Positions 1-64,000 of a DNA stretch of 64,000 bases are shown in pieces. This DNA comes from an uncultured Candidatus Binatia bacterium (GTDB lineage: Bacteria > Desulfobacterota > Binatia > UBA9968 > JAJDTQ01), in contig OZ244070.1 of the NCBI GenBank assembly GCA_965215605.1, positions 224,001 through 288,000 of the forward strand. The letters run 5' to 3'. The number at the start of each line of letters is the position of its first letter. Positions within the stretch are counted from its first letter, which is position 1. The position numbers and the translations under genes were made by a program. The notes beneath the pieces were generated by a model. It saw only the letters and a program-made list of their open reading frames with translations, was not told the origin of the DNA and searched no databases.

Positions 1-1
1 C

Positions 2-439
2 GCCGAGAACCTGCTCTTCTACGAGGACCCCGACTACGGCTTCGCCGTCAACGGCCTGACCAAGGGCGCGTCCCGCCAGGGTGTGCGCGCGCGCATCCAC
101 GATCACGCGCACATCTACACCCTCTACGGCGTCCTGGACGGCCACGAACGCATCGAACGGTATGACCGGCTCGACGACCGCTCGAAACCCGATTACGCCG
201 AAATCCGGCTGGCCAGCGACAAGCAGGTGGGGCCGGGGGAGATCGACTTGGTCCGGCCCTACGAGGTGCACACGGAGAATACCGTGGGCGAGCGGACCGT
301 GGCCGTCATCATCCGGAGCCAGAAAGGCGGCAGCTTCAACCAGGGCCGCTACAAGCCCGAGACCAACGAGTACTACGAGAGCCTCGGCCCGCGTCAGACG
401 CCGGTGGAGATGCTTCCCGCAAGAACCGCCGGCGCGTGA
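2..439 (+). CDS. 5'-truncated cupin protein, thiol (cysteine/3-mercaptopropionate) dioxygenase-like
   Basis: Frame is open from the window edge (AENLLFYEDPDYGFAVNGL...IHDHAHIYTLYGVLDGHERIERY...EVHTE). HDH plus a distal His resembles cysteine-dioxygenase-type cupins. Confidence 0.55.
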   Translation, partial: AENLLFYEDPDYGFAVNGLTKGASRQGVRARIHDHAHIYTLYGVLDGHERIERYDRLDDRSKPDYAEIRLASDKQVGPGEIDLVRPYEVHTENTVGERTVAVIIRSQKGGSFNQGRYKPETNEYYESLGPRQTPVEMLPARTAGA

Positions 440-442
440 CGC

Positions 443-2194
443 ATGGACGCCATCAAGCTCGAGGTCATCTACAACGCCACCAACCAGATCGCGTACGAGC
501 TGACGCAGAAGCTCATGCGCAACGGCTACTCGTCCATCGTCAAGGAGAGCCAGGACCTGGCCCTGAGCATCTGCGACAGTCAGGGACGGAACGTCGGACA
601 ATACTCGCCCAACCCGGTGGGACTGGGGGTGGTGGGTTCCCAGCTCAAGGGTATCCTGCAGGACTTCACCGGGGCCATCGGCGAGGGCGACACCTTCATC
701 CTGAACCACCCCTACCGCTACTGCCAGAACCACCCCAGCGACGTCACGCTCATTTCTCCGGTGTTCCACGACGGGCGGCTCGTCGCTTTCGTCGGCAACA
801 CGGCCCACAAGCCGGACATCGGCGGCAAGGTGCCCGGCACCAACGCCGGCGACGCCACCGAGGTGTTCCAGGAGGGGCTGCTGATACCGCCCATCAAGCT
901 CTACGCGGAGGGTATCCTCAACGAGGCGGTGAAAGAGCTTATATGTGCCAACACCCGCATCCCGGAAGTCACCTGGGGCGACATCCGCGCGCAGGTGACG
1001 GCGAACCTCCACGGCATCGAGCGGCTCGCCGCGCTGGTGGACCGCTTCGGCCTGGACGACGTGCTCGCCTGCTGGGAGGAGCGCATCGCCATCACCGAGC
1101 GGGAACTGCGCTCGCGCATCGCGGCCATGCCGCCGGGAACCTACGGCCCGGTCACCGACTACATCGACGACGACGGCGTGGAGCTGGACCAGCCCTTGGC
1201 GGTCACGGCAGCGCTGCACGTGCGCGGCGACGAACTGGAGTTCGAGTTCGCCTCCGCCAAACAGTCCCGGGGCCCGCTGAACCTGCGCCCCTGCGTCGTA
1301 CGGGCGGTGGCGGAGTACTGCGTGCAGGCCGCCATCGGACCGGACCTGCCCAAGAACCAGGGCTGCTCCGCGCCCATCCGCATCACCCTCCCCGCCCCCG
1401 GACACCTGCTGAACCCCGAGTTCCCGGCCGCGGTGAACATGTACGCCACCACCTGCCACCGGCTGGCGCCCGTAATCATGATGGTACTGGCCCAGGCCCT
1501 GCCGGACCGGGTGGCCGCGCCCCAGAGCAGCTCCGGCGGCGCGGTTTCCTTCAACGGCCTGGAGCCGGGCGGCGGTCGGCGCTACTCGCAGTACGAGATC
1601 CTGTGGGGAGGCTACGGCGCCCGGCCCGGCAAGGACGGCGTCAGCGGATGCGCCGCCGACATCAGCAACGTGATGAGCACGCCGGTGGAAGCGCTGGAAA
1701 ACGAGTTCCCGGTGCGGATGCAATGCTTTGAGATCAACCCCGATTCCGCCGGGGCGGGAAAGTACCGGGGCGGCCTGGGGATTCGGCGCGCCTGGCAGGT
1801 GCTGAACGACGACGTCACCCTCAACCTGCGGCTGGACCGCTTCAAGTTTTCCTCGCCGGGCCTGTTCGGCGCCCGCCCCAGCGCCCCGGCGCGCTGCACC
1901 CTCAATCCCGGCACCCCGGACGCGCGCCCGCTCCACTCCAAGGCCGCCAACATCCGGCTGGCCAAGGGTGACACCCTGTTGCTGGAGTTGGGCGGCGGCG
2001 GCGGCTGGGGCGATCCCATGACGCGGGAGCCGGAGCACGTGCTGGACGACGTGCGCAACGGTTACGTATCGCCGGAAACGGCGCGGGACGTGTACGGCGT
2101 CGTCATCGACCCCGCCACCCTGACCGTCGACACGGCGGCCACGGAACGGCAACGCGAGGAAACAGGCGGTCGCCTTGCTGCGCATAGGGATTGA
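443..2194 (+). CDS. hydantoinase B/oxoprolinase family protein
   Basis: SSIVKESQD, NHPY...HPSD, HKPDIGG, FQEGL, GKYRGGLG and GGGGGWGDP motifs. Confidence 0.92.
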   Translation: MDAIKLEVIYNATNQIAYELTQKLMRNGYSSIVKESQDLALSICDSQGRNVGQYSPNPVGLGVVGSQLKGILQDFTGAIGEGDTFILNHPYRYCQNHPSDVTLISPVFHDGRLVAFVGNTAHKPDIGGKVPGTNAGDATEVFQEGLLIPPIKLYAEGILNEAVKELICANTRIPEVTWGDIRAQVTANLHGIERLAALVDRFGLDDVLACWEERIAITERELRSRIAAMPPGTYGPVTDYIDDDGVELDQPLAVTAALHVRGDELEFEFASAKQSRGPLNLRPCVVRAVAEYCVQAAIGPDLPKNQGCSAPIRITLPAPGHLLNPEFPAAVNMYATTCHRLAPVIMMVLAQALPDRVAAPQSSSGGAVSFNGLEPGGGRRYSQYEILWGGYGARPGKDGVSGCAADISNVMSTPVEALENEFPVRMQCFEINPDSAGAGKYRGGLGIRRAWQVLNDDVTLNLRLDRFKFSSPGLFGARPSAPARCTLNPGTPDARPLHSKAANIRLAKGDTLLLELGGGGGWGDPMTREPEHVLDDVRNGYVSPETARDVYGVVIDPATLTVDTAATERQREETGGRLAAHRD

Positions 2195-4199
2195 CACCGG
2201 CGGCACGTTCACCGACCTGAGCGTGTTCGACGAAGACGACGGACGGGTCTGCTTCACCTGGAAGCTGCCCTCGCAACCGCGGAATCCCACCGAAGCCATC
2301 GTGGCGGGGCTCCGCGAGATCGCCGCCCGGCTGCCGGAGAAGGCTCGTTACGTCCTCCACGGCACCACCATCGGCCTCAACACGCTGCTGGAAGGCCGCG
2401 AGCCGGCGCCGGGCCTCCTGGTCACCGAAGGGTTCCGCGACATCCTGGAGCTGGACCGGCAATGGCGCGGCGAGCAGGTATACAACCTGCTGTTCGACCG
2501 CCCGCGGCAACTCGTGCCCCGGCACCTGGTGCGCCCGGTGCGGGAACGCGTGGACTCCCGCGGCCGGGAGGTGCTGCCCCTGGATGTCGAGCAAGCCCGA
2601 GCCGGCGTGAAGGAGCTTCTGGACGCGGGGGTGCGGTCGGTGGCCGTGAGCCTGCTCTTCTCCTTCGCCGACCCCGGGCACGAAAGGCAGCTCCGGGCGA
2701 TCCTCGAAGAGCTGGCCCCGGACGTCTACGTGACCTTGTCGTCCGAGGTGGACCCGCAGTTCCGGGAGTTCGAGCGCACCAGCACCGCGGTGGTCAACGC
2801 GTTCATCGGCCCCCGGGTCAGCAGTTACGTGGGCACCATCGAAGCCGCCATCGCCGACGTGCTAGAAGGCGCCCGGGTGCTGATCATGCAATCCAACGGG
2901 GGCGTGGCCACGCCCCCGGTCATCGCCCGGGCGCCGGTGCAGACACTCATGTCAGGGCCGGTGGCCGGGGTGGTGGGGACCCAGCGGCTGTGCCGGGAGA
3001 TGGGCCGCGCCAACGCCATCTCCCTGGACATCGGCGGCACGAGCTGCGACATGTCGGTGATCCCCGGTGAGCTTCTGACCGCGCCCCAGAGCAAGGTGGC
3101 GGGCTACACCGTGCGGGCCGCCACCGTCGACATCGAAACCATCGGCAGCGGCGGCGGCAGCATCGCCCGTGTGGAGTCCGGCCGCATCCTCAAGGTCGGG
3201 CCGCAGAGTGCCGGCGCGGTGCCCGGCCCCGCGTGTTACGGCGCCGGCGACCAGCCCACCCTGACCGACGCCCTGGTGGTGCTGGGACACCTGAACCACG
3301 AGGCGCTGCTGAACGGCGCCATGCCCATCAAGGCCGCCGCCGCCCGCAACGCCATTGCCGGCGCCATCGCCAAGCCGCTGGAAATGACGCCCGAGCGGGC
3401 CGCCGCCGGCATCGTCGAGGTGCTGGCCGCCCAGGTGGCCATGTCCATGCGTTCGGTCACCATCGAGAAGGGCTACGACCCCAGGGACTTCATCCTGGTG
3501 GCCTACGGCGGCGCCGGACCCACGGTGGCCTGCCCCATCGCCCGGGAGTTGGAGATCCCGGAGATCTGCATCCCGCGGGACCCGGGCAACTTCTGCGCCG
3601 CCGGCATGCTGCTCACGGACCTGATCCGAAGCCACTCCATCACCCGCATCGGCGCGCTGGACAAGACCCCGGAGAGCGCCATCCGCGAAGCGCTGAAGGA
3701 ACTCCGCGACAGGGGCGTCCGGGAACTTGAGGAGCAAGGCGTGAGCCCGGACCGCATCGAAACCGAATACTTCCTCGACATGCGCTATCCCGGGCAATCC
3801 TATGAAGTCACGGTGCCGGCGAAGGAAACCCGCAAGGAGGATCTCACCCGGCTCTTCCACGAGGCCCACGGGCGGCTGTACGGCCACACCGCGGAGGATG
3901 AGTCCCTGGAGATCGTCACCTACCGCGCGCGTTGCACCGGACGCCTGCCCAACATGACCTTCGCCGCCGCACCCTCGGCCAACAGCGCGGCGCAGCCCGA
4001 GAGCCGACGGTCCGCGCTCTTCCCGGGCGCTGACGCTCCGTTGGAGGCGCCCGTCTACCGCCGGGCCGACCTCGCCCACGGCTTCCGCATCCCCGGCCCG
4101 GCCATCGTCGAGGAATACACCTCCACCACCGTCGTCTACCCCTCCTTCGAGCTGTCCGTGGACGGCCGCGGGAATCTCAGGCTGCAGAGCGCCGCGTAG
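2175..4199 (+). CDS. hydantoinase A/oxoprolinase family protein
   Basis: IGIDTGGTFTD, HGTT, EFERTST, SGPVAG, DIGGTS, GPQSAGAVPGPACY, YGGAG motifs; overlaps the upstream B subunit. Confidence 0.92.
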   Translation: MLRIGIDTGGTFTDLSVFDEDDGRVCFTWKLPSQPRNPTEAIVAGLREIAARLPEKARYVLHGTTIGLNTLLEGREPAPGLLVTEGFRDILELDRQWRGEQVYNLLFDRPRQLVPRHLVRPVRERVDSRGREVLPLDVEQARAGVKELLDAGVRSVAVSLLFSFADPGHERQLRAILEELAPDVYVTLSSEVDPQFREFERTSTAVVNAFIGPRVSSYVGTIEAAIADVLEGARVLIMQSNGGVATPPVIARAPVQTLMSGPVAGVVGTQRLCREMGRANAISLDIGGTSCDMSVIPGELLTAPQSKVAGYTVRAATVDIETIGSGGGSIARVESGRILKVGPQSAGAVPGPACYGAGDQPTLTDALVVLGHLNHEALLNGAMPIKAAAARNAIAGAIAKPLEMTPERAAAGIVEVLAAQVAMSMRSVTIEKGYDPRDFILVAYGGAGPTVACPIARELEIPEICIPRDPGNFCAAGMLLTDLIRSHSITRIGALDKTPESAIREALKELRDRGVRELEEQGVSPDRIETEYFLDMRYPGQSYEVTVPAKETRKEDLTRLFHEAHGRLYGHTAEDESLEIVTYRARCTGRLPNMTFAAAPSANSAAQPESRRSALFPGADAPLEAPVYRRADLAHGFRIPGPAIVEEYTSTTVVYPSFELSVDGRGNLRLQSAA

Positions 4200-4205
4200 A
4201 CAGCG

Positions 4206-4460
4206 TCAATAGTGATAGCGGCACTGGGCGATCATCACCGACTCGCTTTCCACCTTGTAGACGAGCCGGTGCTCATCGTTGATGCGGCGCGACCAGTAGC
4301 CGGCCAGGCCATGTTTCAGGGGTTCGGGTTTACCGATGCCTTCAAACGGTGAGCGGAGAATCTCCCGGATCAGCAGGTTGGCCCGGTTGAGCAATTTTCG
4401 GTCCGTCTTCTGCCAGTGGAGGTAATCGTCCCACGCGTCCTGGGAGAATATCAACCTCAC
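4206..4460 (-). CDS. yoeB: Txe/YoeB family toxin
   Basis: 84 aa, AWDDYLHWQ...GIGKPEPLKH...WSRRINDEHRLVY...CRYHY; 4-bp overlap with the antitoxin. Confidence 0.95.
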   Translation of the reverse strand: MRLIFSQDAWDDYLHWQKTDRKLLNRANLLIREILRSPFEGIGKPEPLKHGLAGYWSRRINDEHRLVYKVESESVMIAQCRYHY

Positions 4461-4708
4461 TCGATGAGTTCTCTCGCCGTGCCCCCAACGGATTCGAGCT
4501 CGGCGATGGACTTCAGAAGACGCCGCGCGTTTCTCGGGCCGTGGAGAAGGTAGGCGGTTTCCTCCAACGCATGATAGTCCTCCAAGGACATCATCACCAC
4601 GGATCGGTTGTTATTTCGAGTGATGACCACCGGCGCATGGTCGTCGCAGACCTTCTCCATGGTCTTGGCGAGCCGTGCCCTGGCGTCAGAGTATGCGATC
4701 GTATCCAT
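4457..4708 (-). CDS. yefM: Phd/YefM antitoxin
   Basis: 83 aa, YSDARARLAKTMEKVCDDHAPVVITR...MSLEDYHALEETAYLL. Confidence 0.95.
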   Translation of the reverse strand: MDTIAYSDARARLAKTMEKVCDDHAPVVITRNNNRSVVMMSLEDYHALEETAYLLHGPRNARRLLKSIAELESVGGTARELIE

Positions 4709-4723
4709 GGCGCCCCTTCAGTA

Positions 4724-4745
4724 AATTGTACAGTAAATAGTACAA
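4724..4745 (-). promoter_or_regulatory. yefM-yoeB operator / -10 region
   Basis: Inverted repeat TTGTAC-N8-GTACAA (4726-4745) containing the TGTACA core known from YefM operators; minus strand reads TACAAT (-10-like) just upstream of the RBS. Confidence 0.7.
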
Positions 4746-4798
4746 CCATCACGTGCCGGTCGCAAGCAAGGGCGGCAGACCACCCGTGTGCCCCGGCA

Positions 4799-5356
4799 TC
4801 AGTTGAACTGGATCATGTCGAGCCGGGTGAACTTCATGCGGTCGGCGGCGCCGGCGGGGATGACGCTGAGCTGGTGGATGGCGTACTCGTGCTCGTAGGT
4901 GCTCTTGGCGTTGACGCCGTCCAGCGGGATGATGACGTTGTAGCGGTGAACGCGCGCGGCGGCGGTGGCGGTGTAGAGCACGGCGACGTTGGTGAGGGAG
5001 CCGGTCACGATGAGGTTCTCGGCGCCGGCGCCGCTGAGGATCGCCCGGAGCTCGCCGCCGGCGAACTTGTCGAAGGCGTCGGGATAGAGCACGGGCTCGG
5101 TTTCCCGGCGCTTGAGGGGCGCCGCCGCCTCGCCCAAGGGCGTGCCCCTGAATTGCAGCGAGATGGTGAACACCACGGGGACGGAGGCCTCCCGGACCCG
5201 CTCCAGGAAACCGCCCAGCGGCTCCATCAACTGCGAGCAGACATCCTCCGGGTCCTGGCACCGTGCGTTCAGGTCGAGCACCACCACGGCGGTCTTGGCC
5301 GCGTCGAGCGAGACGGGTTTCGGTTCGGGCCGGTTGGGGCCGGTGATTTCGGTCAT
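4799..5356 (-). CDS. isochorismatase/cysteine hydrolase superfamily protein
   Basis: TAVVVLDL, VPVVFT, LIVTGSLTNVAVLYTA, VIIPLDG motifs; start placed at MTEITG after an AGGAAAG RBS. Confidence 0.8.
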   Translation of the reverse strand: MTEITGPNRPEPKPVSLDAAKTAVVVLDLNARCQDPEDVCSQLMEPLGGFLERVREASVPVVFTISLQFRGTPLGEAAAPLKRRETEPVLYPDAFDKFAGGELRAILSGAGAENLIVTGSLTNVAVLYTATAAARVHRYNVIIPLDGVNAKSTYEHEYAIHQLSVIPAGAADRMKFTRLDMIQFN

Positions 5357-5405
5357 GGGTTTCCTTTCCTCGATTCGTGTGACGCCCTCTACCCCTCTGT
5401 CCCGG

Positions 5406-7253
5406 CTAATCCGCGACCCGGCGTTGGCGCAGCCGCTCACGCAACCCGTGGGTCGCGGCCTCGTCGACCTTCAAGGTCCCCTCTTCCATCACCACGCCGT
5501 AGATCTCCTCGGCAACGCCCGTGGACACCCGCTCGTTCAACACGCTCTCCGCCACCGTTTCCGGGTCCCGGTCCAGCGGGTCGCCGTAGCCGCCGCCGCT
5601 CCCCAGCCGCAGGTAGAGCACGTCATCCTTGCCGATCTCGAACTCGCAGTAGGGCAGCAGCCGCCTCTCGCCTTCCAGAACGGGGATGTCGTCGATGCAC
5701 CGGTGAGCGGCCAGCAACTCGTTGACGCGCGTCCCTTCGAGCAACACCAACAGGCTCGGTGCGCCGGGGTAGCCGCCGAACATGCCCACGCCGGAGTTCC
5801 TCAGGCCTGCCACCCCGAAGGCCACGCCGCGGATCTTGTCCTCCGGTGCGTCGTGAAGCTTCACGGTGGCTTCCACTCCCACGCCGCCGGCGAACCTGCC
5901 GGCGCCGCCGCCGTCCTTCAGGTGGCGGCGGAAGAGGTACATGAGCGGGAAGTTCAGCTCGAGCCACTCGACGTTGTGGCACGTGAGGTAGCCGCCGGAA
6001 TCGATGCCGTCGCCGTGGGGGCTGGCGCCGGAGCCGCTCAACTCCAGCAGCGTGGAGACGTAGAAACGGCCGTACTGGTTGGCGCCGGCGTGGCGCACGA
6101 CGCGGAACCCCAGGGTCAGGGCCGTGACCTCGTCCTTCCAGCTCTCGCTGCCCGCGAGCATCTGGGCCAGCACCGAGGCGGACACGTAGGAGACCGTCTT
6201 GAGCCCCGAGGTGGTGTTCATGGACACGGGCCCGGGATACTGCACGTTCACAACGGTGCCCTCCGGCGCGATGACCTCGATGGGGCCGAAGGCGCCGTAG
6301 TTCTTGGGAAGGTCATAGCCCAGCGCGGTGAGCACCGCCTCGAAGACCCCGCCGAAGGTGGCGTGGTACGGCAGGTTGATGCCCTGGCGCGCCTGCGTGT
6401 CGCTGCCGGTGAAGTCGAAAGTCATGCGGTCGCCGCGCTTGCGCAGCTCGACGCACACCCGGCGGGTCTCGTTGGCGACGATGGTGCCCTCGTCGCGCCA
6501 GGTGCCGTCTGGTATCTCCCGGAGACGCTTCCCCAGGACATCCCGGGAGTAGCGGATCATTTCGGCGGACACCGCGGTGATGAGATCCGGGCCGTACTGC
6601 GCGAACATCTCCTCCATGCGCGAGCGGGCAACGTTGTTGGCCGCCAGCTCGCACTTGAGGTCCAGTCCCACCAGCACCGGCTGCCGGGTCATGTTGATGA
6701 GGGTGTCGAAGACGTCCTGGCGCATCCGGCCCCGCTCCACCAGCTTGAGGCCGGGTATCCTGAGCCCCTCGTGGCAGATCTCGGTGGCGCCGGGCGAGTT
6801 GCCGCCCGGCGACATGGCGCCGATGTCCATGACGTGGACGAAGGTGGCGCTCCAGGCCATCAGCCGGTCCTCATGGTGAATCGGCGCGATCATGTAGATG
6901 TCGGACTGGTGGATGGCGGCGAGATAGGGATCGTTGAGCAGGAAGACGTCGCCGGGATAGATCCCGCCGTTCTCTTCGAAGCGCTCGATGATCCGCTTGA
7001 CCGCGAACCCGGCGCAGGCGGCGTGCCGGATCATCGACTCGCCCACCGACAGCACGTCACCGCTGGCCATGTAGAGGGACGCCATGTAGTCGTGGAGCTG
7101 GGTGGTGTTCACCGTCCCGCCCACGCGCTCCAGGGTGGCGCCCATCTCGCGCGTGATCTCGTGGAGCCGGTGCGAGAGGATCTCGAAGGTGACGGGGTCC
7201 AACTGCCTGCCCGCGGCGTCCGTCGTGTCCCTCGCGTCCATTGTCGCGTCCAT
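5406..7253 (-). CDS. hydantoinase B/oxoprolinase family protein
   Basis: LDPVTFEI, NDPY...HQSD, HVMDIGA, HEGLRIP, GGGYGDPL; start uncertain (7253 or 7241). Confidence 0.9.
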   Translation of the reverse strand: MDATMDARDTTDAAGRQLDPVTFEILSHRLHEITREMGATLERVGGTVNTTQLHDYMASLYMASGDVLSVGESMIRHAACAGFAVKRIIERFEENGGIYPGDVFLLNDPYLAAIHQSDIYMIAPIHHEDRLMAWSATFVHVMDIGAMSPGGNSPGATEICHEGLRIPGLKLVERGRMRQDVFDTLINMTRQPVLVGLDLKCELAANNVARSRMEEMFAQYGPDLITAVSAEMIRYSRDVLGKRLREIPDGTWRDEGTIVANETRRVCVELRKRGDRMTFDFTGSDTQARQGINLPYHATFGGVFEAVLTALGYDLPKNYGAFGPIEVIAPEGTVVNVQYPGPVSMNTTSGLKTVSYVSASVLAQMLAGSESWKDEVTALTLGFRVVRHAGANQYGRFYVSTLLELSGSGASPHGDGIDSGGYLTCHNVEWLELNFPLMYLFRRHLKDGGGAGRFAGGVGVEATVKLHDAPEDKIRGVAFGVAGLRNSGVGMFGGYPGAPSLLVLLEGTRVNELLAAHRCIDDIPVLEGERRLLPYCEFEIGKDDVLYLRLGSGGGYGDPLDRDPETVAESVLNERVSTGVAEEIYGVVMEEGTLKVDEAATHGLRERLRQRRVAD

Positions 7254-7377
7254 TGGATTCCCGGGCGTCCGATTCCCCTTGCCCGGTATTTCCGGGCCGT
7301 TGACCCCCGCCTCCCCGTTCTGTAACACTCGAACCATTGAACGGTCGCACAGAGGAAAGGGCCGCGAGGGGCATTCG

Positions 7378-8409
7378 ATGGATTTCGAATTTCATTACTA
7401 TATGACTTACCTGATCGCCGCCAGAGCGGGCTTCGATCCTGACAACGCCCGTTTGCTGGCCCATTCCTCGCAGTTCATCGACGACAACGACATGGTCTTC
7501 GAGATCGACAAGGGAAAGAGCTCCGCGTACGGCAACTACATCAGTCAGACCATGAACATCCTCAAGCCGAAGCGGGAGCTGTTTCGCATCTACCCGCTCT
7601 TCCACTTCATTCCCGGAGACCCCAAGGCCAGGACCGCGTGGCGCAAGGACGGCAAGATGCACTGGCTGTGCACGACACCCGACAGCCGGAACGCGAACGC
7701 CATCATGGACGATGCGCTCAGGTCGAGGAACGTCTATCGGATCGGGATCGCGGCCCACGGATACGCCGACACCTGGGCGCATCAGAACTTCACCGGCTAC
7801 TACGAGGATTTCAACGCCATGAACACGGGCCTCGGCCTCATCACCCCCAACATCGGACACGCGGACGCCGGGCACAACCCGGATTGGCCCGCCCTGCGCT
7901 GGCGCGATCCGCGGCTGTTGAGCGAGGCGGTGGACAACAAGGCGCGTTTCCTGGCCGCGGCGCGGCGCCTGTACGAAAAATTCGCCGGATTCGTCGACCC
8001 CAGGATATCCGACGCGGTTCTCAAGCGGACGCAGCGCGCGCTGTCACGCGATCTCGCGAAGGCCATCGGCGGGCGGGACCAAACGAACGGCCACTCTTCG
8101 ACACGCGTGTCGCGCTATCTGGAGTTGGCCAAACGCCCTGACTACGGCGGACGCGACTTGCCCGAGTACGACGAAGACCACTGGTTCGGCGAGGCGGTGA
8201 ACGAAGACGTGCGCGGCCTTCGCGACCGCAACGACAACGTTCTCTTGCGCTTCGACCCGTTGACGGACAGGTACACGTGGAAGTCCGGCCAACGTCACAA
8301 ACTCACCCACTGGTATCGGTTCCAGGAGGCCATCAAGACCCAGCAGGAGCATGCGTGGGCCATCTTGCGACGCTCCAATCTCAGGGGTCTCGCGTTGGGA
8401 AACTGGTGA
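7378..8409 (+). CDS. DUF6765-like protein (putative Zn-dependent phospholipase C/P1-nuclease-like fold)
   Basis: N-terminal MDFEFHYYMTY, SQFIDD, FHF, HGYADTWAHQNF, IGHAD His/Asp-rich motifs; ATG at 7378 after GAGGGG. Confidence 0.55.
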   Translation: MDFEFHYYMTYLIAARAGFDPDNARLLAHSSQFIDDNDMVFEIDKGKSSAYGNYISQTMNILKPKRELFRIYPLFHFIPGDPKARTAWRKDGKMHWLCTTPDSRNANAIMDDALRSRNVYRIGIAAHGYADTWAHQNFTGYYEDFNAMNTGLGLITPNIGHADAGHNPDWPALRWRDPRLLSEAVDNKARFLAAARRLYEKFAGFVDPRISDAVLKRTQRALSRDLAKAIGGRDQTNGHSSTRVSRYLELAKRPDYGGRDLPEYDEDHWFGEAVNEDVRGLRDRNDNVLLRFDPLTDRYTWKSGQRHKLTHWYRFQEAIKTQQEHAWAILRRSNLRGLALGNW

Positions 8410-10528
8410 ATCCTTTCCCCACGAAGATCCGCACGTTGCGGAACCCGTCGATCTCGGCCCGGTCCCGCGGGTTCACCACCACCGTGGTCACCGGGGTCTC
8501 GATGACCGCCGGGCCGGACAGTTCCATGCCCGGGCACATGCGCTGGAAGTCGTAGATGCGGGTGGGGGCGAACTCGCCCAGCTCCTCGAAGAACACGTTG
8601 CGGGGCGGTTTGAGGGCCTCGTCCGCGGGCGCCTTGCGCGCCGGCTCCTTCCTGACCCGGGGCTTCGCCAACAACCCCACCGCGGTGACCCGGAAGGTGA
8701 GAATCTCCTTGCCCGCCTCCCGGTAGCCGGAGCCCTTGCCGTAGGCCTTCTCGTAGGCGTCGTCGAACTCGGCGTAGAGCCGCTCCAGGTCGACCTCCGC
8801 CAGGGACGAGGTTCCCGCAGGCAGCGGTACGTTCAGTTCGTGCACTTGATAACGGTAGCGCATGTCGGCGCTGCGCGTGATCGCCATTTCGGAAGGGCCG
8901 AAACCGGCGGCGCCCAGGTCCGCCCGCGCCCTGCGGATCAGCTCGTCGAAGTTCGCGTTGACGCGGCCGGGATCGGCCGGCACCTGGAGGTGATCGGACT
9001 TGCCGTACTCGTGGACGACGTCGGAGCTGATGAGGCCCGTGGCGCCGTGCACCGAGGCCGTGGGCGGGATCACCACCTGCCGGACGCCGAGGTCGGCGGC
9101 GTAGCGGCTGGCGTGCACCGGCCCGGCACCGCCGAAGGCGAACAGCACGAACGAGCGCGGATCGTGCCCCTTCTCCACCGTCGCGCGGCGGATCAGATCG
9201 CTCATGTGCGCGTTGGAGATGCGGTAGATGCCGCGGGCCGCCTCGGACGCGCTCATGCCCAGGGGCTGCGCGATCCGCCTTGTCACCGCCCCAAGCGCGG
9301 CGTCGCGGTCCAGCCGCATGCGCCCGCCGAGGAAGTAGTCGGGGTTGAGGTAGCCGAGGACGAGATCCGCGTCGGAGACCGTGGGCTCGGCACCGCCGAG
9401 GCCGTAGCACACCGGCCCCGGACGGGCGCCAGCGCCCTCGGGCCCCACCTTGAGAAGGCCGGTCTCTTCCTCGATCCAGGCGACGCTGCCGCCGCCGGCG
9501 CCCACGGACTCGACCCAGATCTTGGGGGCCAGCACCCGGTGGCGGAGCACCACCGGCGTGTAGTCGCGCTCGATCCGCCCTTCCCGTACCACGCCCACCT
9601 TGAACGTGGTGCCGCCCATGTCGGTGGCCAGGATGTCGTGCTCGCCGATCAGCTCGCCCAGGAAACGGGTCCCCACCACCCCCGACACGGGTCCGGATTC
9701 GATGGTGCCCACGGCGTTGCGGCAGGTGGCCTCGATGTCGAGCACGCCGCCGTAGGCCTGCATGATCATCGGCGGCTTGGCCAGCCCCTTGCCCCGCAGC
9801 ACCTGATGGAGATTGACGAGGTAAGCGGAGATGCGCGGGCCGATGTAGGCGTTGAACACCGTGGTGGCGGTGCGCTCGTACTCGCCGACGAACGGCGCCG
9901 TGGCACTCGAAAGGGTGACGTAGACGCCTGGATGACGGCGCCGCAGGATGCCGGCCACCGCCTTCTCGTGGGCGTCGTTGGCCACGGACCAGAGCAGGCA
10001 CACGGCGACGGACTCGACGCCGCGCGCCACCAAGTCGTCCAGGGCGGCGGCGGCCTGCTCCTCGTCCAGGGGCACGGTAACGGCGCCCTTGTAGTCCACG
10101 CGTTCGTTCACCTCGGCCACCAGGGAGCGGGGAACGAAGGGCTCGGGCTTGCGCAGCCAAGCCAGCCGGCCGGCCTCGGCCTCGGTAAGCCCGTCGGTCA
10201 CCTTGCCGCGCATCATGAGCAGCGTATCCGGAAAGCCCCGGGTCGTCACCAGGCCGGTCCTCGGACCGGAGCGGGTGATCAGGGTGTTCTCGCCGATGGT
10301 GCAGGCGTGGAAGAAAAGCGTGGTTTGCCGGAGGAGATCCTCCTCGTCGCCAAGGCCGATATTGCGGGCCGCGTCCCGCACCGCGTCGGCAGCGCCGACG
10401 GAATAGTCCGGCGGCGTGGAAAGCGACTTGCCCACCACCATCTCGCCTTGGTCGTTGACCACGACGCAGTCGGTAAAGGTGCCGCCGATGTCCACGCCGA
10501 CCACGTATCGACCTCGGTAATCACTCAT
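8381..10528 (-). CDS. hydantoinase A/oxoprolinase family protein
   Basis: VGVDIGGTFTD, EYERTATT, ESGPVSG, DMGGTT, GPEGAGARPGPVCY, FGGAG. Confidence 0.92.
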   Translation of the reverse strand: MSDYRGRYVVGVDIGGTFTDCVVVNDQGEMVVGKSLSTPPDYSVGAADAVRDAARNIGLGDEEDLLRQTTLFFHACTIGENTLITRSGPRTGLVTTRGFPDTLLMMRGKVTDGLTEAEAGRLAWLRKPEPFVPRSLVAEVNERVDYKGAVTVPLDEEQAAAALDDLVARGVESVAVCLLWSVANDAHEKAVAGILRRRHPGVYVTLSSATAPFVGEYERTATTVFNAYIGPRISAYLVNLHQVLRGKGLAKPPMIMQAYGGVLDIEATCRNAVGTIESGPVSGVVGTRFLGELIGEHDILATDMGGTTFKVGVVREGRIERDYTPVVLRHRVLAPKIWVESVGAGGGSVAWIEEETGLLKVGPEGAGARPGPVCYGLGGAEPTVSDADLVLGYLNPDYFLGGRMRLDRDAALGAVTRRIAQPLGMSASEAARGIYRISNAHMSDLIRRATVEKGHDPRSFVLFAFGGAGPVHASRYAADLGVRQVVIPPTASVHGATGLISSDVVHEYGKSDHLQVPADPGRVNANFDELIRRARADLGAAGFGPSEMAITRSADMRYRYQVHELNVPLPAGTSSLAEVDLERLYAEFDDAYEKAYGKGSGYREAGKEILTFRVTAVGLLAKPRVRKEPARKAPADEALKPPRNVFFEELGEFAPTRIYDFQRMCPGMELSGPAVIETPVTTVVVNPRDRAEIDGFRNVRIFVGKGFTSFPTRDP

Positions 10529-11505
10529 ATAGGGTTGATATAATTACGGTTTTTAAGGGATCTGACCTGCGGATCGCCAGGCATCTCCACGCCCCAGTCA
10601 AGCATCTTCTCGTAGCGCCAGGATGACGTTCTGCCATCCGGATACATCGTTGGAATTTCGGCCTGGTATCTTGATTTTCGGCCTGCCGGATCTTCTTCGG
10701 CAAAGACCGCGACCACGCGGGCTTCGACAGAACGCCGCCTTGGCGCATCCTCCCGTGTCGTCGGATCGTTGAAGGCGGTGTGAAAGGTGACCCGGGAGGC
10801 CAGATCCTCGATGCGGGAATCGTATTGCCTGAAGATCATCGCCTCATTCGGCTCCATCCGTGGAAAGTAATGCCAGTTCTGGGCCATGTCATGAACAAGG
10901 CGGTACAATACCAGGCGGGTGGCCGGCTCGGTCAGGCGCCATCCATCGGAACTGATCATGTCATCGGCCAAGATGGTCGAATGGTCGCACAACGCAAGGG
11001 GTTTTGACTCGATTGCCTGCAGGGGGTCCGTGCTGCGCCAGACAGTGTAGACGCCGAAGTGATGGCCATCAGGTATGTCGAGCACTTCCTCGACATAGGG
11101 AGTCAGATCCGCGTGGGGCGTCTCCGCATAGGTCCCGGCGCCGTTGGGCGAACTTGGCACGCCGGTGCGAAACTCGTGCTGCATGGTCCGTGCACGAAGG
11201 CATCCGGTTGCCGCCATGACCAACTCCGCGCACTGGTCGTAGAACCGGGAAACGACATCGTCATGATTGCCGTAATCGATATCGATCGGCGCATGCACAA
11301 GCTCGAATCCCATGCGCCCGATGGTGGCGGCCGGTTCGAGGGCGCGCGCATCGTGAACGCGGATCGGCTTGACAACGAGCACTTCCGAATGATCGGCCCC
11401 ATCACCGTGGCATGGCAGCCGGAACCCCCGGTATCTCGGATTCACGAAGGCACTTTCCGAAACAACAAACGACGTATCGGGAAACAATGGCAGAGTTCTC
11501 ATCAT
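10525..11505 (-). CDS. CmcJ/NvfI-family putative Fe(II)/2-oxoglutarate oxygenase (copy 1)
   Basis: VHDAR...GFELV, PHAD (H-x-D), VWRS, PLALCD, WHYFPRM..E, FRQYDS, TFHTAF.DP, RRSVEAR. Confidence 0.75.
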   Translation of the reverse strand: MMRTLPLFPDTSFVVSESAFVNPRYRGFRLPCHGDGADHSEVLVVKPIRVHDARALEPAATIGRMGFELVHAPIDIDYGNHDDVVSRFYDQCAELVMAATGCLRARTMQHEFRTGVPSSPNGAGTYAETPHADLTPYVEEVLDIPDGHHFGVYTVWRSTDPLQAIESKPLALCDHSTILADDMISSDGWRLTEPATRLVLYRLVHDMAQNWHYFPRMEPNEAMIFRQYDSRIEDLASRVTFHTAFNDPTTREDAPRRRSVEARVVAVFAEEDPAGRKSRYQAEIPTMYPDGRTSSWRYEKMLDWGVEMPGDPQVRSLKNRNYINPI

Positions 11506-13016
11506 GACGTCGGCAGGTCCTGGAATTCGGGCGGTTGTGCCTTGCAGTAATCGTCAATGAATTGCTGGTGGTCCGGAAACTGGTCCACCTGCTTGTCGAC
11601 ATTTTCGTGGATGTCAGCCAGGTATTGCCCGAACTCCTCGTCGCTCATCGCATTGGCGATCGGGTGATACTGTTCCGGAATCAGACCCTGGCCCAGCATG
11701 ACCTGCGCCCATGACGTGGTGCCGAACAGTTCCGCCTGGTTCCACGCTATCCGGCCCGTTTGACGAAACAGCTTGATCCGGTGTTCGAGGGAGTCGGGAA
11801 TCTTCATGGTCCGGCACTGCCGCCAGAACGGCGTATCCGAGCGGTTGGTCACATGGTAGTGCAGGATGATGAAATCCCGGATATTGTCGATTTCAAGCTG
11901 CATGTGGGAATTGAACTCTGCGATCCCGGCTTCGCGAATTCCGTTATCGGGGAACATCTGGACCAGGCGGGTGATGCCGCGCTGAATGAGGTGGATGCTG
12001 GTCGATTCGAGCGGTTCGATGAAACCGGATGCCAGTCCCACGGCAACGCAGTTCTTGTGCCAGCACCTGTGCCTCTGGCCGGCTCTGAAACGGATCAGCC
12101 GCGGCTCTGCAAGCACCCGGCCCTGCACATTGTCGAGCAGCCGTGCCCTTGCCTCGTCGTCGGACCAGTGCCGGGAGGAGAACACCATGCCGTTCCCGAC
12201 CCGGTGCTGCAGCGGAATGCGCCATTGCCACCCCGCTTCACGGGCTATCGAGCGGGTATATGGATGCGCGGCTCCGGACGATTCGGTTGGCACCGCGATT
12301 GCGCGGTCACAGGGCAACCAGTCGCCATAATCATCGAAGCCGACATCGAGGGTTTGGCCGATCAGGAGCCCGCGAAAGCCGGTGCAGTCGATGAACAGGT
12401 CGCCGGTGACGAGTTGCCCGGTTTGCAGGCGCAGACCGGTTATGAATCCACTGGCCGGATCCTGTTCCACCTGCTCAATTCGTCCTTCATGCCGGACAAC
12501 GCCAAGCTCCTCGGCAATACCTCGCAGGAATTGTCCGTACAGTCCGGCATCAATATGATAGGCGTAGTTCAGAACGTTGTGCAGGCTGATTGCAAACCGG
12601 TCGCGCAGCGCCGCCGCTGTTTCCGGACAATATTCGCCATAATCCCGGGCCAGGCCCAGCAAATGGCCCCTCAGCCAGTAATGCTGAAAGCCGGCGGTCC
12701 AGCGCTCCCTGCCGACCCACCCGAAGGAATGGAAGTAGTCTTCGCCCAGGTCCCGCCAGTTCTCGAACGAAATTCCAAGCTTGAAGGTACCCTGTACGGC
12801 CCGCAGGAAATCAGTCTCCCTGACATCCATGTATTCGTGAAAAAGTCGCAGCGGTGGAATCGTCGCTTCACCCACCCCGACAGTGCCGATATCGTCGGAT
12901 TCGACCAGGACAATGTCCAGGGTTTCGCCAAGTTGCCGGGCAAACATTGCCGCAGCCATCCATCCGGCAGTCCCACCTCCGGCGATCACGAGTTTCCTGA
13001 TTTTCCTATTGTGCAT
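11502..13016 (-). CDS. flavin-dependent halogenase, tryptophan halogenase family (copy 1)
   Basis: GGGTAG FAD motif, VGVGEATIP, GTFKLGI (catalytic Lys position), GWQWRIPL (WxWxIP), GFIEPLESTSI. Confidence 0.93.
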   Translation of the reverse strand: MHNRKIRKLVIAGGGTAGWMAAAMFARQLGETLDIVLVESDDIGTVGVGEATIPPLRLFHEYMDVRETDFLRAVQGTFKLGISFENWRDLGEDYFHSFGWVGRERWTAGFQHYWLRGHLLGLARDYGEYCPETAAALRDRFAISLHNVLNYAYHIDAGLYGQFLRGIAEELGVVRHEGRIEQVEQDPASGFITGLRLQTGQLVTGDLFIDCTGFRGLLIGQTLDVGFDDYGDWLPCDRAIAVPTESSGAAHPYTRSIAREAGWQWRIPLQHRVGNGMVFSSRHWSDDEARARLLDNVQGRVLAEPRLIRFRAGQRHRCWHKNCVAVGLASGFIEPLESTSIHLIQRGITRLVQMFPDNGIREAGIAEFNSHMQLEIDNIRDFIILHYHVTNRSDTPFWRQCRTMKIPDSLEHRIKLFRQTGRIAWNQAELFGTTSWAQVMLGQGLIPEQYHPIANAMSDEEFGQYLADIHENVDKQVDQFPDHQQFIDDYCKAQPPEFQDLPTS

Positions 13017-13409
13017 AACCTGCCTCTGGAGGGTCGACTTGGCGTATTCGCGCCATTGCCGGACTGGTACAGGGCGGTTCAGGGCGGTTCAGTGTGGGCA
13101 AAATCTGCAGTCTGACATACGAGGCATCGACCAGGCCCGGAAGTCGGGGACCGGGCATCATGGGAATGGCGACACTGGCGTGCACCCATGACCGGCAGCG
13201 TTGGAGGATGGAAGTCCCGCTGGAAGAGACGGCAGCTCACCCGAAGGGAATGGTGCAGACTCCAGACCGGTCTGCCTGTGCCTCGATCTGTGACGGTGAG
13301 TTCATGTCCGTTCGCCCTGTTCTCTGAACATTGGCACAACGGCATTGCTTGGCAGGAAGAATGGCTCCGGCAGAAAATCAGCAGATCACTGCCGGAGACC
13401 CGACAATGC

Positions 13410-13670
13410 TCACCAGGTGTGGATGTCACCAATCCCGCCGGCAACGCCGCTGATTTCCTCATCCGACAGGCTGCGGCCCGCCGGTGGCAGGACCAGGTGA
13501 TAGTCGGTGGCGTTGTCTTCAAGGACATGGATGTTGATGCCGTCCGGAACCGAAAGCCCGGTCGCGTCCTTGATGGCTGCCTTCGGGTCATTCAGGAGCC
13601 GGGCGCGGAATTCTCCGTCCTCGTCGGCCTTGGCAAGTACCTGCGCCTCGATCTGTGATTGTCTGCTCAT
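13410..13670 (-). CDS. NHLP-leader RiPP precursor 1 (86 aa; predicted core IGDIHTW)
   Basis: AAGGAG RBS; leader KADEDGEFRARLLNDPKAAI...HLVLP...LSDEEISGVAGG double-glycine site followed by a 7-aa core. Confidence 0.88.
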   Translation of the reverse strand: MSRQSQIEAQVLAKADEDGEFRARLLNDPKAAIKDATGLSVPDGINIHVLEDNATDYHLVLPPAGRSLSDEEISGVAGGIGDIHTW

Positions 13671-13742
13671 GTCTTTCTCCTTATTCTCTGAACATCGCCA
13701 TAGCGACATGACGTCCTGCCGTTTTCCACGGCCATTGAACCT

Positions 13743-13771
13743 CAACTACTTCAGGTCATTGTTCGAGTCAA
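13743..13771 (-). promoter_or_regulatory. putative sigma70 promoter for precursor 1
   Basis: TTGACT-N17-TAGTTG on the minus strand. Confidence 0.35.
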
Positions 13772-13858
13772 CCCGATTGTTGCAAACTCTGGCGTTCCGT
13801 AAGCGTAAGCGAAACGTAAGCAACTGGCAGCAGAACGGGGCCAGCCGCACACCGGCGG

Positions 13859-14776
13859 CTATCCCGCGTTCCAATCGAGCATCACTTCGTGACGCGACGC
13901 CGCCGGGGTGCCGTCGAGATGGACTGTCGGAACCTCGGCCTGGAATCTGGCCCTTCTGACTTCGCGCTCCGTGTCGTCCTCGCGGAAGACCGCGACGACG
14001 CGCGCCTCCACTGATCGACGCAACGGCGCGTCCTCCCGGGTCGTCGGATCCTTGAAGGCGGAATGAAAGGTCATCCTGCGATTCGGCTCCTCCCGGCGCG
14101 AATCATACTGCACGAAGATCAGCGCCTCGTCCGGCGTCATGCGCGGAAAGTAGTACCAGCACTGACCGAGATTGTGGACAAGGCGGTAGTCCACCAACAG
14201 CGTTGGCGGTTCGGTCCGTCGCATACTGTCGGCGCAGACCATGTCGGTGCGGGATACGGTGGCGCCGTCGCAAAGGGCCAGCGGCATGAACTCTATTTCC
14301 CGTTCCGGATCGATACTGCGCCAGACGTTGAACAGGCCGAAATGCCGCCCTTCCGGGATATCCACGACGTCCTCGATGTAGGGGGTCACGTCGCCGTGGG
14401 CCGGCAGTCCATAGGCGCCGTTGGGGGTTCCATCCCTGAACTCATGTTGCATGACCTCCGCGGCCAGGCATCCGGTCGCCGCTCTGACAAGGTTCAAACA
14501 ATATTCGTAGAAGCGCGTCTTGACGAGCTCCCTGTTGGAGAAATCGATGCGAATGGGAGCTTCCACCAACTGGAAGCCCTGGTCATCGAGACTCGGAGCC
14601 TGCTCGAGCGCGCGGGCGTCATGGACCCGGATCGGCTTGCGGAGAAACATCTGCCGCCTCTCATCCAGATCGAGGGTTTGCTCGTACCCCAGGCGCTTGC
14701 CGCGATACTTTGGGTTCGCGAAGATCGTGTCCGAGATTACCGAGGGCGCGTCTGCCAAGGCCGGGATTCGTCTCAT
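13859..14776 (-). CDS. CmcJ/NvfI-family putative Fe(II)/2-oxoglutarate oxygenase (copy 2)
   Basis: Clear paralogue of 10525..11505: PAHGD, NVWRS, PLALCD, WYYFPRM, QYDS, TFHSAF.DP, RRSVEAR. Confidence 0.75.
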   Translation of the reverse strand: MRRIPALADAPSVISDTIFANPKYRGKRLGYEQTLDLDERRQMFLRKPIRVHDARALEQAPSLDDQGFQLVEAPIRIDFSNRELVKTRFYEYCLNLVRAATGCLAAEVMQHEFRDGTPNGAYGLPAHGDVTPYIEDVVDIPEGRHFGLFNVWRSIDPEREIEFMPLALCDGATVSRTDMVCADSMRRTEPPTLLVDYRLVHNLGQCWYYFPRMTPDEALIFVQYDSRREEPNRRMTFHSAFKDPTTREDAPLRRSVEARVVAVFREDDTEREVRRARFQAEVPTVHLDGTPAASRHEVMLDWNAG

Positions 14777-14797
14777 GCTTCCATCTCCGGGTTGATC

Positions 14798-17713
14798 TCA
14801 AGCCATTTGCCGCGATGCAAGGTCACGGAACGGACCGTCCGCGTTGAACAGCTCGTCGAAACGGCCGACCTGCACCACGCGGCCGCCCTTCAGCACGTAG
14901 ATCCGATCCGCCTTGCGGATGGTGGACAGCCGGTGGGCAATGACGAAACGAGTGCCGGTGGATTCCTCGACGGCCTTCATCGTCTGCGCCTGGCTCTTGG
15001 TGTCGAGCCAGCTCGTGGGCTCGTCGAGGAAGACGATGCGCGGGTTCCGCACCAGCGCGGCGGCGAGGCCGATGCGCTGACCCTGACCACCCGAGAACGT
15101 CGCCGCGTTCTCGCCTACCGTGGTGTAGAGCCCCATCGGCATGTTGCGGATGTCCTGGTCGACGGCCGCCAGGCGGGCGGCGCGCCACGCATCGACCGTG
15201 GTCAGATCGTTGCCGATGCCGATGATGTTGGTGAGAATGGTGCCGGCCTGGAGCGAGCCGTTCTGCATGACCACGCCGATCTGCCGCCGCACGGCGCCGA
15301 CGTCCAGTTGGGCCAGGTCCTGACCGTCGTAGTACACCGCGCCCGACGACGGCTTCTCCAGCCCCAGCGCAAGCCGGAACACCGTGCTCTTGCCGGCGCC
15401 CGATTCGCCCACCACCGCGACGAACTCGCCGGGCTTCGCGTGAATCGAGACCTCTTGCAGTATCCTGGGGCTGCCCTCGGAATAACTGAAGCTCACCTTG
15501 TCGAGGACGACTTCCCCTTCGAGTGTCGGCCGGATGCCGCGTCGGGCTCCGGCGTCCACCGGGCTCGCGAGTATCGGAAGCACCTGCTCGCATGCCGGCT
15601 TGATGAATGCCACGGCCCTGGCCGAATTGCCCAGCATCACGATGGACAGGCAAAAGACCATGGCCGCGATGTGGACGGCCACGAAGCCCGCCGCCGGGAG
15701 TCCACCGGCGCCTTGCGACGCCACCACCGAGAACAGGACGGCGCTGGCCAGCGCGGGCACTCCGGCGCTGAAGGCGGTGAGGCGTTCGCCGAGGACGGCT
15801 ATCCGGATCTCCGCCTGCTTGTGTTCCCGGTAGCGCTTCGCCCAGGCGGCGAAAGCCGAGTCTTCCGCGCCGGTGGCGCGCAGCTTGGCGATGCCGTTCA
15901 GGAACTGGTGCATGTCGCCGGCGAGTTGGCGCGCCGTTTCGAGGTGGCGCCGCTGCGGTTCGACATTGAGGATGCAAAAGACGGCCGTGGCGCCGAGCAC
16001 GACCATGCCCAGAAACACCATGGCCCAGCCCAGCGCCGCGCTGTGGTAGAACAGCAGCCCGAAGGCAGGCAACACGAACAACGTCGACAACACCGCGTCG
16101 GCCGTGACTCCGGCGACATTGTCCCTGATTTCCTGGAAGACCATGGACCGCGCCACCAGCTCGCCCGCGGTGAAGCGGCGAAAGAAGGCCGATGGCAGGC
16201 GCAGCAGACGGTCCCATACGGTCGAGACGAGCCGCGCGGCCAGACGCCCCTCCAGACGCATGAGCGCAGTGCCGCGGAGGACGTGCGCCGCCGCCGCCAC
16301 GAAGGCCAGCCCCACCAGAACGGCCGAGAACTGAATCAGCGCGGCCGCGTCGCCCGCGGGGATCACCCGGTCGACCAGCAGGTCGACGGCCACGGCCGGC
16401 GCGAGACTCAGCAAACCGGCGCCGAGGCCCGCGGCCACGAGCCGGCCGGTCTCGGTGGCGGCCTTTGTGCCGCCGACACGGAACAACTCGCGCAGTCCGG
16501 CGGCGCCCTCGGCGTGGAGCCTGGGATACAGCAGGCGAGCGTCGCGAATCTCGTGGGTCGTCTCGGCGCTGGCGGGTGTGGACTCACCGGTCACCGGATC
16601 CACCACGCGGTACCGGCCCGCCCGGCCGGGCAGCAGGACGACAGGACGGTCATCGTCGCGCCGAAAGGCCAGCAGCGCGCCGCTGTCCCCCAGGTACCAA
16701 CGGTCTTCCACCAACAGCCGGACTCGGCGCTCACGCACTCCCGACGCCTCGCAGTAATCGCGGAGCGACGGTTCCGCCCCGGCGCCGACGGCCGGCGTAC
16801 TGAATCGGATGCCTTCGTGCCGGCCGATGATCCGCAATGCGTTCCCGAGGGCCGTACCGTCCAACGCCGTCTCGTCACCGGCGTCAGACAGGCTCGACAG
16901 GTTCCGCCTGGCCAAGGCCTTGTCGTGGCGGCGCTGCGAAGCCTGCGCCACCTGCAGATTGGCGTCGTCGACCCGCAGCAGCCGCCGGTGCATGGACTCG
17001 GCGCCGAGAACCAACCGATGAAACTCCGGCAAGGCTGAGGTCAGCAGCGTGGCGATGTCGATCTCGCCGGTGGACACCCCGGTAATGTCCGTGGCCGAAT
17101 GCAGCCTGAGCCAGGTATCCCGGGTCAGGGGCATCATGCCGGGACCGTCCCTCCCCCCGGTGTCCGCCAGATCGAGGAAGGTAGCCTGGAGGTCGTCGGC
17201 CACAACCCAGACCACGCCGCGCTCGGCCGACACGATGCCGCTGCCCGCCGCACCTCCGGGAAGGAGCCGATGCTCGGTTCGGGGATGCTCCTCCATTTCG
17301 CGAACCACGGCGCCGCCCAGGTCCTCGATCCAGGCATCGACCTGCGCGCGCAGCGCGCACGAGAGCCGGTCGGCGTCGTCGCTCCGCTGCGCCGCGTCCA
17401 GCAACCGGTGGAGGGACAAGCAACGCAAGGAGGACCCTTGCAGTCCCTTCGCGATCAGTTTCAGGGAATGAGCGGCCGCGCCGGCGCCGAACGCCAGCCG
17501 GCCCTGCTCCAGGCGCACGACATGCCTGAAGGGCGACTGCATCTGGTCATCGGCGTACTCTGCCGCCAGGACGTCGATGGCTCCTCGTTCGACGAACCAG
17601 ACGACGCCGGCGTCCTGCAGGTGGATCGGGCGGCTTGCGGCGGCTTCCCGTGGCTCGCCGAACGCCGCGGCGAACTCGGCCAGCACGTCCCTCGGTTGTT
17701 CGTCATTCGCCAC
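14798..17713 (-). CDS. NHLP bacteriocin-system ABC transporter permease/ATPase (no active peptidase)
   Basis: N-terminal cNMP-binding-like segment (VWFVERGAIDV), TM domain, GESGAGKST, FSGGQ, FLDEPTS; start uncertain (GTG 17713 or ATG 17758). Confidence 0.85.
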   Translation of the reverse strand: MANDEQPRDVLAEFAAAFGEPREAAASRPIHLQDAGVVWFVERGAIDVLAAEYADDQMQSPFRHVVRLEQGRLAFGAGAAAHSLKLIAKGLQGSSLRCLSLHRLLDAAQRSDDADRLSCALRAQVDAWIEDLGGAVVREMEEHPRTEHRLLPGGAAGSGIVSAERGVVWVVADDLQATFLDLADTGGRDGPGMMPLTRDTWLRLHSATDITGVSTGEIDIATLLTSALPEFHRLVLGAESMHRRLLRVDDANLQVAQASQRRHDKALARRNLSSLSDAGDETALDGTALGNALRIIGRHEGIRFSTPAVGAGAEPSLRDYCEASGVRERRVRLLVEDRWYLGDSGALLAFRRDDDRPVVLLPGRAGRYRVVDPVTGESTPASAETTHEIRDARLLYPRLHAEGAAGLRELFRVGGTKAATETGRLVAAGLGAGLLSLAPAVAVDLLVDRVIPAGDAAALIQFSAVLVGLAFVAAAAHVLRGTALMRLEGRLAARLVSTVWDRLLRLPSAFFRRFTAGELVARSMVFQEIRDNVAGVTADAVLSTLFVLPAFGLLFYHSAALGWAMVFLGMVVLGATAVFCILNVEPQRRHLETARQLAGDMHQFLNGIAKLRATGAEDSAFAAWAKRYREHKQAEIRIAVLGERLTAFSAGVPALASAVLFSVVASQGAGGLPAAGFVAVHIAAMVFCLSIVMLGNSARAVAFIKPACEQVLPILASPVDAGARRGIRPTLEGEVVLDKVSFSYSEGSPRILQEVSIHAKPGEFVAVVGESGAGKSTVFRLALGLEKPSSGAVYYDGQDLAQLDVGAVRRQIGVVMQNGSLQAGTILTNIIGIGNDLTTVDAWRAARLAAVDQDIRNMPMGLYTTVGENAATFSGGQGQRIGLAAALVRNPRIVFLDEPTSWLDTKSQAQTMKAVEESTGTRFVIAHRLSTIRKADRIYVLKGGRVVQVGRFDELFNADGPFRDLASRQMA

Positions 17714-19922
17714 GAAGCAGCCCGTGGTAGAAGGTGCCGGCGGCGTGGAGCTCGTCATGCGTTCCCTGCTCCACGATGCGGCCCTTGTCGACGACGATGA
17801 TCCGGTCGGCGTCGCGGATGGTGCTCAGCCGATGCGCGATGATCAGACAGGAGCATCCGCGACGCCGGATTCGATCGTCGATGAGCAACTCGGTTACGGG
17901 GTCGAGGGCGCTGGTGGCTTCATCGAGGATCAGCAGCGACGGGTTGTTGACCAGCGCCCGGGCGATTTCCAGGCGCATGCGCTGTCCGCCGCTGAAGTTG
18001 CGTCCTCCCTCTTCCACCATGGACTCGTAGCCCGCCGGGCGGCCGATGATGTCCTCATGAACCGCGGCGTCGCGGGCCGCGGCGGTCACATGGTGATCCG
18101 GTATCGTCGCGGTCCACATGGTGAGGTTGTTGCGTATGGTCGTGGCGAACAGGACCGCATGCTGATCGACCATGGAGACGGACCGGCAGAATACCTCCCG
18201 CGGGATATCGACTTGCGGGTGGCCGTCGAAGAGCACTTCCCCGGACCAGGGCCGATGCAGACCCGCCGCCAGAAGCGCCAACGTGGACTTGCCCGAACCG
18301 CTGGGCCCCACCACCGCAACGCGCTGGCCGGGCTCGATGGTCAGGTTGAAGTCCTCGACGAGCGGCGCACGGTTCCGCTGGAAACCGAACGTGACGCCCC
18401 GCATCTCCAATCGTCCGACCAGACGCAGCCGGCCGTCGAGCGTCATGACCCGCTGTTGCGCGTCGGCGGCATGGTCGGGATAGGACATCTCCTGCGGCGC
18501 ATTGACCACGTCGTCCATCCTTGCCATATCGGCCTCCAGCGTCTCCAGCAGATCGGAGAACTGGGAAACCCGGGCCACGGGACCCAGAAAATTACCGGCG
18601 AGAACGTAGAATCCCATCAACCCGCCAAGGGTCATCTCGCCCGACATCGTGCGCCAGCCGCCAAGGCCGAACACCGCCGCCGCCGCGAGTATCTGAAACA
18701 GTTGCGGCAGCGCCGCGGCCACATGACCGAGTTCCACGAACGCCTGCCGCGCGCTCAGCTCGCGAGCCTGTCTGCCACTCCACAGCGAGAAGAAATCGGC
18801 CTCGCGGGCGGTTGCCTGCAAGGTCTCGATCATCTTGACGCCCGCCGTGCCCACCCCGAACGATATGCCCTGCTCGCGCCGTAGTCGATGGTTCTTGTCC
18901 CGGCGGAGGCGGGTCAGCACCTGTATCGACGCGACGCTGGCAACTCCCAAACCCCCAACCACAAGCGCCAGCCAGACATCGTATGCCACCATGACAACCA
19001 GAAAGGTCGCGCTCATGATGAGATCTACGGACAGCCGCACCATCTGGCCGGCTCCGGTGTCGGCGATCTGGTCGATGGTCCGCATGCGCAACGCCAGGTC
19101 TCCGGCGAGCCGGTGGGCGAAGAACCGCATGGGAAGCCGAAGCAAACGATCCAGGAAGTAGTCTGATTGGCTTATGGCAAGCCGGACGATGAGTTCGCGC
19201 AGGGAACGCATCTGGAGCCAGGTCAACAGGCAGATCAGCACGCTGGCGGCGAACATCGCCGCGATCAGCGCCCTGCTCTGACCCATCTGCTGGTCCTGAA
19301 AAACGCGATCCACGAATTCCGCAAGCAATACCGGCGGCGCCAGCAAGGTCAAGGCAAGGAGCAGGCCGTAGACGGCGGTGCGGGTCAGGAGGGAGCGATG
19401 GCCTCGCAACCACGGCCACAGGCGGCGCGCGACACCCGGACGCGCCCCGCCGGGCCGAAACGTGGGGCCCGGCTCGAGAATCAGGCCGACGCCCGTAAAC
19501 TCCTGACCGAAGTCACGCGCGTCGACGACGCGATGACCTTCGGCGGGATCATTCAGATAGTAGCGCCCGCGCGCGATGCCCTCCAGGACCACGAAGTGCC
19601 TGAATCCCCAATACAGGACCATCGGCTTCGGCAGCTTGGCGAGGCCATGGACCTGGCTGCTCCAGCCGGTGGCCTTCAGGCCGTATTTCCTGGCGGCGAT
19701 GGCGATGTCTTCGAGCGTCGAACCGTCACGCCCGACTCCGCAGTCGTCACGCAGAACTTCCAGGGGCACCCTGCGCCCGAAATGGGCGAGCACGGCGCCA
19801 AGGCATGCCGCGCCGCAGTCGGCCGCCTCCAACTGCATGAACAACGGTGTGCGGCGCGGTCTCCGCCAGCGCCCGAGCGTCCCGGGAGCAGCGGAGAATT
19901 TTGATTCGGCAGGATCAGCCAT
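17703..19922 (-). CDS. NHLP-family peptidase C39-containing ABC exporter
   Basis: QLEAADCGAACL (catalytic Cys), HFVV (His), NDPA (Asp), TM domain, GPSGSGKST, FSGGQ, ILDEATS. Confidence 0.92.
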   Translation of the reverse strand: MADPAESKFSAAPGTLGRWRRPRRTPLFMQLEAADCGAACLGAVLAHFGRRVPLEVLRDDCGVGRDGSTLEDIAIAARKYGLKATGWSSQVHGLAKLPKPMVLYWGFRHFVVLEGIARGRYYLNDPAEGHRVVDARDFGQEFTGVGLILEPGPTFRPGGARPGVARRLWPWLRGHRSLLTRTAVYGLLLALTLLAPPVLLAEFVDRVFQDQQMGQSRALIAAMFAASVLICLLTWLQMRSLRELIVRLAISQSDYFLDRLLRLPMRFFAHRLAGDLALRMRTIDQIADTGAGQMVRLSVDLIMSATFLVVMVAYDVWLALVVGGLGVASVASIQVLTRLRRDKNHRLRREQGISFGVGTAGVKMIETLQATAREADFFSLWSGRQARELSARQAFVELGHVAAALPQLFQILAAAAVFGLGGWRTMSGEMTLGGLMGFYVLAGNFLGPVARVSQFSDLLETLEADMARMDDVVNAPQEMSYPDHAADAQQRVMTLDGRLRLVGRLEMRGVTFGFQRNRAPLVEDFNLTIEPGQRVAVVGPSGSGKSTLALLAAGLHRPWSGEVLFDGHPQVDIPREVFCRSVSMVDQHAVLFATTIRNNLTMWTATIPDHHVTAAARDAAVHEDIIGRPAGYESMVEEGGRNFSGGQRMRLEIARALVNNPSLLILDEATSALDPVTELLIDDRIRRRGCSCLIIAHRLSTIRDADRIIVVDKGRIVEQGTHDELHAAGTFYHGLLRGE

Positions 19923-20110
19923 GCGGGGCTTACGGCCACAACGTAACTGCGGCCCAGGCTACGAGCATCAGCAACGGGACCAGAAGCGCCGCCACGAAAA
20001 CGCGCTCATGCGGTGCCGTCACGCGCAACAGGTCGTCCACTGCCTCGGGTTGCACGCTGCGGATGAGCGCTTCCTGGCGGTAAACGGAGGGGGCCGGCAT
20101 CAGGCAAGGA

Positions 20111-20144
20111 AGGGGTGAGCGGCGCGTCTACCCGCGCCGCCCCT
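20111..20144. other. GC-rich stem-loop 3' of precursor 2
   Basis: agggg..gcggcgcg-tctacc-cgcgccgc-ccct inverted repeat with no U-tract; may stabilise or attenuate mRNA. Confidence 0.4.
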
Positions 20145-20164
20145 CATTGAACCGGTCTAAGCGA

Positions 20165-20425
20165 TTACCAAAGAGCGCTCCAGGAACCACCGGCGGCCGC
20201 GCGCATTTCTTCGTCCGAGAGAGCACCCCCGGCCGGCGGCAGGACCAGATGAACGTCCGTGGCGCTCTCTTCGTGAACGTGGACGGTCAGGTCCTCCGGC
20301 ATGGCCAACCCCGTGGCTTGCTCAATGGCCTTCCTCGGATCTTCCAGGAGCAGGGCACGGAATGCTTCGTCCTCGTCCGCCTTCGCTCGCACGAGAACCT
20401 CGACCTCTGGTGAAGAATTTGCCAT
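20165..20425 (-). CDS. NHLP-leader RiPP precursor 2 (86 aa; predicted core SWSALW)
   Basis: AAGGAGG RBS; leader KADEDEAFRALLLEDPRKAI...HLVLPP...LSDEEMRAAAGG followed by a 6-aa core. Confidence 0.88.
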   Translation of the reverse strand: MANSSPEVEVLVRAKADEDEAFRALLLEDPRKAIEQATGLAMPEDLTVHVHEESATDVHLVLPPAGGALSDEEMRAAAGGSWSALW

Positions 20426-20540
20426 TGAATCCTCCTTTACGTTCGCCGTTAGGGGTGAATTTCCAGGCCTCGGCTTCGCCCGCGGCCGCTCCAGGAGGGC
20501 CGCCGAACCGGCGCTGAAGGCCCACATCAGCACAAATCCA

Positions 20541-20569
20541 CTGATACACGCACCGCTTGCGAGAGTCAA
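20541..20569 (-). promoter_or_regulatory. putative sigma70 promoter for precursor 2 / transporter operon
   Basis: TTGACT-N17-TATCAG on the minus strand. Confidence 0.4.
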
Positions 20570-20669
20570 GGCAGCCTGCGACCGACGGTGCGCCCATGGT
20601 GGCAACGGCAACGGTGAGCGGCTATAGGAAAAGGGGACCGAACTGCTTCACCCCTGAGGGTTTCGTGCA

Positions 20670-21944
20670 ATGGTACAGCCGGGCGCCGAGTCTTTACGGA
20701 AAATCGCCGTTGTGGGGCGAGGAACCGCCGGGTCCATGGCGACCGCCAGCATCACACATGCCCTCCGGGACACGGACCACGAGCTGCACCACATCTACGA
20801 CTCGCGCATTCCGGTCATCGGCGTGGGTGAAGGCAGTTGGCCAAGCCTTGTTCGTGAGTTGCAGCGACTGACGCATCTTCCCCTTGACGCGATTCAAATG
20901 CGCGTGAAGGGAACCCGCAAGTACGGCGTGGCATTCGAGGGCTGGGGCCGGCGCAACCAAAACTTCATCCATTACTTCATGCCGCGCCATGAGTCCTACG
21001 GCTACCATCTGTCTGCCGACTTGATGGCGGACCTCCTGCGGGAACACACGAGAGCGCGCCACATCGACGCCAAAGTGCTTGACATCACCAGGGTGGAGGA
21101 CGGCGCCCGGGTGGAATTCGAGAATCTGGCGCCGGAACGCTACGATCTGGTCTTCGATGCCCGCGGTTTTCCGAGAGAACTTCATCCCGACCAGCACATC
21201 CACATCCCCTTCATCCCCACCAATACGGCCGTCATCCGGCGCTGTCCGGCGATCTTCGAGGAAGCGCAGGACGGGCCGGTTCTGCAACACACCTTTACCC
21301 GCGCCGTCGCGCGTCCCCACGGCTGGATATTCGTGATTCCGCTTACCACGCACACGTCCTGCGGGTACATCTTCAACCGCGACGTATCGAGCCCCGCCGC
21401 GGTCGAGTCCGACTTCGACGCGTTCCTCAAGACGGAAGGAATATCCGAATTCGAGCAACGCGCCGTCATTCCGTTCCCGAATTTCGTCCATCGCGCCATG
21501 TATGACGGCGCAATAGCACGCATCGGCAATGCGGCGACGTTCATGGAACCCCTTGAAGCGACGGCGATCGGGGGCGCCGGGGCCCAGATCGGACTGGTGC
21601 TTCACGCGCGCCTCAGCCGTCCGGTGGAAAAACTCGAAGAGGACGCACCGGTGGTCAACCGGTTTCTCGTCAAAAACATGCTCTCCTTCGGCCTGTTCGT
21701 CGGTTGGCACTATGCCCGCGGCTCGAACTACGACAGCGGTTTCTGGCGCCATGCTCGTGATCACGCCTGGCCGCGGCACCGCAGGGCGTTGGACACCGAG
21801 CCGGCGGGTTCCCCCGCGCTCCGGAGTTTCGACGAGATGATCGAAGCGACGGCCCGCACCGTCATCGATGCAGCGGACTGGAAACGGGAATGCGGGTTCC
21901 CGTTCAGCAGCTATTACCAGATGTCTCAGGGCCTCGGCTGTTGA
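20670..21944 (+). CDS. divergent flavin-dependent halogenase-like protein (copy 2, 424 aa)
   Basis: GRGTAG, IGVGEGS, GTRKYGV (Lys kept), GWIFVIP (WxWxIP variant), FMEPLEATAI. Confidence 0.8.
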   Translation: MVQPGAESLRKIAVVGRGTAGSMATASITHALRDTDHELHHIYDSRIPVIGVGEGSWPSLVRELQRLTHLPLDAIQMRVKGTRKYGVAFEGWGRRNQNFIHYFMPRHESYGYHLSADLMADLLREHTRARHIDAKVLDITRVEDGARVEFENLAPERYDLVFDARGFPRELHPDQHIHIPFIPTNTAVIRRCPAIFEEAQDGPVLQHTFTRAVARPHGWIFVIPLTTHTSCGYIFNRDVSSPAAVESDFDAFLKTEGISEFEQRAVIPFPNFVHRAMYDGAIARIGNAATFMEPLEATAIGGAGAQIGLVLHARLSRPVEKLEEDAPVVNRFLVKNMLSFGLFVGWHYARGSNYDSGFWRHARDHAWPRHRRALDTEPAGSPALRSFDEMIEATARTVIDAADWKRECGFPFSSYYQMSQGLGC

Positions 21945-21970
21945 CAACGTTCCCGCAATTTCACTAAGGT
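21941..21970 (+). promoter_or_regulatory. sigma70-type promoter upstream of dctP
   Basis: TTGACA-N18-TAAGGT. Confidence 0.55.
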
Positions 21971-22038
21971 CTGCACCTATCCGGCTTCGGCCGAGGCATC
22001 AACCGGTCGGGAAAGCCCCGGCAAAGGAGGGTATACGG

Positions 22039-23025
22039 ATGAAGAAGATTGCACTCGGGGTGTTCGTCGCCCTGTTCGTTCTGGCCGCATCCGCGCAGGC
22101 GGAGGTCACGATAAAACTCAGCACCTGCCTGGCAAAAACCCACGACCAGGTGGAAACGTATTTCCAGGCCTTCTTCGACAAGTTCAACGAAGCGGCCAAG
22201 GGCGAGGCCAGGATCCAATACGTGGGCGGCCCGGAAGTTTCGCCGCGACAGAAGCAGGGTCCGGCGCTCAGGCGCGGCCTGGTGGACATGATCTTCTGTC
22301 CCATGGGCTACTACGAGGGAATGGTGGCGGAAGCCGGCCTGACCTCGGTGACCAACCTGTCCACCAAGGAGCTCCGTAACAACGGCGCCATCGACCAGCT
22401 CCAACCGGTGTGGGCCAAGAAATTCAACGGGATGATCCTGGGCTGGTGCTGCTACGGCGTCGACTTCCACATCTACACCACCTTCAAACCCAAGACGAAC
22501 ACCAAGACCGGCCTTGATCTGTCGGGCCACAAGATGCGCTCCACCGCGACGTACAGACCCTTCCTCAGCGCCATGGGGGCCATTCCCGTCACCATGGCAG
22601 CCGCGGAAATGTACACCGGTCTGCAGCGAGGCGTGGTGCAGGGGCTCGCATGGCCGGAGGGAGCACTGGCCAAGTACGGGGTCCAGAAGTTCCTCAAGTA
22701 CCGCGTCTACCCCGGATTCTATCGCAGCGGCTCCATGGTCGTGATCAACCTGGACAAGTTCAAGTCCTATCCCAAGTCCGTGCAGGACAAGCTGGTCCAG
22801 GCGGGTCTGGCGTTCGAGCAAGGCAGCGAGCCCATCCTCCGCGCGAAGGCCGACGCGGACAACAAGAAGCTGTGGGCTTCGGGCCTTCAGAAGCTGGAGC
22901 TCAAGGGCGAAGAGCGAAAGGCTTATCTGCGCACCGTGTACGAGCTCGCCTGGGACGTACGGAAGGACAAGCCGTATACCGTCCCGTTTGCAAAGCTCAA
23001 GGAGAAGATGTACCGCGCGCCCTGA
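22039..23025 (+). CDS. dctP: TRAP transporter substrate-binding protein (DctP family)
   Basis: Signal peptide MKKIALGVFVALFVLAASAQA; DLSGHKMRS, EMYTGLQRGVVQG; AAGGAGG RBS. Confidence 0.85.
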   Translation: MKKIALGVFVALFVLAASAQAEVTIKLSTCLAKTHDQVETYFQAFFDKFNEAAKGEARIQYVGGPEVSPRQKQGPALRRGLVDMIFCPMGYYEGMVAEAGLTSVTNLSTKELRNNGAIDQLQPVWAKKFNGMILGWCCYGVDFHIYTTFKPKTNTKTGLDLSGHKMRSTATYRPFLSAMGAIPVTMAAAEMYTGLQRGVVQGLAWPEGALAKYGVQKFLKYRVYPGFYRSGSMVVINLDKFKSYPKSVQDKLVQAGLAFEQGSEPILRAKADADNKKLWASGLQKLELKGEERKAYLRTVYELAWDVRKDKPYTVPFAKLKEKMYRAP

Positions 23026-23046
23026 GGGCCGCACGGTCCAAACAGC

Positions 23047-23093
23047 AAAAAACGCCCCCGATCCGCAGTGCCGGATCGGGGGCGTTTTCTTTT
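23047..23093. terminator. bidirectional Rho-independent terminator
   Basis: aaaaaacgcccccgatccg-cagtgc-cggatcgggggcgttttctttt between convergent genes. Confidence 0.9.
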
Positions 23094-23142
23094 CGGGTGC
23101 GCGGGACGTCCCGCGCGAGGACGCCCGCCGTTGTCCCTCTTC

Positions 23143-24453
23143 TCAATCCATCAGATTGGGGAGCCACAGCGCGAGTTGGGGTTCCCAGATCAGGATGAGG
23201 ATCAGGATCAGATCGCAGATCAGGAACGGGATCGCCGCGTTGGCCACCTGCAGCAGCGTGGTGCCCTTGGGCGCCACCCCCAACATGACGTAGAGCAGCA
23301 GCCCGAAGGGCGGCGTAGTGCCCGCCATCTCCAGCGTCATGAGCACGAACAGGCCGAACCAGATCAGGTCGAAGCCCAGGGCCTCGGCAAGGGGAAAGAA
23401 GATCGGCACGGTGATGAGCATCATGGAGGTGGCGTCCATGAACATGCCCAGCACGATGAGGATCAGGAACATGACCGCCAGCACCACCAGGCGGGACACC
23501 TCGAAGCCGGTGGCCCAGTCCAGCATCCCGGCGGTGGCGCCCGAGTAGGCCAGAAGCTGGCTGAACACCGTCGAGTTCATGATGATGAGGAACACCATGC
23601 CGGCCACCCGCACGGTGCCCGACAGGGAGGTGCGAATCGCCTCCCACTTGAGCACGCGGAAGGCCGTGGCCAGGATGGCGACGCCCAGCACGCCGCAGGC
23701 GGCGGACTCGGTGGGGGTGGCGAGGCCCAGGATGATGAAGCCGATGACCATGAAGATCACCAGGCTCACCGGCAGGATGTTGAAGGTGACGAACTTGATC
23801 TTTTGGGCCCACGTGGTGGGCGGCACGTCATAGGCCGGCGCGCCCGCGGGGTTGATGACGATCTGGAGATACAACATGCCGGCATACAGCAGGGCCAGGA
23901 CGAAGCCCGGCAGAAACCCGGCGATCAGCAAACGGCCCACGTCGATGTTGGCGACGCTGGCGAGAAGCACCGCCAGCGCCGACGGCGGGATGATCATGGC
24001 CAGTCCGCCGGTGCCCAGGATCGGCCCCATGGACATGCGCCAGTTGTAGCCCCGCCGCTGCATCTCCGGCACCAGCAGCGATCCCAGCATCGCGGTGTTG
24101 GCCATGGAGGAGCCGGTGAGGGTGGAAAAGATGGTGCCGCCGGCCACCGTCAGATAGCAGAGCCGGCCCCTGAGCTTGCCGAACAGCGAATCGAGCCCGT
24201 CGAACACGCGGATCGCCAGGCCGGTATGAAAGAACAGCGCGCCCATGAGGATGAACATGGGCACGGGACCCAGGGTGAAGCGGGTGATCAGCACGGTGGA
24301 GTTGTCCGCCACCTGGATGAAGCCGTGGACGCCGGCAAAGATGAAGATGCCGACGAAGTTCGTGGTGATGAAGGCGAAGGCCACGGGGACCCCGATGGCC
24401 ATCAGACAGACGACCATGCCCACGAGAAAAGCAAATGCCCAGTACCATTCCAT
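23143..24453 (-). CDS. dctM: TRAP transporter large permease (DctM)
   Basis: Polytopic; PMFILMG, TGSSMA, GGLAMIIPPS, TPTESA, TTPPFG. Confidence 0.9.
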   Translation of the reverse strand: MEWYWAFAFLVGMVVCLMAIGVPVAFAFITTNFVGIFIFAGVHGFIQVADNSTVLITRFTLGPVPMFILMGALFFHTGLAIRVFDGLDSLFGKLRGRLCYLTVAGGTIFSTLTGSSMANTAMLGSLLVPEMQRRGYNWRMSMGPILGTGGLAMIIPPSALAVLLASVANIDVGRLLIAGFLPGFVLALLYAGMLYLQIVINPAGAPAYDVPPTTWAQKIKFVTFNILPVSLVIFMVIGFIILGLATPTESAACGVLGVAILATAFRVLKWEAIRTSLSGTVRVAGMVFLIIMNSTVFSQLLAYSGATAGMLDWATGFEVSRLVVLAVMFLILIVLGMFMDATSMMLITVPIFFPLAEALGFDLIWFGLFVLMTLEMAGTTPPFGLLLYVMLGVAPKGTTLLQVANAAIPFLICDLILILILIWEPQLALWLPNLMD

Positions 24454-24965
24454 CACACGTTCTCCCGCACCGCGGTGCGCGAGGTATACATGGTGTCCAC
24501 GCCTGTCAGGAACCGGAGGAACTCGAAGGCGATCATGGCGAACGACACCGGCATGGGCGCGAGGAGCATCCAAAGCGGTTGGGCTTCACCGCGGATGTCC
24601 ATCTCGCCCGAAAGAAACGCGTCGATGAGGAGGTCGGTGGAAAAGTAGATGAAGAAAAGGCAGCAGACGATGCAGATGACGTAGACGAGACGGGCCAGCA
24701 CCGCCTGCACGATCTCGGGCAGCAGTTGCACCAGTGAGTCCACGAACACGTGGCCTTTCATGCGCACCAGCCACGGCGCTCCCAGCATGGTGAACCACAG
24801 GAGCCCGTACTCGACCACGCCCAGCGTGTAGGAGGAGGGCTGGAGCCCCACGAGACGTACGAACACCTCGGTGACGATGAGAAAAAAGATCAGAAAGACG
24901 ACCACCTCCGCGCCGATCTTGAAAGCGTTGAGGAGCCATTCGTACGCTCGCGCCAAGCTCTGCAT
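24453..24965 (-). CDS. dctQ: TRAP transporter small permease (DctQ)
   Basis: About 4 TM, LGAPWLVRMKGHVFVD; coupled to dctM. Confidence 0.85.
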   Translation of the reverse strand: MQSLARAYEWLLNAFKIGAEVVVFLIFFLIVTEVFVRLVGLQPSSYTLGVVEYGLLWFTMLGAPWLVRMKGHVFVDSLVQLLPEIVQAVLARLVYVICIVCCLFFIYFSTDLLIDAFLSGEMDIRGEAQPLWMLLAPMPVSFAMIAFEFLRFLTGVDTMYTSRTAVRENV

Positions 24966-25210
24966 CCTGCCTCCATCCTGGCCCGGACCGGACCCGTGTT
25001 TGCCACCCCCGTAAACGGAAGTTTTCTGCTTTTATCGTCTCCCAACACGGCTGTCAAAGCAGTTTGCGGCAAAATCGCCATTTCTTGACGGGAAACGCCG
25101 CCCGGTGATACCACCTTGGAGCGGAGGCCCCGCCTCGCGACAAGAGGCGGCGTGGCAGGGACGACAGCGGGCACCGTATCCCGCGCGCAGACCCGTTCAG
25201 GAGGTTCGAC

Positions 25211-26041
25211 GTGAGAATTCTGGTCACCGGGGGCTTGGGCAAGGTCGGCGAGCATGTTGTGGACGAGTTGCTGCGCGGCGGCCATGAGGTGACGGTGCTG
25301 GACCGCCTGCCCGGCCCCCGGGACGGCGGCGGCGCCAAGTACCTGGTGGGAGAGGTTCAGGACCTCGGGCAGGTCATCGAGGCGGCCGCGGGAACCGACG
25401 CCATCATCCATCTGGCCGCGGTGCACAACCCCCACGTCGCCCCCACCGGCGTCGTCTTCGAGACCAACGTCAACGGCACCTTCAACGCCCACCACGCGGC
25501 GTTCCGGCTGGGCATCCCGCGGGTGGTCTCCACCAGCAGCAACGCCGCCGTCGGATGGGCCTATAGCGAAGGCGCGTTCATGCCTGACTACCTTCCCATC
25601 GACGAGGAGCACCCGTTGAGGCCCATCGACCCCTACGGCCTGTCGAAGCAGATCGGCGAGACCATCGCCCGCTCCTACAGCCTCAAGGGCGTGGAGTCGG
25701 TCGTCATCCGCCCCAGCGGCGTGGTGACCCCGGAGGCGCTGGAGCAGATCCGCCGCACCGGCGGCCGGGAGCCCGAGGGCTGGCGCGAGTACAGCTACAT
25801 CGACGTGAGGGATCTGGCCGTGGCCTTCCGGCTCGCGGTGGAGAAACCCCTGCCCGGCTGCACCGTGACGTTCGTGGTGGCGGACGACAGCACCGTGGCC
25901 GAGCCCCTGTGCGATCTCCTGCCACGGCTCAAGCCTGCCATCGGCGACCGCGCCGCCAAGCTCACCGGCACCCAAGGTGTGTTCAGCAATGCCCGGGCCA
26001 GGGAGCTGCTTGGATGGCAACCCGTACACACATGGCGGTGA
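25211..26041 (+). CDS. NAD-dependent epimerase/dehydratase (extended SDR)
   Basis: VTGGLGKVG, IHLAA, SS, YGLSK, YIDVRD. Confidence 0.88.
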   Translation: MRILVTGGLGKVGEHVVDELLRGGHEVTVLDRLPGPRDGGGAKYLVGEVQDLGQVIEAAAGTDAIIHLAAVHNPHVAPTGVVFETNVNGTFNAHHAAFRLGIPRVVSTSSNAAVGWAYSEGAFMPDYLPIDEEHPLRPIDPYGLSKQIGETIARSYSLKGVESVVIRPSGVVTPEALEQIRRTGGREPEGWREYSYIDVRDLAVAFRLAVEKPLPGCTVTFVVADDSTVAEPLCDLLPRLKPAIGDRAAKLTGTQGVFSNARARELLGWQPVHTWR

Positions 26042-26051
26042 CAACCGAATC

Positions 26052-26092
26052 GTCATTCCTGCGAAACCTGTCCCCGACCCCGATCGGGGAGC
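26052..26092. repeat. REP/RPE-like palindromic element (GTCATTCC...type, truncated)
   Basis: gtcattcctgcgaaacctg followed by the hairpin tccccga-cccc-gatcgggga. Confidence 0.45.
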
Positions 26093-26144
26093 CCCCGGCA
26101 CGGACCCGGCGGCTGACACCGCCCCGCGGCGAAAAGGAGTTGTC

Positions 26145-26687
26145 ATGTTCCCGCATCTCACCCGTTTCAATCTCAGGAACTGGATCGACGAGAACCGGGG
26201 CGACTGGGGCCGGCGGAGGGTCATCTGGGAAGACTCGGACTTCATCGTCTTCGTCACCCGAGGCCCCAACACCCGCACCGACTTCCACATCAACCCGGGA
26301 GACGAGATCTTCTACCAGCTCGAGGGCGAGTTGAACCTCCACTACCTGACCCCGGACAACAAGCCGGAGGTAGCGGTGCTCAAGGAGGGCGAGTTGTTCC
26401 TGCTGCCCCGCTTCGTGCCCCATTCGCCGCGCCGGGAGGACGGTTCCTACACCCTGGTGGTGGAACGGGTGCGGCGGCCGGACGAGGACGACCGCTTCGT
26501 CTGGGTATGCCGCAACTGCACCCATCAGCTCTACGAGACCACGGCCCACTTCAACGATCCCGCGGACGCGGTCGCGAAAGCCTACGAGGCCATGGCCGAG
26601 GACGAGGCCCTGCGCCGTTGCGCCCAATGCGGGCAGACCGAACCCGCGGTAAGGAGCGAGGGGCCCGCCTTCGTCTGGAGAGGGTAA
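26145..26687 (+). CDS. 3-hydroxyanthranilate 3,4-dioxygenase-like protein
   Basis: GPNTRTDFHIN..DEIFYQ, VPHSPRR, CRNC and CAQC rubredoxin-like site. Confidence 0.85.
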   Translation: MFPHLTRFNLRNWIDENRGDWGRRRVIWEDSDFIVFVTRGPNTRTDFHINPGDEIFYQLEGELNLHYLTPDNKPEVAVLKEGELFLLPRFVPHSPRREDGSYTLVVERVRRPDEDDRFVWVCRNCTHQLYETTAHFNDPADAVAKAYEAMAEDEALRRCAQCGQTEPAVRSEGPAFVWRG

Positions 26688-26781
26688 CGGCAACGACAGC
26701 AACCGCTCGGGCGCTGTACGGGTTTTGGACAGGCCACCGCGCATCGGGGCAGGGCGTCTGTGGCAGCCCATCATACGGATT

Positions 26782-28005
26782 TCAGTTCGATTCCGGTAAA
26801 TGTGAAAATATTTCTCGCCACTTGGTGCAACGTCGCGCATCACGTTCTTCATAAACACGCAATGCACACCGAGGTTCCAGCGTGAACGTGCTCTCCCTAT
26901 CCTCTCCCAATGCCGTTATGCGCATGGTATACCACGCCGTTACCCCGCCCCGAGGTGGCGATTGGAACGTCGGAAACTCAGGATCACCACCTTCCTCGGT
27001 CAACCAGATCTCCGCGAGTCGCGTATCAAGAACCATGGCACGCGCTAGACCCACGATGTCGACAGCACCGCTGGCCACGGCAGCCACGGCCTGGTCGCGG
27101 CGTTCAAAGCCCCCCGTCAACATCAGCGGCACATCGGTTACCCCTTTGGCGCGTCTGGCAAATTCAAAGAAGTATGGCCCGCCATCCGATGACCCATCGG
27201 AGCTTGACTTCGCTCCGGGGAAATAGGTCCCGCCGCTAATGTCAATCAGATCGATTGAGGTTTGATCCAGAAGGCGAATCACCTCCAAGGCATCAGCCTC
27301 TGTCAATCCACCTTCCAGTCTGTCCGTCGAGTTGATCTTGATCCCGACGGGAAGCGACGGACCAACGGCACGGCGCACTTCGTCGATCACTTCGAGCACT
27401 ATTCGGCATCGTGCCTCGATCGAACCGCCGTAGCCATCGTCCCGGCGGTTGAACAGTGGAGACAGGAACTGACTGAGCAAGAATCCGTGCCCAGCGTGAA
27501 GTTGAACGCCGCTAAATCCTGCGTCTTTTGCGTATGCTGCGGTTCTTGCATACATGGCGGGCAATTCCTGGATGTCTTGAAGTGACATCCCTCCGCATTG
27601 GAGACCTTGGATATTCAGCGCCGATGGACCCTTGGGACGACTAATCGGCAGGTGCGAAAGAGCACCGGCATGACCGAGTTGCGGCCATATATGAGCGCCC
27701 TCAATCGTGGCACGGCTGACCAAGGAATGTATCGCCCGCTGATCGGTATGAGCTCCGAACACCAGATTCCCGGGCTTCTCCGGATAGCGAGGATCACCCT
27801 GTACCTCACCAATGATCGATGCCGCTACTCCGCCTTCCGCCCATCTCTCGTAGAGTCGAATCTGAGCCTCGGTGGGATCACCTTGGCCGTTCCCAAGCGA
27901 ATCCGACATGGCTGACTTTGCCAGTCGATTTTTCAGGATTGCGCCACAAGGAAGTTCCAGGGAGCTTCCAAGTACCTTGTCGGGATTCGAGGTTTCACGC
28001 TCCAA
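26782..28005 (-). CDS. NADH:flavin oxidoreductase / Old Yellow Enzyme family
   Basis: LKNRLAKSAMS, QLGHAG, GVQLHAGHGFLLSQFLSP..NRRDDGYGGS, ISGGTY, GLAR; start uncertain (TTG 28005). Confidence 0.82.
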   Translation of the reverse strand: MERETSNPDKVLGSSLELPCGAILKNRLAKSAMSDSLGNGQGDPTEAQIRLYERWAEGGVAASIIGEVQGDPRYPEKPGNLVFGAHTDQRAIHSLVSRATIEGAHIWPQLGHAGALSHLPISRPKGPSALNIQGLQCGGMSLQDIQELPAMYARTAAYAKDAGFSGVQLHAGHGFLLSQFLSPLFNRRDDGYGGSIEARCRIVLEVIDEVRRAVGPSLPVGIKINSTDRLEGGLTEADALEVIRLLDQTSIDLIDISGGTYFPGAKSSSDGSSDGGPYFFEFARRAKGVTDVPLMLTGGFERRDQAVAAVASGAVDIVGLARAMVLDTRLAEIWLTEEGGDPEFPTFQSPPRGGVTAWYTMRITALGEDRESTFTLEPRCALRVYEERDARRCTKWREIFSHLPESN

Positions 28006-28990
28006 GGTTCGTTCGCTCAGGCGCTTGCAGCAGCCGGCGGGCATTGCCGCCGAGAACTCCCTCAAACTCGGCCTCCGGCCAGGAGCGATCGCGTAGCGCG
28101 GCGAGGACGCCCTTGCTGCCGCCGGGCACGTGGGGCTCGTCGGTGCCGTAGACGAGGCGGTGGGCGCCGAAGGTGGCGCGGGCGCAGTCGAGAGCCGGAC
28201 CGGAAAAGGTGACGGTGTCATAGTAGCATCGGCGCAGGTACTCGCTCGGCGGACGCAGGCATTTCTCGTAGCGGCGGTAGCCCCGGTCGATGCGGTCCAG
28301 CACCATGCACAGGCCGCCGCCGCAGTGGGACCAGACGATACGGACGTCAGGGCACTCTTCGAGCACGCCGCCAAGGGCCAGCTTGGCAGCCGCCATGGCG
28401 GTCTCGCCAAGGTAGCCCACGGAGAGATACTCGCCCCGGTCGTTGGCCGGGCCGCCCATGGGGAACGTCGGGTGCACCAGCACCAGCAGGTGGCGGCGGT
28501 GGGCCTCGCCCCAGAACTCCCGGAGTTCTGGGGCCTCGAGCGTGTGGCCGCCGACGGTGGTGGTGATGCAGGCGCCGACAGCTCCCAGACCCTTGGCCCG
28601 GTCCAGCTCGTCGACCAGCGCGGCGGTGCTCGTGAAAGGCAGCGCGGCGACGAAACGGAAACGGTCCGGGTGCTCCCGACAGACCGCCGCCAGGCCATCG
28701 TTGACGAGCCGCGCGGTGGCCGGTCCGGTCCAGCCGGTGTCGAGGGCGCCAACGGACAGCACTTCGACCTTGACGCCCGCCTCGTCCATGGTCCGCAGCC
28801 GGCCGGTCACGCCGGCTTCGAAGGGCGCGGACATGGTGTGGCTGCCTCGGCAGGTGAGCGACAGCCCGCGTCCGGACCGGACCAGGGCGAACTCGGACCT
28901 GGCCTTCAGCACCTCGTCGAAGCAGCCGTCCGGATAGACGTGGGCATGCATGTCGACGATGTCGCCGGGTGCAATACGATTGTCTGTCAC
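27995..28990 (-). CDS. amidohydrolase_2 family protein (ACMSD-like)
   Basis: DMHAH, VHP, SHCGG, YYDT, YGTDEP, GGNARRL. Confidence 0.85.
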   Translation of the reverse strand: MTDNRIAPGDIVDMHAHVYPDGCFDEVLKARSEFALVRSGRGLSLTCRGSHTMSAPFEAGVTGRLRTMDEAGVKVEVLSVGALDTGWTGPATARLVNDGLAAVCREHPDRFRFVAALPFTSTAALVDELDRAKGLGAVGACITTTVGGHTLEAPELREFWGEAHRRHLLVLVHPTFPMGGPANDRGEYLSVGYLGETAMAAAKLALGGVLEECPDVRIVWSHCGGGLCMVLDRIDRGYRRYEKCLRPPSEYLRRCYYDTVTFSGPALDCARATFGAHRLVYGTDEPHVPGGSKGVLAALRDRSWPEAEFEGVLGGNARRLLQAPERTNLGA

Positions 28991-29077
28991 GGCCGTGTCC
29001 TCACACCGGCCCTCCCCTTCGGTCCAATTCCATTACCCGTCCGAACCAGAGATGACAGGTTTCGGGTATCGGCGCGC

Positions 29078-31381
29078 TCAGCCCTTCTCCGCGGTATCCA
29101 TCAACTCCAGCAGGTAGCCCGGTTTGAGCGGTAGCCGCGTGACCTCCACCCCCAGGGCGTGGGAGACCGCGTTGGCCAAGGCCGCGCCGGCGGCGGTGAT
29201 GCCGCCCTCCCCCGCTCCCTTGACCCCCAATGGGTTGTGGGGCGACGGGAAGTTTTCGGTGGAGATGAACCGGCCCTGGGGTATGTCCATGGCCGTGGGC
29301 ATGAGGTAGTCCATGAAGCTCGTGGCTTGGGGCTGGCCGTCCTGGTCGAAGACGAACTCCTCCAGCAGCGCTCCGCCGATGCCCTGGGCCAGGCCGCCGG
29401 CCATCTGGCCCTCCACGATCATGGGGTTGATCTTGCGACCGATGTCTTCCATCACGAGGTAGTCCAGGATCTCGATCATGCCCGTCTCCCGGTCCACCTC
29501 CACCAGGGCCACATGGACGCCGTAAGGGAACGGCCGCTTGTCGGTGGCGAAGAAGTGCTCCTCCGAGATGCCGGGGGTGAAGCCCCGGGCCAGCGCCGGC
29601 CCTGGCAGCGCCAGCCGGGCCAGCGCGGCGAAGTCCAGGCTCCGCTCCGGCGCGCCCTTGACGCTGATGCGGCCATCCGCCAGCACGAGATCGCCCGCGT
29701 CGATCTCCAACTCCGCCGCGGCCAGCCGCAGGAGCTTGTCCCTGACCTTCCGGCACGCGCCCACGGCGGCGCTGCCGCCCATGACCGTGGAGCGGCTGGC
29801 GTTGCTGCCGTTGCCGTAGGGCACCTTGGCGGTATCGCCGTGCACCACCCGCACGTCATCGATGGACACGCACATCTCGTCGGCGACGATCTGGCTCAGC
29901 GCGGTGGCGATACCCTGTCCCACGGAATTGATGCCGCAGTAGAGCACCACGCCGCCGTTGTTGCCCACCTCCACCCGGGCGTACTCCCAGGGTCCGATGC
30001 CGCTGGTCTCCACGAAGCAGCCGATGCCCACGCCCATGGCCCGGCCTTCGGCCCGGGCCGCCGCGCACCGCCGCTGAAGCTCCTCGTAGTCCATGTGGCG
30101 CAAGGCCGCGTCGAGTTGCCCCGGCAGATCGCCGCTGTCGTACACGTTGTAGTGGTACGGGTTACGGCCGAGGTCGTAGGGCATTTCCTCCGGGCGGATC
30201 ATGTTGCGCCGCCGCAGCTCAGCGGGATCGAGCCCGAGGCGATGAGCCGCCATGTCCAGGAGCCGCTCGCGCACGAAGTTGGCCTCGTAACGGCCCGGGC
30301 TCCGGTAGGTGCCCACCGGAGTCTTGTTGGTGAGCACGCAATGGATCTCGCAGCGGTAGTTCGGAATGCGCAGCGGCCCCTGGAGCATGGCGGATGACGA
30401 CACGACGGGCGTGCCGCCGTGGGTGCGCGTGTAGCCGCCCATGTCGAACAGGATCTCCGCGTCCATGGCCACGATGGCGCCGTCGTTGCGGAGGCCCAGC
30501 CGCACCCGATAGGACTGCTGCCGCGAATGGTTGGTGGCCTTGAGATGCTCCGAGCGGTCCTCGATCCAGCACACGGGCGCGCGGAAGCGCATGGCGGCAA
30601 AGGGGATCAGGAAGTCTTCGGGGTAGAACTCGCCCCGGGCGCCAAAGCCGCCGCCCACCGCCGGCTCGATGAAATGGATCGCGCTCTGGGGCAAGCCGCT
30701 CAACTCCGAGAGGATGCGCCAGTTGGTGTGGGTCATCTTGGTGGGACCCCACACCGTGAGCATGCCGCGGGCCTCGTCGTACTCCGCCACGAGCCCGCGG
30801 GTCTCCAGCGGCACCGCGGCATGACGATTGGTCTCGAAGGTTTCCTCGATGACAAGGTCGCACTCAGCCAACGCGCGCGTCACGTCCCCCCTCTCCACCT
30901 GAAACCCGGCGGGCGCGTTTCCCGGCACCGCTTCATGGAGCCGGGGCGCGTCTGGCGCCATGGCAGCGCGGGCGCCGGTCACCGCGGGCAGCTCTTCGTA
31001 GACCACCTCCACCAACTCCTGCGCGTCCTCGGCCACGTAGCGATCTTGCGCCACCACCACGGCCACGGGCTCACCCACGTAACGCACGCGGTCCGTGGCG
31101 ATGGGCGTCTGCTGCGAGCGCTCCAGGCCGGGCAACTGGCTGGTGCGCATGGGAATGGTCTTGAGGCCGGGCATGTCCGCCGCCGTGAGCACGCCCACGA
31201 CGCCGGGCAGCGCCAAGGCCGCGGAGGCGTCGATGCCGGAAAGCCGGGCGTGGGCGCGGGTGCTCCGGAGGACGGCGGCGTGCACCATCCCCGGCCGCCG
31301 GATGTCGCCGACGTACTTGCCGATGCCCCGGAGCAGCGGCACGTCCTCTATCCGCTTCACGCTGGAGCCGATGTAGGGCAT
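29078..31381 (-). CDS. xanthine dehydrogenase/CoxL-family molybdopterin-binding subunit
   Basis: R.ED..LLRG.GKY, GGGFGARG, TYRSPGR, GQG, KGAGEGG. Confidence 0.92.
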   Translation of the reverse strand: MPYIGSSVKRIEDVPLLRGIGKYVGDIRRPGMVHAAVLRSTRAHARLSGIDASAALALPGVVGVLTAADMPGLKTIPMRTSQLPGLERSQQTPIATDRVRYVGEPVAVVVAQDRYVAEDAQELVEVVYEELPAVTGARAAMAPDAPRLHEAVPGNAPAGFQVERGDVTRALAECDLVIEETFETNRHAAVPLETRGLVAEYDEARGMLTVWGPTKMTHTNWRILSELSGLPQSAIHFIEPAVGGGFGARGEFYPEDFLIPFAAMRFRAPVCWIEDRSEHLKATNHSRQQSYRVRLGLRNDGAIVAMDAEILFDMGGYTRTHGGTPVVSSSAMLQGPLRIPNYRCEIHCVLTNKTPVGTYRSPGRYEANFVRERLLDMAAHRLGLDPAELRRRNMIRPEEMPYDLGRNPYHYNVYDSGDLPGQLDAALRHMDYEELQRRCAAARAEGRAMGVGIGCFVETSGIGPWEYARVEVGNNGGVVLYCGINSVGQGIATALSQIVADEMCVSIDDVRVVHGDTAKVPYGNGSNASRSTVMGGSAAVGACRKVRDKLLRLAAAELEIDAGDLVLADGRISVKGAPERSLDFAALARLALPGPALARGFTPGISEEHFFATDKRPFPYGVHVALVEVDRETGMIEILDYLVMEDIGRKINPMIVEGQMAGGLAQGIGGALLEEFVFDQDGQPQATSFMDYLMPTAMDIPQGRFISTENFPSPHNPLGVKGAGEGGITAAGAALANAVSHALGVEVTRLPLKPGYLLELMDTAEKG

Positions 31382-31390
31382 GGGCGTTCT

Positions 31391-31900
31391 TCAGTCCTTT
31401 CGAGGCGCGGAGGCGGCCGCCTTCCCCTCCGACATCAGTTCCGCGGCCTCGCGAATCGCCGTCACGATGTTCCTGTAGCCGGTGCAGCGGCACAGGTTGC
31501 CGCTGATCCACTCACGGATCTCGGTGTCGTCGGGAGCGGGGTTCTCCCGCAGCAGCGCCCGGGCGGTGAGCAGGATGCCGGGCGTGCAGAAGCCGCACTG
31601 GAGGCCGTGCCGTTCCTGGAACTTCTCCTGCAGCGGATGCAGCGTGTCCGCGTCCGGCGCCAACCCCTCCACGGTGTCGATCTCGGCGCCGTCGGCCTGC
31701 ACCGCGAACATCAGGCAGGAACGCACCGGATCGCCGTTGAGCAGCACCGTACAGGCGCCGCACACGCCGTGCTCGCAGCCTACGTGGGTGCCGGTGAGGG
31801 CCAGGTCGTCGCGGATGAAGTCGCTCAAGAGCTTCCGCGGCTCCGTCTCCCCGTGCCGCTCGACCCCGTTGATCCGTACCGTGATGTTGCGCGTGCTCAT
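31391..31900 (-). CDS. 2Fe-2S subunit (CoxS family)
   Basis: GCEHGVCGAC, QCGFCTPG, NLCRCTGY; start at MSTRNI. Confidence 0.92.
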   Translation of the reverse strand: MSTRNITVRINGVERHGETEPRKLLSDFIRDDLALTGTHVGCEHGVCGACTVLLNGDPVRSCLMFAVQADGAEIDTVEGLAPDADTLHPLQEKFQERHGLQCGFCTPGILLTARALLRENPAPDDTEIREWISGNLCRCTGYRNIVTAIREAAELMSEGKAAASAPRKD

Positions 31901-32778
31901 GGGGAGTCCTTCATGGCCGTCGCGGCCCTTTGGGCGGCCTCGGCCAAGGCCCGCCGGGCCAGGGCCTCGCACGCGCGACGGCGGTAGCCGGCGCTCGCGT
32001 GCATGTCGGAGTCCTGCTCGATATCGGCCACGGCCCTGCGTGCCGCCTCCCGGAACAGCGCCTCCGACGGCTTCTCCCCCATCACCGCGGCCGCCGCGTC
32101 GCGGGCCCGGATGGGTGCGGAACCGGTGAGGGTCAACCGGGCGTCCGCCACCGCGCCGTCGCGGCCGAGCGTCACCAGCGCCGCCGCCCCCGCCAGCGCG
32201 AAGTCACCGTAGCGGCGGCTTACCTCCTGGAACGCCGCGCCGCTGCCGGCCGCCGGCGACGGCACCCGGACCTCGCGGAGCAGCTCGCCGGGCTCCAGGG
32301 CGGTAGTCATGGTGCCCAGAAAGAAATCCTCGGCCGCCACGGTGCGCTCGCCGCCTCCCTCCTGCAGCACGAAGCTCGCGCCCAGCGTGACCATGGCCAC
32401 GGGCAACTCGGCGGACGGATATGCGTGGGCCAGGCTGCCGCCCACGGTGCCGCGGTTGCGTATCTGGACGTGGCCGATGAATCCGGCTGCTTCCCGCAGC
32501 AGCGGCCATCCCGCGGCCGCCTCTTCGGAGCGCTCCAGCGCCCGCTGCCGGGTCATGGCGCCGATGCGCAACTCGCCGCCCTCAACGGTCAGGAAGTCCA
32601 GTTCCGCCACCCCGTTCAGGTCCACCAGGTGCGCGGGGCGGGCGAGGCGGAAGTTCATGAGCGGTACCAGGCTCTGGCCGCCGGCCAGCACCCGGGCGTC
32701 CTCGCCCAGACGGGCCAGCAGCGCGGCGGCTTCGGACAAGGTCGTCGGATCGTGGTACTCGAAGCCTGCGGGTTTCAT
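31897..32778 (-). CDS. FAD-binding subunit (CoxM family)
   Basis: MKPAGFEY, LAGGQSLVP, IRNRGTVGGS, RRYGDFA. Confidence 0.92.
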   Translation of the reverse strand: MKPAGFEYHDPTTLSEAAALLARLGEDARVLAGGQSLVPLMNFRLARPAHLVDLNGVAELDFLTVEGGELRIGAMTRQRALERSEEAAAGWPLLREAAGFIGHVQIRNRGTVGGSLAHAYPSAELPVAMVTLGASFVLQEGGGERTVAAEDFFLGTMTTALEPGELLREVRVPSPAAGSGAAFQEVSRRYGDFALAGAAALVTLGRDGAVADARLTLTGSAPIRARDAAAAVMGEKPSEALFREAARRAVADIEQDSDMHASAGYRRRACEALARRALAEAAQRAATAMKDSP

Positions 32779-32975
32779 TTCGCCTCGGAAAAGGGTTGGG
32801 GCGGGAACGGCACGGCCCGCCGCTCCACCTTCATGGCGCGGGATTGTAGTACCGGCTGCCGGGAAATGCCAGCCGCCGAAAACTGCGCCAGCCATGATGT
32901 TTGCGGGACGGACGGGTTTGGTTCTATGAGTAGGAAATGATCCTGTTGAAGAGATCGATCCGGAGGTCGGCATAG

Positions 32976-35291
32976 ATGGACACCGCACACGCGAAACGCA
33001 TTCAAACGTCCCTCCACTGGGGCGCTTACCAAGTCGATGTCCAGGGTGGGCGCATCATCGCCGTGCATCCATTGGCCGGTGACCCGGACCCGTCGCCCAT
33101 CGGACAGTCGATCCCGGACGCCGTGCACCACCCCTGCCGGGTGGCCCGGCCCATGGTGCGGAAGGGTTGGCTGGAGCGGGGGCCCGAGCATCACGGAGGT
33201 GGCCGCGGGACGGAGCCGTTCGTCCCGGTGAGCTGGGACGAGGCCCTGGACCTGGTGTCTGGAGAGCTGCGGCGCGTGCGGGAATCCTGCGGCAACTCGG
33301 GAATATTCGGCGGCTCCTACGGCTGGGCCTCCGCGGGCCGCTTCCACCACGCCCAAAGTCAGCTTCACCGCTTCCTGAACCAGTCGGGCGGCTATGTCCG
33401 GTCCGTCAACACCTACAGCTTTGCGGCGGCGGAAGTCATCGTCCCCCATGTCTTTGGCTATGACTGGGGCGCCGTCCGCGGCAGATCCACTTCGTGGCCG
33501 GTGATCGCCAGGCATGCGGAGCTTGTGGTCAGCTTCGGGGGCATCCCGCTCAAGAATACCCAGGTCAGCGCCGGCGGCTTGAGCAGACATGCCATACGGG
33601 GCTGGCTCGAGGGCTGCAGGGAGAACGGGGTCGAGTTCGTGAACATCAGTCCGCTACGGGACGATGCCGCGGACTTCCTCGAGGCGGAATGGCTGGCGCC
33701 GCGCCCCAACACCGACACCGCGCTGATGCTGGGCCTGGCCCACGCGCTGGTTCACGAGGGGCTCCACGACCGGACGTTCCTGGACAAGTACTGTACCGGG
33801 TTCGAGTCCTTTCGGACCTACCTCATGGGTGAGCAGGACGGTCAACCCAAGGACCCTGAGTGGGCGGCGGCCCTGTGCGGCATCCCGGCCGACACCATCC
33901 GGAGCCTAGCCCGGCGCATGGCGGCGGCGCGGACTTTCATTACCGTGAGCTGGTCGCTGCAGCGCGCCGACCACGGCGAACAGCCCTATTGGATGGCGGC
34001 GGTCCTGGCGGCGATGCTGGGCCAGATCGGGCTTCCCGGAGGCGGCATCGGCTACGGCTACGGCGCCACCGGCTCCATGGGCAATCCCGTGAAGTCCGTC
34101 GGCGGGATGGCGCTGCCGCAGGGCGTGAACCCGGTGAGCTCCTTTATTCCGGTGGCGCGCATCGCGGACATGCTTCTCCATCCCGGCGAACCGTTCGACT
34201 ACAACGGACAGCGGTTGCGGTATCCCGACATCCGTCTCGTCTACTGGTGCGGCGGCAACCCCTTTCATCACCACCAGGACCTCAACCGGCTGGTGGAAGC
34301 ATGGCAGCGTCCCGAAACCATCATCGTCCACGAACCCTGGTGGAACCCTCAGGCGCGGCACGCGGACATCGTGCTGCCGGCCACCACCCCCCTGGAACGC
34401 AACGACATCGGCTGGCAGGCCGCCGACCCCGAGGTACTGGCCATGGCACAGGCCATCCCTCCGGTGGGCGAGGCGCGGAACGACTACGACATCTTCTCGG
34501 GCCTCGCCGATCGACTGGAGTTCAAGGACGGCTTCACCGAGGGCCGGCAGGAGAAGGACTGGCTGCAGCACCTCTACGACACGTTCCGCGGGCAGTTCAT
34601 CCGCGAAGGGATAGAGTTGCCGCCGTTCGATGAGTTCTGGCGCGCCGGTCATGTCACCTTGCCGACAGCGGGCGACGAGAAGGTGCTGCTTGCCCAATTC
34701 CGGGAAGATCCGGTCGCGCACCCGTTGCCGACGCCGTCCGGGCGTATCGAGATCTTCTCCGAAACCATCGCCGGCTTCGGCTACGACGACTGCCCCGGAC
34801 ATCCGGCCTGGATCGAGCCGGAGGAGTGGCTGGGCGGAGAGAAGGCCAGCCGTTTCCCGCTCCACCTCATCTCCCATCAGCCAACCACGAGACTTCACAG
34901 TCAGCACGACCCGGGAGCGGTCAGCGTCGCCAACAAGGTGCAGGGCCGCGAGCCGTTGCTGATACACCCCGCCGCCGCGGCCGCCAGGGGGATAGCGGAC
35001 GGCACCGTGATACGCGTGTACAATGATCGCGGAGCCTGTCTCGCCGGCGCCCGCGTCACCCAGAACGTCTCGCCGGACACCGTCGTGCTGGCCACCGGAG
35101 CCTGGTTCGACCCCGCCGCGCCGGGCGGTCTGGAACGGCACGGCAATCCCAACGTCCTGACCCTGGACAAGGGCACCTCGAGGCTCGCTCAGGGCCCCGT
35201 CTCCCAGACGGCGCTTGTGGAGGTCGAGGCGTTCGAGGAGGAGTTGCCGGAGGTGCAGGCTTTCACCGCGCCCGGTGCCGCGGGGACCTGA
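32976..35291 (+). CDS. bis-MGD oxidoreductase, TorA/BisC (TMAO/biotin-sulfoxide reductase) type, no Tat signal
   Basis: HWG, PMVRKGWL, SYGWASAGRFHHA, TYS (Ser ligand), GGNPFHHHQD, RLHSQ, GNPNVLT. Confidence 0.9.
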   Translation: MDTAHAKRIQTSLHWGAYQVDVQGGRIIAVHPLAGDPDPSPIGQSIPDAVHHPCRVARPMVRKGWLERGPEHHGGGRGTEPFVPVSWDEALDLVSGELRRVRESCGNSGIFGGSYGWASAGRFHHAQSQLHRFLNQSGGYVRSVNTYSFAAAEVIVPHVFGYDWGAVRGRSTSWPVIARHAELVVSFGGIPLKNTQVSAGGLSRHAIRGWLEGCRENGVEFVNISPLRDDAADFLEAEWLAPRPNTDTALMLGLAHALVHEGLHDRTFLDKYCTGFESFRTYLMGEQDGQPKDPEWAAALCGIPADTIRSLARRMAAARTFITVSWSLQRADHGEQPYWMAAVLAAMLGQIGLPGGGIGYGYGATGSMGNPVKSVGGMALPQGVNPVSSFIPVARIADMLLHPGEPFDYNGQRLRYPDIRLVYWCGGNPFHHHQDLNRLVEAWQRPETIIVHEPWWNPQARHADIVLPATTPLERNDIGWQAADPEVLAMAQAIPPVGEARNDYDIFSGLADRLEFKDGFTEGRQEKDWLQHLYDTFRGQFIREGIELPPFDEFWRAGHVTLPTAGDEKVLLAQFREDPVAHPLPTPSGRIEIFSETIAGFGYDDCPGHPAWIEPEEWLGGEKASRFPLHLISHQPTTRLHSQHDPGAVSVANKVQGREPLLIHPAAAAARGIADGTVIRVYNDRGACLAGARVTQNVSPDTVVLATGAWFDPAAPGGLERHGNPNVLTLDKGTSRLAQGPVSQTALVEVEAFEEELPEVQAFTAPGAAGT

Positions 35292-35404
35292 GCTGCCGCG
35301 GACAACAGCAACATCCTGTGCATCCGGGTCAACGTGCCTGCGAAACGCGGCACCGGCCGGCTTTTGCCTCCATGATGGCCGGCTGCTAACTTGTGGGCTC
35401 ACGT

Positions 35405-35499
35405 GGAGAAGGAAGGTGCCCGGTGGTGCCGCTGGTCTTCAAAACCAGTCTGAGGGCCGTAAGGTTCTCGGAGGGTTCGACTCCCTCCCTTCTCCGCCA
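35405..35499 (+). tRNA. selC: tRNA-Sec (anticodon TCA)
   Basis: 95 nt; 8-bp acceptor stem GGAGAAGG/CCTTCTCC, ctggt-cTTCAaa-accag anticodon arm, long variable arm, GGTTCGACTCC T-arm, 3' GCCA. Confidence 0.93.
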
Positions 35500-35627
35500 C
35501 CACGCGAGCCTGCGCATGGCAAGCGGCCGGAATACCCGTGGGGAACGCTTCGCCCCACCCTTCAGGGTCCGCGGCGAACGGAAGCGCGCCGGAGCCGCCG
35601 CCCCTTGAGCCGGGGCGGGAATACGCG

Positions 35628-36857
35628 ATGAGCACCTCCGCCGACCTCACAGCCGCACCCGACGCCGCAGCGCCGGAACCATCCCGTAGCCGCGTGCTCG
35701 GGCTGCTGACCGTGGGCCACGGCGTCACGCACATATTCCAGGGCACCATGGCCGTGTGCCTGCCGCTGGTGGTGCGCGACTTCGGCATCTCCTACACCGA
35801 GATCGGCGTGTTGCGCTCGGCGCAGCGGGTGTCCCACATCCTGAGCATCACCATCGGCGGCCTGGCCACCGACCTGCTGCGGGACCGCAGAGGCATCCTG
35901 CTGCTGTCGCTCCTGTGGCCCTCCCTGTTCTTCTCGCTCCAGGGATTTGCCGCGACCTTCTGGATCTTCGGCGCCCTGGTGTGCACCCAGGCCCTGTTGG
36001 GCGGTTTCCTGTGGCACGCGCCCGCGCGCGCGGTGGTGGGCGAGAAGTTCCCGGACCGCATGGGTTTCGCCTTGGGGGTACACGCCATGGGGGCGAACGT
36101 CGGCGCGGCCCTGGCCCCCATCGTGGTGGGCGCGCTGCTCACCTGGATCACGTGGCGCACCGCCTACCTGTTCCAGTTCGTGCCGGGCGTCGCCATTGCG
36201 CTCTTTCTCTGGGCGGTGCTGCCGCCCCTGCGGCACGACGCCACGGCGCGCAACCGTTCCGCTTCCTACGGCCGGGCCCTGCGCGCCGACATCCTCACCA
36301 ACCTGCCGCTGATGGGCGTGACCCTGGTGGCGGCGCTGCGCTCCATCGGGGAGAACCTGGTCCCCACCTTCCTGCCGCTCTACCTGACCACGGACCTGAA
36401 CATGGGCATCGTCACGGTGGGCGTCTACCTCGCGTGCCTGGCGCTGGTGGGCACCATCTTCGCGCCGGTCATCGGGCACCTCTCCGACCGCTTCGGACGG
36501 AAAGGCACCATCTTTCTCTCGCTTCTCACCGGGGGCCTGCTCATCGGCTCCATACCGTTGATGCCGTCCGGGTGGTTCCTGCTTCCGGTGGTGTCCCTCG
36601 GCGGCATGGCGCTCTTCGCCGTGGGACCCATCATCCAGGCCAGCGGGCTGGAGCACGCGCCCAGGGATATCTGGGGCGCGGCCCAGACCTTCATGGACGT
36701 GGGGCGCTCGACCCTGTCGCTGGTGTTCCCGCTGGTGGCCGGCGCCGTGGCCGACATTTACGGACTGCGCTACACGTTCTATCTCTTCGGCGCCATCAAC
36801 CTGTTGGGTGCATTCACCATCCTGGTGGTTCCCGCCGCGCGCACGCGGAAGCGGTAG
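35628..36857 (+). CDS. MFS transporter
   Basis: About 12 TM, GHLSDRFGRK motif. Confidence 0.88.
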   Translation: MSTSADLTAAPDAAAPEPSRSRVLGLLTVGHGVTHIFQGTMAVCLPLVVRDFGISYTEIGVLRSAQRVSHILSITIGGLATDLLRDRRGILLLSLLWPSLFFSLQGFAATFWIFGALVCTQALLGGFLWHAPARAVVGEKFPDRMGFALGVHAMGANVGAALAPIVVGALLTWITWRTAYLFQFVPGVAIALFLWAVLPPLRHDATARNRSASYGRALRADILTNLPLMGVTLVAALRSIGENLVPTFLPLYLTTDLNMGIVTVGVYLACLALVGTIFAPVIGHLSDRFGRKGTIFLSLLTGGLLIGSIPLMPSGWFLLPVVSLGGMALFAVGPIIQASGLEHAPRDIWGAAQTFMDVGRSTLSLVFPLVAGAVADIYGLRYTFYLFGAINLLGAFTILVVPAARTRKR

Positions 36858-36943
36858 CAAGGCGTAGAAGTCCGGACACAGCCTGTGAGACGGAGCCGGC
36901 CAAGGCTCCCATCCAAGTCGAACAATCCCAAGGAGGAGAATTC

Positions 36944-38035
36944 ATGACGGCGGTAAGAATCGGGGTCATCGGAGGCGGCTTCGGCACCCAACACCTGCAA
37001 GGCTACCGCGCCACCGACAACGCGGAGGTGGTGGCGTTCTGCCAACGGACGCCGGAAAGAGCGGAGGCGACCGCCAAGGCATTTGGCGTGCCCCACGTGT
37101 ACACCGACTACCGCCAGCTCCTGGACCACCCCGGCCTCGACGCCGTCAGCATCGTGGCGCCGCCGCATCTCCACGCGGAGATGGTCGCGGCGGCCGTCGA
37201 CCACGGACTGCACCTGCTGTGCGAGAAGCCCCTGGCCATGAACTCCGCCCAGGCCGAGACCATGCTTTCGCAGGCAGAAGCCGCCGGGCGCGTGCACATG
37301 ACCGCCTTCAACCACCGCCACATCCCGGCGCTGGCCTACATGAAGGAACTGCTGGACGGCGGCTACGTGGGCGCGCGCGTGTACCAAGTGGAGGCCCGCT
37401 GGTTCAGCGAGAACCGCGCCACGCCCGGCCTGACCCACTACTGGCGCCACCAGCGGGAGCTGGCCGGCTTCGGCGTGATGGGGGACATCGGCGTACACAT
37501 GGTGGACCGGCTCCGCTGGCTAATCGGCGAGTTCGAGAGCGTCTGGGGCCACGCCGACACCTTCATCCCGGAGTTGCCGGATGGGAGCGGCACACCGCGG
37601 CCGGTGACCGTGGAGGACAGCTTCACGCTGCTCGGGCGTCTGTCGGGCGGCGCCACAGCGTGCATCCGCCTGAGCGCGGTGGCGCGCAAGAGCAATTACC
37701 AGAACCTGGAGATCTACGGCGACGCCGGGATGCTGCGCTTCGTCTTCGACCGCAACGTCCGGGGCTGGGTGCGCGGCCACCTCTGGGGCGCCCGGGGCGA
37801 CGCGCGCTCCCCCGAACCGTTGGACATTCCCGAACGCTACACCCGCGGACTCGACGACTCCGACCCCCAGCGCGCCCAGGGCGAGTTCATCTTCGCCAAG
37901 CTCACCCGCGACTTCGTCGACGCCGTCCGCAACGGCACACCCGCCGCACCCACCTTCGCCGACGGACTCGCCGCCCAACGCGTGCTCGACGCCGCCCTGC
38001 GCGCCGCGGAGCAGGAACGGTGGGTATTCGTATGA
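36944..38035 (+). CDS. Gfo/Idh/MocA family oxidoreductase
   Basis: RIGVIGGGFG, LCEKP, GDIGVHMVD; AAGGAGG RBS. Confidence 0.9.
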   Translation: MTAVRIGVIGGGFGTQHLQGYRATDNAEVVAFCQRTPERAEATAKAFGVPHVYTDYRQLLDHPGLDAVSIVAPPHLHAEMVAAAVDHGLHLLCEKPLAMNSAQAETMLSQAEAAGRVHMTAFNHRHIPALAYMKELLDGGYVGARVYQVEARWFSENRATPGLTHYWRHQRELAGFGVMGDIGVHMVDRLRWLIGEFESVWGHADTFIPELPDGSGTPRPVTVEDSFTLLGRLSGGATACIRLSAVARKSNYQNLEIYGDAGMLRFVFDRNVRGWVRGHLWGARGDARSPEPLDIPERYTRGLDDSDPQRAQGEFIFAKLTRDFVDAVRNGTPAAPTFADGLAAQRVLDAALRAAEQERWVFV

Positions 38036-38103
38036 CCACAAGGCGACCTATCCAGGAAGCCGCATCAACCGTCCAGACAGAATTCACGAAGCACCCCGTG
38101 CAA

Positions 38104-38140
38104 CCGTTTGTCCTGAGCGTAGCGAAGCGGAGTCGAAGGG
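38104..38140. repeat. REP-like element at the left edge of the island
   Basis: ccgtttgtcctgagcgtagcgaagcggagtcgaaggg resembles the widespread GTCCTGAGC...GTCGAAGG short mobile palindromes. Confidence 0.5.
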
Positions 38141-38240
38141 CGCCATTCTCAGTCTCAGGCATCCGGCGCCGAAGCCGCCTCGGCCAAAAGCCACGAACAC
38201 GCGGAGAGCCGATCCGTCCGAACATCAAGGGAGAAGCCGT

Positions 38241-39824
38241 ATGTTGACACTCAAGATGTCCAAGCCCCACTGCAAGACAGAGCAAAGTCATTTCAGGCCT
38301 CACTCCATCATCCTCGCTCTCATCCTCCTGGCGGGTTTGGTGGGTTGCGACCAGCGCGAAGAGCAGCAGAACGAATCAAAACTCGCAAATCCGCGGCAAC
38401 CGGGAACCCAGTCCGCTCAATTGGATGCGCTGAAGGACCAGATACAACAACTGCAAAGCGCCTTTGGCGCGCAGTCCGACATTCTGCAACAGATACGGGA
38501 CAACACCATGCCTCCTGAGTGGGAAAGCCGCCTCGCGGAACTTGAAGAGCAGGTGAGCGACGTCAGCCGATGGCCGAAGAACCCCGGCGAGGCCGAGAGT
38601 TTCCTTGAAGGGGTATCCGCACTGGTCACTGGCCTCCCATTATGGGCCGAACCGCAGTACCTTCCGCGGCTCTCGCGGATCCGTTGGGCAGCGATGGTAT
38701 TCACGACGTTGAATGACGCGCCGGATGCAGATTCGCCGCTCGCCACGAGTACAACCCCAACGACATGCAGGTACGGCTGGAAGCATCTGAATGCGCCGCC
38801 CGATGAGGACCTGTCGCCTGACCAACTGGACCAACGGGTCGACCAACTGCGCGCCTTGGCGACAGCCACACCGGAAGGCACCGCTGAGGAGTTGGTTTCA
38901 CTGATACAGGAGTGCGCCAACGCACTCTCTGGCGAGGCTGTTCGGCGGCGCGTCTCCGAGGCCGTACAGGAGGCGGAACAACTCCTGGAGGGACCTCAGG
39001 ACGCCACCGCCAACATGGCAGAGGTTGTCGCGCTCGAACTCGATGCAGTAGAGCAGGAGGCCGTTGACCCCGACGTCGATATCCCGGCCCTGCGACAGAA
39101 GCTATACAAAGAGGTCCTGCGACGCCAAGCCGTTGAGCAGGTCGACGGTTTGCGAAGCGATTGGCAGACCGTACGGCAATTCAAGCCCGATCTACCCTCC
39201 ATCTATGAAGCTCATCAGCCTCAATGGCGTCAGTACTTGCTTCGGAGAGCGGAGCGCGCTCAACAGGCAGTCCGCGTGACCGCTCTCAGGACACTACTGC
39301 AGCAGGTGGCATCGTCCCGTATGGCACTGGTTCTGGACGGCGTCCACGCGCCGGCCCACGAACGGCTGGAAAGAGAGTTGCGTCATGCCGTAGCCATTCA
39401 CGAAACCGAAGCGACTCGCCAGGCTGAAGAGCGCCACGCTCGCGCGGTGCGGTCGTATCAGCGTTGGGCGCTTGCCGAAATCAGGAAGTTCAATGATCAG
39501 TTTCAAGAGATATCCGAAAAGGCTGTTCAAGCTAGTTCGTGGTTGGACACAGCAAGGGTGATCGTCAGGCGTAGCCCCGAGGCCCGTGGGCGTATGGCGT
39601 ATAAGGACATCGTACAGTATCGAGAGGTCCGACAAGCCATGATCGACCACCTCCTGCCCATCAACCGCGCTTTGCTGGACCTGCCCGTTCACAAACTCTA
39701 CGAACAGGCGTTTGAGAAAGGTTGGACGAAGTTGGCCGGACGCCGCGAGCAGACGGAGGTGGCGGAGGCCACAGCGTCGGCCAAGAAAGAACCGCTACGA
39801 GCATTTCTGGAGGACGGCTCGTGA
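38241..39824 (+). CDS. hypothetical helical/coiled-coil lipoprotein
   Basis: Hydrophobic stretch IILALILLAGLVG-C lipobox; 527-aa ORF; no recognisable domain. Confidence 0.6.
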   Translation: MLTLKMSKPHCKTEQSHFRPHSIILALILLAGLVGCDQREEQQNESKLANPRQPGTQSAQLDALKDQIQQLQSAFGAQSDILQQIRDNTMPPEWESRLAELEEQVSDVSRWPKNPGEAESFLEGVSALVTGLPLWAEPQYLPRLSRIRWAAMVFTTLNDAPDADSPLATSTTPTTCRYGWKHLNAPPDEDLSPDQLDQRVDQLRALATATPEGTAEELVSLIQECANALSGEAVRRRVSEAVQEAEQLLEGPQDATANMAEVVALELDAVEQEAVDPDVDIPALRQKLYKEVLRRQAVEQVDGLRSDWQTVRQFKPDLPSIYEAHQPQWRQYLLRRAERAQQAVRVTALRTLLQQVASSRMALVLDGVHAPAHERLERELRHAVAIHETEATRQAEERHARAVRSYQRWALAEIRKFNDQFQEISEKAVQASSWLDTARVIVRRSPEARGRMAYKDIVQYREVRQAMIDHLLPINRALLDLPVHKLYEQAFEKGWTKLAGRREQTEVAEATASAKKEPLRAFLEDGS

Positions 39825-39825
39825 G
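39803..39825 (+). repeat. 23-bp direct repeat, copy 1
   Basis: atttctggaggacggCtcgtgag; one mismatch to 42973..42995. Confidence 0.85.
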
Positions 39826-40039
39826 CCACCGTCCAGTGGAGCAGCTTGACACTACCACTCCGGCCTTCAACGTGTTGCCGGCTTGTGCTTTGCCTTGGGT
39901 TCTGACCAAATGGGCTGTCGATGCTGGTGAAAAGGACTCCACCCGAACCGACCGCCGGGCGGGATCGACACGACCCAACCGCGACGACGCGTCGATCCCA
40001 AGAGATGCCGGCCGCACTCAAAGGACTCATACGACATGA
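39821..40039 (+). CDS. small coupled ORF (72 aa), possibly a remnant
   Basis: GGAGG RBS and GTG overlapping the upstream stop (GTGA); its stop overlaps the ycjX start (ATGA). Confidence 0.35.
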   Translation: MSHRPVEQLDTTTPAFNVLPACALPWVLTKWAVDAGEKDSTRTDRRAGSTRPNRDDASIPRDAGRTQRTHTT

Positions 40040-41406
40040 TATTCGACTTGACGACGAAGAAAAGAAAGATTGCCATCACCGGCCTGTCCGGAAGCGGCAA
40101 GACGGCCTTCCTGACCTCTCTGTTATGGCACCTGCACGAATTCGACAACATGAACTTTGAACTCGACAACAAGGCGAAGATTACTCAATTTCGCGAAGTT
40201 CCGGGCCCACTGGCTTTTCCGTTCGAGCAGTTTCGGAGTCTCATGGCCGCGGAAGAGAGTCGTTGGCCCATGAAGACGACACACGACCATCGTTACGTAT
40301 GCACCTTCACCCGCTCTGACCAACGATGGAAACAACAGCTGGAATTCTTCGATTTCCCCGGCGAGCGTATCGCGGACGTGGGGATTGCGCTGCATGACGA
40401 TTTCGCCCTTTGGTCCCGCTACATGCTTGCACAATTGGCCAGCGACTCCTCTCGCTGGGACGCGGTCCAGGCATTCGAGCAGGATCTGGAGGCCATCCTG
40501 GCTGCATCCGCCAAACCGTCACAGAACGACACTGGGACGTCTTTCGACCGGTTGCAACAGGTCGTCGGCAGCTATTGGAGGCTCCTGGCGCGATTCGCAT
40601 TGAATTGCCGGCTCCTGGTATCGCCGTCAGAGTTCATGTTGAGTCGTCACGGCGATGTGGCCAGACGCGATCAACCGGATAAATTGGCCGAGGACCGGCT
40701 TCATCGTTCGGATCTGTCGAGTCGGTTCGCCCCGCTGCCGGCACACCTGTTGGACAAGGATCCCAGTTTGTCACATGCGATGCACGCGCGCTACAAACAC
40801 TACCGCAAGGATGTGGTCATGCCAGTATTCGAGAAAATGACCAGCGTTCACAGCCTGATCGTACTGGTGGATATCCGATCACTACTTCTCGGCGGCGTTG
40901 ATCGTTACAACGACAATCGCCAGGTCCTGCAGGCCTTGTTCGAAAACATGCAGGATCATTCCTCCATCCGCCGCCTGTTCAGGAAATTGAAATTTTGGTC
41001 ACCCGCGGTGCAACGGGTGGCCTTTGTCGCCACAAAAGCCGACCTCGTCAGGAAGGACGACCTGGACAAGGGTCGCATGAAGTCCTTGTTGCACAGCATG
41101 ACTCGGCGCGTAAAGGAACTGTGTCCCAAAGCAGACGTAAGATGGTTTGATTGCAGCTCCTGCGTCTCCACCTTTCGGACGGACAAGATGGACGATGACA
41201 AGCTGGGCGGTGTCCCGGTCCACGACAACAATCCAAACCGTTCAGACATGGAGTTTTTCGTGTCCTCGTTGCCAGAGGATTGGCCGGACGACTGGGATCC
41301 GGATTGTTACCAGTTCCCCGATGTGGCCCCTCGTTTGCCGCGCAATCGCCAGAGGCCTCCTCGGCATCGAAATCTGGACGCCGTATTCGACTTTGTCGCC
41401 AAGTAG
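40036..41406 (+). CDS. ycjX: YcjX-family P-loop NTPase (GTPase-like)
   Basis: IAITGLSGSGKTAFLTSL, WP.KT, DFPGE, IVLVD, FVATKAD motifs; adjacent to a YcjF-like gene. Confidence 0.8.
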   Translation: MIFDLTTKKRKIAITGLSGSGKTAFLTSLLWHLHEFDNMNFELDNKAKITQFREVPGPLAFPFEQFRSLMAAEESRWPMKTTHDHRYVCTFTRSDQRWKQQLEFFDFPGERIADVGIALHDDFALWSRYMLAQLASDSSRWDAVQAFEQDLEAILAASAKPSQNDTGTSFDRLQQVVGSYWRLLARFALNCRLLVSPSEFMLSRHGDVARRDQPDKLAEDRLHRSDLSSRFAPLPAHLLDKDPSLSHAMHARYKHYRKDVVMPVFEKMTSVHSLIVLVDIRSLLLGGVDRYNDNRQVLQALFENMQDHSSIRRLFRKLKFWSPAVQRVAFVATKADLVRKDDLDKGRMKSLLHSMTRRVKELCPKADVRWFDCSSCVSTFRTDKMDDDKLGGVPVHDNNPNRSDMEFFVSSLPEDWPDDWDPDCYQFPDVAPRLPRNRQRPPRHRNLDAVFDFVAK

Positions 41407-41417
41407 GGAGGGCTGCC

Positions 41418-42890
41418 ATGGATACCAAAACAACGGACAAGGATACACCGGGATCACGGCAGGGCGACCACGGGTTGGGAACACCCCGATCCCGGATGGA
41501 CGGCGCCCGAGTGCTGAGCGATCAGGAGATCGAGGAAACGCAGCGCCTGGAACAGGAGGAGTCGCGGCAGCAGTCCGACACGGAACCGCAACAATTCGCA
41601 ACCGTGAAACCCAACACCACGACTACAGAGCCCCCGGAACCGGCGACAGGCGACCACCGGTCGGAAACACATCCATCTCCGCGGGACGCCGCCGCCGTGC
41701 TGAGTGTTCAGGAGATCGAAAGGACGCCTCGCCTGGTCGACGAGGAGTCACGGCAGAGTTCCGACACGGAACCGCGGCAGCTCGCAAAAGTGGATGCCGA
41801 GACCACGACCACAGACTCTCCCGAACTGAGGCAGGGTGACCACGGGTTGGGAACACCCCGATCCCGGATGGACGGCGCCCGAGTCTTGAGCGAACAGGAG
41901 ATCGAAGAGGCCAGGCGCGTGGAGGACGAAGCGTTGCGGCGACAGTTCGAGAAGGAGCTGCAACAGCCCGCGGCCTTCGCGTTGCCCTCCGGCATCCGTC
42001 GCGCCCTGACTTGGAGCGGGCTTGCCTTGGCGGCCGTGCTCGGACTCTTCGTCGTGTCTCAGTTTACGGCGGCCGTTACCAGCATCGCGACCCTCCCGGT
42101 ACCGTTCGACTGGATCGTGGGCCTTTTGGCCGTTCTCTTTGCCGGGATTCTGAGTTGGATGATATTACGACTCGCCGTCGCGCTGTTCCGTTTGCAGCGC
42201 AGCCCATCCGTCAACCTCCGCGCGATCCAGGCCCTTCAAGAGCGCCGGCACATGCAGGCTCTGGTCGCGGAACATGCAGAACAGGCCATTCACGAATTGC
42301 GGAATTACCTTGAAAACTACCAACTCAACGACGAGGCTCGCAGGCGTTTGAAGGGCCTCGGCTTGACCGACGGCGAGTGGGACGACCTTGTATTCGCGCG
42401 GCGGTCGCTCTTGGCGAACGACGAATCCATGCCGGCGGACGCGTGGCTCTCGGCGTTCCGCAGCCAGTTCCAGTCGGTCCTGGATGGCGCGGCGGAACGT
42501 CGTGTCAGACATTACGCCAAGCATGTGGGGCTTGGTACGGCCCTTGCTCCGTTAGCCGTGCTCGACAACGCAGTCGTGCTGTACGCATGCGTAGCTTTGA
42601 TCAAGGATCTCACGTTCCTCTACGGACTGCGCCCGGCACTCGGGCAGACAGCGACGATTCTGGCACGTTCGATAATACAAACTTACCTTGGCGGGCTGTC
42701 CCAGCAAGGCGCTGCCGCGGTCTCCGACAACTTACAGAGCACCTTGCAGAGCGAAATGAGCGGATTTCTGGCATCAACACTATCCGTTGTGGCCACCAAG
42801 GTTACGGAAGGAGCCGTGAATGGTGTTCTCCTGTGGCGGCTGGGGAGACGGGCGATTACTTTCCTTCAACCCGTACAGCCCGCCGACTGA
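41418..42890 (+). CDS. ycjF: YcjF/UPF0283-family membrane protein with repetitive N-terminal extension
   Basis: Two TM helices, LDGAAERRV, TALAPLAVLD, LYGLRP, EGAVNGVLLWRLGRRAI..LQP C-terminus typical of YcjF. Confidence 0.75.
   Translation: MDTKTTDKDTPGSRQGDHGLGTPRSRMDGARVLSDQEIEETQRLEQEESRQQSDTEPQQFATVKPNTTTTEPPEPATGDHRSETHPSPRDAAAVLSVQEIERTPRLVDEESRQSSDTEPRQLAKVDAETTTTDSPELRQGDHGLGTPRSRMDGARVLSEQEIEEARRVEDEALRRQFEKELQQPAAFALPSGIRRALTWSGLALAAVLGLFVVSQFTAAVTSIATLPVPFDWIVGLLAVLFAGILSWMILRLAVALFRLQRSPSVNLRAIQALQERRHMQALVAEHAEQAIHELRNYLENYQLNDEARRRLKGLGLTDGEWDDLVFARRSLLANDESMPADAWLSAFRSQFQSVLDGAAERRVRHYAKHVGLGTALAPLAVLDNAVVLYACVALIKDLTFLYGLRPALGQTATILARSIIQTYLGGLSQQGAAAVSDNLQSTLQSEMSGFLASTLSVVATKVTEGAVNGVLLWRLGRRAITFLQPVQPAD
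41457..41930 (+). repeat. 186-bp (62-aa) intragenic tandem repeat, about 2.5 copies
   Basis: gaccac... recurs at 41466, 41652 and 41838; GDHGLGTPRSRMDGARVLS(D/E)QEIEE is near-identical in copies 1 and 3. Confidence 0.9.
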
Positions 42891-42972
42891 ATGTCGCGGC
42901 CGAGCCTATCGTTGACGGAGTTGCGAACGCCGTTGGCGGTGATTCGGAGGCCGAAATGAACCCATCGCAGGA

Positions 42973-42995
42973 ATTTCTGGAGGACGGGTCGTGAG
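42973..42995 (+). repeat. 23-bp direct repeat, copy 2
   Basis: atttctggaggacggGtcgtgag; supplies the RBS and GTG start of the downstream ORF. Confidence 0.85.
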
Positions 42996-44385
42996 AATCC
43001 ATCAGTTAATCGCTGTAACCGTGTTCGTATTGGCCACGACGGTTTTCAACGCAGTACCAGCCGTCTCGAACGCCTCAACCCTGAGCCTGCCCCTGACACC
43101 ACGGGAACAGGCGGCCCGGCTTTGGTTCGTGGCCACACCGGAGACGGCACAAAAGCTCTTTCCGTCTGCGGAAGCCAAGCCCAAATACTATTTTCAGCGC
43201 GACTATCGACGCGAGTATGGTGGCGCGCTGTTGTATGATCGAGCCCGTCTGGCGGAAAGAATAGGGGAGCAGGGGCGCGCCAGATTCGCTGCGGAGCGCG
43301 GTTGGAGCCAGTTGCTCGGCTCCAGGAACCGCGGCATGCGCCAAGGACCGGACTCCGTGCATTGGGACCGCCGGACGGGTTTCGTCCGTGTGATCGAAGC
43401 GAAAGGAGGCAACTCCAGGCCCACTATCTCCTACGGTTCTTCACAGGGCACGAACCCAAATACGATCTGGTCTGCTCGAAGGGTCCTCATGTCGCCAAAC
43501 GCAACCAGACAAGCCCGGGTCGCGTCGGCCCGCGTAATCGTGGCCGCGCAGAAGAATCGCCTTGTCACGGGTGTCGTAAGGACCCCTCACACGATGGGCC
43601 GGCCCGGTGAGCCCCAGCTCGAGGGTCGGTGGAATCGCGCCAACGTGAGGGGGGAGGCGCGCGTGATCGAACGAGCGGTGACCCGGGAGAGTTCCGATGC
43701 TCGACAAATCTTCCGGGAAGCGCGGAGGGGCCAGTCCGCCGCAATGCTGAAATACCGAGCCGGACAGGGCGTGGCAATCCTCGGCCTTGCAGGGGCGGCC
43801 GGACTGGCGTGGGATGCGTACCAGCAGGCCGGGGTCGCATGGGAAATGTTCAACGATCCTACCCTGCAAGGGAGTCTCCTGCCCCACATGCAGACAAGCG
43901 TCGCCATCGGCAGGATCGGCCAAGCAACAGCCCTGGGCGTGAGTTCCGCCGCTCGATTGACGACTTTCAATCTGGCCGCAAGCAGGGTACTGGTCCCGGC
44001 CGCCAACGCCGCGTTGCTGCCTGTCACGTTCGCGGCAGAGGGACTTCGGCTGGTTACGGCGTATCACGAGTACAACCTGGGCCGCATCAGTCGGCGTGAT
44101 CTATACCGTCGCGCCACTCCGACGGCGGTCTACGCCGGGGCTACAACCGTTGGCGCCATCGTTGGCGCCATCGCTGCTTTTCCGGCCGGCGGCGTGACTG
44201 CGGGAGCGGGAGCTTGGACCGGCGCCACGATCGGCGGCATCATAGCGATACCGTTCCAGTTTGGCGCTGATTATCTCTGGGGATGGTACTACCAGGGCTT
44301 CGACGCCAGTCAGCGCCGCCACGTGGATGAGGCCGTCTATAGGCACTATGGCCTTGAAGCCGCCAACGGAGCGGGTCCGCACTGA
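42991..44385 (+). CDS. hypothetical exported protein with PD-(D/E)xK-like motif and C-terminal Gly/Ala-rich hydrophobic helices
   Basis: Signal-like N-terminus; GEQG...QGPDSV...VIEAKGG; GATTVGAIVGAIAA...GAWTGATIGGII glycine-zipper-like tail. Confidence 0.55.
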   Translation: MRIHQLIAVTVFVLATTVFNAVPAVSNASTLSLPLTPREQAARLWFVATPETAQKLFPSAEAKPKYYFQRDYRREYGGALLYDRARLAERIGEQGRARFAAERGWSQLLGSRNRGMRQGPDSVHWDRRTGFVRVIEAKGGNSRPTISYGSSQGTNPNTIWSARRVLMSPNATRQARVASARVIVAAQKNRLVTGVVRTPHTMGRPGEPQLEGRWNRANVRGEARVIERAVTRESSDARQIFREARRGQSAAMLKYRAGQGVAILGLAGAAGLAWDAYQQAGVAWEMFNDPTLQGSLLPHMQTSVAIGRIGQATALGVSSAARLTTFNLAASRVLVPAANAALLPVTFAAEGLRLVTAYHEYNLGRISRRDLYRRATPTAVYAGATTVGAIVGAIAAFPAGGVTAGAGAWTGATIGGIIAIPFQFGADYLWGWYYQGFDASQRRHVDEAVYRHYGLEAANGAGPH

Positions 44386-44444
44386 CGGCTGAGGTGGGAG
44401 GACTCTATTGCGGATGTGCGGTCACGTTAGCGTCCAGGACGGGA

Positions 44445-44653
44445 TCATGCCGGCTCGTCGTGCTGCGCCGCCGCTGCGAGGCGCTCCTTGAGAGCGCGGA
44501 ACCGTGGCTCGTCGATCCCCGTCGCCGACGTGATCACATCCCAGCTCACGCCGATTCTCAGAAAGCCTTGACGGCCTCTACCTTGCCGCGCTGCAAGCCT
44601 TCTTCCTTGCCCTCCGCCCGGCCTTCCTCCAGAAGTTCTTGAGCGTATGACAT
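44445..44653 (-). pseudogene. frameshifted Rpn/YhgA-like C-terminal fragment (RpnS-like)
   Basis: GGAGGAGG RBS, MSYAQELLEEGRAEGKEEGLQRGKVEAVK; after a 1-bp shift the sequence continues LRIGVSWDVITSATGIDEPRFRALKERL... Confidence 0.65.
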
Positions 44654-44703
44654 GATTCCTCCTCCTTGGCCGTCAAGAGGCGGCGGCATGGCCGCCCAAG
44701 CCC

Positions 44704-45225
44704 CTACAGCGGCGGGATGAAGGCTCCGAAGATGACGCCGGCGAAGAGGTCGACGGCCAGCGTTTCCTCGAAGATGAAGTAGAAGAAGCCCAACGCCAGG
44801 GCGGTGATGAAGACCGCCCCGGGCCAGCCGATGCCGCCCTGCAAACGCGTGAATGCCAAGGCGAACACCAGGGTGGAGACGTAGAAGCCGGTGATGAACA
44901 CGAGCACCCCGAAGACGACGAACCACAGGAACATGCGGGTGATGAGGCCCATCTCACCGGCCTTCGGGCCTGTCTCGACTTCCTCGCCGGGGATGCTGCC
45001 TTCGGTTCCCGCGGCCGAGCTGAGGACGTCTTCAAGGCTCACCTCGAAGGCCGACATGATGCGGGGGTAGCGCTCGCCGGCCAGACACAGAATCGCCAGC
45101 GCCACCGTCGGGAACGACAGCACCAGCGGCACGAAGCCCGCCATGCCGCCGTACGAGAACGACCACCCGAAGAACAGCAGCGACGTGGACACCAGGATCA
45201 CACCGAGGAGCGTAGAGCCTTTCAT
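44704..45225 (-). CDS. tctB: tripartite tricarboxylate transporter TctB-like
   Basis: About 4-5 TM, ATGA overlap with tctA. Confidence 0.7.
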   Translation of the reverse strand: MKGSTLLGVILVSTSLLFFGWSFSYGGMAGFVPLVLSFPTVALAILCLAGERYPRIMSAFEVSLEDVLSSAAGTEGSIPGEEVETGPKAGEMGLITRMFLWFVVFGVLVFITGFYVSTLVFALAFTRLQGGIGWPGAVFITALALGFFYFIFEETLAVDLFAGVIFGAFIPPL

Positions 45226-46715
45226 GACGACGCCTTCCCTTTCCGGCTCGTCAACCACGGCAGACACAGCAGCAGGATACTCAGCAGCATCAGCACGATG
45301 GTGACGGGCCGGTTGAAGAAGATGGCATAGCTCCCCGCGGAGATCTGCAGCGACTGAACGAAGGACAACTCCGCGCGAACCCCCAGCAGAAAGCCGATGA
45401 CCAGCGTGACCAGCGAGAAACCGAACCGGTTGAACGCGAAGCCCATGATGCCCGCGGCGATGGCGATGCCGATGTCCCAGACGTTCTCCCGGGCGGCGTA
45501 GGCGCCGCCGACGGACAGCAGGAACGCGGCCGGGACCACGTATCCCACGCGCAGGGTGGTGACCCGGGCGAGGATGTCGGCGCCGAAGGCGGCCATGAGG
45601 CTCGCCAGGAAGTTGGAGATTACGAAACCGAAGATCAGCACGAACACGATGTCCATGTGCTCGCGCACGAAGAAGAAACCCGGCTGCAGTCCGTGGAGGA
45701 TGAAGGCGCCCAGGAGCACGGCCATGCCGGCGCTGCCGGGAATGCCGAAGATGATGGTGGGCAGCAGGGCGCCGCCGTCCTTGGCGTCGTTGGAGGCCTC
45801 GGAGGCGATGATGCCCTCGGCCGTGCCGGTGCCGAACTTTTCCGGGTTCTTGGAGAACTGCACGGCCATGGAGTAGGAGAGGAAGTTGGCCAGCACCCCG
45901 CCGATGCCTGGAATGATGCCCGCGAGGATGCCGATGGCCGAGCTCCGCACCAGCGTCACCTTGTAGTGGAAGACCTCCAGGAATCCCCTGAAGGCGCCGA
46001 ACAGGCCCACCTTGAGACGCTGGCCGCCCTCGGCGATGGTATCGCCCCGCAGCACATGGTTGACCAGCTCGGCGATGGCGAACAGCCCGATGAAGAACGG
46101 CACCAGCGGGATTCCGTCCCACAGGTAGTTGTCGCTGCCGAAGTTGAACCGGAGCACCCCGTGAACCGGGCTGAAGCCGATGAGGGACAGGAGCACGCCG
46201 ATGCCGGCGGACACGAGCCCCTTGAGCATGTTGCCCCGGGCGGCGTAGGCCACGGTGAGGAGGCCGAACACCACCAGCATGAAGAACTCGGGCGGGCCGA
46301 AGGACAGCACGATGATCTTCACGAAAGGGATCAGGATCATCAGGAAGCACATGCCGACGACGGCGCCCAGGAACGACGAGGCCGCGGCCAGCCCCACCGC
46401 CCGGCCCGCCTCGCCCCGGCGGGCCATGGGATGGCCGTCAAAGCAGGTGGCGGCGTTGGGCGCCTCACCTGGAATGTTCAACAGGATCGCGGGAACCGAC
46501 CCCCCTTCGGTGGCCGCCCCCATCATTCCCGCCATGAGGAACATGGCGGTCTCGGCGTCCCACCCGAAGGTGAATGTCATGCCGATGGTCAGGCCGGCCA
46601 GGAACAGTCCCGGGAGCGCTCCCAGGATCAGGCCGGACACCGCGCCCACGGCCAGCACCGCCAGGTTGGTGGGCTGGCTGAGCATGCCCAGGGCTTGGAG
46701 AAGAGGTTCCCACAT
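45222..46715 (-). CDS. tctA: tripartite tricarboxylate transporter TctA
   Basis: GALPGL, GGSVPAILLNIPG, DGHPMA..G, FGPPEFF, PTIIFGIPG. Confidence 0.9.
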   Translation of the reverse strand: MWEPLLQALGMLSQPTNLAVLAVGAVSGLILGALPGLFLAGLTIGMTFTFGWDAETAMFLMAGMMGAATEGGSVPAILLNIPGEAPNAATCFDGHPMARRGEAGRAVGLAAASSFLGAVVGMCFLMILIPFVKIIVLSFGPPEFFMLVVFGLLTVAYAARGNMLKGLVSAGIGVLLSLIGFSPVHGVLRFNFGSDNYLWDGIPLVPFFIGLFAIAELVNHVLRGDTIAEGGQRLKVGLFGAFRGFLEVFHYKVTLVRSSAIGILAGIIPGIGGVLANFLSYSMAVQFSKNPEKFGTGTAEGIIASEASNDAKDGGALLPTIIFGIPGSAGMAVLLGAFILHGLQPGFFFVREHMDIVFVLIFGFVISNFLASLMAAFGADILARVTTLRVGYVVPAAFLLSVGGAYAARENVWDIGIAIAAGIMGFAFNRFGFSLVTLVIGFLLGVRAELSFVQSLQISAGSYAIFFNRPVTIVLMLLSILLLCLPWLTSRKGKASS

Positions 46716-46810
46716 CGATTCGATCCTTGAACGCGGCCCTTACGGTTCCCGGGTGTTGTGCCGATGGCCCGCACCCCGAAACAGGGCGCGGGCCATCTGG
46801 AACCCGCCCC

Positions 46811-47794
46811 CTACTTGGCCTTGGCGGCTTTTTTCATCTCATCGAGATTCGCGCGGAACAGGTCCTCGTAGTACTTGAGGTCCTGGGCCACGCTGGAGCC
46901 CGGCCCCTCCACCAGCACGGCTGAGGCTTGCTTTTTCCAGTCGATGTAGAGTTGGTCCCTCATGGCCTTGAGCAGGACGTCCTCGAGAATCTTGGCGCGG
47001 TCCGCGGGGATTCCCGGAGGGCCGCCAAAGGCGCGCAGGTCGCTGAAAGAGAGGTTATGACCCGTCTCGTAGGAGGTCTTGACGTCGGGGGCGTTGACCG
47101 CGCGTTTCTTGTCCAGTTGGGCCACCGGCCGGAGATCGGTCCCGAGATACGAGATGACGGAGTTGTGGTCGATGGGCTGGGCCCACACGTCGAAGTCGCC
47201 GCGCAGGAGCGCGGGCAGCGACTCGCCGGTGCCGCGGTAGCCGGCCACCACGTGAAAATCGATGCCGTAGGCCTTGGCGGCCAGGAACGAGCCCATCCAG
47301 CGTCCGACGCCGATGCCTTCGACCCCCCAAGTAACGCGCTTGGCCTTCTGCAGGTCCTCAATGGACTTGTGGGGGCCCTTGGCCGAGACGTGCAGGCCGA
47401 ACGCATCCGCCCCCACCCGGGCGAGCCAAGTGAACTTGCTGGTCTCGAAGCCGACGGGCGTGTCCGACAGCATCTGGTCCCCGAGCATCCCGGAGGCCTG
47501 GAAGTGGGCGATGGTGTAGCCGTCGGGCTTGGCGCGGTACATGAACACCGAGGCGCGCCGGCCGGCGGCGCCGGTGACGTTCTTGACGATGACGTTGACG
47601 CCCTTGGGCAGGTACCGCTTCATGCTCCTGGCCACGGCACGGGCGATCCCGTCGTAACCTCCGCCGGGCGAGAACGGCACGATGATGGTGATATTGCGGT
47701 CGGGAAACGCGGCCTGGGCCTGGGACAACGGCAGGCTCGCGGCCAGACCGAGCACCGCGGCGCCCAACACGATTCTGGTTAGCAGATTGCGCAT
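46811..47794 (-). CDS. tctC: tripartite tricarboxylate transporter substrate-binding protein (Bug/TctC)
   Basis: Signal peptide, FP.RNITIIVPFSPGGGYD, AKPDGYT, YRGTGE. Confidence 0.9.
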   Translation of the reverse strand: MRNLLTRIVLGAAVLGLAASLPLSQAQAAFPDRNITIIVPFSPGGGYDGIARAVARSMKRYLPKGVNVIVKNVTGAAGRRASVFMYRAKPDGYTIAHFQASGMLGDQMLSDTPVGFETSKFTWLARVGADAFGLHVSAKGPHKSIEDLQKAKRVTWGVEGIGVGRWMGSFLAAKAYGIDFHVVAGYRGTGESLPALLRGDFDVWAQPIDHNSVISYLGTDLRPVAQLDKKRAVNAPDVKTSYETGHNLSFSDLRAFGGPPGIPADRAKILEDVLLKAMRDQLYIDWKKQASAVLVEGPGSSVAQDLKYYEDLFRANLDEMKKAAKAK

Positions 47795-48041
47795 GGTAAT
47801 CCTCCCGTGATTTCGTCGGAATCGTTTGCTGTCGGTTTCGATCAGTGTATGGGGCTAAAGTAACGTCGCTGGTTGCCGATATGGGAAAGAGGGCAATAAA
47901 GATGACCTTTTATGGGTGTACCCCTTACTTGTCAAGGGTCGCCCCCAAATTGTCTGTCGGAAGTGGCCGGAAACAAATGGGTTCGAGGGGCCGGGCGGCA
48001 AGCGCCGCGGGATCGGGCCATGGCCCCCTCGGAAGTTCATA

Positions 48042-48070
48042 TTGACTCGGGACGGCGCAAGCGATAAGGT
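48042..48070 (+). promoter_or_regulatory. sigma70 promoter of ssb
   Basis: TTGACT-N17-TAAGGT. Confidence 0.55.
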
Positions 48071-48109
48071 CCACGCAAGCTCCGTCTCAACCACCCTTGT
48101 GAGGTCGTC

Positions 48110-48535
48110 ATGGCAGTGAACATCGCAATCGTCGTCGGGAACCTTGGGAAGGATCCGGAGGTCCGTTTCACGCAGAGCGGACGCGCGGTAGCCAACTTCT
48201 CCGTCGCCACCTCCGATTCCTGGACCGGACAGGACGGCAACCGCCAGGAGCGCACCGAGTGGCACAACATCGTGGTGTGGGGCAAGCAGGCCGAGTCGTG
48301 CGGCCAGTACCTCGCCAAGGGACGGCAAGTCTTCGTCCAGGGCAGGATCCAGACCCGCAAGTGGACCGACCAGAACGGCCAGGACCGCTACACCACCGAG
48401 ATCGTCGCCCAGCGGGTCCAGTTCCTCGGCGGCGCCGGCGGTGCCCGTGCTTCCCAGGAGTCACAAGACCAGGGCTTCGGCGACCCCTCGCCGTCGTTCC
48501 AGCCGCCTGCCATCGACGACGACATCCCGTTCTGA
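48110..48535 (+). CDS. ssb: single-stranded DNA-binding protein
   Basis: [18 protein letters not shown]-terminal DDDIPF. Confidence 0.97.
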
Positions 48536-48765
48536 CGCCCTCGCGTCCCGCATCCGAACCGCCCGGACCAGCCTCGACCCGGTTCCGTTCATACGTTCGC
48601 CCCCGAAGCGCCGCGGCACTCCCTCCCCCGTGCCGCCGTCATGGATTTGTTGGCCGGCCTGAAGCCGTGCGCTGAATTCACGTCCGAAACAATAACAGTA
48701 TCCATGTTTCACAATTGTCGGGATAAACCTCATTTGCAGATTTTTTGCCCTATTGGGTGGCTGCA

Positions 48766-49641
48766 ATGCGCAAGAAGAGTGTCCCGCCAGATCCGCGTCA
48801 TCCCAGGAGCCAGATCAGAGACTTCATCGACGACGAGAAATCCCTCGGACGGGCAAAGAAGGGACAGATCGCGGCGGCCATCGGCATCCGGCCCAGCCAC
48901 TTCTCGAATCTGCTGAACGGAAGGAACGAGTGGAAGCTCACTCACCTTCACAAATTGGCGGAATTTCTCGGCGTACCCTTGGCACGGCTGTTCGAAGAAC
49001 GCGGCAGGGAGGCTGGAGCCGACTCTCGCGGGGAAGGGCAAACGGCCTCTATCGAAGCCTCTATCGAAGAGAGTATCGTCCGCATCCTTCAGACCGAGGC
49101 AAGGTCATTGCGAGGGGCGTTGCGCGAGGATCTGGCCGCGCTTCTGCGCGAGCGCGATGCGGACAAGCATGAATTCACCGGCGAGGCGATAACGGTCGCC
49201 GAGACGCCCGTCGTCTACACGGATACGTCCGCGGACCGTTCCGTTGCCCGTGCGGTGCAGATCGGGGAGTTTGACGCCGCGTACGACGGGGCGGCCTTGT
49301 CCTCCCTCGCCACGCCGGAAACCCTCTGGTTCGGACGCGACTGGTTTCGCCGGCAAGGACTGGATCCTTCCCGCTGCCTGGTGCTCAGGGTCCACGGCGA
49401 TTCCATGGAACCCACGCTGCCCGCGAACTGTTGGGTGCTGGTGAATCGGGCTCAGCGGAGGAGGCGGGCGGGACGCATCTACGCACTGCGCACCGCGCAA
49501 CGTCTCACGATCAAGCGCGCCGCCAGGGACAAGGCGCGGGGATGGTTGCTGGCAAGCGATCAACCGGGCCGGGAAGACGTCGCATGGCCCGATGACGCCG
49601 AGATCATCGGCGAGGTGCGGTGGATGGCGCGCACGTTCTGA
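48766..49641 (+). CDS. XRE-HTH + S24 peptidase (CI/LexA-like) regulator
   Basis: KGQIAAAIGIRPSHFSNLLNGRNEW HTH; VHGDSMEPTL (Ser), TIKR (Lys), IIGEVRW. Confidence 0.85.
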   Translation: MRKKSVPPDPRHPRSQIRDFIDDEKSLGRAKKGQIAAAIGIRPSHFSNLLNGRNEWKLTHLHKLAEFLGVPLARLFEERGREAGADSRGEGQTASIEASIEESIVRILQTEARSLRGALREDLAALLRERDADKHEFTGEAITVAETPVVYTDTSADRSVARAVQIGEFDAAYDGAALSSLATPETLWFGRDWFRRQGLDPSRCLVLRVHGDSMEPTLPANCWVLVNRAQRRRRAGRIYALRTAQRLTIKRAARDKARGWLLASDQPGREDVAWPDDAEIIGEVRWMARTF

Positions 49642-49754
49642 CAGGCCACCCCAAAGACTTCCTCACCCGAACCGCACGTACACCGGGACCGCCCCGCCCA
49701 CGGTCAGCACCGCGCCGGCCGGAACCCGCCATGGCCGACCGGGAGGACGCGACC

Positions 49755-49783
49755 TTGACCCCGGACCCCGCGGGTTGTAAGAA
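49755..49783 (+). promoter_or_regulatory. putative sigma70 promoter
   Basis: TTGACC-N17-TAAGAA upstream of 49867. Confidence 0.4.
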
Positions 49784-49866
49784 AAATCCTGAGCCGCCCA
49801 CGGACGCCGGCAGGCGGGCCGGGTGCGGACGGACTCGCATTCCGCACCCGAAAGGAGAGCGAAGAC

Positions 49867-50778
49867 ATGGCTGAACTGGTCAAGATAAACGTGGAGAGCG
49901 CCGAGGCGGTGCTCGGACTTCACTGGTTCGTGGCGCAGGAGGAGGGGTTGTTCGAAGAAGAAGGCATGGAGGTCGAAATCTTCCTGCCGGGCGTGCGCGA
50001 GACCAGGTTCGCCGACGACGATCCGCGCCGCACCGACCACACCCTGGTGAAGTCCACCAACTACCAGTTCCTGTACGAGCAGAAGAAGGTGGACATCATG
50101 CGGGCCTGCTCATGGGGACAGGTGCGGCGGGCCTACGACAGCGAGCGCGGCGCACCCATCTGGACCAAGCGCCCGGCAGTGGTCTGCCAGGGCATCTACG
50201 TCCTGCCCGACTCGCCGGTGAACGCGCCCATGCAGCTCGCCAACAAGAGCGTCGGCGTCCAGTACCACCAGGGATCGCACTACCACACGCTGTCCCTGCT
50301 GGAGGGCTTCGTCGCCCGGGACGAGATGAACGTGGTGCATGCCGGCACGGTGCACGAGCGGTTCGCGGCGCTGGAGAACGGCGAGGTGGACGCGGCCACC
50401 CTCATGGAGCCGTGGATCTCGCTGGCCCAGAAGCGCGGTTACAAGATGATTACCGAGGGCCACTACCTGGGGGTCGAGAACGGACCCGCCGACATGGACC
50501 CCGAGCTGCTCAAGCGCATGCTGCGGGCCATCAAGAAGTCCGTCGCCTACATCAACAAGAACCCCAGGAAGTACATCAAGCACATGCTGGCCGAGATCCC
50601 GGAGCACTACGCCAACGAGCTCACCCCGGACGACTTCTACCTGCCGCGGCTGCGCTACGTCGACCCGGAGCCCTACACCGAGGAAGAGTTCGAACGCCAG
50701 TACAAGTGGATGCTGACCTGGAACCTGATTCCCGAGGATGCGGACTACACCGAATTGGTGTGCAACGTGACCGTCTAG
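49867..50778 (+). CDS. NMT1/THI5/SsuA-like binding-fold protein (no signal peptide)
   Basis: FVAQEEGLFEEEGMEVE, LANKSVGV, GEVDAATLMEPW. Confidence 0.7.
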   Translation: MAELVKINVESAEAVLGLHWFVAQEEGLFEEEGMEVEIFLPGVRETRFADDDPRRTDHTLVKSTNYQFLYEQKKVDIMRACSWGQVRRAYDSERGAPIWTKRPAVVCQGIYVLPDSPVNAPMQLANKSVGVQYHQGSHYHTLSLLEGFVARDEMNVVHAGTVHERFAALENGEVDAATLMEPWISLAQKRGYKMITEGHYLGVENGPADMDPELLKRMLRAIKKSVAYINKNPRKYIKHMLAEIPEHYANELTPDDFYLPRLRYVDPEPYTEEEFERQYKWMLTWNLIPEDADYTELVCNVTV

Positions 50779-50806
50779 ACGTAACGGTCCAGGAAAGACG
50801 ATGACG

Positions 50807-50841
50807 AAGGCCCGCGCCTCACTTCGAGGCGCGGGCCTTTT
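50807..50841 (+). terminator. Rho-independent terminator overlapping the 3' end of the convergent coxL-like gene
   Basis: aaggcccgcgcctc-acttc-gaggcgcgggcctttt. Confidence 0.8.
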
Positions 50842-53221
50842 CGATTTCCGTCCACACCCGCTCGGGCGTGAGCGGGAGGTGGTCGAAGGTGCAGCCCAGC
50901 GGCGCCAGCGCGTTCTCCACCGCGTTGCAGATGGCCGCGGGGGCGGGAATGGCGCCGCCCTCCCCCACCCCTTTCATCCCCAGAGGCGTATACGGCGACG
51001 GCGTCACCAGGTGGTCCATGCGCACGTCGGGGATCTCCACCGCGGTGGGTTTCAGGTAGTCCACAAAGGTGGTGGCCTTGAGGTTGCCCTCCGCATCGTA
51101 GTCGAATTCCTCGAACAGCGCCGCGCCGATGCCATGGGCGGTGGCGCCCTGCACCAGCCCCTCGACGATGGACGGGTTGAGCACGGTACCGCAGTCGTGC
51201 ACCACGCCGTACTTGAGGATGGTGACGCCGCCGGTGCCGGGGTCCACCTCGACGATGACGCCGTGGGCGGCGTTGCTGGCGAAGAGCTGGTTCCGCACCC
51301 GGCGGTTCTCGTCGGGCACGTTGGCAATGTCCGGCTTGTAGTAGAAGCGGCCCTCCAGGCCGGGCTCCATGTCCGGGGGCAGCGACAGCAGGTCGCGGTA
51401 GGCCACGAAGGCCAGCTCGGCCAGGGTCTTGCGATGCTCGTGACGCTCGCGGGAGCGCACGCAGCCCTCGGCCAGTTCCAGTTGGTCCACCGGCTCCTCC
51501 AACAGGTGGGCCGCCAACTCCAGCAGCTTGCCGCGTACCTTGCGCGCGGCCCCGAGGATGGCGCCCACGTCCGTGCCGGCGAACTTGTTGGAGTAGTTGC
51601 CGGTGGCGTAGAGCCAGGGCGTCACCGAGGAGTCGAAGAAAGGCGACACCCGGACGCCGTCCATGGCCACGCCCAACTCGTCGGCGACGATCTGCGCCGC
51701 GGCAGTCTCGTGCCCCTGGCCGCTGCCCACGTCCCCCAGCAGCACCAGGATGCTGCCGTCGTGCTCCACACGCACCATGGCCGCCTCGGCCGCGCCCGAC
51801 GCGCTGCGCCGCCCGGACGACAGCATGTAGGCCGAGGCGTTGGAGGTGCTGGGCTCCAGTCCGATGGCGATGCCGATGCCGAGATACCGTCCCTGGGCAC
51901 GGGCCTCCCGCTGCTCCCGGAGAAAGTCCTGGTAGTCGATGAGCGGCAAGAGCTTGTCCAGGGTGCCGGCGAAGTCGCCGCTGTCGATCAGCGCGCCGCT
52001 GGGGCCGGTGTAGGGCATGGCCTCGGGCGGCACCAGGTTCCTGCGCCGCAACTCGATGGGGTCCATGCCGAGTTGCCCGGCCATGTAGTCCATCATCCGC
52101 TCCATGGCCAGACACATGAACGGCTTGCCGATGCCCCGGTTGGCGCCCGACGGGCACTTGTTGGTCATCACCGAGTTGACCTCGTAGCGCACCACCGGGA
52201 TGCGGTAGCAGTTGGTGAGGTTGCCGAGCTTCAGGATCGAATGCACCGTGGGGTTCAGGACGTTGGCGCCCTCGTCGGCGATGTCCCGCACCTTCAGGCC
52301 GAGGATGTGGCCGTCCTCGTCCAGCGCCGCCTCCAGGTCCATGACCCCGTTGCAGGCGTGGATCAACGCCATGAGGTTCTCGCGGCGGTCCTCCAGGTAG
52401 TGCGCCGGCTTGCCGCCGCTCAGCCTGGACAGGAGCGCCGCGATGATCAGGTAGTGGGCCTTGCGCTTGTTGCCGAAGCCGCCGCCCACGTCGGGCGTGA
52501 CGAAACGGATCTGGGAGTGGGTGAGGCCCAGGCTGTGGGCGACGATGGGCATGGCCTGGCCAGGCCGCTGGTCGTTGGACCAGATGGTGAGTTGTTCCCG
52601 GTGGTCGTCGTAGACCGCGGTGCAGCCGAAGGTCTCAAGCGCGGTGGAGGAGTACCGCTGGATGAAGAAGCGCTTCTTCAACACCCGGGCGGCGCGGCCG
52701 AAGGCCTCGTCGGCGTCGCCGTAGTCGAAGCGGTCCTGCCACATGACGTTGGTGCCCATGGACTCGAACAGGAGCGGCGCGTCCGGCTCCATGGCCGCCT
52801 CGGGGTCCACCGCCGCGGGCAGCGGCTCGTATTCCACCCGGATCTTCTCCAGCGCGTCTTCCGCCAGGTATCGGCTGGCGGCCAGGATGGCGGCCACCGG
52901 CTCGCCCACGTGGGTCACCTTGCCGTAGGCCAGGCAGTAGGCGTCGAGCTGGACGGGAATGGGGATGAGGGAGCGGAGCGGCTCGCTCATGCGCGCCGCG
53001 TCCTCGCCGGTGAGGCCGCACACCACGCCGGGCATGGCCAGCGCCTCGCTCAAGTCCACCTCCCGGATGCGGGCGTGAGCGTGGACGCTCCGCAGCAACG
53101 CGACGTGGAGCGTGTCCGGGAACTTCATGTCGTCGATGTAGGTGCCCCGGCCGGTGGAAAATCTCAGGTCCTCGCGGAGCCGAACCGCCTGACCCTTCCA
53201 TTGCGTGGAGGATGCTTCCAT
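50819..53221 (-). CDS. xanthine dehydrogenase/CoxL-family molybdopterin-binding subunit
   Basis: REDLRF..GRG.Y, GGGFGNK, ANRGIGK, GQGHET, KGVGEGG. Confidence 0.92.
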   Translation of the reverse strand: MEASSTQWKGQAVRLREDLRFSTGRGTYIDDMKFPDTLHVALLRSVHAHARIREVDLSEALAMPGVVCGLTGEDAARMSEPLRSLIPIPVQLDAYCLAYGKVTHVGEPVAAILAASRYLAEDALEKIRVEYEPLPAAVDPEAAMEPDAPLLFESMGTNVMWQDRFDYGDADEAFGRAARVLKKRFFIQRYSSTALETFGCTAVYDDHREQLTIWSNDQRPGQAMPIVAHSLGLTHSQIRFVTPDVGGGFGNKRKAHYLIIAALLSRLSGGKPAHYLEDRRENLMALIHACNGVMDLEAALDEDGHILGLKVRDIADEGANVLNPTVHSILKLGNLTNCYRIPVVRYEVNSVMTNKCPSGANRGIGKPFMCLAMERMMDYMAGQLGMDPIELRRRNLVPPEAMPYTGPSGALIDSGDFAGTLDKLLPLIDYQDFLREQREARAQGRYLGIGIAIGLEPSTSNASAYMLSSGRRSASGAAEAAMVRVEHDGSILVLLGDVGSGQGHETAAAQIVADELGVAMDGVRVSPFFDSSVTPWLYATGNYSNKFAGTDVGAILGAARKVRGKLLELAAHLLEEPVDQLELAEGCVRSRERHEHRKTLAELAFVAYRDLLSLPPDMEPGLEGRFYYKPDIANVPDENRRVRNQLFASNAAHGVIVEVDPGTGGVTILKYGVVHDCGTVLNPSIVEGLVQGATAHGIGAALFEEFDYDAEGNLKATTFVDYLKPTAVEIPDVRMDHLVTPSPYTPLGMKGVGEGGAIPAPAAICNAVENALAPLGCTFDHLPLTPERVWTEIEKARASK

Positions 53222-53230
53222 CGGAAACGA

Positions 53231-53731
53231 TCAGCCTTTCATGCGCGGCGCGGCGGCGCGCACCGCCCGGATGATGCCGGCATAACCGGTGCACATGCAG
53301 AGATTGCCGGACAGGGCCTCGCGCACCTGAACCTCGGTGGGGTCGGGGCAGCGCTTCAGCAGGTCCACGGCGGCCAGCAGCATGCCCGGCGTGCAGAAGC
53401 CGCACTGGAGCGCGTGGTGGTCCACGAACGCCTGTTGCAGCGGGCTCAACTCCTCCTCGCCGCCGAGGCCCTCCACCGTGACGATCTCGTGACCGTCCGC
53501 CTGCACCGCGAAGAGGATGCACGACCGGATCACCTCGCCGTCCATCAGCACCGAGCAGGCGCCGCAGACGCCGTGCTCGCAGCCCACGTGGACGCCGGTG
53601 AAGCCCGCATCCTCCCGCAGGAAATCGGCGAGGGTCTTGCGCACCTCCACCTCGCCCTGCCAGCGCGTTCCGTTAACCGTCACCGAAATGGCGCGCCTGT
53701 CCGCCGGTTGATCCGTCAATTGCGACTCCAT
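53231..53731 (-). CDS. 2Fe-2S subunit (CoxS family)
   Basis: GCEHGVCGAC, QCGFCTPG, NLCMCTGY. Confidence 0.92.
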   Translation of the reverse strand: MESQLTDQPADRRAISVTVNGTRWQGEVEVRKTLADFLREDAGFTGVHVGCEHGVCGACSVLMDGEVIRSCILFAVQADGHEIVTVEGLGGEEELSPLQQAFVDHHALQCGFCTPGMLLAAVDLLKRCPDPTEVQVREALSGNLCMCTGYAGIIRAVRAAAPRMKG

Positions 53732-54597
53732 CGCTCCAGCGCCTGGGCCACCGCGCGCTTCACCAGCACCGCGGCAAGCCGGCGCTGGTAGGGGGTGGCG
53801 TCGGCGTGGACCGGCAGTTCTTCCAGCGCCGCTGCCGCAATCCCTTCCACCTCTTCCACCACTTCGCGTTGCCGGGCATCGTCAGCCCCGGAAACCCCAG
53901 CCGTCGCCACCAGACGCTCCACCGCACCGAGCCGGGAAGGCGTCCAGGCCGGCCCCGCCGCCGCCACCCGCGCTCCGCTCACGGTTCCGTTGCCCTCCAG
54001 CACCACGGCGGCCTCCGCCAAGGCGAAGTCGCCGTGACGGCGGCTGAACTCCACGAAGCTCGCGGCCGGCGGCGCCACCGGCACCCTCACCTCCACCAGG
54101 ATCTCCCCGGATGACAGCGCCGTCTCGTAGGGCCCAAGGAAGAACTCGCCGGCGCCTACCACCCGTTCACCTCCCGCGCCGGCCAGCACCAGATCGGCTC
54201 CCAGTGCCATCATCACGCAGGGCAGTTCCGCTACAGGATCGGCGTGGGCCAAGCTGCCGCCGACGGTGCCGCGGTTGCGGATGGCCGGATGCCCCACCTG
54301 GGTCAGCGCCTCGACGATGATCGGACAGCGCTCCGCCAGCAGCGCCGAGAACTCCGCCTCCCGCTGCCGGGTCATGGCGCCGATGCGGAGCCGGTCGCCG
54401 TCCTCGCGAATATAGGAAAGACCATCCACCCGATTCAGATCCACCAGGACCTCGGGATAGGCCAGCCGCAGGTTGAGCAGCGGAACCAGGCTCTGGCCCC
54501 CGGCCAGGACGCGCGCATCCCCCGGCGCTTCCCGCAGGAGATCCAGCGCTTCGGACAGGGACCGGGGCGTATGGTAACGGAACGGCGGCGGTTTCAT
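53716..54597 (-). CDS. FAD-binding subunit (CoxM family)
   Basis: MKPPPFRY, LAGGQSLVP, IRNRGTVGGS, RRHGDFA. Confidence 0.92.
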   Translation of the reverse strand: MKPPPFRYHTPRSLSEALDLLREAPGDARVLAGGQSLVPLLNLRLAYPEVLVDLNRVDGLSYIREDGDRLRIGAMTRQREAEFSALLAERCPIIVEALTQVGHPAIRNRGTVGGSLAHADPVAELPCVMMALGADLVLAGAGGERVVGAGEFFLGPYETALSSGEILVEVRVPVAPPAASFVEFSRRHGDFALAEAAVVLEGNGTVSGARVAAAGPAWTPSRLGAVERLVATAGVSGADDARQREVVEEVEGIAAAALEELPVHADATPYQRRLAAVLVKRAVAQALERWSRN

Positions 54598-54712
54598 GAC
54601 GGGAGGCTTACAGGAATTGCGAAAAGTGACAGGGTGCAGACACAGCAAGCTACCGTAGCGGCCCTCGTAACGGCCGTCAAGTACCAGCTTGGGCGATCCC
54701 GGTCCCCTCTCC

Positions 54713-54739
54713 GTCATCCCGGGCTCGACCCGGGATCCA
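54713..54739. repeat. REP-like palindrome (GTCATCCCGGG...CCCGGGATCCA)
   Basis: atcccggg-ctcga-cccgggat hairpin in an intergenic region. Confidence 0.6.
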
Positions 54740-54821
54740 GAGGTGGGTGTGATGAGAGGGGGCGGCTCTCCCGGCTGCCTCGTTTGCCTATGCCCTCCGT
54801 ATCGGCTAGACGGGAATCTGC

Positions 54822-55685
54822 ATGCGCCCCGAAATCGTTCCGTTCCTCTCCGCCATGGGCTGGGCCGTGGACTCGATCATGGTGCGCAAGGGCGCACGCA
54901 CGTCGAGCGTTCTCAGCGCGGCCTTCCTGAGCTACGTGGTGACCACCGTCCTGATGTGGTCGTACGTGGCGATCAACTTCCCGTTGTCGATCGTGCGCTC
55001 CCGCGCGGCCTTCTACTTCATGACCAGCGGCACCCTGCAGCCCCTGCTGGCGCGGATCTTTCTCTACATCGGGATCGAGCGCCTGGGGGTCGCCCGGGCC
55101 ATGCCCCTCCGCGGCATCGGGCCGCTCTTTTCCGTGGCCATCGCGGTGATGTTTCTCGCCGAACGCCCGGTCGCCTCGGTCTATCTCGGGGGGCTCTTCA
55201 TCGTCGCCGGCGGTTGGATGGTGCTGTACCGCAAGGGCTCCACCAAGCGCGACTGGCGGCTCCTCGACGCCCTCTACCCGGTCATGGCGGCATTCCTGGC
55301 GGGGGTTTCGCAGAACTTCCGCAAGGCCGGCCTGCTCATCCTGCCCAACCCGTTCGTGGCCGGCGCCGTGACCACCGGCACCTCGCTCACCATCTTCGTG
55401 GTCTACCTGTGGATCAAGCGGCAGTTCTCGGAGGTCATTCCGAGCCGGGAAAGCGTGCCCTACTTCGTGCCCACCGCCTTCGTCTCGGCCATCTCCCAAT
55501 TGCTGGTGTTCACCTCCCTGAACCTCGGCGACGTGTCGGTGATGATCCCGCTGCTCAACACCACCCCCCTCTTCTCCCTCATCTTCAGCGCAATCTTCCT
55601 GCGGGATCTCGAGAGAATCACGGTCCCCATCGTCCTCGGGGCGCTGTCTCTGCTGGGCGGCGCGGCTCTCATCACCGCGCGCTAG
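54822..55685 (+). CDS. EamA/DMT family transporter
   Basis: About 10 TM in two repeats, PLFS...FL.E motifs. Confidence 0.88.
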   Translation: MRPEIVPFLSAMGWAVDSIMVRKGARTSSVLSAAFLSYVVTTVLMWSYVAINFPLSIVRSRAAFYFMTSGTLQPLLARIFLYIGIERLGVARAMPLRGIGPLFSVAIAVMFLAERPVASVYLGGLFIVAGGWMVLYRKGSTKRDWRLLDALYPVMAAFLAGVSQNFRKAGLLILPNPFVAGAVTTGTSLTIFVVYLWIKRQFSEVIPSRESVPYFVPTAFVSAISQLLVFTSLNLGDVSVMIPLLNTTPLFSLIFSAIFLRDLERITVPIVLGALSLLGGAALITAR

Positions 55686-55814
55686 TGACCTGTCCCACTC
55701 CGAGGAGATACCGGAATCGGCCACCGCGAGGCACAACCCGTTGACACGCAAGGGCCAGCCACACCTGACGCCACTCCTTCCAGGCGTCCGGTGCGAGCCT
55801 TTGAGACAGGCGGG

Positions 55815-56783
55815 TCAGTCCACCCGGTTCCGCCGCTCGCCGCGCCGGAACGCCTGGACGTTCTCGAACACTTCGTCCATCAGGCGCTGGCGGGTCTCGC
55901 GGGCGGCCCAGGCGCAGTGGGGAGTGATCAGGAGGTTGTCCAGCCGGGCCGCCGCCTCCATCATCGGATGACCCTCGTCCGGCGGTTCCTGGGAGATGAC
56001 GTCCAGGGCCGCGCCCGCGATCCACTCCTGCTCCAACGCCTCGATCAGGGCCGCCTCCTCCACCAGCCCGCCGCGTGCGGTATTGACGAGGTAGGCGGTG
56101 GGTTTCATCAGGGACAGCGTGTGCGGGTTGATGAAGCCTTCGGTGAGAGGCGTCAGCGGACAATGCAGGCTCACGAAGTCGGCCTGCCGCAGCAGTGCCT
56201 CCACCGACATCCGGTCCGGCTGCGGCGGGTCCTCCCCCACCCGGCCGGCCACGATCACCTTCAGCCCGAAGACCCGGGCCATCTCCGCCACCTTGCGCCC
56301 GATGTTGCCGTAACCGACGATGCCCAGCACCCGCCCCTGGAGCTCGAAGCTCGGGTAGTCGTGGCGGGTGAAGATGGTGCTCTCCTGCCAGTGGCCCATG
56401 CGCGTTCCCTGGGCATAGCGTGCCGCCTGGGTAGCCAGTTCCAGGATCAGTGCCAGGGTGTACTGGGCCACCGCCGTGGTGGCGTAGCCCGGGACGTTGC
56501 ACACGGCGATGCCGCGTTCCCTGGCGCAGGCGACGTCGACGTTGTCCGTGCCGGTGGCGCCGACGGCGATCAACTCCAGCTTCGCCGCCGAAGGGTGCTC
56601 CAGCCGCGGCCGGTCGAGGACGAACTTGTTGATGACCGCGCACTGGCGGCCCTTGAGCCGCGCGGGCCACTCGCCGGCCTCCGTGAGCTCGTACACCTCG
56701 CAGCCGCCGGCTTGCTCGAACCGGTCCAGCGAGAGGACCCCGAAGGTCGCCGCGTCCAGAAACGTCACGCGGAACCCGCTCAC
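55815..56783 (-). CDS. D-2-hydroxyacid dehydrogenase (glycerate/hydroxypyruvate reductase-like)
   Basis: ATGTDNVD, GYGNIG, HCPLT, NTARG, TPHCAW. Confidence 0.92.
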   Translation of the reverse strand: MSGFRVTFLDAATFGVLSLDRFEQAGGCEVYELTEAGEWPARLKGRQCAVINKFVLDRPRLEHPSAAKLELIAVGATGTDNVDVACARERGIAVCNVPGYATTAVAQYTLALILELATQAARYAQGTRMGHWQESTIFTRHDYPSFELQGRVLGIVGYGNIGRKVAEMARVFGLKVIVAGRVGEDPPQPDRMSVEALLRQADFVSLHCPLTPLTEGFINPHTLSLMKPTAYLVNTARGGLVEEAALIEALEQEWIAGAALDVISQEPPDEGHPMMEAAARLDNLLITPHCAWAARETRQRLMDEVFENVQAFRRGERRNRVD

Positions 56784-57298
56784 GGCCGTTCCTTCCCTCC
56801 GGGGCCGATCTCATCCTGGTAATACGGCACCTCGGTCCCCTTCTTGTAGATGCCGCGGAACGGCTTTCCGCCTCCCGCCCCCGGGCCGGCGTAAACCCCC
56901 ACCTTGCCGGAGTCCGGGTAGTGCACGATGTCCGGATACTGCATGGTGCTCACGCACAGGTAGCGCAGGTCCGCCCCGGACGTGTTGACGAGCTGGTGGG
57001 CCATCTCCACGCCGCCCGGGCAGGCGATGAACGTGCCGGCTCGCACCGCCACCTCCTCGTCGCCGAACCGAAGCGTCCCCTCGCCCTCCAGGATGCAGAT
57101 CAGCTCCTCGTTGAGGGTGTGGACGTGAATCGGAAACGCGGTCTTGCCCGGGGGAACGGAAAAGAGCCCATAGCCCAGTTTTTGCGCGCCCACGGCCAGA
57201 CCGACCCGCTGCCGTGTGCCGCCGAAAGACGTGCCCTCCGGGGCCGAGATGGGCTCCTCGGGGACATCGGAAACGTGAACGATATGCTTGTGGCTCAT
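56780..57298 (-). CDS. cupin domain protein
   Basis: PIHVHTLNEE, AHQLVN, YPDSGK. Confidence 0.85.
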   Translation of the reverse strand: MSHKHIVHVSDVPEEPISAPEGTSFGGTRQRVGLAVGAQKLGYGLFSVPPGKTAFPIHVHTLNEELICILEGEGTLRFGDEEVAVRAGTFIACPGGVEMAHQLVNTSGADLRYLCVSTMQYPDIVHYPDSGKVGVYAGPGAGGGKPFRGIYKKGTEVPYYQDEIGPGGKERP

Positions 57299-57402
57299 GG
57301 GTGGTCCTCCCTGACGTTCCTTGTAAACCATTCACGGCGATGGATCAGGCTTGCGCGGACTGGCCGGTTTCGTTCGAAGTGCTGCATTGCTACGGTCCCG
57401 CC

Positions 57403-58023
57403 ATGAGCCTGCTGCTCGCCTATGCCATGGGGTTCTCCGTCGCCTCCATGCCGGGTCCCATCCTCGCCCTCATCGCCACCGAGACGCTGCGCAGGGGCGC
57501 GTGGCCGGGCGCGCAGACGGCGCTGGCGCCCATGTGCGTGGACGCCTGCGTCATGCTGCCGCTGGTCATGGCGCTCCAGTCCTCGGTCCCGTCGGGTGCC
57601 GGCGCCGTGGTCATCGGCCTAGCCGGCGGCGCGTTCCTGTTGTGGCTCGGACTTCAGTCCCTCCGCGCCGGACCGGCGCCCGTGGTACCGGCCGCCCGCC
57701 ACGGCTCACGAACGCTGCCCCCCTTTCTCAAGAGCGTTCTGACCCAGCTCATGAATCCCTATGCCTACATCTTCTGGGGCACCGTGGGGTTCGCGTTCGT
57801 GCGCGACGGTTTCGAGGCCCACGGCCTGAGGGGCGCGCTGTCGTTTCCCGCCGGTTTCTGGCTCGGGGCCGGCACCATGAACTTCCTGGTGGTGTATCTC
57901 GTGAGCCGGGGCAGGCGCTACCTGCCGGCCCGCACGGAGCCTTACGTGCACGTCTTCTCGGGCATCCTGCTGATCGCGGCCGGGGCGTTCCTGGTCTGGG
58001 CCGTGTTCAGCGACCACCTGTAA
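57403..58023 (+). CDS. LysE/RhtB family transporter
   Basis: MPGP, G..FLLWLG, NPYAYIFW. Confidence 0.85.
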   Translation: MSLLLAYAMGFSVASMPGPILALIATETLRRGAWPGAQTALAPMCVDACVMLPLVMALQSSVPSGAGAVVIGLAGGAFLLWLGLQSLRAGPAPVVPAARHGSRTLPPFLKSVLTQLMNPYAYIFWGTVGFAFVRDGFEAHGLRGALSFPAGFWLGAGTMNFLVVYLVSRGRRYLPARTEPYVHVFSGILLIAAGAFLVWAVFSDHL

Positions 58024-58039
58024 CCCGCCGCGGCACGGC

Positions 58040-58864
58040 TCATCCGGCCTTCTCCCCTTGTCCGAGGGTCTTGGCCTCGTCCCACAACGCGTCCATTTCC
58101 TCGAAGGACGCCTCGCCCACGGTCTTGCCACGGGCCGCGAGCTCCCTTTCGATGTGGGCGAAGCGCTTGTGGAAACGCTCAATGGTGCCCGCCAGCGCCT
58201 CTTCCGCCTGGACCTTCAGGAACCGGCTCAGATTGACCACCGAGAACAGCACGTCCCCGAGCTCCGCCTCCACGCGAGACGCTTCGCCGCTTGCGGCCGC
58301 CTCCCTCAGTTCCTCCAACTCTTCCTCGACCTTGCGCCACACGGGTTCCGCGTCCGGCCAGTCGAACCCGACCCCGGCGGCCTTGTCGCCGATGCGCTGG
58401 GCCCGGGCCAGCGCCGGCATGGCCCGGGGCACGGACGTGAAGAGGGAATGCCCCTGGGCGCCGTCCGAGGACTTCTCCAGCGCCTTGACCTTCTCCCAGT
58501 TCCGCAGCACCGCGCCCGAGTCCGCGGCCTGCTCGCCGCCGAAGACATGCGGGTGCCGCCGCACCAGCTTGTCCCGCAGGCCGGTCACCACCTCCCCGAT
58601 GGCGAACCGATCCTCCTCGCCGGCCATCTGGGCATGGAACAGCACCTGCAGCAGAACATCGCCGAGCTCGTCCTGAATGGCGGAGTCGTCATTTTCGTCG
58701 ATGGCTTCCAGGAGCTCGTAGGTCTCTTCCAGGGCGTAGCGCTTGAGCGACGCGTGAGTCTGCTCCCGGTCCCACGGGCACCCGTCCTTGCCCCGCAAAC
58801 GGGCCATGACTCCGACGAGCTCCTCGAAAAGCTCGCCCGTGTTCTTCTGCCTTCCGTCGCCCAC
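58040..58864 (-). CDS. mazG: nucleoside triphosphate pyrophosphohydrolase MazG
   Basis: GCPWDREQT, EETYE, ELGDVL..., RRHPHVF, GFDW; start uncertain (GTG 58864). Confidence 0.93.
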   Translation of the reverse strand: MGDGRQKNTGELFEELVGVMARLRGKDGCPWDREQTHASLKRYALEETYELLEAIDENDDSAIQDELGDVLLQVLFHAQMAGEEDRFAIGEVVTGLRDKLVRRHPHVFGGEQAADSGAVLRNWEKVKALEKSSDGAQGHSLFTSVPRAMPALARAQRIGDKAAGVGFDWPDAEPVWRKVEEELEELREAAASGEASRVEAELGDVLFSVVNLSRFLKVQAEEALAGTIERFHKRFAHIERELAARGKTVGEASFEEMDALWDEAKTLGQGEKAG

Positions 58865-58875
58865 GCGAAATCCGT

Positions 58876-59265
58876 CTAGTCTTCCCGGGGCGCCCCGACC
58901 CATCCGGTATCGGAGACGTCGATCTCCTGCTCGTCCGGGCCGGTGACCTTGACCTCGAAATAGGACTGGGGGTGGGACGGGTCCGTGGGATTGATCCGCG
59001 CCATGTCCGTAAGCTGCCCGCCGCCCAGCCCCGCGACCCGCTCCACCGCCTTCTCGAGGTTGTCCACCTGAAAACCGAAATGGTCCACGCCCGCGGGCGA
59101 GGTCGGCGTCCTCAGGTTCAGGATCGCCATATTGATGTGGCCGTCGGACAGGTAGACGCCGCTCCGTCCCTTGCCTACCTCCTGGAGGTCGAACGCCTCT
59201 TTGTAGAACGCCGCCGTCTTGGCCACGTCGCGGGTCCTTATCGCAATGTGCTTGAGTCGCGCCAT
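58876..59265 (-). CDS. VOC/glyoxalase family protein
   Basis: LKHIAI, FYKEAF, DHFGFQV. Confidence 0.85.
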   Translation of the reverse strand: MARLKHIAIRTRDVAKTAAFYKEAFDLQEVGKGRSGVYLSDGHINMAILNLRTPTSPAGVDHFGFQVDNLEKAVERVAGLGGGQLTDMARINPTDPSHPQSYFEVKVTGPDEQEIDVSDTGWVGAPRED

Positions 59266-59392
59266 GTCACCCTCCCGTGAACAGGTTTCTGGGCCACACT
59301 CTATAGCAAAACCGGCCAAGTTTCATTCCTTCTCCGAGCTCGTCCGGCGTCGTCGCTCACAAATGCGGTGGTGAACCGCTAGACTCCGCTCC

Positions 59393-60628
59393 ATGAGCTT
59401 CGGGCGCCCCGGCTTGTCCATCTCCGTGTTCTGGTTCACGTTCTTCGGGGCGCTGGGCATCTTCTTCCCCTACTACAGCCTCTACCTCAACGAGAACGCG
59501 GGCCTCAGCGGCACCCAGCTCGGGCTGGTGCTCTCCGTCATGCCGCTGGTGGGCATCGTCGCACAGCCGTTCTGGGGGCAGGTGGCGGACCGCACCGGCG
59601 CCCGCGGCCCTCTCGTGGCGTTCCTCTGCATGGTAGCCGCCACGGGATTCGTGCTGCTGGGGCTGGCGCCGGGGTTCGTGCTGATTCTCCTGGCCGCCGT
59701 CTTCCTGGCGTTCTTCTCGACTCCGGTGATCCCCCTGTCGGTGTCCGTGGCGCTGGCGGCGTTTCGCTTTTCCGGGCCCCACGCCTACGGTTTCGCGCGT
59801 TCGTGGGGCACCGTGGGTTTCCTGGTCTCGGTACTGGTCTTTCCGCTGGCCCTGGACCGGGTACAGGTATGGCGGGGACTGAGCCCGGTGCCGGGCGGCC
59901 CGTCGGAACCGGGCCTGGGGGTCATGTTCCTGGGCACCGCCGCCGTCGTGCTGCTGGCGTCGGCGCTGGCCCTGGCTCTCCCACGGGAGGGCCTCGTATC
60001 CCAACGGGCGGTACGAGGCGAATGGCGCGTCCTGCTCCGCCGAGGCCCCATGCGCCGCATGTTGTTCTTCGCCTTCAGCGCCTACCTCTTCGTGACCGGC
60101 CCCATGGGACTCCTGCCGGTGTACGTTCGCGCCCAGGGCGGCACCCTGGAGACGGTACAGAACATGTGGATCCTCATGTTGGTCGTCGAGGTCCCGCTGA
60201 TCCTGTGCACCGGCATGGGGCTCAAACGCATCGGCGCCCGGGGACTGCTGGCCGCGGGGGTGCTGGCCGGCGGCGTGCGCTGGACGGTGTGCGGACTCAC
60301 CGCCAACCCCTACTGGATCTATCCCGTGCAGATGCTCCACGGCGTGATGGTGACGGGCCTGATGATGGGCGGGCCGCTGTACGTGGACCGGGTAGCCCCC
60401 GGGCGGCTGCGGTCCACCGCCCAGGGCCTGGTGGCCATGGTGGGACTCGGGCTCGGCGGCATCGCCTCCAACACCGCCGCCGGCTGGATACTCGATCACT
60501 TCGGCGCCAACGCACCGTACCTCATCGGCGGCATCGGCGCGCTGGTAGTAGGGCTGGCCATCGGCTGGATCCTGCCGCCGGTGGCGCACGAGGACGAGAC
60601 GGGGAAGGCCACGTCCGCGGGCGACTAG
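59393..60628 (+). CDS. MFS transporter (MFS_1_like/HcaT-NupG type)
   Basis: FFPYYSLYL, WGQVADRTG, YGFARSWGTVGF, QMLHG. Confidence 0.88.
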   Translation: MSFGRPGLSISVFWFTFFGALGIFFPYYSLYLNENAGLSGTQLGLVLSVMPLVGIVAQPFWGQVADRTGARGPLVAFLCMVAATGFVLLGLAPGFVLILLAAVFLAFFSTPVIPLSVSVALAAFRFSGPHAYGFARSWGTVGFLVSVLVFPLALDRVQVWRGLSPVPGGPSEPGLGVMFLGTAAVVLLASALALALPREGLVSQRAVRGEWRVLLRRGPMRRMLFFAFSAYLFVTGPMGLLPVYVRAQGGTLETVQNMWILMLVVEVPLILCTGMGLKRIGARGLLAAGVLAGGVRWTVCGLTANPYWIYPVQMLHGVMVTGLMMGGPLYVDRVAPGRLRSTAQGLVAMVGLGLGGIASNTAAGWILDHFGANAPYLIGGIGALVVGLAIGWILPPVAHEDETGKATSAGD

Positions 60629-60653
60629 CCGGAGAGGGCGGCCGCGGCGGGGA

Positions 60654-61616
60654 TCAATCCAGCTTCACCAGCTTCTGCAGGCTGCGCATCTCCCGCGGCG
60701 GTTCCAGCCGCCGGCCCATGATGGTCCAGGACACCTCGGCCACGTAGAGGTTCCGGTTGGAATCCAGGCAGATCCCGTGGGGGGCGATGAACTGGCCCGG
60801 CCCTTCGCCCATGACCGGATCGCCGAAGCGCCCCAGCTCGATGCCGTCGGCGTCGCGGATGACGATGCGGTGGCCGATGTTGGGATAGGCGCCGTTCTGG
60901 GAGGTGCCGGGGCCAAGCTCGCCGATGTAGCAGACGGGCTTGGCGCCGCTGCCCAGGGTCTCCATGTAGAGCGCGCAGGGACGGTGCAGGTTGTCGCACC
61001 ACTGGGTCTCGAAACGACCCTTGCCGTCGAACACCTGAATGCGGTGGTTCTCACGGTCAGCCACGTAGACCCAGCCGTCGCCATCGGTGCAGACGTTGTG
61101 GACCAGGTTGAACTGGCCCGGGTCGGTGCCGGGCTCGCCCCACGAAAAAAGCAGCTTGCCGTCCGGCGAGTACTTGTGCACGCGCGAGTTGCCGTAGCCG
61201 TCCGAGACGTAGATCTCGCCCTGCGGCGAGAAGGCGACATGGGTGCAGCGGTTGAAGGGGTCGCCTTTCTGAAACTCCGCCGCCTTGCCCGGAACCCCGA
61301 GGGTCATCAGCACCTTGCCGTCCAGCGTGCACTTGCGCACCGTGTGGTCGCCGTCGTCGGTAAGGAAAATGGTGTCGTCCTGCCCCATGGTGACGCCGTG
61401 CGCGCGGGCGAACACACCCTCGCCCCAGGTCCGCAGGAACCGCCCGTCCTTGTCGAACACGATCATCGGGTGCTCGCCCCGGGTGAAGCAGTAGACGTTG
61501 TCCTTTCCGTCCACCCCGACCCCGGCCACTTCCTTGAAGGTCATGCCGTCCGGCAGTTGCGCCCACCCTTCCTGAACCTCGTAACGGAACGAGCCGCTTC
61601 CCAGTATCGTGCTCAT
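60654..61616 (-). CDS. NHL-repeat beta-propeller (PAL-like)
   Basis: VSDGYGNSRV, GQFNLVH, VADRENHRIQVF, PHGI repeats. Confidence 0.85.
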   Translation of the reverse strand: MSTILGSGSFRYEVQEGWAQLPDGMTFKEVAGVGVDGKDNVYCFTRGEHPMIVFDKDGRFLRTWGEGVFARAHGVTMGQDDTIFLTDDGDHTVRKCTLDGKVLMTLGVPGKAAEFQKGDPFNRCTHVAFSPQGEIYVSDGYGNSRVHKYSPDGKLLFSWGEPGTDPGQFNLVHNVCTDGDGWVYVADRENHRIQVFDGKGRFETQWCDNLHRPCALYMETLGSGAKPVCYIGELGPGTSQNGAYPNIGHRIVIRDADGIELGRFGDPVMGEGPGQFIAPHGICLDSNRNLYVAEVSWTIMGRRLEPPREMRSLQKLVKLD

Positions 61617-61873
61617 GCAACCCCCTTCATCTCACGGTCCTCGTTTGTGTCCCTGTCGTTCGCAGAGCCTGAGATCACCATCGACTGCAACGCGAAACGC
61701 GTGCCTCAAGCTGTTTGTCGCAGCGGCGGGTCAAGCGCCACTCGTTGAACGTAAGTACTTTGGCGTCGAACAGCAACCGGCTCCATTCCGCCACCGATGG
61801 AGCCGATCTCACTCGCTACCGCCGCGGGACCACCCGGCTTGAACAATCACCCTCCCCTGTCTAAGATCGCCCG

Positions 61874-63607
61874 ATGGCGGTTCGGCTGGAAACGGATGTG
61901 CTGGTCATCGGCGGCGGCATCGCCGGGGCTTTCGCGGCTTATCGGGCGCGGGAGGCGGGGGCGCGGGTGCTGCTGGTGGACCGTTCCTACTTCGGCCGAA
62001 GCGGCTGCAGCGCGCTGGCTTCCGGAGTCTATCCCGCCTACATGCCGGGCGACGACAAGAACGCGTGGATGCGGGCCTTCGGCGGACCGCTGGTGAACCA
62101 GCCCCTGGTGGCCAGGTCGCTCCCGGTCATGCACGAGCACGTGATGCTCATGGACCGCTGGGGCGTCAACTGGGTCAAGGAAGGCCGCAAGATCGTCCGC
62201 ATGGGCGCTCCGGGACGCTCCTTCGCCAACGGCGTCTGGATGGCCGAAGGCGGCCCGCAGATGATGATGGCGGTGCGCTCGGGCGTCGTGGGAAGCGGCG
62301 TCGAGGTGCTGAACCGGGTGGCGCTGACCGAGCTTCTGACCTCCGACGGCCAGTTGCCCACCGCGGGGCGCGTGGTCGGCGCCTGCGGCTTCCACACCCG
62401 AACCGGGGAGGTTCACGAGATCACGGCCAAGGCGACCGTGGTCTGCACCGGCCCCTACAAGTTCCCCTACCCCTGGCCCGGAAGCACGCTCGGCTACATG
62501 CCCATCGACCTCTCCGGCGACGGCATCGCGATGATGATGCGCGCCGGCGCGGAGCTGTCGCGCCTGGAGCTGGGCGGCATCAACCTGAACCCGGACAACG
62601 CGCTTTCCGCTCCCGGCCTGGAGTCGCTGATGCCGTCGGGGGCCAAGTGGGTGGACAAGGACGGCCGGCGGTTCCTGGAGGACTACGACCCCAAGCGCAT
62701 GGAGATGACCCAACGGGCGCTGCTCTACTTCGCCGTCGCGCACCAGAAGGAAAAGGGACAGGTGCCCTCCATGGACCTGCGAGAGGTATCGCCGGAGCGG
62801 ATGCAGCTCATCCGGCGGGTGATCCCCATCGTCGTCAACAACCAGGAAGCCATGGTGGGCGACCTCACCGAGAAACCGGTCCCCTACACCTTCCAGGTGG
62901 CCGGCACCAGCGGCATCTTCGGCGCCGGCGCACGGGTCACCGAACGGGGGGAGACCACCGTGCCGGGGCTCTACGCCGCCGGCACCTGCACCGACATGAC
63001 CTATCTCCCGGGCGGCAACCTGCCCTTCTGCTCCGTCACCGGCGACTGGACCGGCCGGGCCGTGGGGGCGGCCGTGGGGGCGGCGGAGCCGCCGCAAGCG
63101 CCCGCCGAGCAGGTCGAGCGGGTGACGGCGCGGATCGTCGAGCCGCTCCAGCGCCGGGACGGTATCGCCTTCGAACCGGTCCACCGCCGGCTCGGCGAGA
63201 TGCTGATGGAGAAGGTCGGGCTCGTGCTCCACGCCGACCGCTTGGACGCCGCCTTGGCCGAGCTCCGTGACATGCGCGCTCATCAGGTGCCGCGGCTCAC
63301 CGCGCGCAACCCTCACGAACTCGCCAAAGTCTGGGGCCTCGACCAGTATACGCAGGTACTGGAGGCGACGCTCCGCGCCTACCGCCACCGCACCGAAAGC
63401 CGAGTGGCCTTCATCCGCGAGGACTACCCGGTGATAGACAACGTCAACTGGGTGAAGATGGTGGTGGTGAAGCAAGAGAACGGCGCCCTCAGGCTGTGGG
63501 ACGAACCCCTGCCCGAGTCCTGGCACGACCCCCATCCGGTGCGGCCCACGCAACACCCGCATCTCGTTTTCCGCAACCGCGAGGAGGCCCCCGGTGCCGC
63601 GCGTTGA
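61874..63607 (+). CDS. FAD-binding oxidoreductase, AprA/SdhA-like flavoprotein
   Basis: DVLVIGGGIAG, GRSG, SGDG, TTVPGLYAAG, RTESR...REDYP. Confidence 0.82.
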   Translation: MAVRLETDVLVIGGGIAGAFAAYRAREAGARVLLVDRSYFGRSGCSALASGVYPAYMPGDDKNAWMRAFGGPLVNQPLVARSLPVMHEHVMLMDRWGVNWVKEGRKIVRMGAPGRSFANGVWMAEGGPQMMMAVRSGVVGSGVEVLNRVALTELLTSDGQLPTAGRVVGACGFHTRTGEVHEITAKATVVCTGPYKFPYPWPGSTLGYMPIDLSGDGIAMMMRAGAELSRLELGGINLNPDNALSAPGLESLMPSGAKWVDKDGRRFLEDYDPKRMEMTQRALLYFAVAHQKEKGQVPSMDLREVSPERMQLIRRVIPIVVNNQEAMVGDLTEKPVPYTFQVAGTSGIFGAGARVTERGETTVPGLYAAGTCTDMTYLPGGNLPFCSVTGDWTGRAVGAAVGAAEPPQAPAEQVERVTARIVEPLQRRDGIAFEPVHRRLGEMLMEKVGLVLHADRLDAALAELRDMRAHQVPRLTARNPHELAKVWGLDQYTQVLEATLRAYRHRTESRVAFIREDYPVIDNVNWVKMVVVKQENGALRLWDEPLPESWHDPHPVRPTQHPHLVFRNREEAPGAAR

Positions 63608-63785
63608 AGTCAACCCACAGGCGTGCACCGGCTGCGGCGTCTGCGTCGACACCTGCCCCACCGACGTCCTGCGCCTCGACCCACAACGGAAGGCATCCAT
63701 GGCCTATCCCGCGGACTGCCAAGGCTGCTTCGTGTGCCAGTGGGACTGCGCCTACGGCGCCATCCGCGTCGTGGTGAAGGACTAG
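63594..63785 (+). CDS. 4Fe-4S dicluster ferredoxin (AprB-like)
   Basis: CTGCGVCVDTCP and CQGCFVCQWDC. Confidence 0.88.
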   Translation: MPRVEVNPQACTGCGVCVDTCPTDVLRLDPQRKASMAYPADCQGCFVCQWDCAYGAIRVVVKD

Positions 63786-63946
63786 GAGCCTGCGCCGCAG
63801 GGATTCGCGAAAGCGAAAATTCGCTATCGCCGTCCCTTCGGTCGGTCGATTGAGGAGAATATCATGTCATATTTGACGAAATCGAGCGGCCGAAGGGACG
63901 GATGAGAGCGGATTTGCAGCCGTGAATTCCTGCGGCGCAGGCTCCT
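63784..63946. mobile_element. MITE-like long inverted-repeat element
   Basis: TIRs aggagcctgcgccgcagg / cctgcggcgcaggctcct, inner arms ccgtcccttcggtcg / cggccgaagggacgg; non-coding; further TIR-like copies at 63948 and 63972. Confidence 0.7.
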
Positions 63947-64000
63947 CGGAGCCTGCGCCGCAAGTAGAGGCAGGAGCCTGTCCGCTTAGGGGCGACCCGC

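Follow-up and report, generated by a model that had tools for sequence, protein, structure and literature searches.

Nine genes of an uncultured Candidatus Binatia bacterium likely constitute a RiPP cluster that is functional, with the srp clusters of sponge microbiomes as its siblings, and that would export tailored short peptides ending in tryptophan. As predicted from the sequence, the products most likely end in a Trp that is probably brominated, with oxidation as the subsequent step, and the candidate enzyme for this oxidation belongs to a type of oxygenase without known action on peptides so far.

Gene content and composite organization of the locus

The window (the whole stretch of 64,000 nucleotides that was analysed, C1:224001-288000 of the genome) carries nine ORFs at 10525-21944, all of them intact according to their translations. 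Family assignments correspond throughout to HMM matches, with curated cut-offs of 50.9 for TIGR03793, 853.3 for TIGR03796, 709.4 for TIGR03797 and 80 for NF041278; ABC1 scores slightly below its cut-off, and ABC2 below its own. The features are the following:

oxyA, 10525..11505, minus strand: CmcJ/NvfI-subfamily Fe(II)/2-oxoglutarate oxygenase, 326 aa, cassette A (NF041278, 151.8 bits)
halA, 11502..13016, minus strand: flavin-dependent halogenase, 504 aa, BrvH/Xcc4156 clade, cassette A (PF04820, 628.4 bits)
preA, 13410..13670, minus strand: NHLP-leader precursor, 86 aa, core IGDIHTW (TIGR03793, 74.6 bits)
cassette A (preA-halA-oxyA), 10586..13852, no strand assigned: segment inserted here but not in the close relative L015 (blastn)
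oxyB, 13859..14776, minus strand: CmcJ/NvfI-subfamily Fe(II)/2OG oxygenase, 305 aa, resident set B (NF041278, 168.6 bits)
ABC2, 14798..17758, minus strand: NHLP-type exporter permease/ATPase subunit, 986 aa (best match TIGR03797, 665.1 bits)
ABC1, 17703..19922, minus strand: C39 peptidase/permease/ATPase exporter, 739 aa (Peptidase_C39, 101.7 bits; TIGR03796, 849.7 bits)
orf56, 19930..20100, minus strand: conserved 56-aa membrane ORF (homology to the N-terminus and TM helix of NHLP-system HlyD)
preB, 20165..20425, minus strand: NHLP-leader precursor, 86 aa, core SWSALW (TIGR03793, 64.3 bits)
halB, 20670..21944, plus strand: short flavin-dependent halogenase, 424 aa, divergent from preB (PF04820, 142.4 bits)

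An earlier sequence-only reading had listed two NHLP precursors, a C39 ABC exporter with its partner, two halogenases and two oxygenases, all of which are located as given above and have HMM support, but its list was incomplete, having missed orf56. Its claim that backbone-modifying enzymes are absent from the window agrees with the ORFs, with the size of the remaining gaps between genes (393, 188 and 244 bp, too small for a further enzyme), and with profile searches of the whole genome, in which no YcaO, radical SAM or P450 gene fell in the window; the sole YcaO of the genome is at C1:495 kb, and the nearest radical SAM and P450 genes are at 1,168 kb and 1,144 kb, respectively. The whole-genome family search for LanC gave no match, as did its control. 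No flavin reductase gene was found in the cluster. The flanks consist of hydantoinase/oxoprolinase and TRAP-transporter genes.

The genes had been regarded as a single block, and co-located they are, but not as one unit: genome comparisons indicate that the locus is composite, with a resident set (halB, preB, orf56, ABC1, ABC2 and oxyB) and a 3.3-kb mobile cassette (preA-halA-oxyA). The corresponding region of L015 (97% identity over 13852-23112) has no cassette A at that site, whereas a second copy (94-97% identical) is found by blastn on contig C6 of the same genome, and the relative G401 carries the cassette at a second site, ~72 kb away. Furthermore, the cassette A proteins are 90-96% identical to counterparts in G404 and G585, where these belong to complete clusters whose ABC genes are only 57-69% identical; oxyA orthologues in L038, L039 and L051 are 90-94% identical, and the GC3 of oxyA is 0.68, versus 0.91 in the host flank.

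No Pfam or NCBIfam match was obtained for orf56; it is recognizable by homology as a 56-aa remnant of the HlyD N-terminus: the 302-aa HlyD-like protein encoded in the other NHLP cluster of the genome aligns with it through residues 12-55 (44 aa, 41% identity). Such a reduced partner could mean that the cluster is silent or decaying, with a non-functional exporter and no product, and decay does happen in the cluster family, as evidenced by a truncated second precursor in L021 and an internal TAG in one G462 oxygenase copy. We consider this improbable for the window, given that its nine ORFs are intact, that its enzymes are under purifying selection (dN/dS 0.15-0.42), and that an ORF with 49-95% identity to orf56 occupies the same position in L015-L017, L039, L051-L058, L060 and L061 (dN/dS 0.27 against L015). 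Since the ORF is conserved in at least 15 loci, the 56-aa form would be the normal state of the HlyD partner, and a functional cluster remains our preferred reading.

A discrete oxygenase subfamily associated with NHLP clusters

The two oxygenase genes are indeed paralogous, as had been proposed, with 56% identity and both scores above the NF041278 cut-off. The residues H127-x-D129, H238 and R253 are invariant across 63 subfamily sequences, oxyB matches NvfI (7de2) with an E value of 1.4e-13, and its AF2 model (pLDDT 92.6) has NvfI and CTB9 as best Foldseek matches (TM 0.67-0.81). By sequence similarity, oxyA and oxyB belong to a discrete subfamily of 66 protein clusters (211-687 bits, 47-97% identity), the following match reaching just 112 bits.

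Among 22 compared loci of this subfamily, many of them mutually related, so that the counts overstate independence, an NHLP precursor was found within the available stretch in 19, an NHLP-type ABC pair in 18 (ABC2 being syntenic in 18/22), a halogenase in 9, and in 11 a gene with an ABBA-prenyltransferase fold, which the window lacks. Conversely, neither NHLP genes nor NHLP-type ABC genes were found in the five loci with distant CmcJ homologues (≤35% identity). The ABBA-fold protein has no Pfam or NCBIfam match; its best structural matches are the Trp/indole prenyltransferases 6zrx, 5inj and TleC (probability 1.0, TM ~0.5), and thus both accessory enzymes of the family, halogenase and ABBA-fold protein, are of indole-directed types. 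The constant gene set consists of precursor, 56-aa ORF, two ABCs and oxygenase, the latter being the candidate constant tailoring enzyme of the wider family; halogenases are accessory, and the ABBA-fold protein is commoner. Hence, the genes do co-occur with NHLP genes elsewhere, and of the class definition in the sequence-only reading, the NHLP precursor with a CmcJ/NvfI oxygenase was retained, whereas the halogenase (9/22) is not a defining part. Our literature searches found no report of a CmcJ/NvfI enzyme in any RiPP pathway, in line with the earlier statement that no NHLP pathway was known to use one.

To our knowledge, every characterised member of the CmcJ/NvfI fold, CmcJ included, works on small molecules, the solved members all acting on fungal ones, and the genome has three canonical CmcJ-family genes (~300 bits) away from any NHLP gene. 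The subfamily oxygenases could accordingly act on a small molecule or another protein and adjoin NHLP exporters through, for example, co-regulation or immunity. This is quite unlikely in view of the presence of the discrete subfamily in NHLP clusters of unrelated genomes with differing flanks, of a mobile cassette composed of precursor, halogenase and oxygenase and nothing else, and of clusters lacking both halogenase and prenyltransferase-like gene that show no other small-molecule-pathway enzyme. With the peptide as the favored substrate, a further feature bears on the reaction: a methyltransferase gene adjoins the oxygenase gene in at least five loci, recalling the CmcJ hydroxylase and CmcI methyltransferase, which work as a pair, and this fits a hydroxylating role.

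Core peptides, halogenases and proposed pathway

In the alignment, the leader of preA ends in ...LSDEEISGVAGG and that of preB in ...LSDEEMRAAAGG, followed after the GG site by the cores IGDIHTW and SWSALW, and both leaders carry L-S-D-E-E-[MIL] where the SrpI-bound LxxxxL motif sits. The preA core recurs unchanged in L039 and as the variant IGDINTW on contig C6, in L038 and in L051; the preB core is identical in L015. Trp or Tyr is C-terminal in 12 of 13 distinct cores (18 of 19 precursors) of the compared loci, one related core, NCDGIGHYGWDC from L021, having no aromatic residue at its end; all cores but one are 5-8 aa long. The export and size part of the earlier proposal, namely exported peptides of 6-7 aa, is consistent with the GG site, the C39 exporter and core length.

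A free C-terminal aromatic residue is the sole conserved core feature, which leaves some room for an oxygenase that acts on the peptide as something other than a simple hydroxylase, through oxidative decarboxylation or desaturation of the C-terminal Trp/Tyr to an enamide, or through a cross-link or endoperoxide-type product between aromatic residues of the core. The reactions of solved relatives are unusual, NvfI being an endoperoxidase and the CTB9 structure containing bound pre-cercosporin, and a head-to-tail aromatic link is conceivable because many prenyltransferase-type cores have Phe or Tyr as their first residue (FAPGGDSW, YYSDSW, FSGQAW). Nevertheless, the spacing of aromatic residues varies among cores, and the neighboring methyltransferases better suit a hydroxyl for methylation; we regard such chemistry as possible but doubtful, and hydroxylation as the preferred reading.

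Regarding the halogenases, the best solved relative of halA is 6y1w (Xcc4156; 631.4 bits), then 9luq and 6frl (BrvH; 487 bits), and its translation shows motifs that we take to be GxGxxG, WxWxIP, Lys and EPLES. In 7 loci, genes of the halA type adjoin a precursor whose only Trp is C-terminal. In halB, which shares ~24-25% identity with halA (tblastn local alignment), the PF04820 match is split over two stretches and the WxWxIP motif is degenerate (W-I-F-V-I-P), with the Lys and Glu at the PrnA catalytic positions conserved in the alignment. Of its homologues (1081 at E≤1e-20), paralogues 76% and 64% identical are found in the G401 and G462 clusters, ~10-12 kb from precursors ending in ...ITEEQLEAISAG-LCCCW, and a YcaO gene is also present in that of G401; halB-type genes lie inside NHLP clusters in 4/4 loci compared. 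SrpI is described as a brominase that modifies only the C-terminal Trp, at indole-6, requires the leader, binds its LxxxxL motif and accepts cores of 5-7 aa (PMC10286304, PMC12615548, PMC10858898). Because of its 64-76% identity to the halogenases of srp (LCCCW) clusters, a link drawn from gene context in two genomes, halB is probably an SrpI-type brominase of C-terminal Trp.

Both halA and halB contain the Trp_halogenase Pfam domain, and Xcc4156 and BrvH are reported to brominate free indole in vitro, not free Trp, their native substrates being given as unknown, with an open active site in BrvH likened to that of MibH (PMC7336383, PMC5945002, PMC7754283), so the substrate could be a small aromatic compound such as free indole or tryptophan. 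This we judge highly improbable: BrvH turns over indole poorly, and its authors doubt that indole is the natural substrate (PMC5945002), while SrpI, although a peptide brominase, behaves alike in vitro, brominating free indole at C3 and refusing free Trp (PMC10286304); the halA-type and halB-type neighborhoods described above also point to the precursors, which we continue to favor.

In the pathway we infer, chemical steps, order, regiochemistry and halide included, the two NHLP-leader precursors would be made first and tailored in the cytoplasm with the leader still on, the C-terminal tryptophan being the decorated residue. halB would probably brominate that of preB in a leader-dependent manner, like SrpI at indole C6, and halA probably the only Trp of preA. 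One oxygenase would serve each precursor (oxyB for preB, oxyA for preA), most likely hydroxylating the core, probably on or beside its C-terminal aromatic residue. Finally, the C39-ABC/ABC2 exporter, with ABC1 as the presumed leader protease, would cut after the GG site and export SWSALW and IGDIHTW, the products of cassette A using the resident exporter.

Comparison with known systems

Polytheonamide-type proteusins, with the PoyI Fe/2OG hydroxylase, a radical-SAM epimerase and methyltransferases, pair an NHLP leader with peptide tailoring by an Fe/2OG oxygenase, as is proposed for the window; however, that oxygenase is of another family, and in those proteusins radical-SAM enzymes modify long cores heavily, in backbone and side chains alike, features that have no counterpart here. 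In long-leader RiPPs, prenylation of Trp that depends on the leader is exemplified by MppC on a Nif11-leader lanthipeptide, and also by KgpF and ComQ/ComX. The commoner form of our cluster family resembles such systems in having an ABBA-fold protein, of predicted activity, whose gene neighbors precursors with a C-terminal Trp or Tyr, whereas in the window the halogenases would fill this role.

Like CmcJ, NvfI and CTB9 (NF041278), oxyA and oxyB score above the HMM cut-off, conserve HxD...H and R-x-S and fold in the same way (TM ~0.7). The subfamily differs in having just ~20-26% identity to these enzymes, conserved elements of its own at both ends that fall outside the family model, namely an N-terminal strand (residues ~1-40) and a C-terminal helix plus tail (~265-305), and a context of ribosomal peptides instead of pathways for beta-lactams or fungal meroterpenoids/perylenequinones. 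BrvH and Xcc4156, the closest solved relatives of halA, prefer bromide and refuse free Trp, and the cited reports, as far as they cover gene context, describe none like that of halA, whose position between precursor and tailoring oxygenase provides a concrete candidate substrate (PMC5945002, PMC7336383).

Like the window, the srp cluster encodes very short cores that end in Trp, preceded by NHLP leaders in which an acidic motif of the LxxxxL type comes ahead of the cleavage site, together with an exporter of the same kind (C39-ABC and ABC2). The same genome also harbors an srp-like cluster at C1:482-498 kb, with core LCCCGI, YcaO and no halogenase. The lack of YcaO, by which the sequence-only reading set the locus apart from srp, holds, and azolines are not expected in its peptides, as the cores are also devoid of Cys; unrelatedness to srp does not hold, since halB belongs to the family of the LCCCW-cluster halogenases, and for this reason we consider the two clusters siblings. 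The window is further distinguished by a CmcJ/NvfI-type oxygenase in place of the constant enzyme, by an HlyD cut to 56 aa, and by a second, unrelated type of halogenase, halA.

Gene content and setting of the cluster

By combining an ORF list with HMM scans, nine genes were called between window positions 10525 and 21944, which corroborated the gene set described in the sequence-only reading, orf56 being the sole gene overlooked.

Genes of the cluster (window coordinates, strand, product and best family match)
10525-11505, minus strand: oxyA, oxygenase of 326 aa; NF041278 (CmcJ/NvfI), 151.8 bits
11502-13016, minus strand: halA, flavin halogenase of 504 aa; PF04820, 628.4 bits
13410-13670, minus strand: preA, NHLP-leader precursor of 86 aa; TIGR03793, 74.6 bits
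13859-14776, minus strand: oxyB, oxygenase of 305 aa; NF041278, 168.6 bits
14798-17758, minus strand: ABC2, exporter protein of 986 aa; TIGR03797, 665.1 bits
17703-19922, minus strand: ABC1, exporter protein of 739 aa; Peptidase_C39, 101.7 bits, and TIGR03796, 849.7 bits
19930-20100, minus strand: orf56, protein of 56 aa; no family
20165-20425, minus strand: preB, NHLP-leader precursor of 86 aa; TIGR03793, 64.3 bits
20670-21944, plus strand: halB, flavin halogenase of 424 aa; PF04820, 142.4 bits

The intergenic gaps of the cluster leave no room for a further enzyme gene, and in whole-genome family searches the one YcaO of the genome lay beyond the window (C1:495 kb), while the radical-SAM and P450 matches were all far away from the window too; thus, the absence of these enzymes from the cluster, previously noted from the DNA, holds. 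A genome search for LanC returned no match, but its control gave no signal anywhere. Both precursors score above the curated cut-off of the NHLP leader model (50.9 bits), and cleavage-type sites are predicted after ...VAGG in preA and after ...AAGG in preB, with the C39 exporter encoded nearby, which would leave the cores IGDIHTW and SWSALW, respectively.

The exporter works like the NHLP bacteriocin export system and is a variant of it: TIGR03796 and TIGR03797 are the best matches of ABC1 and ABC2, yet the scores fall slightly below the cut-off of the former (853.3 bits) and below that of the latter (709.4 bits). The full-length HlyD partner (TIGR03794) is not found in the cluster, which holds only its conserved N-terminal homologue orf56; a 44-aa alignment of orf56 with the start of a full HlyD-like protein, encoded in the second NHLP cluster of the genome, shows 41% identity. 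A chance ORF was rejected as an explanation for orf56, since at least 15 loci conserve it in the same position. The second NHLP cluster (C1:481791-497614) is of the srp type, known from sponge-microbiome proteusins, and its precursor has the core LCCCGI. Besides the HlyD-like gene (302 aa), ABC1 and ABC2, this second cluster encodes a fused YcaO (798 aa), a pair of methyltransferase-like ORFs and a prenyltransferase-like ORF that shares 27-28% identity with its counterparts in the oxygenase clusters described below; it carries neither a halogenase nor a Trp in the core.

The cluster is flanked by hydantoinase/oxoprolinase genes and a TRAP transporter. Upstream, window positions 443-10528 hold two hydantoinase A/B (oxoprolinase-type) sets and an isochorismatase-family gene, with a DUF6765 protein gene at 7102-8409 (plus strand) among the genes directly preceding the cluster, and the oxyA stop codon overlaps the hydantoinase A start codon by 4 bp. 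GC3 is lower in the cluster (0.68-0.86) than in the host flanks (about 0.9), which suggests a foreign origin. Elsewhere in the window, G+C content drops to 0.585-0.617 at 38001-44000, compared with 0.65-0.70 around it, and this segment may be another acquired island. A promoter and terminator scan yielded nine terminator-like sites against 7.8 expected by chance, and a hairpin with a T-run at 13394-13379, 16 nt past preA, was not above chance.

Halogenases and oxygenases

The best solved relatives of halA are Xcc4156 (6y1w, 631 bits), 9luq and BrvH (6frl, 487 bits), compared with only about 300 bits for the free-Trp halogenases RebH, PrnA and Thal. Its translation displays the GxGxxG FAD motif, the WxWxIP motif and the catalytic Lys and Glu. 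In halB the GxGxxG motif is present, and Lys and Glu are kept at the PrnA catalytic positions of the alignment; its WxWxIP motif reads W-I-F-V-I-P, a partial deviation. Furthermore, halB is about 100 aa shorter than PrnA, RebH and Thal, and no solved halogenase matches it above 78 bits. An assignment of halA and halB to the PrnA/RebH/Thal type was rejected by these scores and by the length of halB. According to the available text of two studies, Xcc4156 and BrvH brominate indole derivatives but leave free Trp unmodified, and no native substrate is known for either (PMC7336383; PMC7754283); the available text on BrvH likens its open site to that of MibH and considers larger substrates likely (PMC5945002).

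Seven loci (the window, L038, L039, L051, L052, contig C6 from the genome of the window and, more distantly, L021) place a gene of the halA type beside a precursor whose sole Trp is C-terminal, and the orphan BrvH/Xcc4156 clade thereby gains a concrete, testable native-substrate hypothesis. In the most distant of these clusters, the space between the halogenase gene and ABC2 is occupied by a further oxygenase of the Fe/2OG type, a JmjC-domain protein of 504 aa (L021:8355-9869, minus strand), and the cluster also has a second precursor copy truncated before the core.

A search with halB returned 1081 homologues at E ≤ 1e-20; the best 120 were nearly all 423-424 aa long, one being its own cluster (100%) and 119 showing 73-80% identity. 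Paralogues of halB occur in genomes G401 (76% identical) and G462 (64%), each separated by about 10-12 kb from an NHLP precursor that terminates in ...ITEEQLEAISAG-LCCCW, with an NHLP-type ABC pair and an HlyD-like gene in between; this precursor is adjoined by a prenyltransferase-like gene in both genomes, and the G401 cluster additionally contains a YcaO gene. LCCCW is the SrpE core and ITEEQL/LTEEQL the SrpE leader motif, as given in the available text of PMC10858898 and bioRxiv 10.1101/2023.06.09.544420. Therefore, by gene context and not by the SrpI sequence, the halB family is probably that of the srp halogenases. In the available parts of PMC10286304 and PMC12615548, SrpI is described to brominate only the C-terminal Trp, at indole-6, in a leader-dependent manner and on cores of 5-7 aa, with no chlorination, no activity on free Trp, and bromination of free indole at C3. 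By analogy, preB, which ends in Trp (core SWSALW) and whose leader carries an L-S-D-E-E-M motif, would fit this substrate profile. Next to the true srp clusters, in G462 and in G401, there are also NHLP leaders that continue into a long C-terminal region where a short core would be expected (L066:1-832, minus strand, and L067:6128-6331, plus strand), the ORF leaving the stretch at 277 aa. As halA and halB are only about 24-25% identical in tblastn local alignment, it seems that two separate halogenase lineages came to serve one and the same residue.

The two oxygenases are 56% identical to each other, and both belong to the CmcJ/NvfI family (NF041278 cut-off, 80 bits). By sequence, oxyB matches NvfI in the PDB at E 1.4e-13, with HxD, the second His and R-x-S aligned, and residues H127, D129, H238 and R253, which correspond to those of NvfI, are invariant in a 63-sequence subfamily alignment; on these alignments, the oxygenases would bind Fe(II) through an HxD...H facial triad and 2OG through an Arg. 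The AlphaFold model of oxyB (pLDDT 92.6) adopts a double-stranded beta-helix fold, and its best structural matches are the fungal small-molecule enzymes NvfI and CTB9 (TM about 0.7; Foldseek against NvfI, E 1.7e-20, TM 0.70/0.76). An Fe/2OG halogenase was considered for oxyA and oxyB and rejected, because the triad is HxD and not HxA/G.

These oxygenases form a discrete subfamily of 66 clusters in a 5.8-billion-protein collection (211-687 bits, 47-97% identity), the next match outside it scoring 112 bits at 33% identity; source labels on the clusters include MAGs named Nitrospira, Poribacteria, Gammaproteobacteria, Rhodospirillaceae and Rhodobacteraceae. The same genome holds three canonical CmcJ/NvfI-family genes, at C1:324471-325262, 3119114-3119902 and 3337172-3337942 (295-308 bits to NF041278), all away from any NHLP gene. 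The earlier statement that no NHLP pathway is known to use this family agrees with our full-text searches of mostly open-access main texts, which gave no report of the CmcJ/NvfI family in any RiPP pathway. The available text of a sponge-microbiome survey (PMC9426513, mSystems 2022) counts 17 RiPP families that are rich in NHLP precursors and uncharacterised; they are described as having "oxidoreductases, group transferases, and halogenases", and four as having a cupin-4 enzyme. Since NHLP families with oxidoreductases and halogenases are among those listed, oxygenase-bearing clusters may have been seen in that survey before, unnamed.

Related loci and a mobile cassette

We examined 22 subfamily oxygenase genes, each with the flanking DNA accessible for it: both in the window and those of C6, L015 and L038 (both in G401), L016, L017, L019-L021, L039 and L051-L061. 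An NHLP precursor is present in the stretch at 19 of the 22 and a halogenase at 9, so the co-occurrence proposed from the single locus recurs elsewhere. The three genes without a precursor are those of L019 (a 1.6-kb contig), L020 (whose contig starts inside ABC2) and L059, a copy with an internal TAG located 17 kb from another cluster. The ABC1/ABC2 pair accompanies 18 of the 22 genes, the usual order is precursor, orf56, ABC1, ABC2 and oxygenase, and in at least 5 loci a SAM methyltransferase gene adjoins the oxygenase gene. Conversely, distant CmcJ homologues (≤35% identity) were found with an NHLP gene or NHLP-type ABC gene in none of 5 loci (L018 and L022-L025), 3 of them short.

The distribution of the subfamily is patchy: it was detected in 0/400 other genomes sampled from the phylum of the window, in 0/200 others in the order of genome G402 and 0/200 in that of G403, and in 9/200 others in the order of G404.

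A total of 19 complete precursors yielded 13 distinct cores, namely IGDIHTW, IGDINTW, SISDIDTW, SWSALW, FSGQAW, FAPTDDSY, FAPGGDSW, YYSDSW, YAPSNGNW, YLPANGNY, GSDMGGW-type, FGQGW and NCDGIGHYGWDC; these counts come from loci that are not independent, several being orthologues of each other. All are 5-8 residues long except NCDGIGHYGWDC, and in 12 of the 13 the final residue is Trp or Tyr (counted over the precursors, it is W in 16, Y in 2 and C in 1), with no conserved core feature beyond this aromatic residue.

At 11 of the 22 oxygenase genes we identified a protein of about 350-390 aa without a Pfam or NCBIfam match (L016:11001-12074 and L017:6314-7474, both minus strand, and 9 further loci within L052-L061). 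Its model (pLDDT 81.7) folds as an ABBA prenyltransferase, and the best matches are 6-DMATS (6zrx), PriB (5inj), TleC and IptA (probability 1.0, TM about 0.5), all of them bacterial Trp/indole prenyltransferases. The majority of oxygenase clusters encode this protein, as do clusters of the srp type, and on the basis of its model it is a candidate leader-guided Trp/Tyr prenyltransferase of NHLP peptides. As both accessory enzyme kinds, halogenase and prenyltransferase-like, are of indole-directed types, the C-terminal aromatic residue is pointed to as the site of decoration.

The locus in the window is composite. Compared with L015, DNA identity is 97% over 13852-23112 and 88-90% in the host flanks, which suggests that the resident cluster was exchanged between the two lineages after they diverged. 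The segment 10586-13852 (preA-halA-oxyA) is missing from L015, and in G401, the relative holding that locus, this cassette lies about 72 kb from the cluster. A further copy, at 94-97% DNA identity, is found in the same genome on C6, beside restriction-modification and antitoxin-like genes. This contig (C6:1-17209, 17 kb, GC 0.605) starts with the cassette copy, whose core is IGDINTW, followed by ORFs for a HigA-like antitoxin and a DNA methyltransferase and by others of Vsr-like and restriction type. Possible explanations for the contig are a mobile element, part of a plasmid, or a variant from another strain that was binned with the MAG (contamination 5.74%).

In G404 and G585, homologues of preA, halA and oxyA (87-94% protein identity) are parts of complete clusters whose ABC genes are only 57-69% identical to those of the window. 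Between window and G404, dS is only 0.12-0.14 (halA, oxyA), and the G404 stretch has 56% GC compared with 58-70% in the window. The interval from halA to orf56 in G404 contains fragments of an IS-type transposase (L039:15827-16730, minus strand), with a zinc-ribbon N-terminus and a transposase domain in different frames, a position that fits mobility of the halogenase module. We read these data as a self-contained precursor-halogenase-oxygenase module that was recently horizontally transferred and borrows the resident exporter. For all enzymes compared, dN/dS is 0.15-0.42. The cluster is real, intact, recurrent and under purifying selection.

Eight sequencing runs from 2 studies matched the stretch, none of them of RNA, a result that bears on expression in neither direction. 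In the contigs of four runs, many short ones from other organisms match at 90-95% likeness and the cassette junctions are unbridged; in run X4 the summed depth is high over 10.6-13.9 kb, but a copy-number reading of it was rejected, the data being too noisy.

Proposed pathway and comparison with known systems

In the proposed pathway, the precursors would be made first, and the halogenase would brominate the C-terminal Trp with the leader attached, the halide and position being drawn from SrpI and BrvH/Xcc4156. The oxygenase would then oxidise the core. CmcJ, the family namesake, is a hydroxylase working with a methyltransferase; this precedent, the HxD triad and the methyltransferase gene beside the oxygenase in several related clusters favour hydroxylation, and a different oxidation at the free aromatic C-terminus is less likely. 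Finally, the C39 domain would cut after GG, and ABC1/ABC2 with the 56-aa HlyD remnant would export the peptide.

A more far-reaching reading, which we consider improbable, is that the oxygenase is the class-defining enzyme of undescribed, horizontally spreading "Trp-tail" RiPPs and performs a reaction unprecedented among RiPPs at the free aromatic C-terminus. Oxidative decarboxylation/desaturation, for example, would leave the peptide with a (bromo)dehydrotryptamine enamide end; marine-invertebrate peptides such as the halocyamines and celenamides, for which no biosynthetic route is known, carry ends of this kind. A corollary of this improbable reading is that the BrvH/Xcc4156 "indole brominases" would be peptidyl-Trp halogenases in nature.

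Under the favoured pathway, the CmcJ/NvfI-type Fe/2OG oxygenases would be a tailoring family new to ribosomal peptide biosynthesis. The analysis also delineates a cluster family that recurs across genomes, with 66 protein clusters of the oxygenase and 22 loci examined. The 3.3-kb cassette of precursor, halogenase and oxygenase constitutes a minimal system with cores of 6-7 aa and no backbone chemistry, so reconstitution should be easy, and it offers two candidate leader-guided Trp halogenases and a candidate peptide oxygenase as biocatalysts. The predicted products, small exported indole-decorated peptides, would resemble signalling peptides such as ComX.

Among known systems, the cluster resembles srp in leader, exporter and C-terminal Trp and probably in halogenase family. 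Conversely, srp has an LCCCW core and a YcaO, whereas the cluster in the window has neither, its cores lacking Cys; since these two defining features are absent, we regard it as a sibling variant within the srp/proteusin kind and not as an srp member. The oxygenase-cluster family has its leader, its exporter and a focus on the C-terminal Trp in common with the widespread srp clusters; judging from the gene sets, the YcaO chemistry of srp would have been exchanged in it for oxidation plus either halogenation or prenylation, and what is new here in relation to srp is a constant tailoring enzyme family together with a mobile minimal cassette.

Follow-up and report, generated by a model that had tools for sequence, protein, structure and literature searches.

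A 64,000-nt stretch of a Candidatus Binatia genome, hereafter the window, encodes a short precursor peptide (precursor 1) with the seven-residue core IGDIHTW, next to genes for a flavin-dependent halogenase (halogenase 1) and an Fe/2OG oxygenase (oxygenase 2). The core is conserved, the linkage of the three genes extends across phyla, both enzymes retain the catalytic residues of their families, and in the window the three genes form an insertion in a second NHLP cluster. We think it reasonably probable that precursor 1 gives rise to a linear IGDIHTW peptide that travels with its own halogenase and oxygenase and undergoes Trp bromination, a single core oxidation, Gly-Gly cleavage and export. 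Halogenase 1 would brominate Trp7 of leader-bound precursor 1, oxygenase 2 would oxidise the core once, and the C39 domain of the neighbouring exporter would cut after Gly79, with export of the product. Judging from sequence comparisons, oxygenase 2 quite probably oxidises precursor 1, whichever oxidation this may be, and halogenase 1 has a better than even chance of halogenating it. By inference, the halogen would be bromine, halogenation would precede removal of the leader, and precursor 1 would use the host cluster's exporter. That the peptide is a shared signal or a defence compound is a guess.

Precursor 1 and the inserted segment

The features of the window that bear on this proposal are as follows.

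10525..11505, minus strand: oxygenase 2, CmcJ/NvfI Fe/2OG type (NF041278 151.8 bits, above 80; H131-D133-H242 and RxS); travels with precursor 1
10529..13851, minus strand: inserted segment of 3.3 kb (precursor 1, halogenase 1, oxygenase 2), delimited by comparison with the closest related locus, L071
11502..13016, minus strand: halogenase 1, 504 aa, Xcc4156/BrvH group (PF04820; GxGxxG, Lys79, WxWxIP); likely cognate enzyme
13275..13345, minus strand: decayed 5' part of a duplicated precursor (upstream region, ribosome-binding site and about 10 codons from ATG 13305), from sequence comparison
13340..13409, minus strand: stable RNA hairpin directly 3' of the stop codon (-32.4 kcal/mol, z -4.3, 0 of 200 shuffles equally stable)
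13410..13433, minus strand: core IGDIHTW and TGA stop, from the reading frame (family consensus IGDIDTW)
13434..13670, minus strand: precursor 1 leader, 79 aa, NHLP type with a double-glycine end (TIGR03793 74.6 bits, above 50.9)
13677..13682, minus strand: ribosome-binding site AAGGAG, 6 nt before ATG 13670
13859..14776, minus strand: oxygenase 1, a CmcJ/NvfI sister enzyme with 55% identity to oxygenase 2; part of the precursor 2 module
14798..17758, minus strand: NHLP exporter subunit 2 (TIGR03797 665 bits, below the cut-off of 709)
17703..19922, minus strand: NHLP exporter subunit 1 with C39 peptidase (TIGR03796 849.7 bits, 3.6 bits under the cut-off of 853.3; PF03412)
20165..20425, minus strand: precursor 2, NHLP leader, core SWSALW (TIGR03793 62.3 bits)
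20670..21944, plus strand: halogenase 2 of srp (SrpI-like) type, 424 aa with the catalytic Lys at 84; oriented divergently to precursor 2

Read from ATG 13670 to TGA 13410 on the minus strand, precursor 1 has 86 aa, comprising a 79-aa leader that ends in LSDEEISGVAGG and the core IGDIHTW. A reading made from the sequence alone (the sequence-only reading) had called it an NHLP precursor with a double-glycine leader end, and both calls hold: the leader scores well above the cut-off of the NHLP (proteusin-type) leader model TIGR03793 (leader_NHLP), and its cleavage site is VAGG at residues 76-79. The same reading was right to move the start to 13670. The ORF finder begins at TTG 13745, giving 111 aa, and we dismissed this longer form because AAGGAG precedes ATG 13670, because the alignment of homologues begins at the Met of that ATG, and because in-frame stops lie upstream of this Met in homologous loci (three codons upstream in 3 of 21 loci, within 60 codons in 20 of 21).

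A protein search returned 48 candidates, 47 of them homologues of precursor 1. These are full homologues at 68-90% identity, and pN/pS is low (0.25 for the core, 0.32 for the leader, from 22 distinct genes whose pairs are not independent), which together indicate that precursor 1 is a real gene and not a chance reading frame. The terminal Trp, expected to persist when homologous cores were aligned, is present in all 47 with no exception, and none of the 47 cores contains Cys. Forty of the 47 match the pattern D-I/M-x-T/S/E-W; family counts leave out the seven cores off this pattern, as well as eight of the 33 loci L043-L075 that have no such core. Asp at -5 is likewise found in 40 of 47 homologues, 47 being the fair denominator because this Asp is built into the family pattern. 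At the position of the His, the 40 family cores have Asp (27), Asn (5), His (4) or Gly (4). Given the pN/pS values, the invariant Trp and the scarcity of His, the core is under selection with Trp fixed and His not; with only four of 40 cores carrying it, we dropped His as a conserved site, which weakens its earlier suggestion as a plausible hydroxylation site.

The hairpin after the stop codon, which includes a terminator-like prediction at 13394-13379, would act as a transcript stabiliser or a partial terminator. Where the window has the decayed duplicate, relatives carry whole or broken second and third precursors. A promoter scan found no sigma-70 site on the minus strand; a TTGACT hexamer at 13766-13771 (minus strand), about 100 nt upstream of the start and present upstream in several homologous loci, is absent from the output of that scan and is possibly a -35 element.

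The 3.3-kb segment with precursor 1, halogenase 1 and oxygenase 2 is an insert within a second NHLP cluster. The order on the minus strand is precursor 2, the C39-bearing NHLP exporter and its partner, oxygenase 1, precursor 1, halogenase 1, oxygenase 2 and a hydantoinase-family gene. Over 9.3 kb, the cluster and its flank are 97% identical to L071, also from Candidatus Binatia, in which oxygenase 1 is joined directly to the hydantoinase gene; the window carries 3.3 kb (13851-10529) between the two. Third-position GC is 0.68-0.75 in the inserted segment versus 0.91-0.92 in the hydantoinase genes. Among contigs from sequencing runs, compared at a likeness threshold of 88, two runs have the form without the insert, joined at 10528-13852 and 10569-13854, and two runs have pieces that span each junction of the form with the insert; these runs may include the window's own sample. 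The depth of these contigs was discarded as a measure of copy number. Most relatives have the order precursor, halogenase, own exporter pair, oxygenase; the window's inserted segment, without an exporter of its own, would borrow that of the host cluster, which lies 4 kb from precursor 1 and has the C39 residues Gln30, Cys36, His109 and Asp125 in its subunit 1. Ahead of the exporter, the HlyD adaptor gene survives as a short remnant (19951-20076, minus strand). A DUF6765 gene (7102-8409, plus strand) lies on the opposite strand between two hydantoinase subunit genes, in a segment missing from L071.

Distribution of the cassette

Scans of contigs from genomes and metagenomes yielded 42 loci, of which the 33 close ones (L043-L075) were tabulated and 25 have a family core. 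In 22 of these 25, the same strand carries a halogenase gene whose start lies 92-1092 bp downstream and whose product shares 79-97% identity with halogenase 1; identities are over the full or near-full length, with two halogenases cut by contig ends. For two of the three family loci without a halogenase, the contig ends less than 900 bp downstream. No halogenase was found in the 3.1 kb downstream of the family precursor in L053, nor in the genome bin that holds the related precursor of L065. Among 26 selected genomes there are 22 halogenase matches of at least 79%, 21 of them in precursor loci and one at a contig edge. Orthologues of oxygenase 2 (73-94% identity) are found in 15 of the 25 family loci and, at a greater distance but next to exporter genes, in another four genomes. 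Since the family loci are kin, all these counts speak for tight linkage, not for independent origins.

Loci that combine precursor and halogenase span Alphaproteobacteria, Gammaproteobacteria and Binatota, and in a Nitrospirales bin the halogenase is paired with a different Trp-ended core. The cassette is present in one of 27 same-genus genomes searched, and the window's halogenase 1 is matched at up to 94% identity by proteobacterial copies, suggesting that the cassette has moved sideways, likely by lateral transfer between unrelated bacteria. The srp clusters of sponge microbiomes are likewise spread over unrelated symbionts, and nine of the 20 genomes that carry the cassette also hold an srp gene with the core LCCCW. 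These genes, together with the taxon names, point to the carriers being sponge dwellers.

Precursor 1, halogenase 1 and oxygenase 2 all recur in the window's own assembly, in a different setting on contig C6 (L001:405-3881), where the core reads IGDINTW. Over 2.9 kb this second copy matches a same-genus genome at 99% identity, and contig C6 may belong to another strain, contamination of the assembly being 5.7%. More distant NHLP-like peptides without a double-glycine motif (L076-L084) are Trp-ended in eight of nine metagenome loci, where the window's enzymes have no match.

Oxygenase 2 and the site of oxidation

Both oxygenases of the window pass the CmcJ/NvfI model NF041278 and keep the HxD...H triad and RxS. 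The best fold matches of a model of oxygenase 2 (pLDDT 62) are NvfI (E 1.6e-16) and CTB9, so that model score, catalytic residues and fold all place it in the CmcJ/NvfI family. NvfI, CTB9 and CmcJ are about 24% identical to oxygenase 2, and known members act on small molecules. By contrast, the subfamily of oxygenase 2 (26 clusters at E<=1e-20, 45-95% identity) is tied to NHLP loci: in 26 genomes, chosen for having precursors, 29 of 31 oxygenase matches have an NHLP precursor or exporter nearby and the other two are at contig edges. If oxygenase 2 does modify precursor 1, CmcJ/NvfI oxygenases are pointed to as a peptide-modifying family.

Every one of the 43 precursor hits in L043-L075 has Trp or Tyr as its last residue. 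Enzymes of the oxygenase 1 type pair with SWSALW and WAPTSSSY, and neither core contains Asp, Asn or His; in L051, a 94% orthologue of oxygenase 2 adjoins TNNYGPWGW and IGVDGVRNATGTPTW only. Because partner cores end in Trp or Tyr, and because SWSALW and WAPTSSSY lack the other candidate residues, we favour the side chain of the terminal aromatic residue over Asp3, our second choice, as the site of oxidation. This ranking is weakened by the fact that aromatic ends are common in these peptides, including those without a halogenase. Provided that oxygenase 2 acts on the core, our own judgement is that the side chain of the terminal Trp has a little under an even chance of being the site, that Asp3 is a lesser possibility, and that position 5 is improbable, the remainder going to other sites.

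Beta-hydroxylation of Asp3 or of position 5 (Asp, Asn or His), within an otherwise identical pathway, is accordingly the rival that we take most seriously, although we consider it unlikely. The 2OG enzymes of ribosomal peptides offer a precedent for beta-hydroxylation of both Asp and His (PMC12636437), Asp is frequent at -5, and 36 of 40 cores have Asp, Asn or His at position 5. However, the sister oxygenases lie beside cores with none of these residues, TNNYGPWGW and IGVDGVRNATGTPTW are the only partners of the close orthologue in L051, and position 5 is Gly in four of 40 cores; moreover, codons for Asp, Asn and His are one base apart, at the first position, and their exchange may be drift.

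Returning to oxidation at the terminal Trp, one specific outcome, which we regard as rather improbable, is that this residue is brominated on the leader and then undergoes decarboxylative desaturation by the CmcJ/NvfI enzyme, giving a peptide that ends in bromo-didehydrotryptamine (an enamide). If true, this would explain the Trp or Tyr end of every partner core. Decarboxylative desaturation at a benzylic carbon has been described for PIsnB, which takes small substrates (PMC9467999), and halocyamines are peptides that end in 6-bromo-didehydrotryptamine (PMC8719109), although we claim no link between them and the window's cluster. The computed [M+H]+ values are 873.33 for the bromo-enamide (79Br), 919.33 for bromination alone and 935.33 for bromination with hydroxylation.

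A sister cluster type (L050, L068-L070, L072, L145, L156, L157, L160) has oxygenase 1-like genes and cores such as FAPTNDSY, WAPTDDSY and FAPGGDSW, with a methyltransferase in some cases and a separate 67-68% halogenase in two.

Halogenases, the terminal Trp and known peptide systems

The solved structures closest to halogenase 1 are Xcc4156 (6y1w, 631 bits) and BrvH (6frl, 487 bits), ahead of RebH (about 303 bits). As well as being closest to these two enzymes by sequence, halogenase 1 has GxGxxG, the catalytic Lys and WxWxIP, and its substrate loops are short, with no long ones in the alignment. Xcc4156 and BrvH brominate indoles, not free Trp, and have an open site; PMC7336383 states that their native substrates are unknown and proposes a peptide. 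Among the best 120 of 7999 scored relatives of halogenase 1, six clusters at 79-96% identity are followed by a very large group at 66-71%, and a precursor is known for none of that group within these best 120. In a tree that omits two partial family halogenases (L054, L062) and a 27-aa fragment (L073), the 22 precursor-linked halogenases (21 loci and the window) split from 34 sampled relatives on a branch of 99/100; 29 of 114 listed outgroup proteins were used, and the root is unreliable. The two sets differ at residues 423-428, which read IAWNQA in the precursor-linked enzymes versus VFKVPT in the relatives. These residues fall in the region aligned to loop 2 of Xcc4156, flanking the open substrate site, and the difference fits a change of substrate without proving one. 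Three relatives at 69-70% identity sit in a SapC/cupin context, one of them Pfam-confirmed and with a TonB receptor. This is the SapC, cupin and TonB receptor neighbourhood described in PMC2938197 for close relatives of Xcc4156 and BrvH, whereas halogenase 1 adjoins an NHLP precursor. If halogenase 1 does act on precursor 1, this would be the first natural substrate for the large Xcc4156/BrvH group, and the proposal of a peptide substrate could be tested with an 86-aa precursor and one enzyme. A predicted complex of halogenase 1, precursor residues 55-86 and FAD scored 0.21, against a mark of 0.32, and weighs neither for nor against the pairing. No flavin reductase gene was identified among the recurring neighbours of family loci.

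Terminal Trp does not by itself imply bromination. In three same-genus genomes (98-99% complete), 17 of 25 NHLP cores are Trp-ended, and the same genomes have zero matches to PF04820. A prenyltransferase-like gene is found in 13 of the 25 family loci and beside two precursor arrays of same-genus genomes, and Trp may therefore be conserved for a different enzyme. These considerations bear on the alternative that the halogenase acts on free indole or on the released peptide instead of the leader-bound precursor, with Trp kept for prenylation or receptor binding, to which we give a small but real chance. The closest characterised relatives of halogenase 1 brominate free indoles, MibH is described as acting after leader removal, and Trp-ended cores do exist without a halogenase. 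Yet the window's own subgroup, which lacks a close prenyltransferase-like gene, has kept both Trp and halogenase: such genes are present there only as distant paralogues (24-31% full-length identity in nine genomes, none in the tenth). We therefore expect no prenylation there, and the sole linked enzymes are the halogenase and the oxygenase.

The prenyltransferase-like protein of L057 (L057:11946-13004, 353 aa) matches no Pfam or NCBIfam family and resembles aromatic prenyltransferases by features only (score 0.87-0.89). Two arrays, of 18 and four NHLP precursors (L038:5588-18700 and L041:7765-11024), have highly varied, mostly Trp-ended cores and are accompanied by an exporter and a prenyltransferase-like gene; their genomes gave no Trp-halogenase match.

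The sequence-only reading had likened the terminal Trp to the residue brominated in srp-type precursors. A tightly linked halogenase is present (22 of 25 family loci), but the linked enzyme is not of the srp type. Around nine LCCCW precursors we found four full halogenases, and with these as proxies for the SrpI sequence, halogenase 2 is 59-70% identical and halogenase 1 22-26%; the two halogenases of the window are 24% identical to each other. The catalytic Lys of SrpI is Lys84 (PMC10858898), and that of halogenase 2 is also at 84. By these comparisons halogenase 2 is assigned to the srp type and halogenase 1 is not, and we rejected the srp label for the latter, whose best match is Xcc4156.

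SrpI takes cores of 5-7 residues attached to NHLP leaders and brominates their C-terminal Trp (PMC10286304, PMC12615548). Bromination of precursor 1 by halogenase 2 in the source genome, alone or beside halogenase 1, would be in keeping with the reported ability of SrpI to take several NHLP leaders and short Trp-ended cores; halogenase 2 is 7 kb away, and the leaders of precursors 1 and 2 are 59% identical. We nevertheless regard this as decidedly unlikely, since none of the 25 family loci has an orthologue of halogenase 2 (22-29% cross-hits only) and since this enzyme travels with precursor 2, as in L071. Under our preferred assignment of halogenase 1 to precursor 1, each of the two halogenase types in the window has a precursor of its own, which sets up a natural cross-test of specificity, and the symbionts that carry srp clusters would possess a second route to peptide Trp halogenation.

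The spacing of H-x-W in the core is that of known aromatic crosslinks; cyclophane and biarylitide clusters encode a radical-SAM or P450 enzyme, and their peptides have two conserved crosslink residues. The crosslink suggested earlier from this spacing does not hold up, and a three-residue cyclophane or biaryl between His5 and Trp7, although Fe/2OG enzymes are known to close rings (PMC12006828), is so improbable that we set it aside: the conserved residue pair is missing, with His in four of 40 cores, and so is the enzyme type, given that none of the genome's radical-SAM (15 matches), P450 (3) or YcaO (1) genes is in the window and that no such gene was identified among the recurring neighbours of family loci.

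Clusters of the precursor 1 type would work like the srp clusters (SrpE precursor, SrpC YcaO, SrpI brominase), with which they share an NHLP leader, a short Trp-ended core and a flavin-dependent halogenase, yet they fall outside the srp group by core, YcaO and halogenase type. IGDIHTW has the length (5-7 residues) and the C-terminal Trp of srp cores, but it is not the Cys-rich LCCCW core; the genome's only YcaO cyclodehydratase gene is about 258 kb away, at a cluster with the core LCCCGI; neither halogenase supplies a cognate enzyme of the SrpI type; and a CmcJ/NvfI oxygenase is present instead. For the srp leader motif LXXXXL (as given in PMC10858898), precursor 1 reads LSDEEI, with Ile at the last Leu. 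Halogenases that act on peptide Trp, as we propose for halogenase 1, are also found in the brominated lanthipeptide mpp (MppI) and in chlorolassin (ChlH), but those products are macrocyclic or lasso peptides with other leaders, whereas the precursor 1 locus has no ring-forming enzyme. The literature that we searched holds no description of precursor 1-type clusters and no match for the core sequences, including SWSALW, although the srp paper (10.1021/jacs.1c03474) and its supplements may list them; a 2026 preprint on halogenated sponge peptides (10.64898/2026.08.03.742642) excludes ribosomal peptides from its scope.

The LCCCGI cluster of the same genome (L002:5792-19900, C1 482-496 kb) is srp-like, with a YcaO gene, an exporter and a prenyltransferase-like gene; it has no halogenase, and its core has no Trp. 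Relatives have the core variants LCCCGL and RCCC.
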